A program made the position numbers and the translations under genes. Source: Oculatellaceae cyanobacterium bins.114 (lineage in GTDB: Bacteria; Cyanobacteriota; Cyanobacteriia; Elainellales; Elainellaceae). From it: a stretch of DNA of 45,688 nucleotides. The notes beneath the pieces are model-generated. The model worked only from the letters and a program-made list of their open reading frames with translations, was not told the DNA's origin and searched no databases. Below are positions 1-45,688 of this stretch, in pieces; position 1 is the stretch's first letter; every line of letters starts with the position of its first letter. The stretch covers positions 1 through 45,688 of the forward strand of contig JANRJA010000120.1 of the NCBI GenBank assembly GCA_033764315.1. The letters are read 5' to 3'.

Positions 1-68
1 TCAGTAATTTTAATGGGAAAGCCTGATAAAACCTGTTGAGCATCAATGGATTGTCTTAACTCCATCAT

Positions 69-148
69 CTATAGCAATCCCAAATGGGTTGTGAGAGACG
101 CACCCCTCACAACCTACCCATCTCACAAATGATTTAGGACTACTATAG
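69..148. mobile_element. MITE-like short dispersed repeat with imperfect terminal inverted repeats
   Basis: Ends CTATAGCAATCCCAAAT...ATTTAGGACTACTATAG with internal hairpin GGTTGTGAG...CTCACAACC; its reverse complement matches the element at 45595-45688. Confidence 0.65.
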
Positions 149-238
149 CTGTTGGTCATTATTGAGCAATCAGTTGGGTCTCACTTGAGATGACGACATT
201 GCATTTCACCAACATTTTATGTATCAGCAGTTCTCAAT

Positions 239-2758
239 TTGGCAAAGAACGGAGCTATCTCTAGCACTATGACTTTAACTTCTTCAGCTTTTATCAAGCC
301 GTCCATGCCCGATAGTTCAACCTATCGTAGTGGGATCAGTAACTTGTTTGAGCAATCTCCCGTTCAATCGACTGCAACCTCATTGAGTTTACGGCTTAGC
401 TCCAGTTCTAATTCTGATCCTGCCAAAGCAGTTACTACCACTAGCAGTCGAGATGCGATCGCCCCTCGTGCTCGTCTCGCTGTAACGAATGTCGCAACTG
501 CAAGCACAACCTACTCGTTTAGAGTGACCTACAGCGATCGCGGCAAACTCAACAAACGCACCATCAATTCCAGAGATATTTTAGTCAGCGGAGTCAATGG
601 GTTTCGTCAACTGGCTCAGTTAGTCAGCACCCGACTCAATCGAGCAGGCACCACTGCCGTTGCCACCTATCGCATCAATGCCGCTGGAGGAACCTGGGAT
701 AGCACAGATAATGGTGCTTACACGGTGTCAATGCAACGGGCACAAGTGAGTGACCTGAGCCGAAATTTTGTGAGAGCAGGCAGACTGGGCGGATTTCAAG
801 TTAGCGTTCCAGGTACTCAAGACCCACCTCCTGTTGATCTGCCGCCAACTGCCAGTCTGACAGCATCCAACTTTACCCCTCAAGGAACAACCACCTACAG
901 CTTTAACGTTACCTATGCGGATGATAACGCCATCAGTGTCGCCAGTTTGGGTAATGGAGATGTTCAGGTAACAGGTCCCGGTGGTTTTAACCAATCTGCG
1001 GTCTTAACAGCCGTATCACCCTCTGGCGATGGCACACCTCGCACGGTCACCTATCGAATCAACGCCCCCGGAGGCAGTTGGGATACGGCTGATATAGGAA
1101 CTTATACGGTCTCCCTAGTCGCCAACCAGGTGAGTGATACCAGCAATAACTTTGCGGTGGCAGGGACGTTAGGCACCTTTACAGTGGTCACTGAGCTACA
1201 GGCCCCTACAGTCAGTGGTTTCTCGGCTCCAACGATCGCGGCAGACAGCGGAGATGCTCAATTTACAGTCACCTATGCTGACAACGATGCGATCGCCTTT
1301 GCCAGCTTAACCAACGGCGATGTGCAGGTAACAGGACCCAATGGCTTTAGCCAGTTAGCGACTTTGGTAAGTGTCAACACCACGGGCAATGGCACGCCGC
1401 GTACCGCCACCTATCGCATTGGTGCCCCCGGTGGAAGCTGGAGTGCCGTTGATAATGGTACTTACACCGTGTCTGTCCTGGTTGGGCAAGTGAGTGATGT
1501 GAATGGCAATGCGATCGCAGCTGCTAATGCAGGCACCTTTACAGTCACTCTGTCAGGCACCGATGACACTCTCAATGGCAGTGGCACCAACAACAACACC
1601 GTCACCGGGGGAACCGGAAATGACACCGTTAGCTATGCTGCACTCTCTCAAGGCATCAGTGCCAACCTGAGCACCAACACGGTTGTCAAGTCCTTGTATG
1701 GCAACACAATTTTGCCGTTGGGTGACTCGATCACCTCAGGACAGCACACCAACGCCGTGCCAGGGGCTTATCGCGTTGAACTCTACAACAACTACATCAG
1801 CGATGGATTTATCAATCTTGATCTGGTTGGAACGCAACAAAATGGTCCAAGCAGTAATTTCGATCAAGATCATGAAGGCTATCCGGGTCGAACCATTGAC
1901 CAATTGAGAACCATCGTTAGTGCTTCTGGATATTTTGATGCATTCCAACAGTCGAATGTTGTTTTGCTCATGATTGGCACCAATGACACCGGTGGTTCTT
2001 TTGTCTCCCAAACGGAGATGACCAATGACCTTACTGCGCTGTTGAATGAAATTACATTAGAGCTACCCAACACCCAGATTCTAGTCTCTACGATTCCACC
2101 GATTACCGATGACCCCACTCGCAACTCGCGTCGATCGACCTATAACAGCGACATCCAAACTGTTGTTAACAGTTTTGTGAGCCAAGGTAAAAAAGTTGCA
2201 CGGGTTAATGCTGGCGGTGGTTTAGCCAATGGAGATATTGGATCTGATGGCATTCACCCCACTTCTAGTGGCTACAACAAACTGGGTGATTTGTGGTACG
2301 ACTTCCTCACCGATCGCGACACATTAAGCAGCATCGAAAACGTGATTGGCACTAACTTTGTTGACACGATCGTAGGTGGCACTGGAGCTAACATCATCAC
2401 GGGCGGAGCAGGGGGCGATCGCATCACAGGTGGGGGTGGAGCCGACACCTTTGTCTACCGCAGCGCGGCTGAAGGAGGTGACACGATTACTGACTTCACC
2501 AGTTCTGACTTTATCCAAATCTCAGCCTCTGGGTTTGGCGGTGGATTAGCCGTTGGGAGCAGCTTAAGTGAAGGGATCGCCGCTGCAACTGGGGTGTTTG
2601 TCAACGGTGCAACCCCGGTCGGCACCAATGCAAACTTCCTCTTTAGTAGTGGCATCTTAAGCTTTGATGCCGATGGGGTTGGAGCGGGAGCCGCTGTGGC
2701 GATCGCCAACTTGGGCAATGTCACCCTGACCGCCAGTCAATTCAACATTGTCGCCTAA
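239..2758 (+). CDS. Secreted RTX-type protein: three Ig-like beta-sandwich repeats, SGNH/GDSL hydrolase domain, Ca-binding glycine-rich repeats (start may be ATG 269)
   Basis: Three ~115-aa repeats (VTYxD...ATYRIxAxGGxW...DxGxYTVS...QVSD); GDSIT, GTND and DGIHP SGNH motifs; GGxGxD repeats and a C-terminal FDADGxG tail typical of type I secretion substrates. Confidence 0.8.
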   Translation: MAKNGAISSTMTLTSSAFIKPSMPDSSTYRSGISNLFEQSPVQSTATSLSLRLSSSSNSDPAKAVTTTSSRDAIAPRARLAVTNVATASTTYSFRVTYSDRGKLNKRTINSRDILVSGVNGFRQLAQLVSTRLNRAGTTAVATYRINAAGGTWDSTDNGAYTVSMQRAQVSDLSRNFVRAGRLGGFQVSVPGTQDPPPVDLPPTASLTASNFTPQGTTTYSFNVTYADDNAISVASLGNGDVQVTGPGGFNQSAVLTAVSPSGDGTPRTVTYRINAPGGSWDTADIGTYTVSLVANQVSDTSNNFAVAGTLGTFTVVTELQAPTVSGFSAPTIAADSGDAQFTVTYADNDAIAFASLTNGDVQVTGPNGFSQLATLVSVNTTGNGTPRTATYRIGAPGGSWSAVDNGTYTVSVLVGQVSDVNGNAIAAANAGTFTVTLSGTDDTLNGSGTNNNTVTGGTGNDTVSYAALSQGISANLSTNTVVKSLYGNTILPLGDSITSGQHTNAVPGAYRVELYNNYISDGFINLDLVGTQQNGPSSNFDQDHEGYPGRTIDQLRTIVSASGYFDAFQQSNVVLLMIGTNDTGGSFVSQTEMTNDLTALLNEITLELPNTQILVSTIPPITDDPTRNSRRSTYNSDIQTVVNSFVSQGKKVARVNAGGGLANGDIGSDGIHPTSSGYNKLGDLWYDFLTDRDTLSSIENVIGTNFVDTIVGGTGANIITGGAGGDRITGGGGADTFVYRSAAEGGDTITDFTSSDFIQISASGFGGGLAVGSSLSEGIAAATGVFVNGATPVGTNANFLFSSGILSFDADGVGAGAAVAIANLGNVTLTASQFNIVA

Positions 2759-3081
2759 GGGTTGGGACGCGATTCATCGCACCTGTACCGCAAAATCAGG
2801 GCTGAGAAGCTTTCAAGTTGTCTCGTTTGTCTAAGTGGTGTGTCAGGATAAGGAGTTTCGGCTGCTTATCCTGACCTTTTCTAAAACGCCATCTCACCTT
2901 GAAGATTTAGTAAAACACTGTGTTTTCTCGGATCTCACTCAGAAAACGCGGTTTATAGTTGCAGAGAATTCGGTCGCTTTCAGGAGTAACCCTACCCATT
3001 CCTGGAGTGAAGGTCTTTGAAATTTAGAGACAATCCCGATTTTTTTCGGCAGACTAAAGTAGTTGATACGGTGTCAAGTCT

Positions 3082-4767
3082 ATGTTTATCGACGCTCGCA
3101 CCCTTCTCGCCAACGATGTGATTGAAACCGATGTTTGTATTGTTGGGGCTGGTCCCGCAGGCATCACACTGGCACGAGAGTTTGCAGGTCAAGAGTTTCA
3201 AGTTTGTTTGCTCGAAAGCGGAGGACTAGAACCCACTCCAGAAGCGCGATCGCTGCTAGACGGGTCGATTGATCCCAAACATCGTTATCCTTCAGACGAG
3301 TTAATAGCAGGACGCGATCGCCAATTTGGTGGTTCTGCAAACCTCTGGTGCATTCAAGTTGACCCCACTGAAACTCAGGCCAATGTGCGCCATGTCATTC
3401 CCGATGACATCGATTTTGAGGCACGCGAGGGCATTCCCTATAGCGGTTGGGCAATTCGTAAAGCCGACCTAAAACCCTATTACGAGCGGGCACACCAAAT
3501 CTGTCAGATTGGTCCCTGCACCTATACCGCTGAAGCGTGGCAAACCGATGGCAAAAAACCCCTACCGTTAAAGGGCGATCGCCTCCAGTCGAGTGTGTTT
3601 CAGTTTGGCCCACAGGCCGTCTTCCCGCGTGATTATCAAGCAGAGTTAAGTCAAGCAGGAAACGTCACAACCTATTACAACGCCAACGTGTTGGAAATCG
3701 AAACCAATGACACGGCCAGCACAGTCACCCAGGTGCGAGTCGGGGCGATCCCTGGACATGAGTTTAAAGTCAAAGCACGGATCTTCATTCTGGCAACAGG
3801 CGGGTTTGAAAACGCCCGCTTATTGCTGCTCTCTAATGCAGTTCAACCCGCAGGGTTGGGCAATCAACACGACTTGGTAGGCAGATTTTTTATGGATCAC
3901 CCCGGTTTTCGGATTGGGGTCTTTGTGCCGAAACAACATCAGTTGTTTGATACAACAGAATTCTATGATTTGCACCGAGTCAATGGAGTGCCCGTGATGG
4001 GTAAATTAACGCTCAACCCAGATCTGGTCAAACAAGAACAACTGTTAAACATTTGCGTCATGCTCGTGCCACGTCCGTTGGGATATGAGTCGCGAGCGGT
4101 CAACTCTTTCCGACAATTGACCACTGCCCTCAAACGGCTGCAATTTCCTAAAGATGGACTCCAGCATCTAAAGCACGTCTTAACCCATCTCGATGAAGTT
4201 GTCACCTATGCCACTCGACGTGCCCAAAAGCAGGAGTTTGTCTACAGCCCTCGCTATGGGGGATGGTCGCGACGACCTGATGTGCGGCGATCGCTCAGAG
4301 CCTTTGAGGTAATTGCCCAAGCCGAACAAGCTCCTAACCCTGACAATCGGGTCACACTCAGCCAAGCGTGCGATCGCTTTGGTCGTCCCCTGGTTCACCT
4401 GCACTGGCGTTGGAGTGAGGTAGACCTCCGCAGCATCAGCCGATTTCAACAACTTTTTGGAGAGGCGATCAACGCAGAGGGGTTAGGAGAGTTTCATTCT
4501 CGCGATGAGATTGAAGGGGGTTTCCCTCGCTTTGGCAGCACTCACCACCACATTGGCACCACTCGCATGCACCCCGATCCAAAACAGGGGGTCGTTGATC
4601 AAAACTGCCAGGTGCATGGCCTCGCCAATCTCTTTATCGCTGGAAGTTCTGTTTTTCCAACCGGGGCTGGATATGCCAACCCCACACTGACCATCGTTGC
4701 TTTAGCGGCTCGCTTAGCCGACCACGTTAAACAAACCATGACAGCCAACCTGGCAACGCTTCCTTAA
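3082..4767 (+). CDS. GMC family FAD oxidoreductase
   Basis: DVCIVGAGPAG FAD-binding motif, GRFFMDHP, HHIGTTRM, ANPTLTIVALA. Confidence 0.9.
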   Translation: MFIDARTLLANDVIETDVCIVGAGPAGITLAREFAGQEFQVCLLESGGLEPTPEARSLLDGSIDPKHRYPSDELIAGRDRQFGGSANLWCIQVDPTETQANVRHVIPDDIDFEAREGIPYSGWAIRKADLKPYYERAHQICQIGPCTYTAEAWQTDGKKPLPLKGDRLQSSVFQFGPQAVFPRDYQAELSQAGNVTTYYNANVLEIETNDTASTVTQVRVGAIPGHEFKVKARIFILATGGFENARLLLLSNAVQPAGLGNQHDLVGRFFMDHPGFRIGVFVPKQHQLFDTTEFYDLHRVNGVPVMGKLTLNPDLVKQEQLLNICVMLVPRPLGYESRAVNSFRQLTTALKRLQFPKDGLQHLKHVLTHLDEVVTYATRRAQKQEFVYSPRYGGWSRRPDVRRSLRAFEVIAQAEQAPNPDNRVTLSQACDRFGRPLVHLHWRWSEVDLRSISRFQQLFGEAINAEGLGEFHSRDEIEGGFPRFGSTHHHIGTTRMHPDPKQGVVDQNCQVHGLANLFIAGSSVFPTGAGYANPTLTIVALAARLADHVKQTMTANLATLP

Positions 4768-4796
4768 TATCTAACTGACCCACTGAAATAACCGTT

Positions 4797-6473
4797 ATGC
4801 TAATTGACGCTCGTACGCTTGCCCCCAACGAAACCGTTGAAACGGATGTGTGTATTATTGGTTCTGGCCCTGCTGGCTTAGCTCTAGCATTAGAGTTTGC
4901 TGAGCAAAATTTTCGAGTATGCCTGCTCGAAAGCGGTGGGTTAGAACGGAATGAAGAAGTACAATCCCTCAGTGTTGGTAAAACCTCTAAACCCTATCCA
5001 GAGATTGCTGTGACGTACAATCGTCAATTTGGTGGCACAGCTAATATCTGGCATATCCAAATCGGCAACCAGGAAACGGGCGCTCGGTTTGTCCCGTTTA
5101 ACGAGACAGACTTTGAAGCACGACCTGAAATTCCCTATAGTGGCTGGCCCATCACCCGCGCCGACATGGACCCTTACTATGAACGAGCACAGGCTTTTTG
5201 TAAGTTAGGCCCTTATAACTACACCCCCGACTTTTGGGCAGATGAGGAAGCCCCTCAGATGAAATTTGCCAGCGATCGCGTCAAAACGATCATGTGCCAA
5301 TTTATCCGCTTGACCACCTTTACTCAAGATCACAAACAGTCGGTTCAGAAAGCAAGCAACATCACCACGTATTACTACGCTCATGTCATGGAGCTTGAGA
5401 CGAATGACACTGCCAGCACAGTTAGTCGGGTGCGAGTCGCAACGGCTCCAGGACGAGAATTTGGTGTTGTGGCAAAGATTGTAATTTTGGCTGCTGGTGG
5501 GTTTGAAACTCCACGCCTGCTGCTGTTGTCTAACAAAGTGCAAAAAAATGGCTTGGGTAATGAGCACGACTTGGTTGGGCGATTTTTTATGGATCACCCC
5601 TGCTATTTTGGTGGGCTGCTGTTCCCCAACGACAAATCAACCTTTAATACCTCTAATTTGTATGATATTCGTCGAGTCAGAGGCACTCCAGTCATGGGGC
5701 GGTTAGCCTTGATCGAAGAGGTGGTGCGTCGTGAAGGCATCATGAATGTGTTTGGGTTCTTCCATCCACGCGTGGCAGGCTATCGTTCCAAGTCATTGCA
5801 GTCTTTTCGGACTCTGACCCAATCTCTCAAACAGGGTAAGTTGCCTAAAAATGCAGGTCAACACCTGGGTACGGCGATCGCGGGTATTGGTGAATTAGCC
5901 CATGCCGCCTGGAGCAAGCTGACCCGCCCTAAAATTGACCTGACCATCGCCGATAAGGGCGGTTGGTCTTATCTGTCAAACAAGGAGAAGATCTTTAACT
6001 CCTTTGAATTTTTCCTGTCGGCTGAGCAAGTGCCTGATCCTAACAATCGCGTCACGTTGATGGATGAGTGCGATTTCCTCGGTCGTCCCCGAATTCACCT
6101 GCAATGGGATTGGAAACACCCAATCGACCTGCACACTATCAAACGAGCACAGGAAATCTTTAAAGAAGAGTTTGAAAAAGCTGGCATTGGGCGACTCGAA
6201 GTTGAGCGAGATCAAAATGACATGCCTTACATGACAGCGGCTAGCGGTCATCACCTGATGGGCACCACCCGCATGCATGTAGACCCCAAACAGGGAGTCG
6301 TCGATGAAAACTGTCGAGTGCACGGCGTCTCTAACCTGTTTATTGCCAGCAGTGCTGTCTTTCCAACGGGGGGGCAAGTTAACCCCACTCTCACGATCGC
6401 AGCGATGGCAATTCGATTAGCAGACCACATCAAACAAGTGATGGCAACTCAAGTCGTCACCGCAGAACGCTAA
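4797..6473 (+). CDS. GMC family FAD oxidoreductase (tandem paralog)
   Basis: DVCIIGSGPAG, GRFFMDHP, HLMGTTRM, VNPTLTIAA; collinear with the upstream ORF. Confidence 0.9.
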   Translation: MLIDARTLAPNETVETDVCIIGSGPAGLALALEFAEQNFRVCLLESGGLERNEEVQSLSVGKTSKPYPEIAVTYNRQFGGTANIWHIQIGNQETGARFVPFNETDFEARPEIPYSGWPITRADMDPYYERAQAFCKLGPYNYTPDFWADEEAPQMKFASDRVKTIMCQFIRLTTFTQDHKQSVQKASNITTYYYAHVMELETNDTASTVSRVRVATAPGREFGVVAKIVILAAGGFETPRLLLLSNKVQKNGLGNEHDLVGRFFMDHPCYFGGLLFPNDKSTFNTSNLYDIRRVRGTPVMGRLALIEEVVRREGIMNVFGFFHPRVAGYRSKSLQSFRTLTQSLKQGKLPKNAGQHLGTAIAGIGELAHAAWSKLTRPKIDLTIADKGGWSYLSNKEKIFNSFEFFLSAEQVPDPNNRVTLMDECDFLGRPRIHLQWDWKHPIDLHTIKRAQEIFKEEFEKAGIGRLEVERDQNDMPYMTAASGHHLMGTTRMHVDPKQGVVDENCRVHGVSNLFIASSAVFPTGGQVNPTLTIAAMAIRLADHIKQVMATQVVTAER

Positions 6474-6616
6474 GAAGATATCTGAGCAGTTTTTGGCGGT
6501 TAAAACCGCGACTACAAAACCAAGTCCGCTGTTATAAACTCAAGCCAATCCAGGCTTTCTGTAACGCGGAGACAGGTTTTGCCCTTGTAGCGTTTGGCTG
6601 AGAGAGAAAAATACAA

Positions 6617-6649
6617 AGAGGTCGGAGTTCTTAAAGAACTCCGACCTCT
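6617..6649. terminator. Palindromic REP-like hairpin, probable terminator of ftsH and GMC transcripts
   Basis: AGAGGTCGGAGTTCTT-A-AAGAACTCCGACCTCT perfect 16-bp inverted repeat between convergent genes. Confidence 0.65.
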
Positions 6650-6669
6650 AAGCAGTATCAATCAATCCC

Positions 6670-8547
6670 TTAAACTTCAACCATCGTGTTTTGGGGGACA
6701 GGTTTGACTTGATCAAGCAAGCTGTGCAACTCCGGTCCTTCAATGACTTCGGTTTCCAACAGTTTGATCGAGATTGCCTCCAGCAAATCGCGGTTGTGGT
6801 TGAGAATATCCAACGCGTGCTGATGAGCTTCTTCTACGATCGCTTTGACTTCTTGATCGATCGCCTCAGCGGTTTGAGCACTCACCATACGCCGAGGATT
6901 CGGGGCTTCACCCCCCAAGAACATATTTTGCTGTCCTTGTTGATAGGCTAGTGGTCCTAGCACTTTGCTCATGCCATAGGTGGTGACCATGCGCTCTGCC
7001 AGGTCAGTTGCCCGTTGCAAGTCATTAGAGGCACCTGTGGTGATGCTGCCAAAAACCACTTCCTCTGCCGATCGCCCCCCTAACATGGTGGCAATTTGCC
7101 CGCGCAGTTCGGTTTCACTTAACAAAAACCGATCTTCTGTTGGCAGTTGCAGAGTGTAGCCCAACGCCGCCATACCACGGGGCACAATAGAGATTTTCTC
7201 TACCTTGTTGCTACCGGGCATAATTGAACCAACCAGAGCATGTCCGACTTCGTGATAAGCAACAATCTTTTTCTCTTTCTCATTGAGAACACGGCTCTTT
7301 TTCTCTAGACCTGCCACAACCCGTTCGATCGCCTCTGCAAAGTCTGCCTGAGCCACATCTTGTCGTTTATTACGAGCTGCCAACAGGGCCGCTTCATTCA
7401 CCAGGTTCGCCAAATCCGCTCCTGCAAACCCTGGAGTCCGAGTGGCGATCGCCTTTAAGTCAATATCTTTGCCCAATCTGACCTCTTTGGCATGGATCTC
7501 CAAAATAGCCAGTCTTCCAGAGAGATCGGGGCGATCGACCAACACTTGACGATCAAATCGACCCGGACGCAACAAAGCAGGATCAAGGGTTTCAGGGCGG
7601 TTTGTTGCAGCCAGCACAATCACCGTCTTATCCCCAGCAGCAAAGCCATCCATCTCAGTGAGCAACTGGTTCAACGTTTGTTCACGCTCATCGTTGCCAC
7701 CATAAAACCCATTCGATGCGCGTGATTTACCAATCGCATCTAACTCGTCAATAAAGATGATGCAAGGGGCTTGCTTTTTCGCTTGCTCAAACAAATCACG
7801 CACTCGTGAAGAGCCAACGCCAACAAACAGTTCTACAAATTCAGACCCAGAGATACTAAAAAAGGGAACTCCCGCTTCTCCAGCCACAGCCTTGGCTAGC
7901 AAGGTTTTTCCGGTTCCTGGAGGGCCAACCAGCAACACCCCTTTAGGAATACGAGCACCAATTTGGGTAAATCGCTTGGGTTCTTTAAGAAAATCTACGA
8001 TCTCAACCAGTTCTAGTTTGGCTTCTTCAACCCCAGCCACATCAGCAAAAGTGATTTTGTTAGCATCACCCTCGACATAGACCTTGGCACGACTCTTGCC
8101 AATCGACAGAACGCCTTGCTGTCCACCTGAACCGCGATTAATAAAAAACTGCCAGATTGCCACAAAAATAAGCGGTGGAATCACCCAACCTAGTAAGCTT
8201 GTAAACCAACCATTTTTTGCAGGTGGAGCGGCTGCAAACTCAACGCCTTTTGCCTCTAACAGTTTCGGCAATTCGAGATCAAAAATTGGCGTTGTGGCTA
8301 AAACCTGATCGGGCTGTTCTGCATCTGGCTTGAGTTGATAGCGAATTTGTTCTTGACCCACTGACACCCGTGAAACCTCACCTTCCTGAACTTGATGGAT
8401 AAACAAGCTGTAAGGAACTTGAGGAATCTGAGGCCCCAAAAATAGGGGTAAGACAATATTCGCCAACAAAAATAAGCCAGACACCAGCAACAGGATGTTG
8501 CCAATGACGCGAGAGCGAGGGGGCTTGGGCTGTTCTTTAATCGGCAT
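6670..8547 (-). CDS. ftsH: ATP-dependent zinc metalloprotease FtsH (FtsH4-like)
   Basis: Two N-terminal TM helices, Walker [19 protein letters not shown] motif [15 protein letters not shown] zinc motif. Confidence 0.97.
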
Positions 8548-8760
8548 TTTTATTTAATGCTCCCTTTTATGAGACGCTTCACAAATTTAAGTTAACAGTC
8601 GCATCTAGGAGTCTCGCTAAGACCAGAGAATCACTAAATACTGAGAAGAGCTACGGTTTGTAAATTCCTCTCATCAACCATTTTAGAATGCTCACCCTGA
8701 TTGGGTTGGACATTTTAGGCGATCGCTGGGTGTTGATAACCGGACAAGGGAGAGGAAGGG

Positions 8761-8887
8761 AAAGGCTAAAGGCTAAAGGCTGAAAAGATAACAAGATGAC
8801 GGAATAAACGCCCTCTCGCAGGTATCCCGCAGAGATCGCTTACCGCTTTTTTATCCTTGATTTTTTATCCTTCATCCTTTCAGACTT
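8761..8887. repeat. Short tandem heptamer (STRR-like) repeats in opposite orientations
   Basis: AAAGGCT x3 at 8761-8781 and TTTATCC/TTCATCC units at about 8850-8880. Confidence 0.5.
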
Positions 8888-9085
8888 CTAGACCGTCTCC
8901 ATCCAATCAAACACTTGATTCAATTGCTCTAAGGTAATCAGTCCATATTGCCAAAGCACCATCGGCAAAAGATTTGACTCGGCATCTTGGTGTCGTAGCC
9001 CCATAGCGATCGCCGCAGCGGGGACAGCTAATTCATTCTTTAAAAAATTAATCAGTAAGGCTTGTTTTGTAGATTCGAGTGCCAT
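8888..9085 (-). CDS. DUF2949 family small protein
   Basis: FLxxELAV...LPMVLWQYGLITLEQLxQVFDW pattern. Confidence 0.85.
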   Translation of the reverse strand: MALESTKQALLINFLKNELAVPAAAIAMGLRHQDAESNLLPMVLWQYGLITLEQLNQVFDWMETV

Positions 9086-9228
9086 AGTTTCTATCCCTGA
9101 AACAGGTAGCTAGATTTGTAAAGTTTTATATTAATTTCTCAGTTTACATTACGGCGATTATAACGAGAAGATGGAACCTTAGGAAATTAAGTAGGAAACG
9201 AAGGTTGAATGATGCCTCTCCTTAACAA

Positions 9229-9261
9229 AGCTCCCCAACTTCTTGAAGAAGTCGGGGAGCT
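9229..9261. terminator. REP-like hairpin downstream of petH
   Basis: AGCTCCCCAACTTCTT-G-AAGAAGTCGGGGAGCT, same family as 6617 and 12123. Confidence 0.65.
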
Positions 9262-9290
9262 ACTAACATTCACAGATAGGGTAGTGAAAT

Positions 9291-10508
<1,218 letters not shown>

Positions 10509-11095
10509 CTAAATCAGTAACTCCCTTGACCCAAAATAAGCACAGGTATGATTTTGTGCTTTTTCACCGCATGTCAGTCCCATTGACGGAGCTTATCCGC
10601 AGATATATAGTCCTGACCTGTAATAGCGTAGCATTAGCGACGTCTGCGACTAAAGATAGCAATCGTAGAGAAATCTAACGGTTACTCCCGCTTTAGGATA
10701 GCCAGCCATTTAACAAAAGAATGTCAATCTCGGATCAATTTCATCTTTTTTAAATGCCCCATTGCCTTTAGCATAGTTATTAGGCAATATTGATTTTCCG
10801 GTTCAGGTTTTAACCTTGTTGCGGGGGATCGCATTCTGGTAAGATTTACGATATTGGTTAGTAGTAAATACCTACCAATAAAGTTTTAAACCCTCGTGAT
10901 CGCAACGGTGATTGAGGGTTTTGTTACTGGCTTGCCGATGCTGGGTTCAGCGAGTCAAGTCTTAAGATTTAAAGAAGGGTGTACAAGGTTCTCTAACCGT
11001 ACTTGTGCACGTTACTTCTTATGACCTCAAGGTCTGAGGTCGATTTAATCAGGAGTTGGTTCAGCAAGTTGTTTTATTTGTTTTAGAGGGAAGCT

Positions 11096-12103
11096 ATGAC
11101 CAGTCAGCCAGATCGTGTGGTTCTAATTGGTGTTGCCGGAGATTCCGGATGCGGTAAATCAACATTCTTACGTCGTTTGGCAGATTTGTTTGGGGAAGAG
11201 TTGATGACGGTGATTTGCCTAGACGATTACCACAGTCTGGATCGCAAAGGACGTAAGTTAGCGGGTGTAACAGCCCTAAACCCTCAAGCAAATAACTTTG
11301 ATTTGATGTATGAGCAGATCAAAGCACTTAAAGAAGGAAATGTGATCGATAAGCCGATCTACAACCACGAAACCGGAATGATTGACCCCCCTGAAAAGGT
11401 CTATCCTAACCGGATTGTCGTGATTGAAGGCTTGCATCCCATGTTTGATGAGCGGGTGCGATCGCTCCTTGACTTTAGCGTTTACCTCGACATTGATGAT
11501 GAGGTCAAAATTGCCTGGAAGATTCAGCGTGATATGGCAGAACGGGGTCACACCTATGAAGACGTGCTTGCCTCTATCAATGCGCGTCGTCCTGACTTCA
11601 TGGCATACATCGACCCACAAAAGCAACACGCTGATGTGGTGATTCAAATTTTGCCGACTAAGCTGATCAAAGACGACAAAGAGCGCAAGGTGCTGCGGGT
11701 TCGTTTGATCCAAAAAGATGGGATCGAAGGGTTTGAGCCTGTTTACCTGTTTGACGAAGGCTCCACGATTGACTGGATTCCTTGCGGTCGCAAGTTGACC
11801 TGCTCGTGGCCTGGTATCCGCATGTTCTATGGCCCTGATGCCTACATGGGCAATAGCGTGTCAATGCTAGAAGTAGATGGTCAGTTCGATAAGCTTGAAG
11901 AATTGATCTACATCGAGAGCCACTTGAGCAACACGTCCACCAAATACTATGGTGAGATGACTGAATTGCTGTTAAAGCACCGTGAATATCCCGGTTCTAA
12001 CAACGGCAGTGGTTTGTTCCAGGTGTTAGTGGGGTTAAAGATGCGGGATGCTTATGAGCGGTTGGTGGGTGCTGTACCTGCTGCTGCGGCTGCTTCCAAC
12101 TAG
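11096..12103 (+). CDS. prk: Phosphoribulokinase
   Basis: GVAGDSGCGKST, ICLDDYHSLDR, KIQRDMAERGH; divergent from petH as is common in cyanobacteria. Confidence 0.98.
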   Translation: MTSQPDRVVLIGVAGDSGCGKSTFLRRLADLFGEELMTVICLDDYHSLDRKGRKLAGVTALNPQANNFDLMYEQIKALKEGNVIDKPIYNHETGMIDPPEKVYPNRIVVIEGLHPMFDERVRSLLDFSVYLDIDDEVKIAWKIQRDMAERGHTYEDVLASINARRPDFMAYIDPQKQHADVVIQILPTKLIKDDKERKVLRVRLIQKDGIEGFEPVYLFDEGSTIDWIPCGRKLTCSWPGIRMFYGPDAYMGNSVSMLEVDGQFDKLEELIYIESHLSNTSTKYYGEMTELLLKHREYPGSNNGSGLFQVLVGLKMRDAYERLVGAVPAAAAASN

Positions 12104-12122
12104 TCTTAGTTTCCACAATCTT

Positions 12123-12156
12123 TAGATCCCCGGAATCTTAAGATTCCGGGGATCTA
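12123..12156. terminator. Perfect 34-bp palindrome (REP-like), probable prk terminator
   Basis: TAGATCCCCGGAATCTT|AAGATTCCGGGGATCTA. Confidence 0.7.
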
Positions 12157-12173
12157 GTGCTTTATAGGATCTC

Positions 12174-12809
12174 ATGAGGTTCAGAATGTCGATCGCAGAA
12201 GATCTGTGGCAAGCCAATCATGATTTGGCGATCGCCTCTCTCAAAACGGCATTTGTCCAGGGGATGGGTGATGGCACGCTGGCACGAGAAAAATTTGCCT
12301 ATTACGTGGGGCAAGATGCCTTTTTTCTAGAAGCCTTTGCCCGTGCCTATAGCATTGCTGCGGCTAAAGCCCCCGATTGGGAGGGGTTTGGTGTCTTCCA
12401 CCAGTTAGCATCAGGGGTGTTGCAGGAGTTGCGTCTGCACAAAGGCTACGCCGATCAATGGGGGGTAAAGATTCAAGATGTCACTCCGGGAGTCGTAACG
12501 CGCCGCTATACCGACTTTTTGTTGGCGATCGCCTGGAGCCAAGACGTAGGAGTAACAACGGTCGCGATGTTACCCTGCATGCGTCTCTATGCCTTTTTGG
12601 GGCAACAGTTAGCACAACCCACGATTCCTAACCACTCGTATACAGATTGGATTCGCACCTACAGCAGTGCAGCGTTTGAGCCGTTAGTGCAGCAGTTAGC
12701 TCAACTGACCGATCGATACACGGTTTCCAGTGCGCTAGCCCAATCTACCTACCGCTATGCGATGGAGTGTGAACGTGATTTCTTTGAAGCCGCTTGGCAA
12801 TCGAGTTAG
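12174..12809 (+). CDS. tenA: TenA family protein (thiaminase II / thiamine salvage)
   Basis: FxYYVGQDAFFL, MLPCMRLY (catalytic Cys), YxDWIRTYSS, ExDFF. Confidence 0.85.
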   Translation: MRFRMSIAEDLWQANHDLAIASLKTAFVQGMGDGTLAREKFAYYVGQDAFFLEAFARAYSIAAAKAPDWEGFGVFHQLASGVLQELRLHKGYADQWGVKIQDVTPGVVTRRYTDFLLAIAWSQDVGVTTVAMLPCMRLYAFLGQQLAQPTIPNHSYTDWIRTYSSAAFEPLVQQLAQLTDRYTVSSALAQSTYRYAMECERDFFEAAWQSS

Positions 12810-12839
12810 AGGAGGACTCTCAACCTGAAGTAATGGCAT

Positions 12840-13292
12840 TTAATAAGCCGGGCTAGCCAACCAGGAAATGGCTGCACCTAACAATGACCCCGCAAAAACC
12901 TGAACTGGGGTATGTCCCAGCAACTCTTTAAGGCGATCTTCGTTGATTGAGCTATCGTGAAACAGTTCATCTACGATTTGGTTGAGCAGTCGGGCTTGCT
13001 TACCTGCCGCTTGCCGCACTCCTGCTGCGTCATACATCACAATCACTGCAAAAATGATGGCGATCGCAAATTCTGAGGTTTCCCAACCCACCGTTTGCCC
13101 CACCCCAAACGCTAGGGCCGTCACCAACGCAGAGTGAGCACTGGGCATTCCTCCAGTCTCAACCAGAGTGCGAAAGTTGATTTTGCCGTGACGGATCAAC
13201 TCAACAACCAGTTTAAGCACCTGAGCAACGAGACAGGCAATTAATGCAACCAAAAGGACATGGTTGTCGAGGATATGGCTAATGTCCTGCAT
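12840..13292 (-). CDS. Divergent PAP2 family membrane protein (DUF212)
   Basis: TGGMPSAHSA, VMYDAAGVRQAAG, LKELLGHTPVQV; conserved neighbour of crtE. Confidence 0.9.
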   Translation of the reverse strand: MQDISHILDNHVLLVALIACLVAQVLKLVVELIRHGKINFRTLVETGGMPSAHSALVTALAFGVGQTVGWETSEFAIAIIFAVIVMYDAAGVRQAAGKQARLLNQIVDELFHDSSINEDRLKELLGHTPVQVFAGSLLGAAISWLASPAY

Positions 13293-13307
13293 AGGAGTTG
13301 TTTGTGT

Positions 13308-14249
13308 CTAATGAGTGCGAACGGTAATAAAGTCAGCGATCGCCATGAGTGGGAGAGCCTTCTCTCCAAACCCCTCTAGTTGCGCTTTTGCATTGGTCAC
13401 TAACTGATTTGCCTGACGTTTTGATTCATCAATTCCCCAAAAGCTAGGATAGGTGGCTTTTTGAGCTTGCAGGTCTTTCCCCGCCGTCTTCCCGAGTTGT
13501 TCTTGAGTTGCCGTAATATCTAGCACATCGTCCACAATCTGGAAGGCAAGCCCAATATCTTGAGCATAGGCAGACAGACGCTGTTGATCTAGCTCTGATG
13601 CCCCCGCTAAGATCGCTCCACAGACCACCGAGGCTTCTAAGAGTGCCCCCGTTTTATGGCGGTGAATAAAGTTGAGTGTTTCCAGCGATACGTTGGGATT
13701 GCCCTCAGATTCCAGGTCTACCACCTGACCGCCGACCAATCCTGCGGCACCCACCGCTTTACCCAAATGAGCAATCACTTTCAAAACGCGATCGGCAGGC
13801 ACGCCGCGAGTTTGAACGGCGATGAATTCAAAGGCATAGGCTAGCAATCCATCGCCTGCCAAAATTGCAATATCGTCGCCATACACTTTGTGATTGGTGA
13901 GTTTACCCCGACGGTAGTCATCGTTATCCATCGCGGGCAAATCGTCATGAATCAATGACATGGTGTGAATCATCTCCAACGCGCAGGCCGTTGGCAATGC
14001 CATTTCAGTTGTGCCACCCACTAACTCACAGGTTGCCAGACACAAGATTGGGCGTAACCTCTTGCCACCTGCCAGCAAGGAATAGCGCATCGACTCATAA
14101 ATTTTGTCAGGATAGACGATCGCAATAGACTGATCTAAAGCTGACTCTACTGTCGCTTGCCGTTGAGCAAGATAGGTTGACAGGTCAAAGGTTGACGCCA
14201 AAGAGATTGAGTCTGTTATCACTGTTCCTTGATGCTGTGAACTCGTCAT
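13308..14249 (-). CDS. crtE: Geranylgeranyl diphosphate synthase
   Basis: [22 protein letters not shown] (FARM), FQIVDDVLD (SARM). Confidence 0.95.
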
Positions 14250-14340
14250 ATCCTCACCACTGTTTCAAACGCTGCGCTTTAGGTTAACACCGACTGGTTG
14301 CCGCAAATCACGTTACTAAGCTTCCATAATCGCATGTCTG

Positions 14341-15225
14341 CTACAGCCGTTGACGATAACTCCACACTGTATTGTGTAACAGCATAGTTACAGTCATGGG
14401 GCCTACCCCACCCGGAACCGGGGTCAGCCACTGAGCCACCTCTTTGACAGACTTAAAATCTACGTCTCCTACAAGGCGATGCGACGCAGTTTCTCCATCA
14501 GGAGAATCGCCCTGTTCATCTTTGATGCGATTGGTACCCACATCAATCACCGTCGCGCCAGGTTTCACCATCTCTGCGGTCACCAACCCCGGACGACCCG
14601 CCGCTGCCACCAAAATATCAGCAGTGCGAGCCATGCCGCTTAAATCAGTCGTGCGAGAATGGGCGATCGTCACCGTTGCATCAGCGGCCAACAACATCAT
14701 TGCCAATGGCTTACCCACCAAACTACTGCGTCCAATAATCACAGCATGTTTGCCTTTTGTCTCAATCTGATATTCCTTTAAAAGGCGCATAACACCAGCA
14801 GGAGTGCAGCTCTGGAGTCCTGGTTCGCCACGCAACAACCGCCCCATATTCAACGGGTGCAGCCCATCCGCATCCTTATCTGGATCAATTCGATTGAGCA
14901 GGGCTGAGGCATCTAAATGGTCAGGGAGGGGCAATTGCACCAGAATGCCATCTACGTTGTCATTGTGATTGAGATCGGAAATGGCTTGCTCTAGCTCAGC
15001 CGCACTCGTCATCGTAGGAAAATGCTGGCCAAAAGAGGCAATCCCAACCCTGGCACAGGCACGCTCCTTATTTCTCACGTAGGCAACGCTAGCAGGATTA
15101 TCGCCCACCATCAGCACTGCTAAACCGGGAGGACGAGCTATCTTGGGTTGTAGGATTTGCACCTGCTCTAGTAGATCAGCCTGGATTTTTTGGGCAAGTC
15201 CTTTGCCATCGAGAATATCAGCCAT
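14341..15225 (-). CDS. folD: Bifunctional methylenetetrahydrofolate dehydrogenase/cyclohydrolase
   Basis: [22 protein letters not shown], GRSx[16 protein letters not shown]. Confidence 0.97.
14476..14510 (-). mobile_element. 27-nt hairpin micro-element inserted in a HIP1 site inside folD
   Basis: Minus strand reads GCGA-[TTCTCCTGATGGAGAAACTGCGTCGCA]-TCGC; removal restores GCGATCGC and the reading [11 protein letters not shown]. Confidence 0.7.
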
Positions 15226-15423
15226 GTCAGAGTCAACCTCAGTTCCGGGAAAAACGGCTAAGCCGTTAGTAGATTTAGATTACAAAGATGCCCAATCAAA
15301 TAGCAGGTTAAACGACTAAAACTGCTAATTTCTGGGACGTTATAGCCCCAGTCAGAACAGAAGTTAGCAGTAACCCGTAAACAAAGAAATACAAAACATT
15401 ATTAAAGCAAGCTTAGGAGTGTA

Positions 15424-15819
15424 ATGGTAAAAGATAAATTTTGGCAATTCAGTCAGCTACTGGTTGTGATAGGAATATGCGGCTGTAGTCAGCTTGATTT
15501 GGGGGTGCTGGGGTTACAACTACCTGGAAGCGTCAGACAAATACAAGATTTACAGAGTAACCCAACCGTTAATTCTGTGGTCTACCTACGAGGACGGGTG
15601 GGCGATCGCGTTCCTCTAATCGAAGCTCAAGTTTACCAATTGAGTGATCCCACTGGCAGCATTTGGGTCTTTACCACCCAGCCAATTCCTCAATCAGGCG
15701 ATACGATCGCCATTCAAGGACAAATCCGCTTTCAGAGCATTCCCCTGGCTGGGCAAGAGCAAGGAGAGGTGTATATCGAAGAACAAAACCGCTGGATAGA
15801 AGAAGGGAGAGGGGAGTAA
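15424..15819 (+). CDS. Hypothetical OB-fold-like putative lipoprotein
   Basis: Hydrophobic N-terminus ending ICGC; VYLRGRV...YQLSDPTGSIWV...GDTIAIQG pattern; AGGAG RBS. Confidence 0.7.
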   Translation: MVKDKFWQFSQLLVVIGICGCSQLDLGVLGLQLPGSVRQIQDLQSNPTVNSVVYLRGRVGDRVPLIEAQVYQLSDPTGSIWVFTTQPIPQSGDTIAIQGQIRFQSIPLAGQEQGEVYIEEQNRWIEEGRGE

Positions 15820-15908
15820 ACCGGTGAAAGGGTAAGAGCCATGTCTCAAAGGTTAACGATTTATGCTTGACGACTCACGATTAACCATTAACGATTAACG
15901 ATGGACGG

Positions 15909-16376
15909 TTGATCACTAACCTAACCCCTACTATCTTGATCATGCAGACTCATCCAATAGAAGTAGCGATCGCCATCTTGCACCAAGACAACCAGTTTTT
16001 GATGCAACTGCGGGACAACATTCCGGGGATCATCTATCCGGGACATTGGGGATTTTTTGGGGGGCATCTTGATCCCGGTGAATCTCCAGAAGAAGCGATG
16101 TGGCGTGAGTTAGCCGAAGAAATTGAATACACCCCACCTCATCTGGCAAAATTCAAAACGTATGATGCAGATCCTCAAGTCATTCGTCATGTTTATGTTG
16201 CGCCATTGGCAGTGGCAGTAGATACACTGCAATTACATGAGGGCTGGGATTTAGGGTTATTGTCAGTAGAGGATATCCAACGAGGCGATCGCTACTCTGT
16301 CAAAGCCAATCAAGTTCGCCCTTTGGGTAAACCGCATCAGCAGATTCTGTTAGATTTCATTACCCAGAGTCTCTAA
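15909..16376 (+). CDS. NUDIX hydrolase (start probably the internal ATG of MQTHPIEV)
   Basis: Nudix box GGHLDPGESPEEAMWRELAEEI; QLRD...YPGHWGFFGG. Confidence 0.92.
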   Translation: MITNLTPTILIMQTHPIEVAIAILHQDNQFLMQLRDNIPGIIYPGHWGFFGGHLDPGESPEEAMWRELAEEIEYTPPHLAKFKTYDADPQVIRHVYVAPLAVAVDTLQLHEGWDLGLLSVEDIQRGDRYSVKANQVRPLGKPHQQILLDFITQSL

Positions 16377-16393
16377 GGAGTACATTTTTGCAT

Positions 16394-16407
16394 GGTACAA
16401 ATGTACT
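16394..16407. promoter_or_regulatory. Candidate cyanobacterial LexA (SOS) box
   Basis: GGTACAAATGTACT matches RGTAC-NNN-DGTWCB exactly, about 65 bp upstream of the metalloprotease start. Confidence 0.6.
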
Positions 16408-16471
16408 ATATTTAGTAGGCAACTGGCTCATCCCTGGTGAGCTGCTCTAACTCTCTTGAAAGCTTGATTCT

Positions 16472-17248
16472 GTGAAACATCCTCAGACCAAATCCATTGT
16501 TAAAGCGGACTATCGAGTTCGAGTCAGCCCCAAAGCAAAACACGTCTGCATCAAAGTCTCCCATTCAGGCGATGTAGAAGTGGTCGTGCCAAAAGGGTTT
16601 GATCAACGTCATATTCCCGATATCGTGCAGCGGCGGCGCGATTGGATCGCCAAAACCATTCAACGCATTGAAGCAGAACGGCAGGGTATGCGGACTGAGC
16701 CAGGTGACGCGATGCCTCAGGTCATTTCCTTGCGATCGCTTCCTGAAGAGTGGACTGTGACCTACCGACCCACCTCAGAGCCTCACCTCAAAGTGGTGTT
16801 GGCGATCGCCCCTAAAGGGGAACTGCTTCGCACCACCCATCAGCTTGTGTTGCAAGGACCAATTCAGCACCTTGATTTGTGTCAGCAAGTCCTGCGGCGT
16901 TGGCTGCACCGCAAAGCTCATCTTCATTTAGTGCCCTGGTTAGAGCAGGTGAGTGACCAGATTAGATTGCCTTTCTCAACCGCTTCAGTGAGGGGGCAAA
17001 AAACTCGATGGGCAAGCTGTTCTAACAAAAAATCGATTAGCCTCAACTACAAACTGTTATTCCTGCCACCCCATCTCGTCCGCTATGTCTTGATTCACGA
17101 GTTGTGTCATACCATCCACCTCAACCATTCCTCGGCATTTTGGGCACTGGTAGAAGAAAAAGAACCCAATTATAAAAATCTAGACTCTGAACTTCGCACG
17201 GCGTGGCGATATGTGCCGGAGTGGGTGGAACAGTCACCAGACTATTAA
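16472..17248 (+). CDS. YgjP/DUF45 (M48/SprT-like) zinc-dependent hydrolase
   Basis: QKTRWASCS, ISLNYKL, YVLIHELCH (HExxH), NHSxxFW. Confidence 0.88.
   Translation: MKHPQTKSIVKADYRVRVSPKAKHVCIKVSHSGDVEVVVPKGFDQRHIPDIVQRRRDWIAKTIQRIEAERQGMRTEPGDAMPQVISLRSLPEEWTVTYRPTSEPHLKVVLAIAPKGELLRTTHQLVLQGPIQHLDLCQQVLRRWLHRKAHLHLVPWLEQVSDQIRLPFSTASVRGQKTRWASCSNKKSISLNYKLLFLPPHLVRYVLIHELCHTIHLNHSSAFWALVEEKEPNYKNLDSELRTAWRYVPEWVEQSPDY
16802..16836 (+). mobile_element. HIP1-associated micro-element copy, in-frame inside the DUF45 gene
   Basis: GCGATCGCCCCTAAAGGGGAACTGCTTCGCACCAC; shares the hairpin plus AACTGCTTCGCA core with 14476, 26587 and 29794. Confidence 0.6.
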
Positions 17249-17258
17249 TTTTTGTCAA

Positions 17259-17294
17259 TTGTCAAGAAAAACAAGAAACAGTAAAATACGATAC
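17259..17294 (+). promoter_or_regulatory. Sigma70-type promoter with an NtcA consensus site overlapping the -10 box
   Basis: TTGTCA (17259-64), 17-bp spacer, TAAAAT (17282-87); GTA-AAATACGA-TAC at 17281-17294. Confidence 0.6.
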
Positions 17295-17481
17295 AGAAAT
17301 AGGAATGAAATGTTCTTTTATTTCTGCCATTTTTGCTGAGGCTACTTTTTTAACGGGCGATCGCATACCTTTGCCTCACTGGGGTTGCTAAATGGCATGG
17401 CTTTATCTCTATATAAAGCCGTGTGATCTCTAGCCGCATGTCGCTGACAACTTAAATCATCTTTAGGGTGGAGAAAACTAT

Positions 17482-17928
17482 ATGAAACTGACATACCGGG
17501 GTGCGGCCTATGACTATGAGCCAACTCCCGTTGACATGACTGAAACTGGCATTACAGGTCACTATCGGGGCCAAGCGTTTCAATTTGCTTACCCCAGACA
17601 CATTCCTGTGCCCCAACCCCCGGGAGACTATCAATATCGGGGAGTGGCTTACCACAAAACATCGACTGGGGCGATCGAGTCTGTTGCGGCTCCGATCGCA
17701 GTTCTAACCCCAGTTGTTACCCCAACAGCACCCGTCACTCCAAGCCCAACAGGGCTTACCTATCGCTCGGTAGCTGCTTCTCGACTTAACTTGCAACGAG
17801 AGATTGCAGGCAAACATCGCGACAACATTCACCGTCGCTTACAACACCGCCTTGAAGTTGCCAGAGCCAAAGGGGATCAAGCCTTGATTAATGAACTTGA
17901 ACGGGAAATGGAATACACCTCTCGATAA
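17482..17928 (+). CDS. DUF4278 domain protein with PirA-like C-terminal segment
   Basis: MKLTYRGxxY and repeated YRG motifs; C-terminus HRDNIHRRLQHRLEVARAKGDQALINELERE; GGAG RBS. Confidence 0.85.
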   Translation: MKLTYRGAAYDYEPTPVDMTETGITGHYRGQAFQFAYPRHIPVPQPPGDYQYRGVAYHKTSTGAIESVAAPIAVLTPVVTPTAPVTPSPTGLTYRSVAASRLNLQREIAGKHRDNIHRRLQHRLEVARAKGDQALINELEREMEYTSR

Positions 17929-17985
17929 CGCCGAGGTCAACTCCCAGTCTGATCATCCTGTAGTCTTCGCAAGACTACTCAAGAC

Positions 17986-18047
17986 TCATCATGTTTGGGG
18001 GAAAACATGATGACACCAATAGGGGCACTGGCTGTCGTGCCCCTATT
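17986..18047. terminator. Two adjacent hairpins after the DUF4278 gene, the second REP-like
   Basis: TCATCATGTTT...AAACATGATGA and CAATAGGGGCAC...GTGCCCCTATTG. Confidence 0.55.
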
Positions 18048-18115
18048 GTTTGCCCTTATGGTTTGTATGCGACACTAGATGGGAAAACATTGATTTGTTA
18101 AAGCCCCACATCATC

Positions 18116-18523
18116 ATGACTGCCACATTAAAAGAGTTTTTAGAAGCCTGTCACACCCTTGGCACTTTGCGAATGATCGTCACCAGTAGTGCTGCTGTTT
18201 TAGAAGTGAAGGGGGCGATCGAAAAATTATTTTATGCAGAGCTGCCCAAAGGCAAATACGCCAATATGCATCAAGAGGGGTTTGAATTTCACCTGAATAT
18301 GGACAGAATTACTCAGGTGAAATTTGAAACGGGGGAAGCCAAGCGAGGCAACTTTACGACCTATGCCATTCGTTTATTAGATGAGACCTCAGAACCCGCT
18401 ATGAGCCTGTTTTTGCAATGGGGCAAACCCGGAGAATATGCACCGGGGCAAGTCGAGGCATGGCACGCCTTAAAAGAACAGTATGGCGAAACCTGGCAAC
18501 CTGTTCCTCTAGAGACGCTATGA
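18116..18523 (+). CDS. ChuX/HutX-like heme-binding family protein
   Basis: LGTLRMIVTSSAAVLEVKG...FEFHL pattern; ATG 18116 preferred over TTG 18050. Confidence 0.75.
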   Translation: MTATLKEFLEACHTLGTLRMIVTSSAAVLEVKGAIEKLFYAELPKGKYANMHQEGFEFHLNMDRITQVKFETGEAKRGNFTTYAIRLLDETSEPAMSLFLQWGKPGEYAPGQVEAWHALKEQYGETWQPVPLETL

Positions 18524-19326
18524 CGCGGCAAATGCAATGGGGTTGGTTGTGGCTGATCAGCCTAGTGCTGTGGCTGATGTGGAGTAGCCCAACTCAGGCA
18601 GGAGAATTGGCCGATCGCCTCGCTCAGTTTCCAGATTGGCAAACAAAGCCTGCCGTTCAAGCGGCTAAAGGAGATCTAGCCTATCCCGATTGGTTTGCTG
18701 GAGAGTGGCTCGCTACGACAACCCTGGTCGATCTGGTGGCTCCGATTCCAGACCTGACGACCCCTGGTTTTGAGGGCAATCGGCAATACCTGAATCAGCC
18801 TGTCCCTTTTCAAGCTCGATTTGTAGAGGCGCGATCGCTCTACCCATCCAACCCTTCTATCCTATCGATGCCATCTGTCTTACCTCAAGCAAGGCCACCA
18901 ATCGTCTCCGATCGCGCCTTTAACGGGTTGAGTTTAGCAAAAGCATATTTGGGCAATGAATCAGTGGTTTCAGTGCGGGTTGATCCCACCAATCCCAATC
19001 GCCAAATCACGCGATTGAAAGACAATCTCCAATTCATTTCAACGATTGCGGCTCGTGCCACAGAAGCTCCCACTCCCAACGATTTCTTAACGACTGAAGT
19101 ATTTCTGCAAGAGTTTCGAGGAGCCCCACAACTCTATTTCAATCAGGTGGAGACGACAACGGCCTATCATCGCAACGTTGGGTCTGATCCGGCGATCGCT
19201 GCTGATCAAGTCACGGCCATCTATTTATCTCCGCAAGACCCAAATTTCTTTAAGGCAGGCGATCGCCCCGTTGCGCTCTATCGCTATCGCATGGAGTTTT
19301 CACCACTGCCCCAGGGCAAGCCGTGA
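18520..19326 (+). CDS. Conserved exported hypothetical protein (DUF6816-like)
   Basis: ATGA overlap with the upstream stop; signal-peptide-like N-terminus; DLAYPDWFAGEW, DRAFNG, YLSPQDP motifs. Confidence 0.7.
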   Translation: MTRQMQWGWLWLISLVLWLMWSSPTQAGELADRLAQFPDWQTKPAVQAAKGDLAYPDWFAGEWLATTTLVDLVAPIPDLTTPGFEGNRQYLNQPVPFQARFVEARSLYPSNPSILSMPSVLPQARPPIVSDRAFNGLSLAKAYLGNESVVSVRVDPTNPNRQITRLKDNLQFISTIAARATEAPTPNDFLTTEVFLQEFRGAPQLYFNQVETTTAYHRNVGSDPAIAADQVTAIYLSPQDPNFFKAGDRPVALYRYRMEFSPLPQGKP

Positions 19327-19731
19327 TCACAAATTGACAGAAATCGCTTGTACTGGGCAAACCGGCACACACTGCTCACAGACGATGCAGCGCGATCGCG
19401 TGAAGTTGAGCCGAAAGGTTTGAGGATCTAGATTTAAGGCTTCAGTGGGGCAAATGCCTGTACACAAGCCACAGTGAACGCATACCTCTTCATCAATCAA
19501 AATCTCACGGCTTGCGGTAGAAACACCAATATCTTGGGTTCGCAGCCAATCTAGAGCAGCGTCCAGTTGATCAATATCGCCCGACAGCTCAACCACCAAG
19601 GTGCCAATTTGGTTAGGGGCTACTTGTGCCCGAATGATATTGGCCGCGATGTTGAAGTCTTTTGCCAATCGATAAGTAACTGGCATGTGCACTGCACGTT
19701 TAGGAAAGGTCAGGGTAACTCGCCGTTTCAC
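19327..19731 (-). CDS. NIL-domain protein with 2x[4Fe-4S] ferredoxin domain
   Basis: NIIRA NIL motif; CVHCGLCTGICP and CIVCEQCVPVCP. Confidence 0.93.
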   Translation of the reverse strand: MKRRVTLTFPKRAVHMPVTYRLAKDFNIAANIIRAQVAPNQIGTLVVELSGDIDQLDAALDWLRTQDIGVSTASREILIDEEVCVHCGLCTGICPTEALNLDPQTFRLNFTRSRCIVCEQCVPVCPVQAISVNL

Positions 19732-19839
19732 AAGCTAAAGCCATAGAGAATCGGTAGACTAAGAATAACAGTCAGGCAAGCCCATCCCACCTTGCTGTTT
19801 CAGTCCCTTCCAGTGTATCGTTCAGCCCAGATTCTTGTT

Positions 19840-20436
19840 ATGTCTGAAAAACTTCATGACCCTGCCCCAATACCTGATGCAATGCCTAATTCTGACTTGG
19901 CAACTCGCATTCGGAATTTGTTGATTGTATTTGTGGCAGTGGTTCTCAGTACAGCGATTTTTCTGGGTCTACGTACCGAAACCGGGTCTGCCTCCTTGAG
20001 TGCGATGGCAGATACCGCTATTCCCCTAGAGGTGGCAACTACCAATGGCAAGCCTTCTTTGATCGAGTTTTATGCCGATTGGTGCACCAGTTGTCAGGCA
20101 ATGGCAGGAGACATGAACAGCCTTAAAGAAGAGTATGGCGATCGCGTCAACTTTGTCATGCTTAACGTTGACAACAGCAAATGGCTCCCCGAAATGCTGC
20201 GCTATCGGGTGGATGGCATTCCCCATTTCGTCTTTATCACCGGAGCAGGAGAGGCGATCGCCAGCACAATTGGTGAGCAACCCCGCACCATCATGGCAGC
20301 CAACTTAGATGCTCTGGCTACGAATGCCGCTCTCCCCTATGTGCAAACCAACGGGCAATTCTCTAAGGTTGAAGCCCCTGCGGTCTCTCCATCTCGTAAC
20401 GCCGATCCTCGCAGTCACGGCAGCGATGTGCAATGA
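19840..20436 (+). CDS. txlA: Membrane-anchored thioredoxin-like protein (TxlA/HCF164 type)
   Basis: TM helix, EFYADWCTSC, MLNVDNSKW, VDGIPHF; ATG 19840 preferred over TTG 19792. Confidence 0.85.
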   Translation: MSEKLHDPAPIPDAMPNSDLATRIRNLLIVFVAVVLSTAIFLGLRTETGSASLSAMADTAIPLEVATTNGKPSLIEFYADWCTSCQAMAGDMNSLKEEYGDRVNFVMLNVDNSKWLPEMLRYRVDGIPHFVFITGAGEAIASTIGEQPRTIMAANLDALATNAALPYVQTNGQFSKVEAPAVSPSRNADPRSHGSDVQ

Positions 20437-20475
20437 GCTAACTGGAGTTAACTGGGGCACTCTGATAGAGTTCCT

Positions 20476-22305
20476 CTATGTCTCATCGCTATGACGATGC
20501 GAGACTTCATCCTGCAATTTTTTGAAATACTCACTTTCCGTAATTTGAGCCACTTCCTGCTCTAGTTTTTTCTGATCAATTTCAATTCTCAATTCTTCGA
20601 TGGTGCGTTTCAACAGTTCTTCTTCACGCTTGCGAGCGGTCACATCTTCAACAATGCCCTCAAAGTAGAGCAACTTGCCATCGTTTGCTCGCACAACACG
20701 GGTGTTTTCTTCGAGCCAGATAATAGCACCGTCTTTGCGATAAATCTGGTAGGCAAAATGTTTGACCTCGCCCTGTTCTTCTAACTGACGCTTAAATTCA
20801 ATCTGACTGGCAGGGTCAACATAGACTTGGGTGCCTCGATTGATCAAAGCACTCAACATCTCCTCTGAGGTGTCATAGCCATATAGTCGAGCCATCGCTG
20901 GATTGACGTTGATAAAATATCCCTCTGGACTCGCTTGAAAAATTCCTTCTAAAGCATTTTGAAAAATACTGCGGTAGTTTTCTTCGGCAATCCGCAATTC
21001 CTCATTCTTGGCTTCCAACGCTGTAAAGGAATCCTTGAGTTGCCCCGACATGCTGTTAAAAGCATTCGAGAGCCGTTCAATTTCTTTGATCTGACTGGAT
21101 TTGAGATGTTGATCAAGATTGCCATCCGCAATTTCTTCAGAGGCTTGAGCGACCTGGAGCAGGGGTTGTGAGATCTTGTGTGAGGTAAAGATGCCCAGAG
21201 CGATCGCCCCTACCAAGGCCGCCGCACAAAGCAAAATGCTATTGCGGGTATTGGCTTGAATCTGCCCCATAAAATCTGATTCAGGCACCACCACCACAAT
21301 CAACCAATCAATGCCACGCCCATCTTGAAACGGCAACACCTGCACAAATTGTCGTTGCCGATTAAGAATAAACTCTGTCTGGAGCGATCGCTGAATTTGA
21401 GTAAAACTACCAAACTGGCTCTGCAACTGGCGAGCCGTCTCTCGAATCAGAGGTTCACTGCTCTCAGTTGCCTGCAACAGCTTGGCGTTTTCACCTTCCC
21501 CCGAAATCAACGACTCATCCGTAGAACTGGATAAGATCGCTCCCGATCGCTCAATCACAAACGCCTGACCCGATCGCCCAATGGAGAGGTTAATCAAAAA
21601 ATTGCGAAAATCTTTCGGCAAAATAACATCAGTGGCACACACTCCTAACAATTGCCCACCTGACTCTCCATACACGGGTTGGCTCGCTGTAATTGTCGGC
21701 AACTGGGTTGTAAAATCAAGGTAGACCGGACTCCAAACAGGACGCTCAGCTTGAACGGCAGCCTTATACCAGGGGCGAATGCGGGCATCATATTTACCCA
21801 ACGCCTCCACAAAAAATCGACGGTTGCCCAGATTGTCCACACTATAGAGATTCATGCGCCCTCCGGTTGCGTCGTTTCTCAGCATGATCTGAAAATCAGC
21901 TTCGTTAAACACACGCGTTACACCGAGAAATGTGCCTTCTCGTTGGGTGCCACAATAGACGGCATCGACATAGGGAGAAATCTTGACCTGCTGAAAAAAT
22001 TGAGCCAGGTTTTGAGCATTGTCAAAGTCAATGTCTCCTTGCACAAATGCCACAGCATTCAAGCGGTTGAGCGAGTGGGGGCTTTCAAAATAGCCTTGTA
22101 GCTCTCGTTGAATGCGAAATGCCAGTTCGGTTTGCAAGGAGGTCGCCACCTCACTGACGGCTCTCTGCCCACTCAAAAATGACAACCACCCTACCAACCC
22201 CACAGCAGTCACAATTTGCAACACAAAAGGCACTACTAACACGCTTTGTAAGCTAAACCTTCGATGCTTTAAGATGGCACGTTTGAGGTCAATCATGGTC
22301 ATCAA
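20476..22305 (-). CDS. Membrane sensor: TM-Cache-TM-HAMP-PAS-coiled-coil tail, no enzymatic output domain
   Basis: LVVPFVLQI TM1, YDARIRPWYKAA Cache motif, HAMP (EIERLSNAFNSM), PAS (YRSIFQNALEGIF...EGIVEDVTARK), stop about 50 aa later. Confidence 0.85.
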   Translation of the reverse strand: MMTMIDLKRAILKHRRFSLQSVLVVPFVLQIVTAVGLVGWLSFLSGQRAVSEVATSLQTELAFRIQRELQGYFESPHSLNRLNAVAFVQGDIDFDNAQNLAQFFQQVKISPYVDAVYCGTQREGTFLGVTRVFNEADFQIMLRNDATGGRMNLYSVDNLGNRRFFVEALGKYDARIRPWYKAAVQAERPVWSPVYLDFTTQLPTITASQPVYGESGGQLLGVCATDVILPKDFRNFLINLSIGRSGQAFVIERSGAILSSSTDESLISGEGENAKLLQATESSEPLIRETARQLQSQFGSFTQIQRSLQTEFILNRQRQFVQVLPFQDGRGIDWLIVVVVPESDFMGQIQANTRNSILLCAAALVGAIALGIFTSHKISQPLLQVAQASEEIADGNLDQHLKSSQIKEIERLSNAFNSMSGQLKDSFTALEAKNEELRIAEENYRSIFQNALEGIFQASPEGYFINVNPAMARLYGYDTSEEMLSALINRGTQVYVDPASQIEFKRQLEEQGEVKHFAYQIYRKDGAIIWLEENTRVVRANDGKLLYFEGIVEDVTARKREEELLKRTIEELRIEIDQKKLEQEVAQITESEYFKKLQDEVSHRHSDET

Positions 22306-22433
22306 GCCAGTAAGTCGTGAGAACTAATCAATAATGGCATGATTAGAATTTCACGAACTAATTAAGTTCCTTGAATTCTAGAACGCTCTGCGGGAGAACT
22401 TAACCCTTTTTAGCAGGCAATATCTTAAGAGAG

Positions 22434-22610
22434 TTAAACCCATATGCGACTTTTCCAAGATCCCCTGGTTTTGGGCAATGTGAATCAGACTCTCTTTAAA
22501 GATTAACCCCGTGTGCGACTTTCCCCAGATCCCCGGTTGCGGTGACGCAAATCAGACTTCTTTGAGGATGCTGAACGAGCAATCGGGGATCTAGACCACT
22601 AAGTTGCATA
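22434..22610. repeat. Composite repeat: two diverged ~69-bp direct units plus an inverted copy of the unit end
   Basis: TGCGACTTT..AGATCCCC..GGTT..AATCAGACT twice (about 22445 and 22514); GGGGATCT..AAGTTGCATA at 22585-22610. Confidence 0.6.
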
Positions 22611-22805
22611 TCGCATGATTTAGGAAGTGGTTAGGGACGGGCAAACCAAAAAATACCTATGACGCAAGTTTTGGCCCCGCTCAACTCGCAGATTGGGAGG
22701 GCTGAGCGAAGTCGAAGCCCGGTGGTACAAGATTTTCTTGCAACTCCCTTAGCGGTCATTCATCCGAGGTTACGAATGATAGAGGCTATAGCAGATGGAT
22801 TATCT

Positions 22806-23627
22806 CTAAGTCTCTGTCATCCGTTTCAACAGTTGCTTCACGATCGCAGCGTCCTCAGCCATCGGAGCACTGATTAAATAGTTCTCTAAATCCTGAGTGG
22901 CTTCGACCCATCGCCCCATCTGGTAATACAAAATGCCGCGATCGCGTTGTTCAACGGGGGCTTCTGGAAAGACCAATAACAGACGTTCAATCACGGCTAA
23001 CGCTTTTGACCACTCCCCTCGATTCAGGTAGATCACCTTTAAGTTTGTCAACATTCGACCTAAAAAGCGGCGTGGGGTGACGGGTTCTAAAAAGTTGACG
23101 TCAAAGCGAATCGTTTTTCCATGAACCTGACTGAATCGTTCTTGACAATCTTCTGAAAAGAGAATTTCTCCCCCGTGAAACGGGTCTACAAACACTTCCA
23201 TCTCTTCTGCCACAGGACGAATCAAGAAATGCCCTGGCATTCCCACACCGGCCATCGGAAAGTCAAGCCGACGAGCAATCTCAAGATAGACCAGCGAGAG
23301 CGTAATGGGAATACCAACTCGGCGATCAATGACTTGATTGAGATAACTGTTCCGAGGATCGTAATAGTCTTCCAGGTTGCCATTAAATCCTAAATCTTTG
23401 TAGAGATAGTCATTGATAGTTTGAATGACGCGCAAAGGATAGCGGGTTGATGGCAATCGTTCCTCAACTTCGTCTGCCATCGTATCCAGAGCATTTAAAT
23501 AGTCATCGGGATCCAGATTTGGGTATTCCTCTTGGGCGAAAAATAAAGCAGCTTTTGCCAGATCAATGGTGTTGTCAGATTGATGAATTTCTTGATAGAA
23601 ACGCTGCCGTGATAAAGGAAATTCCAT
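22806..23627 (-). CDS. SirB1 family protein (transglutaminase-like core plus TPR)
   Basis: GFNGNLEDYYDPRNSYL, GIPITLS, GMPGHFL, RDRGILY. Confidence 0.9.
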   Translation of the reverse strand: MEFPLSRQRFYQEIHQSDNTIDLAKAALFFAQEEYPNLDPDDYLNALDTMADEVEERLPSTRYPLRVIQTINDYLYKDLGFNGNLEDYYDPRNSYLNQVIDRRVGIPITLSLVYLEIARRLDFPMAGVGMPGHFLIRPVAEEMEVFVDPFHGGEILFSEDCQERFSQVHGKTIRFDVNFLEPVTPRRFLGRMLTNLKVIYLNRGEWSKALAVIERLLLVFPEAPVEQRDRGILYYQMGRWVEATQDLENYLISAPMAEDAAIVKQLLKRMTET

Positions 23628-23631
23628 TTAA

Positions 23632-24177
23632 TTAGCGTCCTTTCAGGCGATTCAACATCCAGTCTAGTCTGGCTTCAGCCAGTCTTAAACTATCCTCTAG
23701 ATAGTGATTTTCTTCGGCTGGCAGAGCTTGTGTCTGAGGTGAGGCTGGGGTTTCCTTTTGATAGCCCAAGCGACTGACGGTGCTGCGTAAGCGATCGGAG
23801 AGAAAAATGGCAAGGGCCTGATAGAAGTGCGATGAAAATGACAAATCTTGTGCTAGCTTTGCAGCGAGTTGCGATCGCGGAATCGTGAATACTAACGCAT
23901 CTTCGAGGGCTTTCACCGTTGCTGATGGGCGACGAGAATCGACAAAAGACATTTCCCCAACGACTTCACCGTTTCCCAAGCGGGCGACTTCTTCCCCTCC
24001 GAGAGATTCAACACACACCGCTAAGGTGCCTTCTAAAACAATATAGATGGCATCAATCGGTTCTCCTTCATGAATTAGAACCGTGCCTGCGGTGACATGT
24101 TTGCTTCTGCCAACAGAGAGAATCCACTCAAAATCGCGATCGCTAATCTCTGCCAAGATATACAGTGCTTTTTTCAT
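23632..24177 (-). CDS. Stand-alone cyclic nucleotide-binding domain protein
   Basis: LIHEGE...GEVVGEMSFVDSRRPSATV cNMP cassette, no HTH; GGAGG RBS. Confidence 0.9.
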   Translation of the reverse strand: MKKALYILAEISDRDFEWILSVGRSKHVTAGTVLIHEGEPIDAIYIVLEGTLAVCVESLGGEEVARLGNGEVVGEMSFVDSRRPSATVKALEDALVFTIPRSQLAAKLAQDLSFSSHFYQALAIFLSDRLRSTVSRLGYQKETPASPQTQALPAEENHYLEDSLRLAEARLDWMLNRLKGR

Positions 24178-24352
24178 AACCCTCCCTCATGTTGATGCAA
24201 CAACCCCTATTGCCCGCCCAATCTGTCTAACTTAGAGGACGGTTTTAAGAGATCTCAAAATAATAGGCAACACCCGCACACCCATCTCATTAAATTCAAC
24301 TATGTAAATGGCAAAGAAACTCTTTTTTTCTTCCTTTCTACCCTAATTTCCT

Positions 24353-25144
24353 ATGTTTCTGTTTCTGTCTAAGTTATTACCCCTGTTCATCTACCCACTA
24401 GGTCTAGCGTGTCTATTTCTGTTAGTTACCTTGATCACCCTCTGGAAGCGACCTCGCATCGCTGCTCTGAGTAGCATTGCCGCGTTAGTTGTGTTGCTAA
24501 TCGGCAGTAACGGTTGGGTTGCTGCGCAATTGGTGCGATCGCTAGAGTGGCAATATCTCCCTACTGCAACGCTACCAAATGCAGAAGCAATTGTGGTTTT
24601 AGGCGGCGGCATTAAACCTCAAATTGCCCCTCGTCCCTGGATAGATGTGGCAGAAGCGGGCGATCGCACTATTTATGGAGCGCAATTATATCAACAAGGA
24701 AAAGCCCCACTAATCGTTTTAAGCGGGGGGCGGATTGAGTGGAAAGGGGGTGGGCCTCCAGAATCGGAGGATATGGCAAAGCTTGTCGAAGCATTGGGGG
24801 TTCCCAAAACGGCGATCGCCCAAGACCCCAACTCACTAAACACTTACGAAAATGCGGTGAATGTCAAACAAATTTTGCAGCAACGAGGCATTAATCGGGT
24901 GTTGCTCGTCACCTCTGCGATGCACATGCCCCGATCAATGGGGATTTTTAAGAAACAGGGGATAGAGGCGATCGCTGCTCCTACTGACTTTGGCATCACA
25001 ACCCAAGAACTGAACGAGAATCAAAGTACAGTTCAGGGGTTCCTATTGAACCTGCTGCCCGACGCCGAAAAACTGCAACAAACCAGTCGCGCCATTAAAG
25101 AGTATGTCGGGATTTTAGTTTATCGACTCAAAGGGTGGATGTGA
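24353..25144 (+). CDS. YdcF/ElyC (DUF218) family membrane protein
   Basis: AIVVLGGG, LSGG, SLNTYENA, LLVTSAMHMPRS. Confidence 0.92.
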   Translation: MFLFLSKLLPLFIYPLGLACLFLLVTLITLWKRPRIAALSSIAALVVLLIGSNGWVAAQLVRSLEWQYLPTATLPNAEAIVVLGGGIKPQIAPRPWIDVAEAGDRTIYGAQLYQQGKAPLIVLSGGRIEWKGGGPPESEDMAKLVEALGVPKTAIAQDPNSLNTYENAVNVKQILQQRGINRVLLVTSAMHMPRSMGIFKKQGIEAIAAPTDFGITTQELNENQSTVQGFLLNLLPDAEKLQQTSRAIKEYVGILVYRLKGWM

Positions 25145-25148
25145 CATA

Positions 25149-25184
25149 AACGGTAGGGGCACGATTAATCGCGCTCCTACCGTT
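25149..25184. terminator. REP-like hairpin between convergent genes
   Basis: AACGGTAGGGGCACGATTAATCGCGCTCCTACCGTT. Confidence 0.6.
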
Positions 25185-25187
25185 CAA

Positions 25188-26489
25188 TTACAGACCTGAC
25201 ATCACAGCTCGCGCAGCTTCTAGGGTGCGATCGATATCTGCTTCAGTGTGTGCTAGTGAGGTAAACCCTGCTTCAAATTGAGACGGAGCCAGATATACTC
25301 CCTGCTCCAACATGCCCCGGTGAAACCGAGCAAATTTGTTCAGGTCCGATTTCTTCGCATCTTCGTAGTTGTAGACGGGCCCCTCTGCAAAAAAGAAGCC
25401 AAACATGCCGCTAATTTGTCCACCAGACGCAACATGACCCGTTTCTTGAGCCACTTGCAACATCCCATCTGCCAATCGTTTAGTGATCTGGTCAAGCTGC
25501 TCATAGGTGCCTGGACGTTGCAGCAGTTCCAAGGTTTTAATGCCAGCCGTCATCGCCAGAGGATTGCCAGATAGCGTTCCGGCTTGATACATCGGCCCCG
25601 CAGGAGCCACCATCGACATAATGTCTTTGCGACCACCATACGCGCCAACCGGCAAGCCACCTCCAATAATCTTGCCCAAGGTCGTCAGGTCAGGAGTAAT
25701 CCCAAATTTTTCTTGAGCACCCCCATAGGCAATGCGAAAACCCGTCATCACTTCGTCAAACATCAACAAAGCATCGTTTTGCTGAGTCACCTCGCGCAAG
25801 CCTTCTAAAAAGCCAGGTTGAGGCGGGATAAACCCTGCATTGCCGACGATCGGTTCTAAAATAACCCCAGCAATCTCACCGGGATTTTCGGCAAATAGGG
25901 CTTTGACCGCTTCAAGGTCGTTAAATGGAGCAGTCAAAGTGTTGGCGGTAGTCGATTTGGGTACCCCCGGAGAGTCAGGTAAACCCAGGGTTGCGACCCC
26001 AGACCCCGCTTTCACTAAAAACATGTCGGCATGCCCGTGATAACAGCCCTCAAATTTGATGATTTTGTCGCGTCCAGTAAAGGCTCGCATCAGACGCAAC
26101 ACAGCCATACACGCTTCGGTGCCGGAGTTGACAAAGCGCACCATTTCAATGCTGGGAACAGCAGCAATCACCATTTCTGCCAACACATTTTCGAGATAGC
26201 ACGGTGCACCAAAACTGGTGCCCTGATCCAGTGCTCCATGCAATGCTTGAATCACATCCGGATGGGCATGACCACAAATTGCAGGCCCCCAAGTACCAAC
26301 ATAGTCAATGTATTGATTGCCATCAACATCCCAAACGTAGGCTCCTTTGACGTGATCAAACACAATGGGTTGTCCGCCAACAGATTTAAATGCACGAACC
26401 GGAGAGTTGACTCCACCCGGCATGAGGTGTTGAGCTGCCGCAAAAATTTCTTCTGAACGGGTGGTTTTTAACGAAGATGTAGTTACCAA
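25188..26489 (-). CDS. hemL: Glutamate-1-semialdehyde 2,1-aminomutase
   Basis: [39 protein letters not shown]. Confidence 0.98.
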
Positions 26490-26586
26490 AGTATTTTCCT
26501 CTTATCAACACATTTTTTAGGAGTAGGGCAGGAGGAGTGAGGTTCACATCTAACCCTCTACTCTTCACCCTGCTGCCGTTTAGGGA

Positions 26587-26619
26587 GCGATTCCCTATAG
26601 GAGAGCTGCTTCGCATTGC
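26587..26619 (+). mobile_element. HIP1-associated micro-element copy (intergenic)
   Basis: GCGA-TTCCCTATAGGAGAGCTGCTTCGCA-TTGC. Confidence 0.6.
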
Positions 26620-26686
26620 ACATTTTATTATCCTATGCATCGCGAATGACGGTATTCAAAACTTGTCAAGTTTACGGTTAAAAAGG

Positions 26687-27952
26687 CTAATCGAGTCCAC
26701 TGCCTTGAACGACATGTTTAACCGTAGTAAGGGTTTCTAAGCTAATCAGCCCACGTCGGTGTCCTTTTTGATTAGACATCCCCAACGAAATGGGACTACC
26801 TCGCTTAGGATTGCGGTAAAACCGGGGAGAGGCGTTGATGTAAGTGATGGCACTATTAATGCCCAAGGCAAAATGACGGCTCTCTTGATAGGATTCAGTG
26901 GCTAAACAGTCGGCATGTCCGCTGCTGTAATCATTAATCCAGTCGATCGCCTCTTCTAGCCCATCCACAAACTTAAAGGCAATGGTGCGATCGAGATAGG
27001 GTTGACTCCACTCTGACTCGTCTGCCAGTTTGATCTCAGGAAAACTGGCTACCAAATCAGCATCTCCCCTGAGTTCATAGCCTTTTTCTCGGAGAGTCTC
27101 CCACAACAACGACAACATCGTGATGTTTTGATTGCGATGAATCAACACTTTTTCGATCGCATTTACCGGATCAGGCTCACTTTGATGACTGTCTAAGATC
27201 ATCCACCGCGCCACATCAATTGCCCCAGAGGGCGACCAATAGAGATAGCAGTTGCCGATCGCTGTTTTAAGCACAGGAACGGTGGCTTGGCGAATCACCT
27301 GTTGCACCAGGCTATTGCGCCCATAGGGAATGACTAGATTAACGTATTGGTCTTGGGTAATCAGTTCTCGTAACAGGTCACCCTGATCAGACGACAACAG
27401 TTGCAGACAACTCGGAGGAAGCCCTGCATCTTCGATCGCATTTTGTAGAGTTTCAACAATGACCTGGTTAGAGTGACTCGCTTCAGAGCCTCCTTTTAAG
27501 ATCAAGCTGTTGGCGGTACGGAGACACAGCCCTGCCGCGATCGCCCCCAGCTCTGGAAATGCTTCATAAACCAAGGCAATCACCCCCAATGGAGTCAATT
27601 GGCAATAGGTTTGTCCCTGTTCGACTTGGTAAGGCGTGTGTAACACCTGCCGAGTTGGATCTGACAGCTCACTCAGGCGTTGCAAAATCCGCACCGAACT
27701 TTGAAGCCGTTCGGGGGTCAGTTTCAGCCATTCTAAAATCAATTCTGGGACTGCCATCTCACGACTGGCTTCTAAATCCAATGTGTTGGCATCTAAAATG
27801 TCGTCTTGGCGGTTATTGAGTGCGTCCGCCATAATCTGTAAGGCTTGACTGCGGTCAGTGCCCTTGAGTGCTGCCAGTTCTAAGGAGGATTGATAGGCCT
27901 GTTGAACTGCGGTGCTTAAGTAGGAAGAGGAATACAAGGAGTCCGTCACCAT
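26687..27952 (-). CDS. Gamma-glutamyl phosphate reductase-like protein (divergent ProA paralog)
   Basis: PLGVIALVYE, LILKGGSEAxHSN, YSSGHAD, INAS; catalytic CNAxE reads VNAIE. Confidence 0.85.
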   Translation of the reverse strand: MVTDSLYSSSYLSTAVQQAYQSSLELAALKGTDRSQALQIMADALNNRQDDILDANTLDLEASREMAVPELILEWLKLTPERLQSSVRILQRLSELSDPTRQVLHTPYQVEQGQTYCQLTPLGVIALVYEAFPELGAIAAGLCLRTANSLILKGGSEASHSNQVIVETLQNAIEDAGLPPSCLQLLSSDQGDLLRELITQDQYVNLVIPYGRNSLVQQVIRQATVPVLKTAIGNCYLYWSPSGAIDVARWMILDSHQSEPDPVNAIEKVLIHRNQNITMLSLLWETLREKGYELRGDADLVASFPEIKLADESEWSQPYLDRTIAFKFVDGLEEAIDWINDYSSGHADCLATESYQESRHFALGINSAITYINASPRFYRNPKRGSPISLGMSNQKGHRRGLISLETLTTVKHVVQGSGLD

Positions 27953-27955
27953 CGA

Positions 27956-28357
27956 TTAACGTCTACAAGCTAACCAAAGCATCAGAACTAGCATGGTTGA
28001 AAGAATTAGTGCTGCGATCGCCTGAAACGCCGGTTCCTTGAAGCCGCCCAGGTAGATGAACAACATTAAAAAGACTATTCCCAGAATAATAATGAGCGTC
28101 AGGGGCAAATAAGCTTGACCCAAACCAGAATGGGCCGTACTCCACTGGTTGCCAGTCCATCGCCAAGCCTTTTTATAAGGGTAGTTAGCGGAAAGCTCTT
28201 CAATTACATATCCGCTTTCCTGAACCACAAAGATACGCTGGCAGCGATTACAGCCAAACGCCTCAGTTAAGGCGATCGGCGTGAGGTTGCCCCGACGATG
28301 GCAGGGACATGGATAGTCAACGGATAAATCGATTTTTTGAGCTTTTTGAGTCTGCAC
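27956..28357 (-). CDS. Conserved cyanobacterial hypothetical protein, putative Zn ribbon plus two TM helices
   Basis: YPCPC...LTEAFGCxxC...WRWTG followed by two hydrophobic helices; ends 3 bp before the proA-like gene. Confidence 0.75.
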   Translation of the reverse strand: MQTQKAQKIDLSVDYPCPCHRRGNLTPIALTEAFGCNRCQRIFVVQESGYVIEELSANYPYKKAWRWTGNQWSTAHSGLGQAYLPLTLIIILGIVFLMLFIYLGGFKEPAFQAIAALILSTMLVLMLWLACRR

Positions 28358-28680
28358 GAGCGGTAGCAGGGCAAGGTGAATTCGATTTAGAAGGGCAGGG
28401 AACGAGGACTTGGGGAATAGCCAGCCCAGTTAGCAAGAGCCGTGTTGCAAGTGAGTAGAAATTGACCTGGGCAATCCATGTCTTTGATCAGTCCGATTCT
28501 AGCACCCCTAGATTAGGCAGAACCCAAGCTAATCTGCATCTGCGAATGTGTTTGGGAGTTCATCAAGACTAACCCAAGCATTGAGAAGCGTCAGGAGAAT
28601 ACACAGAAAAATAAATATTTTTGAGCTATAACCCTTAACGCCCAAAAATTTGCTGAAGCGTATTTGACCTGCAAAACAAA

Positions 28681-28752
28681 AGCGGGTAACGCGATTCGAA
28701 CGCGCGACATTCACCTTGGCAAGGTGACGCTCTACCACTGAGCTATACCCGC
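28681..28752 (-). tRNA. tRNA-Gly(GCC), CCA not encoded
   Basis: Minus strand GCGGGTATAGCTCAGTGGTAGAGCGTCACCTTGCCAAGGTGAATGTCGCGCGTTCGAATCGCGTTACCCGCT folds as a cloverleaf with loop TTGCCAA. Confidence 0.97.
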
Positions 28753-28906
28753 AAATAACGCATTTACTATAGTGTCAGATACTTGGGAGTCTGTCAACTA
28801 CTTTGTTTTTTCTGGCAATGAGCAAAATTTTTTTCCCCTCAATACAAGGTTTTAGTCCTTGTCTTAGGCAGATCAGATCTCGCCCACTGCCTACTGCTAA
28901 CCCCAT

Positions 28907-29524
28907 TTAACTAGGGCTTTCAACAGGGTCATCCACCGCTTCAGCACTTCTGAGAGAGGCAGGTAAACTCTGAGAGCTGGGTGTTCCAGCGATTACTCCA
29001 GTCGGAGAACCGCCTTGCATCACGCCATTATAAGAGTCAGGAGTAATGGTTTTTACCTGACGCATCAAACTAGCCATCTCAATCGCATTCATGGCATAGT
29101 CCCACCCTTTGTTACTCTTGATGCCTGCTCGCTCTAAGGCTTGCTGCATCGTATCTGTGGTGAGCACTCCAAACACGACTGGAACGCCAGTCTGAAAGGC
29201 AGCGGCAGCGATCCCTTTAGAGACTTCAGCCGCTACATAATCAAAATGAGGAGTTTGCCCCTTGATCACTGCGCCAAGACAAATAATGGCGTCATAGCGT
29301 TGAGTTAGAGCAAGCTGACGGGCCACCAAGGGGATCTCAAAACTCCCAGGCACCCAAACATAATCGACCTGAGTGCCATCGGGATTGGGATCAATCCCGT
29401 GGCGTTTTAAACAATCTTGGCAACCCTCTAAGAGTTTGGTTGTAATCAGATCGTTAAAACGACCGATCACTAGTGCCATGCGCAACGGATCGGTTTGGGT
29501 AAAGGTGCCCTCAAAAACTGCCAT
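28907..29524 (-). CDS. ribH: 6,7-dimethyl-8-ribityllumazine synthase
   Basis: [40 protein letters not shown]. Confidence 0.97.
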
Positions 29525-29563
29525 GATATATCAATACAGGCGATCGCCTGGTTTAGACCACAG

Positions 29564-29752
29564 TTAGACCACTAGATAGTTTAACCCACCCACGAGTAAG
29601 ACTAACGCGACCCAAACAAAAGACCCTAACAAAATCAGCCGTTTGGATTGATCCCAGTTTTGGGGGCTGGCATAGGCAACGGGCACACCAATCACCATTG
29701 CGAACGATATCAGAACTAAACCAATCAGAGCAAACTGGAACAAAATAGACAT
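29564..29752 (-). CDS. psbZ: Photosystem II reaction centre protein Z
   Basis: [29 protein letters not shown]; usual psbZ-ribH order. Confidence 0.96.
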
Positions 29753-29793
29753 TTAAAAATTCCTCTCCCAGCACAGCAATGGATGTACATCAG

Positions 29794-29830
29794 GTGATTA
29801 ACCCCTTAAAAGGGAACTGCTTCGCATCGC
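29794..29830 (+). mobile_element. HIP1-associated micro-element copy upstream of psbZ
   Basis: GTGA-TTAACCCCTTAAAAGGGAACTGCTTCGCA-TCGC. Confidence 0.6.
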
Positions 29831-29913
29831 ACCAACCCGCGTATCATCCCTAGTAAGTAACCTATCAGAAATTGAACCCCCTTCAGCACTTTCTCTGTCA
29901 AGATCGAGAAGAA

Positions 29914-29950
29914 GGGGATGGGGATTTGGGATTGGGGATTGGGGATTTGG
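29914..29950 (+). repeat. STRR-like heptamer tandem repeat
   Basis: GGGGATT-type units repeated about 5 times. Confidence 0.6.
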
Positions 29951-30039
29951 AAATCCCATCTTCTCAACCATTCACCTATCTCACCCTCCTGCCCTCTACC
30001 CCCTATCTTTTGTTCTCCGCCCCTTTTTCCCTTCCGTAC

Positions 30040-30059
30040 AGACGCGATTAATCGCGTCT
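30040..30059. repeat. REP-like 20-bp palindrome
   Basis: AGACGCGATTAATCGCGTCT; identical copy at 39384-39403. Confidence 0.75.
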
Positions 30060-30088
30060 CTGCCTCCCCTCTGCCCTCTGCCTCTCTC

Positions 30089-32878
30089 ATGGATCTCATC
30101 CTCTGCCATACGACTGCTGACTTTGACACGCTGGGGGCAGCGGTTGGGTTAACGCGGTTACACCCCGGAGCACGCGTAGTGCTAACTGGAGGAGCGCATC
30201 CAGCGGTGCGAGATTTTTTAGCCTTGCATCGAGATGAGTACGCTTTAATTGAGCGGCGATCGGTCAATTCAGCTGAGGTGCGATCGCTGAGGGTGGTCGA
30301 TACGCAATGGCGCGATCGCTTGGGTAAAGCCGCAGAATGGCTCGATTTACCAGAGGTTGACATTAGCCTCTATGACCATCACCTGGGTGCTGATGGCGAT
30401 ATTGTGGCCCATCATCAGGTGATCGAGGCGGTAGGTGCAATCACGACCCTGGTGGCAGAGCAACTGCAAGCCCAACAGATCACCTTAACGGTGCCCGAAG
30501 CCACAGTCATGGCACTGGGAATTCATGTGGATACCGGATCGCTGACCTATGACCACACAACGGTGCGTGATGCGGCGGCGTTGACCTGGCTGATGACCCA
30601 GGGAGCCAATTTGGGGGCGATCGCCGAGTATGTAGAACCGGGATTGTCGCCAGAGTTTCAAGATCTATTGGCGATCGCTCTAGAGCAGATGCAAACCGAG
30701 ACAGTGCAGGGCATTACCCTCGCATGGGTGTTGTTATCTACCGAAGCCTTTGTACCCGGATTATCCCATCTGGCATCCCGGTTGCTGAGTCTGACCGAGA
30801 GTGATGTTTTGTTATTAGCAAATTATTACAAGCCCACAGAGTCAGGAGATTCTCGCTTGACGGTGATTGGGCGAGTGCGCAGTGGGTTATGGGATGCCTC
30901 TCAAGATATTGACTTAAATCAACTGCTCAAACCGTGGGGCGGGGTGGGTCATCCAAAAGCAGCTGTGGTGATGTTGCGAGGCAATGACCCACAAGAGTTG
31001 TTAGGGCAGATTCTAGAGCAGATCCGCACCCAAATTCCCCATCCACCGCTGGCACGCGACATCATGTCTGCCCCAGTCCGCACGATTCGCCCAGAGACCA
31101 CGATCGCTGAGGCTCAACGAATCCTGCTGCGATATGGGCACTCTGGCTTATCTGTGGTGAATGCCCACGACCAGTTAGTAGGAATTATCTCTCGTCGAGA
31201 TATTGATATCGCCTTACATCATGGGTTTAGTCATGCACCAGTGAAAGGCTACATGACCCCTAGTTTAAGAACGATCGCCCCAGAGACGACCCTCCCTGAG
31301 ATTGAGTCGTTGATGGTCACTTATGACATTGGACGGTTGCCTGTGATCGATCGCGAGAAGCTAGTCGGCATTGTCACCCGCACCGACGTGCTGCGGCAGT
31401 TGCATCGCGAAAAGACCATTGGCGATCGCAGCAATCCTCTAATCAATCAGTCGTGGCAAGCCTCACTCTCCTCTGGGATCGGAGTCAACTCTCATCGCCT
31501 GTGCTGGTTGCCCCACGTCGTGCAAAATTTACTGCGGCAACGGTTAGTTGATCCACTCTGGCAGGTCTTAATGACAGCCGCCGAACAAGCAGAGCAGCGG
31601 GGATGGCAGCTCTATGTGGTGGGTGGGGCTGTGCGTGATTTGCTGTTGGCCGACCCACAACAACCCCTCTTGATTGATGATATAGACCTGGTCGTGGATG
31701 GGTTTCATCAAACCGCCGATGATGCCGCAGGTGTGGAGTTAGCACGAGCCTTGCAGCAGACCTACCCAGATGCCCGCTTGCAGGTGCATGGCCGATTTCA
31801 AACCGCCGCTTTGTTGTGGCATCACGATCCAGCCTTAGATTCTCTGTGGATTGACATTGCTACGGCACGCACCGAGTTCTATCCCTATCCAGCCGCGAAC
31901 CCAGAAGTCGAAGCCAGTTCGATTCACCAAGACCTCTATCGCCGAGATTTCACCATTAATGCGTTGGCGATCCGTCTTACCTCACCTCGTTCAGGGGAAT
32001 TGTTGGACTTCTTTGGTGGCTTGCCCGACCTGCAACAAAAACAGATTCGCGTCTTACATGCCAACAGTTTTATCGAAGACCCCACCCGCATTTATCGGGC
32101 CGTGCGCTTTGCAGTGCGATTGGGGTTTCAACTGGAACCCCAAACTCAGAACTATATTCACCATGCGATCGCCAGTGGCATTTATCACCGAGTGCAGGCA
32201 GAGATGGATCGCACTCCGGCCTTACAAACTCGTTTGCGGCGCGAACTGAAATACATTCTGGAAGCACCCTATTGGAAGCAAGCCCTACACTTGTTGGCTG
32301 AGTTGGGTGCATTAAAATGCTTGCATCCCAGCTTAGAGCTGACAGCCGAGTTGTGGTGGCGACTACGATTGAGCGATCGCTGGTTAAGCCGATTTGATCG
32401 TCAGGGAACGCTGCCCCACTGGCAGATGTTATTGGAAGTGTTAATCGTTCACCTTGATCCCGCTGACCGGGGCAGAGTGGCAGAAAACTTGCAACTGCCT
32501 GCTGAGAGCGTAGAGCGGTTGCGCCAATTTGCCCAAACTCAGGCGGAGGTGACAACGGAGTTATCAACACCCTGTCCTCCCAATTCAGTCCGCCCCAGCC
32601 AAGTGGTGCAACAGTTAAGTGCCTATAACTTGCCTACTCTGACTCTGCTTGGCATTCACAGCCCTCGTCCTGTGCGGCACTTAATCTGGCGTTATCTAAT
32701 TTGCTGGGCAACCGTGCAAGCCCCACTGAATGGTAACGATTTGAAGGCAATGGGCTATCAACCTGGCAAACACTTTAAAGCAATGTTAGAGCAACTGCGG
32801 GTAGCCACCTTAGATGGCGTCGTGAGCGATCGCACCAGTGCTGAAACCTTTTTAGCAAAGCATTTTCCACAAAAATAG
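30089..32878 (+). CDS. tRNA nucleotidyltransferase with DHH and CBS domains (probably A-adding type)
   Basis: HxxADFD, DHH, GIHVDTG; CBS pair; GGAVRD, DIDLVV, RRDFTINA, EDPTR; ATG 30089 chosen because the longer ORF runs through repeat DNA. Confidence 0.88.
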   Translation: MDLILCHTTADFDTLGAAVGLTRLHPGARVVLTGGAHPAVRDFLALHRDEYALIERRSVNSAEVRSLRVVDTQWRDRLGKAAEWLDLPEVDISLYDHHLGADGDIVAHHQVIEAVGAITTLVAEQLQAQQITLTVPEATVMALGIHVDTGSLTYDHTTVRDAAALTWLMTQGANLGAIAEYVEPGLSPEFQDLLAIALEQMQTETVQGITLAWVLLSTEAFVPGLSHLASRLLSLTESDVLLLANYYKPTESGDSRLTVIGRVRSGLWDASQDIDLNQLLKPWGGVGHPKAAVVMLRGNDPQELLGQILEQIRTQIPHPPLARDIMSAPVRTIRPETTIAEAQRILLRYGHSGLSVVNAHDQLVGIISRRDIDIALHHGFSHAPVKGYMTPSLRTIAPETTLPEIESLMVTYDIGRLPVIDREKLVGIVTRTDVLRQLHREKTIGDRSNPLINQSWQASLSSGIGVNSHRLCWLPHVVQNLLRQRLVDPLWQVLMTAAEQAEQRGWQLYVVGGAVRDLLLADPQQPLLIDDIDLVVDGFHQTADDAAGVELARALQQTYPDARLQVHGRFQTAALLWHHDPALDSLWIDIATARTEFYPYPAANPEVEASSIHQDLYRRDFTINALAIRLTSPRSGELLDFFGGLPDLQQKQIRVLHANSFIEDPTRIYRAVRFAVRLGFQLEPQTQNYIHHAIASGIYHRVQAEMDRTPALQTRLRRELKYILEAPYWKQALHLLAELGALKCLHPSLELTAELWWRLRLSDRWLSRFDRQGTLPHWQMLLEVLIVHLDPADRGRVAENLQLPAESVERLRQFAQTQAEVTTELSTPCPPNSVRPSQVVQQLSAYNLPTLTLLGIHSPRPVRHLIWRYLICWATVQAPLNGNDLKAMGYQPGKHFKAMLEQLRVATLDGVVSDRTSAETFLAKHFPQK

Positions 32879-32978
32879 GCAGTGGGGATCAAATGTGGGG
32901 AATGGGAGTTTGATCCCAAATTCTCCCGATTAGAAGTAGCATAAGTGGGAAGATCTGATAGTCCTCAAGACAGTTTTT

Positions 32979-34163
32979 ATGAGTTTGACGGCTGGTACCC
33001 CGTTGCAAAACGGTAAATATATAATTCAAACCGTGTTGGAGCAGAGTGACTTTGGCACAACCTATCAAGCTGCCCATGTTTTTTTAGACCAGACCGTCAT
33101 TCTGCAAACGTTAGAGAATAAACACTCCGATCCCGAAAAAGCCGCTCGGTTTGAGCAGCAATTTTTGGCTGGGGTGCGTCGCCTCAGCAAAGGGGGCTAT
33201 TCCTATGCGGGTCGAGTATTGGACTATTTTAGTGAGGAGCACAGACCCTATGTGGTGCTGGAATATATTCCAGGGCAACCTCTGCCTAAGATGTTGGACT
33301 GGCTGTTGTCGGCTCAAGCCGCACAGGGTGAGTTAAATGGGGTTCAGGATAGAGCCAGAGAGCCAGCTGAAGATGTCAACTCAGGGGCAACTGTTTCTGA
33401 TGTAGGCGTTCCAACGATCGCCCAGGTGACAACGGCCCTGCAACAACCCAATGGGGCTACAAGCAACGGCTCTACAACCAGTGGCTCTGCAAGCAATAGC
33501 TCTGTCACTAATGGAGCTTTGAGCCATAAAACGGGTCTTCCGACTCCACCCCATCCAGACCCTGCAACCGTTGTCGTTGCTCGTTCAAGCCCAGAGCGAT
33601 CGCCTGCTCAATCGCCTGCTCAAGTCATTGTCGGAGCTAAACGTAAGACAAGCCCCTGGCTACCTGCTTCGTTGTTGATGACAACCGTCATAGCAGGGTT
33701 GGCAGGTGCTGGTCTAGGGGTGACATTGCGGTTTAACCCCTCTGCTCAAAATCATCCTATTTTCAGTCATGAACAAGACTTTCCCCCATTAGAAGGGTGG
33801 CCCATTCAAGAAACCACAATCGACCAATCCTCTACATTTGACAGAGAGCGTCCCACCTATCGGCTAGACGAGTCTCCACTAGACGATCGCTACATTACCC
33901 CAGAGGTCGCCCCCATTGATCCGGTGGATCCAGAAAAAGTGACGCTACCCGACGCAGATTCTATTCCCAAAACCCCCACCGAGTTTGAAGGTGGTGATCC
34001 ACTGGCTCCAGAAGCACTGCCATTGCCCGATCCCGCTGCAGATTCGTCGTTACCCCCGACGGAGCCAGAGAGTGTCCCCCCTAGCAATTTAGGACAAGAG
34101 CCCACTCCTCTGCCTGACGTTGAGATTCCCCCTGGTGTTATTGATCCGGCGACTCAGCCTTAG
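32979..34163 (+). CDS. Membrane protein with a degenerate Ser/Thr kinase N-lobe, low-complexity linker, TM helix and Pro/acidic tail
   Basis: GTPLQNGKYII...FGTTYQA...LDYFSEEHRPYVVLEYIPGQPL resembles Hanks kinase subdomains I-V; no HRD or DFG. Confidence 0.75.
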   Translation: MSLTAGTPLQNGKYIIQTVLEQSDFGTTYQAAHVFLDQTVILQTLENKHSDPEKAARFEQQFLAGVRRLSKGGYSYAGRVLDYFSEEHRPYVVLEYIPGQPLPKMLDWLLSAQAAQGELNGVQDRAREPAEDVNSGATVSDVGVPTIAQVTTALQQPNGATSNGSTTSGSASNSSVTNGALSHKTGLPTPPHPDPATVVVARSSPERSPAQSPAQVIVGAKRKTSPWLPASLLMTTVIAGLAGAGLGVTLRFNPSAQNHPIFSHEQDFPPLEGWPIQETTIDQSSTFDRERPTYRLDESPLDDRYITPEVAPIDPVDPEKVTLPDADSIPKTPTEFEGGDPLAPEALPLPDPAADSSLPPTEPESVPPSNLGQEPTPLPDVEIPPGVIDPATQP

Positions 34164-34268
34164 AGTTCAGGAAGACAAGGGAGTGCAGGTGGGTGAATGG
34201 GTAGATGCAATGACGCGATGATTTAGAAGAGGCGATCCAAAAAACCATAGAAATCACGGCTTAACCTT

Positions 34269-34282
34269 GATACATTGGTACT
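34269..34282. promoter_or_regulatory. Candidate LexA box upstream of dnaE (one mismatch)
   Basis: GATACATTGGTACT; reverse complement AGTACCAATGTATC vs RGTACNNNDGTWCB. Confidence 0.4.
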
Positions 34283-34436
34283 AGCCAGATTTTAGGGTTA
34301 AGGGATCTTCCCTGACTCATTTTTTCCTATAAGATGCGATGCCCTGCCATTCATCACACTATCCCTAGAGTCTTTACTTTTAAAAACCTGCTAGATGTAG
34401 TAATCTGGACTCAATCCTTCACCTTGGTTGAGAAAA

Positions 34437-37400
34437 ATGTCGTTTGTTGGTCTACACATTCACAGCGACTATAGTCTTTTAGACGGTGCCAGTCAGTTGC
34501 CGGACTTAATTGATCGGGCAGTAGAACTGGGAATGCCTGCGATCGCCCTGACGGATCATGGGGTGATGTATGGTGCTGTCGAATTGTTGAAGGTCTGCAA
34601 AAACAAAGGCGGCATCAAGCCCATCATCGGCAATGAGATGTATGTCATCAACGGCGACATCACCAAGCAAGAACGCCGCCCCCGCTATCACCAGGTGGTG
34701 TTGGCGAAGAACAACCGAGGCTATAAAAACCTGGTTAAGCTCACCACCCTCTCGCAACTTAAAGGGGTGCAGGGCAAAGGTATTTTCTCTCGTCCCTGTA
34801 TTAATAAAGAACTGCTGGAGCAATATCGGGAAGGGCTGATTGTCACCAGTGCTTGTCTAGGCGGCGAGGTGCCCCAGGCCATTTTGCAAAACCGCCCCGA
34901 CGTGGCTCGACGGGTGGCGCAGTGGTATAAAGACCTGTTTGGCGACGATTATTACCTGGAGATTCAAGATCACGGTTCCCAAGAAGACCGGATTGTGAAT
35001 GTCGAGATTGTCAAAATTGCTCGTGAACTTGACATCAAAATCATCGCCACCAACGATTCTCATTACATTTCCTGTTTTGATGTCGAAGCCCACGATGCGC
35101 TGCTCTGCATTCAAACTGGGAAGCTGATCACCGAAGAAAAACGGCTGCGCTACAGCGGCACTGAATACCTCAAATCCGCCGATGAGATGCGACGGCTGTT
35201 TCGTGATCACCTGACCGATGATGTGATTGAAGAGGCGATCGCCACTACCCTCGAAGTGGCTGATAAGATCGAAGACTACAACATTCTCGGCTCTCCCCAA
35301 TTGCCCAACTACCCAGTGCCCCCCGGTTACACCGGAGAGACCTATCTGCAAGAGGTCACATATCAGGGGATCATAGAGCGGCTCAACGTTCAGAGCCTCG
35401 ATCAGGTGCCAGCGACCTACCGAGAAAGGTTAGACTACGAACTCCAAATGATGCAAAAGATGGGGTTCTCAACCTACTTCCTGGTCGTCTGGGACTACAT
35501 TAAGTTCGCCCGCGACAACAACATTCCGGTGGGGCCAGGACGAGGATCAGCCGCCGGATCACTGGTAGCCTATGCCCTCCGCATTACCAATATTGACCCG
35601 GTGCATCATGGCTTGCTGTTTGAGCGATTCCTCAACCCCGAACGGAAGTCAATGCCAGACATTGACACCGACTTTTGCATCGATCGCCGCGATGAGGTGA
35701 TCCAATATGTCACCGAAAAATACGGCACCGAACGGGTCGCGCAGATTATTACCTTTAACCGCATGACCTCCAAGGCGGTGCTCAAGGATGTGGCGCGGGT
35801 GCTCGACATTCCCTATGGGGACGCCGATCGCATGGCAAAGCTGATCCCCGTTGTGCGAGGTAAGCCGACCAAGCTCAAGGTCATGATCTCGGACGAGTCT
35901 CCGGCTCCAGAGTTCAAAGAAAAGTATGAGAATGACCTCAAGGTGCGCCATTGGGTAGACATGGCGATGCGCATTGAGGGCACCAACAAGACCTATGGAG
36001 TGCATGCTGCCGGGGTAGTGATTTCCTCCGATCCCCTCGATGAAACCGTGCCGTTGCAATACAACGATAAAGGAGCCGTCATCACCCAATACTTCATGGA
36101 AGACATTGAGGCGATGGGACTCCTCAAAATGGACTTCTTGGGGTTAAAGAACCTGACGATGATCCAAAAAACGGTAGAGCTGATTGAGCAAACTCACAAG
36201 ATTCACGTTGATCTAGATGGGCTGTCGATGAACGACCCCAACAGCTATGACCTGTTGGCAAAGGGTTGGCTCGAAGGCATCTTTCAGTTAGAGTCCTCCG
36301 GGATGCGGCAGATCGTTCGTGACCTTAAGCCCTCTGGGTTAGAAGACATCTCCTCGGTCTTAGCCCTCTATCGACCCGGACCATTGGATGCAGGATTGAT
36401 CCCCAAGTTCATCAACCGCAAGCACGGACGTGAAAAGATCGATTATCCTGACCCGATCCTTGAACCGATCCTCAATGAAACCTACGGGATCATGGTCTAC
36501 CAAGAACAGATCATGAAAATCGCTCAAGATATGGGGGGCTATTCTCTGGGTCAAGCGGACTTGCTGCGACGAGCAATGGGGAAAAAGAAACCTGCCGAGA
36601 TGCAGAAGCATCGCGAGATTTTTGTCAGTGGAGCCGAGAAAAACGGGATTAAATCTAAGGTTGCCGAAGATCTGTTTGACCAGATGGTGCTGTTTGCCGA
36701 GTATTGCTTCAACAAGTCACACTCCACTGCCTATGGCTATGTGACCTATCAAACCGCCTATCTCAAAGCCAACTTTCCAGTTGAATATATGGCGGCGTTG
36801 TTGACCACCAACAGCGACGACCAAGACAAGGTGCAGAAGTATATCGCCACCTGCATCACCATGGGCATCCAGGTAGAGCCTCCCGATATCAATCGCTCTG
36901 GAGTGGACTTTACCCCGCTGGAAAAAAGTATCTTGTTTGGACTGTCTGCGGTGCGAAATGTGGGGCAAGGGGCGATCGAAAACTTACTCCTGGCTCGTGA
37001 AGAAGGGAACTTTACCTCTCTACCGGATGTGTGTAGTCGGGTTGACCCCCGTGCCGTTAACCGCCGAGCGATGGAGGCGTTGATCCAGTGTGGGGCAATG
37101 GATTGCCTCAACCCCAACCGCAATCAGTTGATGCATGACCTGGAGTTTGTGCTGGACTGGGCACAGTCGCGGGCCAGAGACAAGGCCAGCGGGCAGGGCA
37201 ACTTGTTTGACCTCTTTGGCAGCACCCCCAAGAGCAACGAGGCAGCTCCTTCGGTGTTTGACACAGCCCCCAAAGCACCCCCCGTCGATGACTTCCCATC
37301 TCAAGAAAAGCTCAAACTCGAAAAAGAACTGTTGGGCTTTTATATCTCGGATCATCCCCTTAAGTCGGTGCAGGATGCCGCTCGGATTCTTGCCCCGATT

Positions 37401-37940
37401 AACCTCAGCGATTTAGCCGAGCAAGCCGAAAATGTCACGCTAAGTGCGATCGTGATGTTGAGTAGCGTCAAACCTGTCACGACTAAGAAGGGCGATCGCA
37501 TGGCCATCATTCAAATCGAAGATCTGACCGGACAAGCCGAGGCAGTTGTCTTCCCTAAATCGTTTGAGCGAATTGGAGCCATGATTCAACCCGATGCCCG
37601 ACTCATGGTATGGGGCAAGGTCGATCGGCGCGACGATCGCTCCCAATTCATCGTCGAAGACGCGGAACCGATCGAAGATATTCAACTGGTGATGGTAGAA
37701 CTGGAACCCCAGATCGCCAGCGATATCACCTATCAACACCAACTCCGCACGGTGTTATTAGAAAACCGGGGCGATGAAGACAAGTGTAAAGTGCCCGTTG
37801 TTGCTGTCATCTCCAATCAGCGTCGGCGCGAGATCGTCCGACTGGGGGCACAGTTCCGCGTGCAAGATCATCATGCGGCGGTGAGTGCCCTGCAACGGGC
37901 AGGATTCTCGGCTCGTGCTGCCACCCTCGTCGGCGCGTGA
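34437..37940 (+). CDS. dnaE: DNA polymerase III alpha subunit, contiguous and intein-free
   Basis: PHP domain ([16 protein letters not shown]), [31 protein letters not shown] fold (EDLTG); single ORF. Confidence 0.97.
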
Positions 37941-37948
37941 GGCACACT

Positions 37949-38107
37949 CGATCCCCGACTGCTAGTCGGTGTGCTCCAGAGACTTTTACTCTTTCAACAG
38001 CAGCCGGGGATCTGAGGGAACTTAAGAAAACTAGATCCCCGGCTGCTTTCCTCCCACCATCCACACTCTTAACTGACTGACAAGAAGCCGGGGATCTGAG
38101 GGAACTT
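37949..38107. repeat. Cluster of GATCCCCGG REP-like units in alternating orientation
   Basis: 22-bp direct repeat AGCCGGGGATCTGAGGGAACTT at 38002-38023 and 38086-38107; inverted AGATCCCCGGCTGCT at about 38033-38047. Confidence 0.75.
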
Positions 38108-38108
38108 G

Positions 38109-38678
38109 TTATTCACCCTTCTTCACCAACGCCAACGCATGCCACAGACTCAACACATCATGCCTCCAAGTAGGCAACACCAGCGTCATGATCATCTCCT
38201 CCACACTATTGACAATCCCTAACCCGATCGCCAACCACAAAAACGCCCCTTCCCCAAACCCAAACAGGGCGATCACCGCCACACACAACCCCAAGCCCCA
38301 CGCTTTGGCAGTATAGGTGTGATAACTGGGGGTCTTCCCATATTTCACCAGACACATCGCAAACAAGATCACTTGTGCTGCCAGCAAAGCCATCAAAGGC
38401 AGTCGAAACGCGATCGCCACCCCTGGATAAACCAACCAGGCACTTATCGCCACACAAGTATACAGAGAAACATCTGCCCAACCATCGGCCTGACGGAGTT
38501 GAGGGGTGCTTACCCTTAACCGACGAGCAATCATGCCGTCAAAGATGTCAGACAAAACGGCGATTACATAGCCCGCGATAAACCAACCCGTTATCTGGCG
38601 ATTGAGCGCATCTAATAAAAGCAGAGGGGCGATCGCAAACCGCAAAATTACTAACCCAATGGGAATAAAGCGAGTCAT
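38109..38678 (-). CDS. CDP-alcohol phosphatidyltransferase family protein
   Basis: SDIFDGMIARR...ADGWAD motif; multiple TM helices. Confidence 0.88.
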   Translation of the reverse strand: MTRFIPIGLVILRFAIAPLLLLDALNRQITGWFIAGYVIAVLSDIFDGMIARRLRVSTPQLRQADGWADVSLYTCVAISAWLVYPGVAIAFRLPLMALLAAQVILFAMCLVKYGKTPSYHTYTAKAWGLGLCVAVIALFGFGEGAFLWLAIGLGIVNSVEEMIMTLVLPTWRHDVLSLWHALALVKKGE

Positions 38679-38736
38679 TCAGCGAAAATCTTAAGGTCTA
38701 TTACAATTATTAAAGTTAGGTTTAGCGGAGCTATCC

Positions 38737-39123
38737 ATGTTTAGCGATTTCCTTCCCTTTGTCATCCACATCGATGCCACAACTCTAGCAGGAATCGCCC
38801 TCTGGTCTTTGGCTCTCTATCTAGGCTTCTTTCCCATCAGTGAGTGGGTTATGGAGCAACTCAATCGTTGGTTTAATTTTGCAGAGCGGTTTCTCTACAC
38901 CTCAACCGAAGAATTTGAACGCACCCGCCCCGCACGAGAATCACAAAACGCTTTTTATGCTTCGTTACTCAGTGTCGTGCCCTTTCTATTGGTGGGATGG
39001 GTCTGCTACTACGGCATTGACGTCAGCTTAGGGAGCAGTTGGTCAATTAGCCTGGGCATTCTCACTACGATTGGGGCAGGCGTTTATGAACTCGGTCGTC
39101 GGGATGGTCAGGCATCAGAGTAG
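38737..39123 (+). CDS. Conserved hypothetical membrane protein
   Basis: GGAG RBS, three hydrophobic segments, ARESQNAFYAS and YELGR motifs. Confidence 0.75.
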   Translation: MFSDFLPFVIHIDATTLAGIALWSLALYLGFFPISEWVMEQLNRWFNFAERFLYTSTEEFERTRPARESQNAFYASLLSVVPFLLVGWVCYYGIDVSLGSSWSISLGILTTIGAGVYELGRRDGQASE

Positions 39124-39163
39124 GATAAGAGGAATCAAACGAATCGAGTAACAGGAGACCCCC

Positions 39164-39343
39164 ATGTTTGGTTTAGGTTGGCCCGAAGTCAGCATCATTG
39201 TGATTGTGGCGTTGATTATTTTCGGACCTAAAAAAATTCCGGAACTGGGTAGTGCCCTTGGCAAAACGCTACGAGGTTTCAAGGAGGAAATGAGCAACTC
39301 CTCAGATGATGCAGACGAGCAGGATGTAGACCATCACAGTTGA
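39164..39343 (+). CDS. tatA: Twin-arginine translocase subunit TatA/E (59 aa, absent from the ORF track)
   Basis: Hand translation MFGLGWPEVSIIVIVALIIFGPKKIPELGSALGKTLRGFKEE...; AGGAG RBS. Confidence 0.95.
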   Translation: MFGLGWPEVSIIVIVALIIFGPKKIPELGSALGKTLRGFKEEMSNSSDDADEQDVDHHS

Positions 39344-39383
39344 TTTAGAAATCAGGAACAATTCAATTAAAACCTGTTGAAAG

Positions 39384-39403
39384 AGACGCGATTAATCGCG
39401 TCT
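39384..39403. repeat. REP-like 20-bp palindrome
   Basis: AGACGCGATTAATCGCGTCT, identical to 30040-30059. Confidence 0.75.
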
Positions 39404-39582
39404 GTCTGATTGGGGACCCTGTTCTAACTCAGGCGATAGCCATAAAAACCAAAAGTCTTCCGCAATTGGCTAAACGTTGAAGGTTAAACTGCAAGACTCG
39501 TGAGGTATTACAGTTTAAAGTCCAAAGTCCGTAGTCAATCACCGGAAGACTTCGTTTTAATCAACAAGTTTGTCTGAAAAGA

Positions 39583-39786
39583 TTAAAGTAAGCCAGTATT
39601 GGTGCCGGGTTTGCCCGTGGCCAACTCAACTTTGATAATCTTGCCACCCATTTTCATAATTCGCTGCTGTTCCCGAAACCAGTTGTCATAGGCAACAAGC
39701 TTTGTAAAATAGGTGTTTTGCAATTCCCGCTGAGTCCGAATCCGAGTTTGGCTGGGAACGCAAGCCGTAACCTTGAAAAATCTCAT
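39583..39786 (-). CDS. apcC: Phycobilisome 7.8-kDa core linker
   Basis: FKVTACVPSQTRIRTQRELQNTYFTKLV. Confidence 0.98.
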   Translation of the reverse strand: MRFFKVTACVPSQTRIRTQRELQNTYFTKLVAYDNWFREQQRIMKMGGKIIKVELATGKPGTNTGLL

Positions 39787-40050
39787 GGGTTCACTGCTCC
39801 TAACTAGACTAGAAAATAGGTGAATCTAAAGAACTCACAAATGAATTTCTGATCGATAGATTCGGCTTTATGACTCAAAGGCTGGGAGTCGAGAATCAAT
39901 CTTAGACAATCAAAACTAGTCAATCTAGCCTTCGATTTCCTAAAACTCATCCCCAACTACCCAGACCTCAAATACAGTTTTTAGTGATCAGATTTTAAGC
40001 TTCAGTTGGTTAAAACTCACGGCTCAAAACTCACCACTTCAACCTGCTGA

Positions 40051-40539
40051 CTAGCTCAAGCCAGAGCTGATGTAGTCTAGATAAACACCCATTTCTTTAC
40101 CTGCATCTGCACCAACCAAGCTAGCGGTCACTTCTTTGATAGCTTGAATAGCTTGCACAGTTGCAGCAATGGGTACACCCAAGGAGTTGTAGGTTTCTTT
40201 CAAACCGTTGAGCACGCGCTCATCGAGGATGGAAGGATCACCTGCCAACATGGCGTAGGTAGCATAGCGGAGGTAGTAGTCGAGGTCGCGGATGCAAGCA
40301 GCATAGCGACGGGTGGTGTACATGTTTCCACCAGGACGAGTGATGTCAGAGTAAAGCAAAGACTTAGCAACTGCTTCTTTAACGATTGCCGATGCATTAG
40401 CACTGATTGTGCCAGCAGCGCGCACTCGCAACTCACCTGTTTGGAAGTAAGCCTTGAGCTTTTCTAAAGCAGCAGTGTCTAAATATTTGCCTTGAACGTC
40501 GGCGGAATTAATAACAGAAGTAATTGCGTCTTGTGCCAT
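40051..40539 (-). CDS. apcB: Allophycocyanin beta subunit
   Basis: [35 protein letters not shown]. Confidence 0.99.
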
Positions 40540-40599
40540 GATTTTGGTTCCCTTAAATCAAATCGTTATGCATTGGAAAGATGAAGAGACGAGAGTGCT

Positions 40600-41085
40600 C
40601 TACTGCAACGCACCGATGACGTAGTCAAAGTAGGAGCCTGCTTCAGCAGCATCTTCACCCGATAGCAAGGATGCAGCTACGCTCTTCAGGGCACGAACAC
40701 CTTCTCCAACAGCTGCGATGGGAGTCCCCAAAGAGCCGTACATTTCACGAACACCGACGATGCCGATTTCTTCGATAGGAGTGACGTCGCCTGCAACTAC
40801 TCCATAGGTGACGAGACGCAAGTAGTAGTCTAGGTCACGCAAACAAGTTGCGGTCATTTCTTCGCCATAGGCGTTTCCACCAGGAGAGACAACGTCAGGA
40901 CGCTTCTGGAACAATTGATCTCCAGCTTGCTTGACAATGCGCTCACGAGAATCACTCAAAACTTGAGCAATCCGTAGGCGACGCTCACCAGAGGTGACAA
41001 AGCTCTTAATCCGATCTAATTCGCCAGGGCTGAGATAGCGAGCCTCAGCGTCGGCATTCACGATTGATTTCGTGACAATACTCAT
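40600..41085 (-). CDS. apcA: Allophycocyanin alpha subunit
   Basis: [35 protein letters not shown]. Confidence 0.99.
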
Positions 41086-41517
41086 TGATGGATTCCTCCG
41101 AAAAGAAAGTGTAACCAGATTGTGTTTAAATCGGCGTTCATTACTGAACGGTTAACCCTCTAACAACAGCCCAATGATTTGCCAGAGTGCTGATTTAAGT
41201 TGAAAGGTTGTTCTAATTAATCTACCTTGTGTGGTTCCTCTGCGCGATCGCGTTTTTAGAAACACACAAGTCTTAAGGCTCATCTACCTTCCGCAAATAT
41301 TCTGCGGCATTTGGTTCACATTCTGAGTTACCTGTTAATACTTCTTAATGCTTGCCCTCAGAATTTCAACCCTCAAAGTGAAGCATCGGTTTTTATACAC
41401 AAAACCTAGATTTATGCAATACCTGTCAACTTAAGAAACAAAGAAAGGTATTGATTGGATTCAAACTTGAATTCAAACTTGATTTGTGTCATCAACTGTC
41501 TACAAATCGTAAAGATC

Positions 41518-41531
41518 GTAGCGTTCGTTAC
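41518..41531. promoter_or_regulatory. Candidate NtcA site in the apcA-guaB3 divergent region
   Basis: GTA-GCGTTCGT-TAC matches GTA-N8-TAC. Confidence 0.4.
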
Positions 41532-41774
41532 ACAGCGTTTTAGAAGGTGCCTCTTATGCTGCTGTTAATTGAGTCACAACAAATCCGTCACCAACCTTGG
41601 CGGGATGAAGGCACCTATTATGGGTGCCTTTTCCGTAGATCGGCCTCGTTTGGTTAAGAGTATGGTTAAGACGAGTGTAAAGGCGATCGCCCCGAATCTT
41701 CTTAGTCCTCTAAGCACAATCTGCTCTAGATTTGATAGTCTAGCTTAATGGGTCTTGCGTGAAAGGTTAGAGAC

Positions 41775-42938
41775 GTGGATATTCAAATTGGCAGGGGTAA
41801 AACCGCCCGCAGGGCATACGGGATTGATGAAATTGCGCTTGTCCCTGGACAGCGAACATTAGACCCAAAACTCGCTGATACAAGTTGGCGAATTGGAGGC
41901 ATTGAACGCGAAATTCCCATTATTGCCAGTGCAATGGATGGCGTAGTTGATGTGCGTATGGCAGCCGCACTGTCAAAACTGGGAGCACTGGGGGTATTAA
42001 ATCTGGAAGGCATTCAAACTCGGTATGCCGACCCCAATCCCATCCTCGATCGCATCGCGTCGGTTGACAAATCAGAGTTTGTGCCCCTGATGCAGCAACT
42101 CTATGCCGAGCCTGTCAAACCTGAATTAATTGAACAACGCATTCACGAAATTAAAGAGCAAGGTGGAATTGCAGCCGTTAGTGCTACCCCCATTGGCGCA
42201 TCGCTGTATGGTGCAGCGGTTGCTAAGGCTGGTGCTGATTTGTTCTTTATTCAAGCAACGGTTGTTTCGACAGCCCACCTGTCGCCCAACTCTGTCACCC
42301 CACTCGATCTAGCAGAATTTTGTCAAGAGATGCCAATGCCTGTAGCGTTAGGCAACTGTGTCACTTACGAAGTCGCCCTCAATTTGATGAAAGCGGGTGC
42401 AGCAGCTGTATTAGTGGGAATCGGCCCAGGTGCGGCTTGCACCTCACGGGGTGTGTTGGGGGTTGGGGTGCCTCAAGCCACCGCTGTGGCTGACTGTGCT
42501 GCGGCTCGTGACGACTATCACCGAGAGACAGGCAATTACGTTCCAGTCATTGCTGATGGTGGTTTAATTACAGGGGGCGATATCTGCAAGTGCATTGCCT
42601 GTGGTGCTGATGGAGTAATGATTGGTTCTCCGTTTGCCCGAGCCGCAGAAGCTCCTGGTCGCGGCTATCATTGGGGGATGGCAACTCCCAGTCCTGTATT
42701 GCCTCGTGGCACCCGCATTCGAGTGGGCACAACAGGCACCTTAGAGCAAATTTTGCGCGGGCCAGCTCAGCTAGATGATGGCACTCACAACCTGCTGGGG
42801 GCATTGCAAACCAGCATGGGGACGTTAGGGGCTAAGAATATCCGTGAAATGCAGCAAGTTGAGGTCGTTATTGCCCCATCGCTATTAACGGAGGGCAAGG
42901 TTTACCAGAAGGCGCAACAACTGGGCATGGGTAAGTAA
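41775..42938 (+). CDS. guaB: GuaB3-type IMP dehydrogenase family protein (no CBS domains)
   Basis: ASAMDGV, VGIGPGAACTSR, IADGG, HWGMAT; GTG start. Confidence 0.93.
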   Translation: MDIQIGRGKTARRAYGIDEIALVPGQRTLDPKLADTSWRIGGIEREIPIIASAMDGVVDVRMAAALSKLGALGVLNLEGIQTRYADPNPILDRIASVDKSEFVPLMQQLYAEPVKPELIEQRIHEIKEQGGIAAVSATPIGASLYGAAVAKAGADLFFIQATVVSTAHLSPNSVTPLDLAEFCQEMPMPVALGNCVTYEVALNLMKAGAAAVLVGIGPGAACTSRGVLGVGVPQATAVADCAAARDDYHRETGNYVPVIADGGLITGGDICKCIACGADGVMIGSPFARAAEAPGRGYHWGMATPSPVLPRGTRIRVGTTGTLEQILRGPAQLDDGTHNLLGALQTSMGTLGAKNIREMQQVEVVIAPSLLTEGKVYQKAQQLGMGK

Positions 42939-43111
42939 GCGTTGCCCCCTTAAAACAGGTCTAACGCCTATATAGAGCTAAAGCCAACTCGCAGCTAGTA
43001 TCTACAATACTCATCAAAAAGGGTACGCCATCGGGTTATTTGTCAAGTTAAAGACTAATAACTTTTTTACCCCCTAATAGCGATTTTGCTGGAAAAACCA
43101 TAACTGTCACT

Positions 43112-43117
43112 TACAAT
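43112..43117 (+). promoter_or_regulatory. -10 element of Yfr1
   Basis: TACAAT about 7 nt upstream of the predicted RNA 5' end. Confidence 0.6.
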
Positions 43118-43124
43118 AGGAGAT

Positions 43125-43200
43125 AGCGGAGACGAATGTTTCCGTTCACTCCTCACACCACACTCCGCCTGAACAGTATGTTCGGGCGGTTCCTATTTTT
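43125..43200 (+). ncRNA. yfr1: Yfr1 small RNA
   Basis: Invariant ACTCCTCACAC (43148-43158) between a 5' hairpin and the terminator hairpin CCGCCTGAACA-GTA-TGTTCGGGCGG; typical guaB-trxA location. Confidence 0.92.
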
Positions 43201-43599
43201 AAAGGGATACGGTTCAGGTCAGCCTCTAAGCATTGATGCAACCGTTTTAGTTCACCCCTTTGCATTTGCCCAAAATGCAACATAACTGTTGCTCATCATA
43301 CCTCTTCCTAGTTATACAACCGATGTGGGATCAAATCCGTTAGACGTTTGTAGGAGAATTGTAAGATTTTTCCCTTAACCATTGGATTGTCAGGAATGAA
43401 TTGCTAAATCGTAGAGATTTAAACATTGAGGCAGATAGCTGAGATAGTCAATGATTGACTGAGGCAGCGTCCTAATCTAGCCCAGTTCTCTATGCATTAC
43501 CCCCTCATTTATGTCTGATTGTGTAGAACATATAGCCGAGAACTGCCATATTCGTTATGGTAAAATTTCTGTAGATAACAATGCTAAGGGTTTTCAGGC

Positions 43600-43923
43600 A
43601 TGTCAGCAGCCGCACAAGTAACAGATTCTACCTTTAAACAAGAGGTACTTGACAGCGAAGTTCCAGTCCTCGTGGACTTTTGGGCTCCCTGGTGTGGTCC
43701 CTGTCGCATGGTAGCGCCTGTGGTTGATGAAATCGCTGAGCAATACAATGGGCAGGTCAAAGTTGTTAAAGTTAACACCGATGAAAATCCCAGTGTTGCC
43801 AGCCAGTATGGTATTCGCAGCATCCCAACACTGATGATTTTTAAGGGAGGACAGCGAGTCGATATGGTTGTCGGTGCAGTTCCAAAGACAACCCTTGCAA
43901 GCACTCTCGAAAAACACCTGTAA
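43600..43923 (+). CDS. trxA: Thioredoxin (m-type)
   Basis: [20 protein letters not shown]. Confidence 0.98.
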
Positions 43924-44215
43924 TCAGTGACAGGGGCGATCGCACCTCAATGTAATAGGGTGGGATTTTTTGCACCTGATCTTATCGGGTGGGACATTAC
44001 AAGATGCTTGTAAGACTTGTCTTAGTTTAAACCTCTATCTTCCCCATTTGAGGCGATCGCCAATCTGAGTGGTGATTTCTTTGAGTGGGGATTTTTGAAT
44101 GGTTGATGACCCATTTTTGCGGGCTCATCAAAAAGGTCGGTAGGTCAGAAATCTCAGGAGTGAGTAGAGCGACACTGTTGAAAACTCGCTAAAATAGAGT
44201 GCTGCCAGTATAGAA

Positions 44216-45289
44216 ATGCTCATGGCTATATCTCCTTTACCCCGCCCTCTTGCATCGCTTCAAGAAGAGGTCGTTGAACTGATCAGTCAATTGCCCTCCA
44301 TCAAGCACGGCAACTTAATTCAGCAGGCACTAACGACACTGGTGCGTATGGCAGAGGTAGAAGCCGACCGACTCGATTGGAAGATTCTAAATGCCTCGTT
44401 GCAGGATATGGAACGAGCCTTTCGAGCATTTTATCCCTACCGCCATATTCGCAAGATCAGCATTTTTGGCTCTGCTCGAATGCAACCTGATAGCCCCGAA
44501 TATCAAATGGCTCTTGATTTTGCTCGTTGTGTGACTGAGCAAGGGTTCATGGTGATTACTGGGGGCGGCCCTGGAATCATGCAAGCTGGCAACGAAGGGG
44601 CTGGAGCTGATAAATCCTTTGGGCTAAATATTCAACTGCCGTTTGAGCAAGGCTCAAATCCATTCATAGAAGGAGATCCTAAACTTGTTAATTTCAAGTA
44701 TTTCTTCACTCGCAAACTATTCTTTTTAAAAGAAAGCGATGCACTCGCCTTGTTTCCTGGCGGATTTGGGACTCAAGATGAAGCGTTTGAGTGCTTGACT
44801 TTAATGCAAACAGGCAAGGCAGACATTATGCCATTAGTCTTAATTGACTCTCCTGGAGGAGATTATTGGCGTGGGTGGGATGCCTATATTCAAGGCCATT
44901 TGCTTCAACAGGGGTTGATCAGCCCTGGTGATCTCAATCTCTATACGATTACCGATCGTCTGGATGTGGCTTGTGAAGCGATCGCCAGCTTTTATCGGGT
45001 CTATCACTCTAGCCGTTATGTCGGAGATAAGTTGGTGCTGCGGCTCAATTATGAGTTGCCTGATGAGAAGCTTGAAGACCTCAATCAAAACTTTAGTGAC
45101 ATTTTGATCACGGGGCGCATTGAGAAAAGTGTGGCATTACCTCAAGAGCAAGAACATGAAATTGCAACCTTGCCTCGATTGGTCATGCATTTTAATCAAC
45201 GCGATTTAGGACGGTTATATCAGATGATCCGTCTGATTAATCAACTGGGAGTTGTTGCTCCTGAGGCGGCTCATCCAGAGCAGAAGTAG
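44216..45289 (+). CDS. LOG family (lysine-decarboxylase-like) nucleotide-binding protein
   Basis: IFGSAR, TGGGPGIMQAGN, FKYFFTRK, PGGFGTQDE. Confidence 0.9.
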   Translation: MLMAISPLPRPLASLQEEVVELISQLPSIKHGNLIQQALTTLVRMAEVEADRLDWKILNASLQDMERAFRAFYPYRHIRKISIFGSARMQPDSPEYQMALDFARCVTEQGFMVITGGGPGIMQAGNEGAGADKSFGLNIQLPFEQGSNPFIEGDPKLVNFKYFFTRKLFFLKESDALALFPGGFGTQDEAFECLTLMQTGKADIMPLVLIDSPGGDYWRGWDAYIQGHLLQQGLISPGDLNLYTITDRLDVACEAIASFYRVYHSSRYVGDKLVLRLNYELPDEKLEDLNQNFSDILITGRIEKSVALPQEQEHEIATLPRLVMHFNQRDLGRLYQMIRLINQLGVVAPEAAHPEQK

Positions 45290-45594
45290 TCAGTTAAGGG
45301 CTTACTCTAAACGTTGCGTCATGCGGCCTATGTTGACTGACTCAGAACTATGGTCAATTAGAAAAGACCCAATAGAATATTAGAATCAGGGCAGTTTGAG
45401 TCTGAGTTAAACTCATTCTTATCATTCTTAAACTCAAAGCTAGCCTGCCTTTAGGGTGCGTCAGGGACTCTGGCAAACGTGCGATCACCATCATTTTAGA
45501 TGAAGTTGAGCAAGTCATCTCTGTAGCAACAGTCTGTCAGCGGGAGCACGTCGTGTTGCTCAAGTTTGCCTTTTTAGCCATCCTATGGATGGCA

Positions 45595-45688
45595 TATAGC
45601 AGTCCTAAATCATTTGTGAAATTAGGAGGTTGTGAGAGTCGCCCCCCCCCCGGGGGCGACACACACCAACCCAATATGATTTGGAAAT
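45595..45688. mobile_element. MITE-like repeat, same family as 69-148, opposite orientation, running off the window end
   Basis: TATAGCAGTCCTAAATCATTTGTGA..AGGTTGTGAG; internal hairpin GTCGCCCCC..GGGGGCGAC. Confidence 0.65.

Follow-up and report, generated by a model that had tools for sequence, protein, structure and literature searches.

The question raised by this locus is how folD came to carry nine additional codons in the middle of a HIP1 octamer. The first-pass annotation of the window, i.e., the entire 45,688-nt stretch of DNA that was analyzed, attributed them to a gene-less mobile micro-element that is directed to HIP1, is analogous to the SDR5 repeats of Nostoc and writes in-frame loops into proteins. 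The results agree with this proposal: the insert belongs to a 110-copy family, with precise 27-nt gain or loss relative to a congener (genome G001) and HIP1 at the empty sites. Judged from the sequences, a HIP1-targeted mobile micro-insertion is very probable.

Copies in the window and their host genes

The four related sequences described earlier are present at their reported positions, with inserts of 27, 27, 25 and 29 nt (copies 1, 2, 3 and 5 in Table 1). The proposed layout, a HIP1 octamer split into two halves, was perfect at copy 1, which reads GCGA-[27 nt]-TCGC, and imperfect at copies 2 (CCAC), 3 (TTGC) and 5 (GTGA). As claimed, excision of the 27 nt from folD restores GCGATCGC, and the protein becomes ...QGDRLVGD. 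The insert adds residues S241-H249 (SPDGETASH) to FolD, between D240 and R250. The AlphaFold model of this protein has a mean pLDDT of 89.2, and its sole segment below 50, residues 235-249, contains the insert.

Copy 2 adds nine residues to the YgjP-like protein (within AIAPKGELLRT). Its left junction recreates a full GCGATCGC, and the copy is followed by CCAC; with the insert shifted one base to the right, the target becomes GCGAT^CAC (^, insert boundary). In G001, copy 1 is replaced by an exact 27-nt gap and copy 2 by a 27-nt gap, the empty site of copy 3 is GCGATTGC, the 27 nt of copy 4 are missing, leaving GCAATTGC, and copy 5 is absent, its empty site also being GCAATTGC. A search of positions 14000-30500 against Rfam (E ≤ 1) gave only one tRNA and one chance match, none of them at the five copies.

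Table 1. Copies of the 27-nt element in the window, their host genes and the neighbors of copy 3.
Feature	Position	Strand	Remarks
folD, bifunctional methylenetetrahydrofolate dehydrogenase/cyclohydrolase	14341..15225	-	Pfam PF02882 (3.7e-69), PF00763 (3e-38); hosts copy 1
Copy 1, 35-nt unit	14476..14510	-	In folD; insert proper ~14479-14505
YgjP-like (former DUF45) metallopeptidase gene	16472..17248	+	Pfam PF01863 (4.6e-46); hosts copy 2
Copy 2, 35-nt unit	16802..16836	+	Sense, in YgjP-like gene; insert ~16807-16833
hemL-like gene	25188-26489		Neighbor of copy 3
Copy 3	26587..26619	+	Intergenic; 25-nt insert between GCGA and TTGC (2-nt deletion)
proA-like gene	26687-27952		Neighbor of copy 3
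ribH	28907-29524	-	Hosts copy 4
Copy 4, 35-nt unit	28989..29023	+	Antisense in ribH C-terminal tail; overlooked by the first-pass annotation
Copy 5	29794..29830	+	Intergenic; 29-nt insert between GTGA and TCGC (2-nt hairpin insertion)

Copy number and consensus of the family

Genome-wide enrichment, anticipated by the first-pass annotation, was evident: iterated nhmmer searches (E ≤ 0.01) found the 110 copies in the 6.6-Mb genome and none in a mononucleotide-shuffled genome. The bare 10-mer CTGC[TG]TCGCA was weakly enriched, with 42 genome matches on both strands. Within its target, the element has the consensus GCGAT^TACCCC-N4-GGGGAACTGCTTCGCAY^CGC, and the 27-bp insert alone reads TACCCC-NNNN-GGGGAACTGCTTCGCA(T/C). 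The 35-nt span comprising the HIP1 halves and the insert was exact in 95 of the 110 copies, with lengths taken from HMM coordinates, by which at least one non-coding copy (29794-29830) scored 35 nt despite its 2-nt insertion.

The architecture is that of a single 4-5-bp hairpin followed by a 12-nt tail. The stems and most of the tail are conserved (about 0.9-2.0 bits) and the loop is variable (columns 12-15, 0.1-0.6 bit); four copies with 0/27 mismatches outside the loop have four different loops. The non-loop consensus recurs in named records from several genera. The two ends, TACCCC and TCGCAY, do not form an inverted repeat, the consensus contains no GTAG or CGTC tag, and multi-copy arrangements occur only as direct 26-nt tandems. 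No subfamily structure emerged from column 32, which showed no significant correlation with internal columns, and a TA and a CG subfamily did not differ significantly in age (p = 0.26). In a search for an autonomous parent, with the 5' and 3' halves 40-6000 nt apart, the 5' half alone matched 8151 sites because it contains HIP1.

A second HIP1-splitting family, a 24-nt twin hairpin, is present in the same genome in 10 copies, eight of which are in ORFs. Twin-hairpin families of this kind have the same target as the 27-mer, the same in-frame behavior and likewise no coding capacity, whereas the 27-mer is unrelated in sequence, has one main hairpin and is about 10 times more abundant in this genome. 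Other insert clusters were also found between GCGA and TCGC. Those of 33 and 21 nt have flanks with a mean identity of 62% over 20 nt on each side, so they were rejected as HIP1 insertions and assigned to longer MITE-like repeats, and a cluster of 22 nt was an internal fragment of the 27-mer family.

Empty sites and insertion target

Of 20 sites of this genome that were compared with G001, 14 were empty there, 5 were occupied and 1 was unclear. Reciprocally, 9 of the best 20 G001 copies were cleanly bracketed here, and all nine sites were empty, with exact 27-nt gaps. The inference of mobility from these data rests on two diverged genomes with about 78% nucleotide identity. A search for public sequencing runs covering positions 14000-17500 returned none. 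The target is the HIP1 palindrome or a HIP1-like octamer, with neither duplication nor deletion of the target: at 23 empty sites the octamer was a perfect GCGATCGC in 10 and had at most two mismatches in 15. Six of the 14 empty sites in G001 were not HIP1-like, which could reflect later drift or looser targeting.

The alignment of the YgjP-like gene fits best with the insert placed one base to the right, and the youngest copies have either T or C in column 32. The sequences make it most likely that the insert boundary is better set at GCGAT^CGC than at GCGA^TCGC, although the boundary is ambiguous over three positions and the shift of +1 rests on three informative cases, with one further case (L286) favoring -1. 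On the opposite strand, GCGAT^CGC equals GCG^ATCGC.

Coding copies and reading frame

Of the 110 copies, 69 are in coding ORFs (63% intragenic) and 41 are non-coding, as assigned by a codon-usage ORF classifier built for this analysis rather than by annotation. Because about 89% of HIP1 sites are within genes, most insertions hit ORFs. All 69 coding copies keep the exact 35-nt span. Among the non-coding copies only 26 of 41 do so, and the other 15 have indels (33, 34, 36 or 37 nt; Fisher p = 5e-8). The difference in insert length inside and outside genes to which the annotation had drawn attention extends to the whole family, with length strictly kept in coding copies only. The element equals nine codons and is open in five of the six frames; the antisense phase that reads TAA contained no copies. 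The reading-phase split of the coding copies (35/27/7) is compatible with the 4759/3007/1722 counted for HIP1 sites (chi-square p = 0.16).

The orientation of the coding copies bears on a route via RNA, in which the element would be transcribed within host RNAs, reverse-transcribed and inserted at HIP1. RNA intermediates have reportedly been proposed for some SDRs, and the majority of copies are in transcribed genes, in agreement with this route. However, no marked sense bias was observed (40 sense, 29 antisense), and we consider an RNA intermediate improbable.

The same DNA unit was found in five reading phases, in both orientations and in intergenic DNA, which indicates that the unit exists at the DNA level and not at the peptide level. 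This argues against an explanation without mobility, in which the 27 nt would be ancestral or a selected peptide motif, precisely deleted in relatives or acquired by convergence. Such an explanation draws on the fact that presence and absence in two genomes do not by themselves give polarity. It is opposed, however, by the orthologues, which lack the nine residues as the first-pass annotation had foreseen (24 of the 24 FolD sequences displayed and all 29 other YgjP-like sequences), and by the occurrence of the element at about 110 unrelated loci. We regard it as very improbable.

Conservation of the hairpin

The first-pass annotation described a hairpin that changes in sequence and keeps its pairing. 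This is correct for the four copies on which it was based, but at the family level the effect was not significant in a fixed register and marginal in a register-free analysis. In the fixed register, covariation of the hairpin together with the outer GCGAT/ATCGC pairing was 0.131, compared to a shuffled mean of 0.135. Register-free stem length was not significant either (128 of 300 shuffles), and for the register-free minimum free energy 11 of 300 shuffles were as low. Only pair 8-19 covaries (p = 0.0045). A second, 3-bp hairpin in the tail (TGC-TTY-GCA) was considered and dropped, as columns 23, 29 and 31 change without their partners.

Compensatory evolution of the hairpin has no statistical support, and the element is structure-conserved in the sense of conserved stems with a hypervariable loop, not through significant compensatory change. 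The hairpin is not maintained in situ after insertion.

Comparison with known small elements

The closest known system is SDR5 (small dispersed repeat 5), which occurs in Nostoc punctiforme and its relatives (Elhai et al., 2008, Genome Res 18:1484, as excerpted in PMC4390886, PMC5861425 and PMC13756078). As far as these excerpts describe it, SDR5 shares with the 27-mer that it is ultra-small, gene-less, dispersed, hairpin-forming, located inside genes and a multiple of three in length. SDR5 is stated to insert between nt 3 and 4 of HIP1 (excerpt of PMC4390886). Read on the other strand, GCGAT^CGC of the 27-mer is chemically identical to this position. Differences are the length (21 nt in SDR5, 27 nt here), the two 3-bp hairpins of SDR5 in the excerpted descriptions against one 4-5-bp hairpin with a 12-nt tail, and the host range, which according to the excerpts is confined to heterocystous Nostocaceae for SDR5 whereas the 27-mer occurs in Leptolyngbyaceae-type genomes. 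The excerpted text of PMC5861425 reports no SDR-like repeats outside Nostocaceae.

A 21-mer, TAGGCGTAGCCCGCCGTAGGC, was recovered from N. punctiforme pNPUN01 in GCG-N21-ATCGC frames and is presumed to be SDR5. In the best ungapped register it matches the 27-mer at no more than 10 of its 21 positions, the genome contains no match to it with up to four mismatches, and a search of 83 kb of pNPUN01 with the HMM of the 27-mer family gave no match above chance (E = 0.79). In the literature searched, neither a 27-nt repeat that splits HIP1 nor such repeats in Leptolyngbya-type cyanobacteria are described. The 27-mer represents a new family, in a new lineage, of elements of the SDR5 type; the sequence comparison covered presumed SDR5, and a match to other families among SDR1-8 is possible.

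REP/REPIN sequences, which are mobilized by RAYT proteins, resemble the 27-mer in being short, hairpin-forming, non-autonomous and patchy. As characterized in excerpts of PMC3116915 and PMC3733652, they lie outside genes, bear a GTAG or CGTC tag and form inverted doublets, whereas the 27-mer is mainly intragenic, tagless and a singlet, with a fixed palindromic target. MITEs are also non-autonomous and dispersed, but the 27-mer lacks terminal inverted repeats and target-site duplication and is about 5-20 times shorter.

A single-strand 'peel-and-paste' reaction by an HUH/Y1 transposase (IS200/IS605 TnpA or RAYT-like) that recognizes the hairpin and inserts 3' of GCGAT would make the 27-mer the smallest palindrome-associated transposable element. 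Elements of the IS200/IS605 type insert directly 3' of a fixed 4-5-nt target without target duplication, have a subterminal hairpin and require two hairpins for their ends. The geometry of the 27-mer agrees with that of IS200/IS605 and its miniature derivatives, and the genome has 12 matches to Y1_Tnp (PF01797). However, the 27-mer has only one hairpin in its 27 nt, and among 41 genomes the Y1 counts do not track the elements: 18 Y1 matches accompany 1 element in G007, 22 accompany none in G031, and 3 accompany 37 in G020. The near balance of sense and antisense copies also speaks against this reaction, as does the lack of the REP tag (described in the excerpt of PMC3733652). We consider it unlikely.

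Distribution and proposed mechanism of insertion

The family has a patchy distribution among Leptolyngbyaceae-type genomes, and no copies were found in Nostocaceae. Matches occurred in 14 of 41 relatives, led by G005 (120), G000 (104), G001 (71) and G020 (37), and in the other 27 none were found. In a sample of the class, 9 of 151 genomes and 3 of 34 families had matches. A scan of the sequence collection, which recovers about 12% of copies, gave 38 cyanobacterial stretches, all 38 from Leptolyngbyaceae-type records and none from Nostocaceae.

This distribution is relevant to a mechanism without a dedicated transposase, in which a broken HIP1 would be repaired by microhomology, with priming on the GCGAT/CGC halves of an occupied site and copying of the intervening hairpin. 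Its premise is that HIP1 sites are break hot spots. The coexistence of two unrelated HIP1-splitting families in one genome, and of a third, unrelated 21-mer at the same HIP1 position in N. punctiforme, is consistent with such repair, as these families have only HIP1 flanks and hairpins in common; the exact gaps and the absence of target duplication are consistent with it as well. On the other hand, it leaves unexplained the lack of any copy in 27 of the 41 HIP1-rich relatives and the identity of the non-loop sequence between genera, a pattern that resembles recognition by a specific factor. Templated repair is possible but doubtful.

The mechanism that we prefer is nick-and-copy. A trans-acting activity would nick or break HIP1 at CGAT^CG, and a copy of an existing element, single-stranded and folded into its hairpin, would be joined or copied into the break (copy-and-paste). 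The machinery would require the hairpin stems and the 3' tail, with the loop free to vary. In ORFs, insertions persist as nine-residue loops, probably at the protein surface; the examples in the window are FolD, the YgjP-like protein and the tail of RibH. Once inserted, copies decay as neutral DNA. Taken as a whole, a non-autonomous, mobile 27-bp micro-insertion into HIP1 is the probable explanation. The specific nick-and-copy steps, in which the place of the cut, a single-stranded intermediate and the enzyme involved are inferred, are put forward tentatively, at less than even odds.

A wider and more speculative possibility is that unrelated hairpin micro-elements of 21, 24 and 27 nt form a class that extends across the phylum and shares HIP1 as its docking site, with one conserved, HIP1-directed activity inserting every member at CGAT^CG. 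Because nearly 90% of the targets are genic, element length, in each case a multiple of three, would be tuned by family-level selection.

Implications

To our knowledge, no function has been assigned to HIP1 in 30 years, and SDR5 is almost the only molecular event that we know to be tied to it. The 27-mer is a second, abundant HIP1-splitting family, unrelated in sequence, in a distant filamentous lineage and with the same insertion position as SDR5. Since this second family has clean empty sites and shares that position, HIP1-directed micro-insertion looks like a process general to cyanobacteria and not a peculiarity of Nostoc. The donor consensus, the target and the contrast between high-copy and zero-copy sister genera provide material for finding the machinery, and a 27-nt sequence with an 8-bp integration site is of potential interest as a tool. 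For the host proteins, nine-residue inserts explain lineage-specific loops in conserved proteins, FolD among them, and may lead to errors in alignments and in the assignment of orthologues. If HIP1 is indeed a shared docking site, the system would act as a natural mutagen that inserts in-frame loops into cyanobacterial proteins, and HIP1 would gain its first concrete molecular transaction.

Copies in the window and across the genome

The four related sequences described in the first-pass annotation were read back from the window, and a fifth copy had gone unlisted. At site 1 the minus strand of folD reads GGC GAT / TCT CCT GAT GGA GAA ACT GCG TCG CAT / CGC, in which a 27-nt insert encodes SPDGETASH, residues 241-249 of FolD. 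The annotation's layout of a split perfect HIP1 octamer is correct for this site, where both halves are intact, but not for sites 2, 3 and 4, where one half is altered (...CCAC, ...TTGC and GTGA..., respectively). No Rfam family matched at any of the five window copies. Just downstream of ribH is a tRNA gene (28681-28752, minus strand; Rfam RF00005, 71.8 bits). Two short stretches of the window, 15853-15934 and 30029-30080, each have many scattered matches in the congener G001; they probably represent dispersed repeats, MITE-like or other, with no relation to the 27-mer.

Positions of the 27-mer copies, their host genes and other HIP1-splitting repeats
Feature	Position	Strand	Context
Site 1, 27-mer	14476-14510	minus	in folD; perfect HIP1 halves on both sides
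folD, host of site 1	14341-15225	minus	Pfam PF02882 and PF00763
Site 2	16802-16836		in YgjP-like (former DUF45) metallopeptidase gene; Pfam PF01863
Site 3	26587-26619		intergenic; 25-nt insert
Site 4	29794-29830		intergenic; 29-nt insert
Fifth window copy	28989-29023		antisense, in C-terminal tail of ribH (lumazine synthase gene)
ribH, host of fifth copy	28907-29524		
Presumed SDR5 copies	pNPUN01 (W01) 163323, 179599, 299508, 319038, 325292		Nostoc punctiforme plasmid
24-nt family copies	C196:3291, C4:243, C158:8680, C232:8868, C113:56548, C29:2433, C251:33752, C209:73221, C206:25478, C88:3765		contigs of G000

The draft genome that contains the window (G000; 6,637,253 bp, 251 contigs, 47.6% G+C; the window is contig C52) carries 10,682 GCGATCGC octamers, a density that identifies a HIP1-rich cyanobacterium. 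Searched on both strands, the bare 3' 10-mer of the 27-mer showed only slight enrichment (42 matches, 17 of which have the complete layout). An nhmmer profile (four iterations, converged, E<=0.01) recovered 110 copies with the consensus GCGATTACCCCAAAGGGGGAACTGCTTCGCATCGC and none in a shuffled genome, which bears out genome-wide enrichment. The exact 35-nt span of insert plus HIP1 halves was present in 95 of the 110. A full HIP1 is rebuilt at the left junction in the 27 of 95 copies that start with CG. Between genes, adjoining small toxin-antitoxin-like genes, two or three 26-nt units (a 3-nt loop variant) stand in direct tandem (C239:39460-39545, C218:2243-2302, C218:3211-3270, C239:38670-38745). 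Such arrays could have arisen by successive insertions into the HIP1 that is rebuilt at the left junction, and equally by slippage.

Empty sites and the insertion point

G000 copies were compared at 20 sites with G001, whose FolD is 87% identical and whose syntenic DNA shows ~78% nucleotide identity. All five window copies were absent there; nine further sites gave six empty, two occupied and one unclear, and six more gave three empty and three occupied (one of these only probably), making 14 empty, five shared and one unclear. The empty sites held GCGATCGC (four), GCGATTGC (one), GCAATTGC (two) and CAGATCGT (one), and nothing HIP1-like at the other six. These include folD, where removal of the 27 nt does restore a perfect HIP1, as first noted, but the G001 site is not HIP1-like. 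GCAATTGC, a palindrome in its own right that differs from HIP1 by two symmetric transitions, lies opposite window positions 28989 and 29796, where G000 has split G(C/T)GA...TC(A/G)C.

In the reciprocal test, the 20 best-scoring G001 copies were sought in G000: nine were cleanly bracketed, two bracketed but unalignable, eight unbracketed and one without a match. All nine bracketed sites were empty with a gap of exactly 27 nt, and the octamer was perfect HIP1 in six and ACGATCGC, GCCATTGC and GAAATTGC in one each. Pooled over both directions, 10 of 23 empty sites are perfect HIP1, far beyond chance since the mean spacing of perfect HIP1 is about 620 nt. Neither target duplication nor deletion was found at the empty sites compared between the two genomes.

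The nine residues are absent from all 24 FolD orthologues listed and all 29 YgjP-like orthologues, as the insertion reading had predicted, and because these include outgroups the 27-mers are insertions, not deletions elsewhere. FolD measures 882 nt in G000; none of the other 40 genomes searched has one longer than 870 nt.

A T on both sides leaves the junction ambiguous over three positions. Alignment column 32 is T or C among the youngest copies (C in six of the nine least diverged G000 copies and nine of the 20 best G001 copies, and commonly in other genera) while the following CGC is constant, and column 32 therefore belongs to the 27-mer. At three loci (L271, L280, L287) C-bearing copies have an empty counterpart with T, and only GCGAT^CGC avoids an extra mutation; a single locus, L286, favours the other side. 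The YgjP alignment is also best with the insert at this point (VVLA-I-TH in G000, VVLA-I-SH in G001). Since HIP1 is palindromic, GCGAT^CGC reads GCG^ATCGC on the opposite strand. Enzymes of the PvuI and AsiSI type cut CGAT^CG at the same bond.

Coding context and effect on proteins

Coding status was taken from our own codon-usage ORF classifier, which assigns to coding ORFs 80% of 35-nt windows drawn at random and 89% of HIP1 sites. Coding ORFs hold 69 of the 110 copies, 40 in sense and 29 in antisense orientation, and the other 41 are non-coding; this coding share is below that of HIP1 sites (binomial p=6e-13), as expected if purging removes many genic insertions. All 69 coding copies span 35 nt, and the lengths that deviate, 33, 34, 36 or 37 nt, are confined to 15 of the 41 non-coding copies (Fisher p=5e-8), in line with the length difference anticipated in the first-pass annotation; HMM-based lengths undercount indels, the copy at 29794 being scored as 35. 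Because every coding copy holds this span, the element is 27 nt at birth, with indels allowed only outside genes.

Reading phases (35/27/7) do not differ from those of HIP1 (4759/3007/1722; p=0.16), and the sole unused combination is antisense phase 2, where a TTAC variant reads TAA. The peptides that the copies encode resemble loops: GDYPxGGTASHR, AIAPxGELLRxA, RLPxxGNxFAS, AMRSSSPxGVIA and DAKQFPxxGxR. In an AlphaFold2 model of FolD (23 sequences, mean pLDDT 89.2), residues 235-249, which contain the insert, form the sole segment with pLDDT below 50; FolD orthologues differ in length at this loop, and the YgjP insert also sits in a length-variable turn.

The hairpin

The consensus hairpin is CCCC-N4-GGGG. 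Its description as structure-conserved stands for the stems, which are conserved around a variable loop, but not for compensatory pairing: in fixed register, covariation was 0.131 against 0.135 in shuffles, a register-free energy test was marginal (11/300), and only column pair 8-19 was associated (p=0.0045). Many G-to-A changes in the 3' arm break pairs; once inserted, the hairpin simply decays.

Information is 0.1-0.6 bit per loop column and about 0.9-2.0 bits in the stems and most of the 3' tail. Four copies that match perfectly at the 27 other columns each have a loop of their own, and 13 named species-level records from several genera share an identical non-loop sequence with differing loops. 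Stems and tail are thus constrained, and the loop free, in the replicating lineage. The column pattern, not covariation, does point to a role for the hairpin.

Distribution and age

With a covariance model, 14 of 41 relatives gave matches to the family and the other 27 gave none. Counts, which are lower bounds from 150 scored candidates per genome, were at least 120 in G005, at least 104 in G000, at least 71 in G001 and at least 37 in G020, with 1-4 in ten others. When the class was sampled evenly, matches occurred in 9 of 151 genomes and 3 of 34 families (E<=1e-4). An exact-pattern scan of one genome from each of 185,579 species, which catches about 12% of copies, returned 47 stretches, none in Nostocaceae. 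The 38 cyanobacterial ones, nearly all 35 nt with a hairpin, are named Leptolyngbyaceae, Myxacorys, Stenomitos, Elainella, Pantanalinema, Crinalium, Phormidium tenue, FACHB-471 and FACHB-502; the other nine (35-37 nt, no hairpin) were dismissed as chance matches.

G001 shares five of the 19 sites that could be resolved, and the family was therefore active before and after the split of the two genomes. It was also active independently in other genera, FolD and YgjP of G005 and G020 lacking the insert. Copies from different named species have common immediate flanks (L123/L143, L160/L165, L128/L167, L148/L158), so some insertions are orthologous between species or between genera and offer a means of dating the family.

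Relation to known elements and possible mechanism

In the accessible text of two papers, SDR5 of Nostoc is 21 nt long (PMC13756078) and inserted between nucleotides 3 and 4 of HIP1 (PMC4390886), which, read on the other strand, is the position favoured for the 27-mer. Scanning pNPUN01 for GCG-N21-ATCGC gave 14 matches against five for a reversed control; five of the 14 are related copies of TAGGCGTAGCCCGCCGTAGGC, with two 3-bp hairpins, which we presume to be SDR5. Its two GTAG motifs, each starting a hairpin, resemble the GTAG-tagged cyanobacterial REPs described in the accessible part of PMC3733652, and SDR5 and RAYT-type REPs may be linked. The 27-mer thus shares with SDR5 its target, its position, a length of 3n and insertion within genes, but belongs to another lineage and another sequence family, no likeness to TAGGCGTAGCCCGCCGTAGGC having been found.

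Another family that splits HIP1 in G000 is unrelated to the 27-mer: it is a twin hairpin of 24 nt (GCGA-TCTCTTTGAGATACCCGCAAGGGG-TCGC) with 10 copies, all of 32-nt span with unique flanks, eight in coding ORFs and none in the window. GCGA-N33-TCGC (AGGCGAACTTCGCTCTGATAGCCGCGAATTTAT; 85 copies, e.g. C8:15855, C12:640, C14:4934, C16:11717) was rejected as a HIP1 split, its flanks also being conserved as part of a MITE-like element; related repeats of 125-300 nt have dozens of matches in G001. A tandem repeat at C172:73656-73846 (48-nt period) carries GCGA-N18-TCGC (TTTTCTGTAGGGTGGGCA) in its units.

The 27 nt are gained precisely and without duplication at HIP1, from a constrained donor sequence. 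Microhomology-templated repair between HIP1 sites is a rival explanation of this gain, as is an RNA intermediate. Among relatives equally rich in HIP1 the 27-mer is patchily distributed, which speaks for a specific trans-acting factor in some lineages. An HUH/Y1 single-strand transposase is a third candidate; Y1 transposase counts, relevant to an IS200/IS605-type definition, do not track 27-mer counts, and the 27-mer also falls outside the definitions of REP/REPIN and MITE. We tentatively prefer a model, inferred and open to considerable doubt, in which a nick or break at CGAT^CG in HIP1 would be followed by copying in of a single-stranded hairpin copy of the 27-mer.

The HIP1-splitting families seen, of 21 nt in N. 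punctiforme and of 24 and 27 nt in G000, are all multiples of three. Family-level selection would produce such lengths, with nine-tenths of HIP1 targets lying in genes. The proposed analogy to SDR5 is well supported: the kind of element is already known, but this family of it, with its anatomy and its host lineage, is new. An SDR5-type family is present in a lineage for which the literature reports none, SDR-like repeats having been found nowhere outside Nostocaceae according to the accessible text of PMC5861425.
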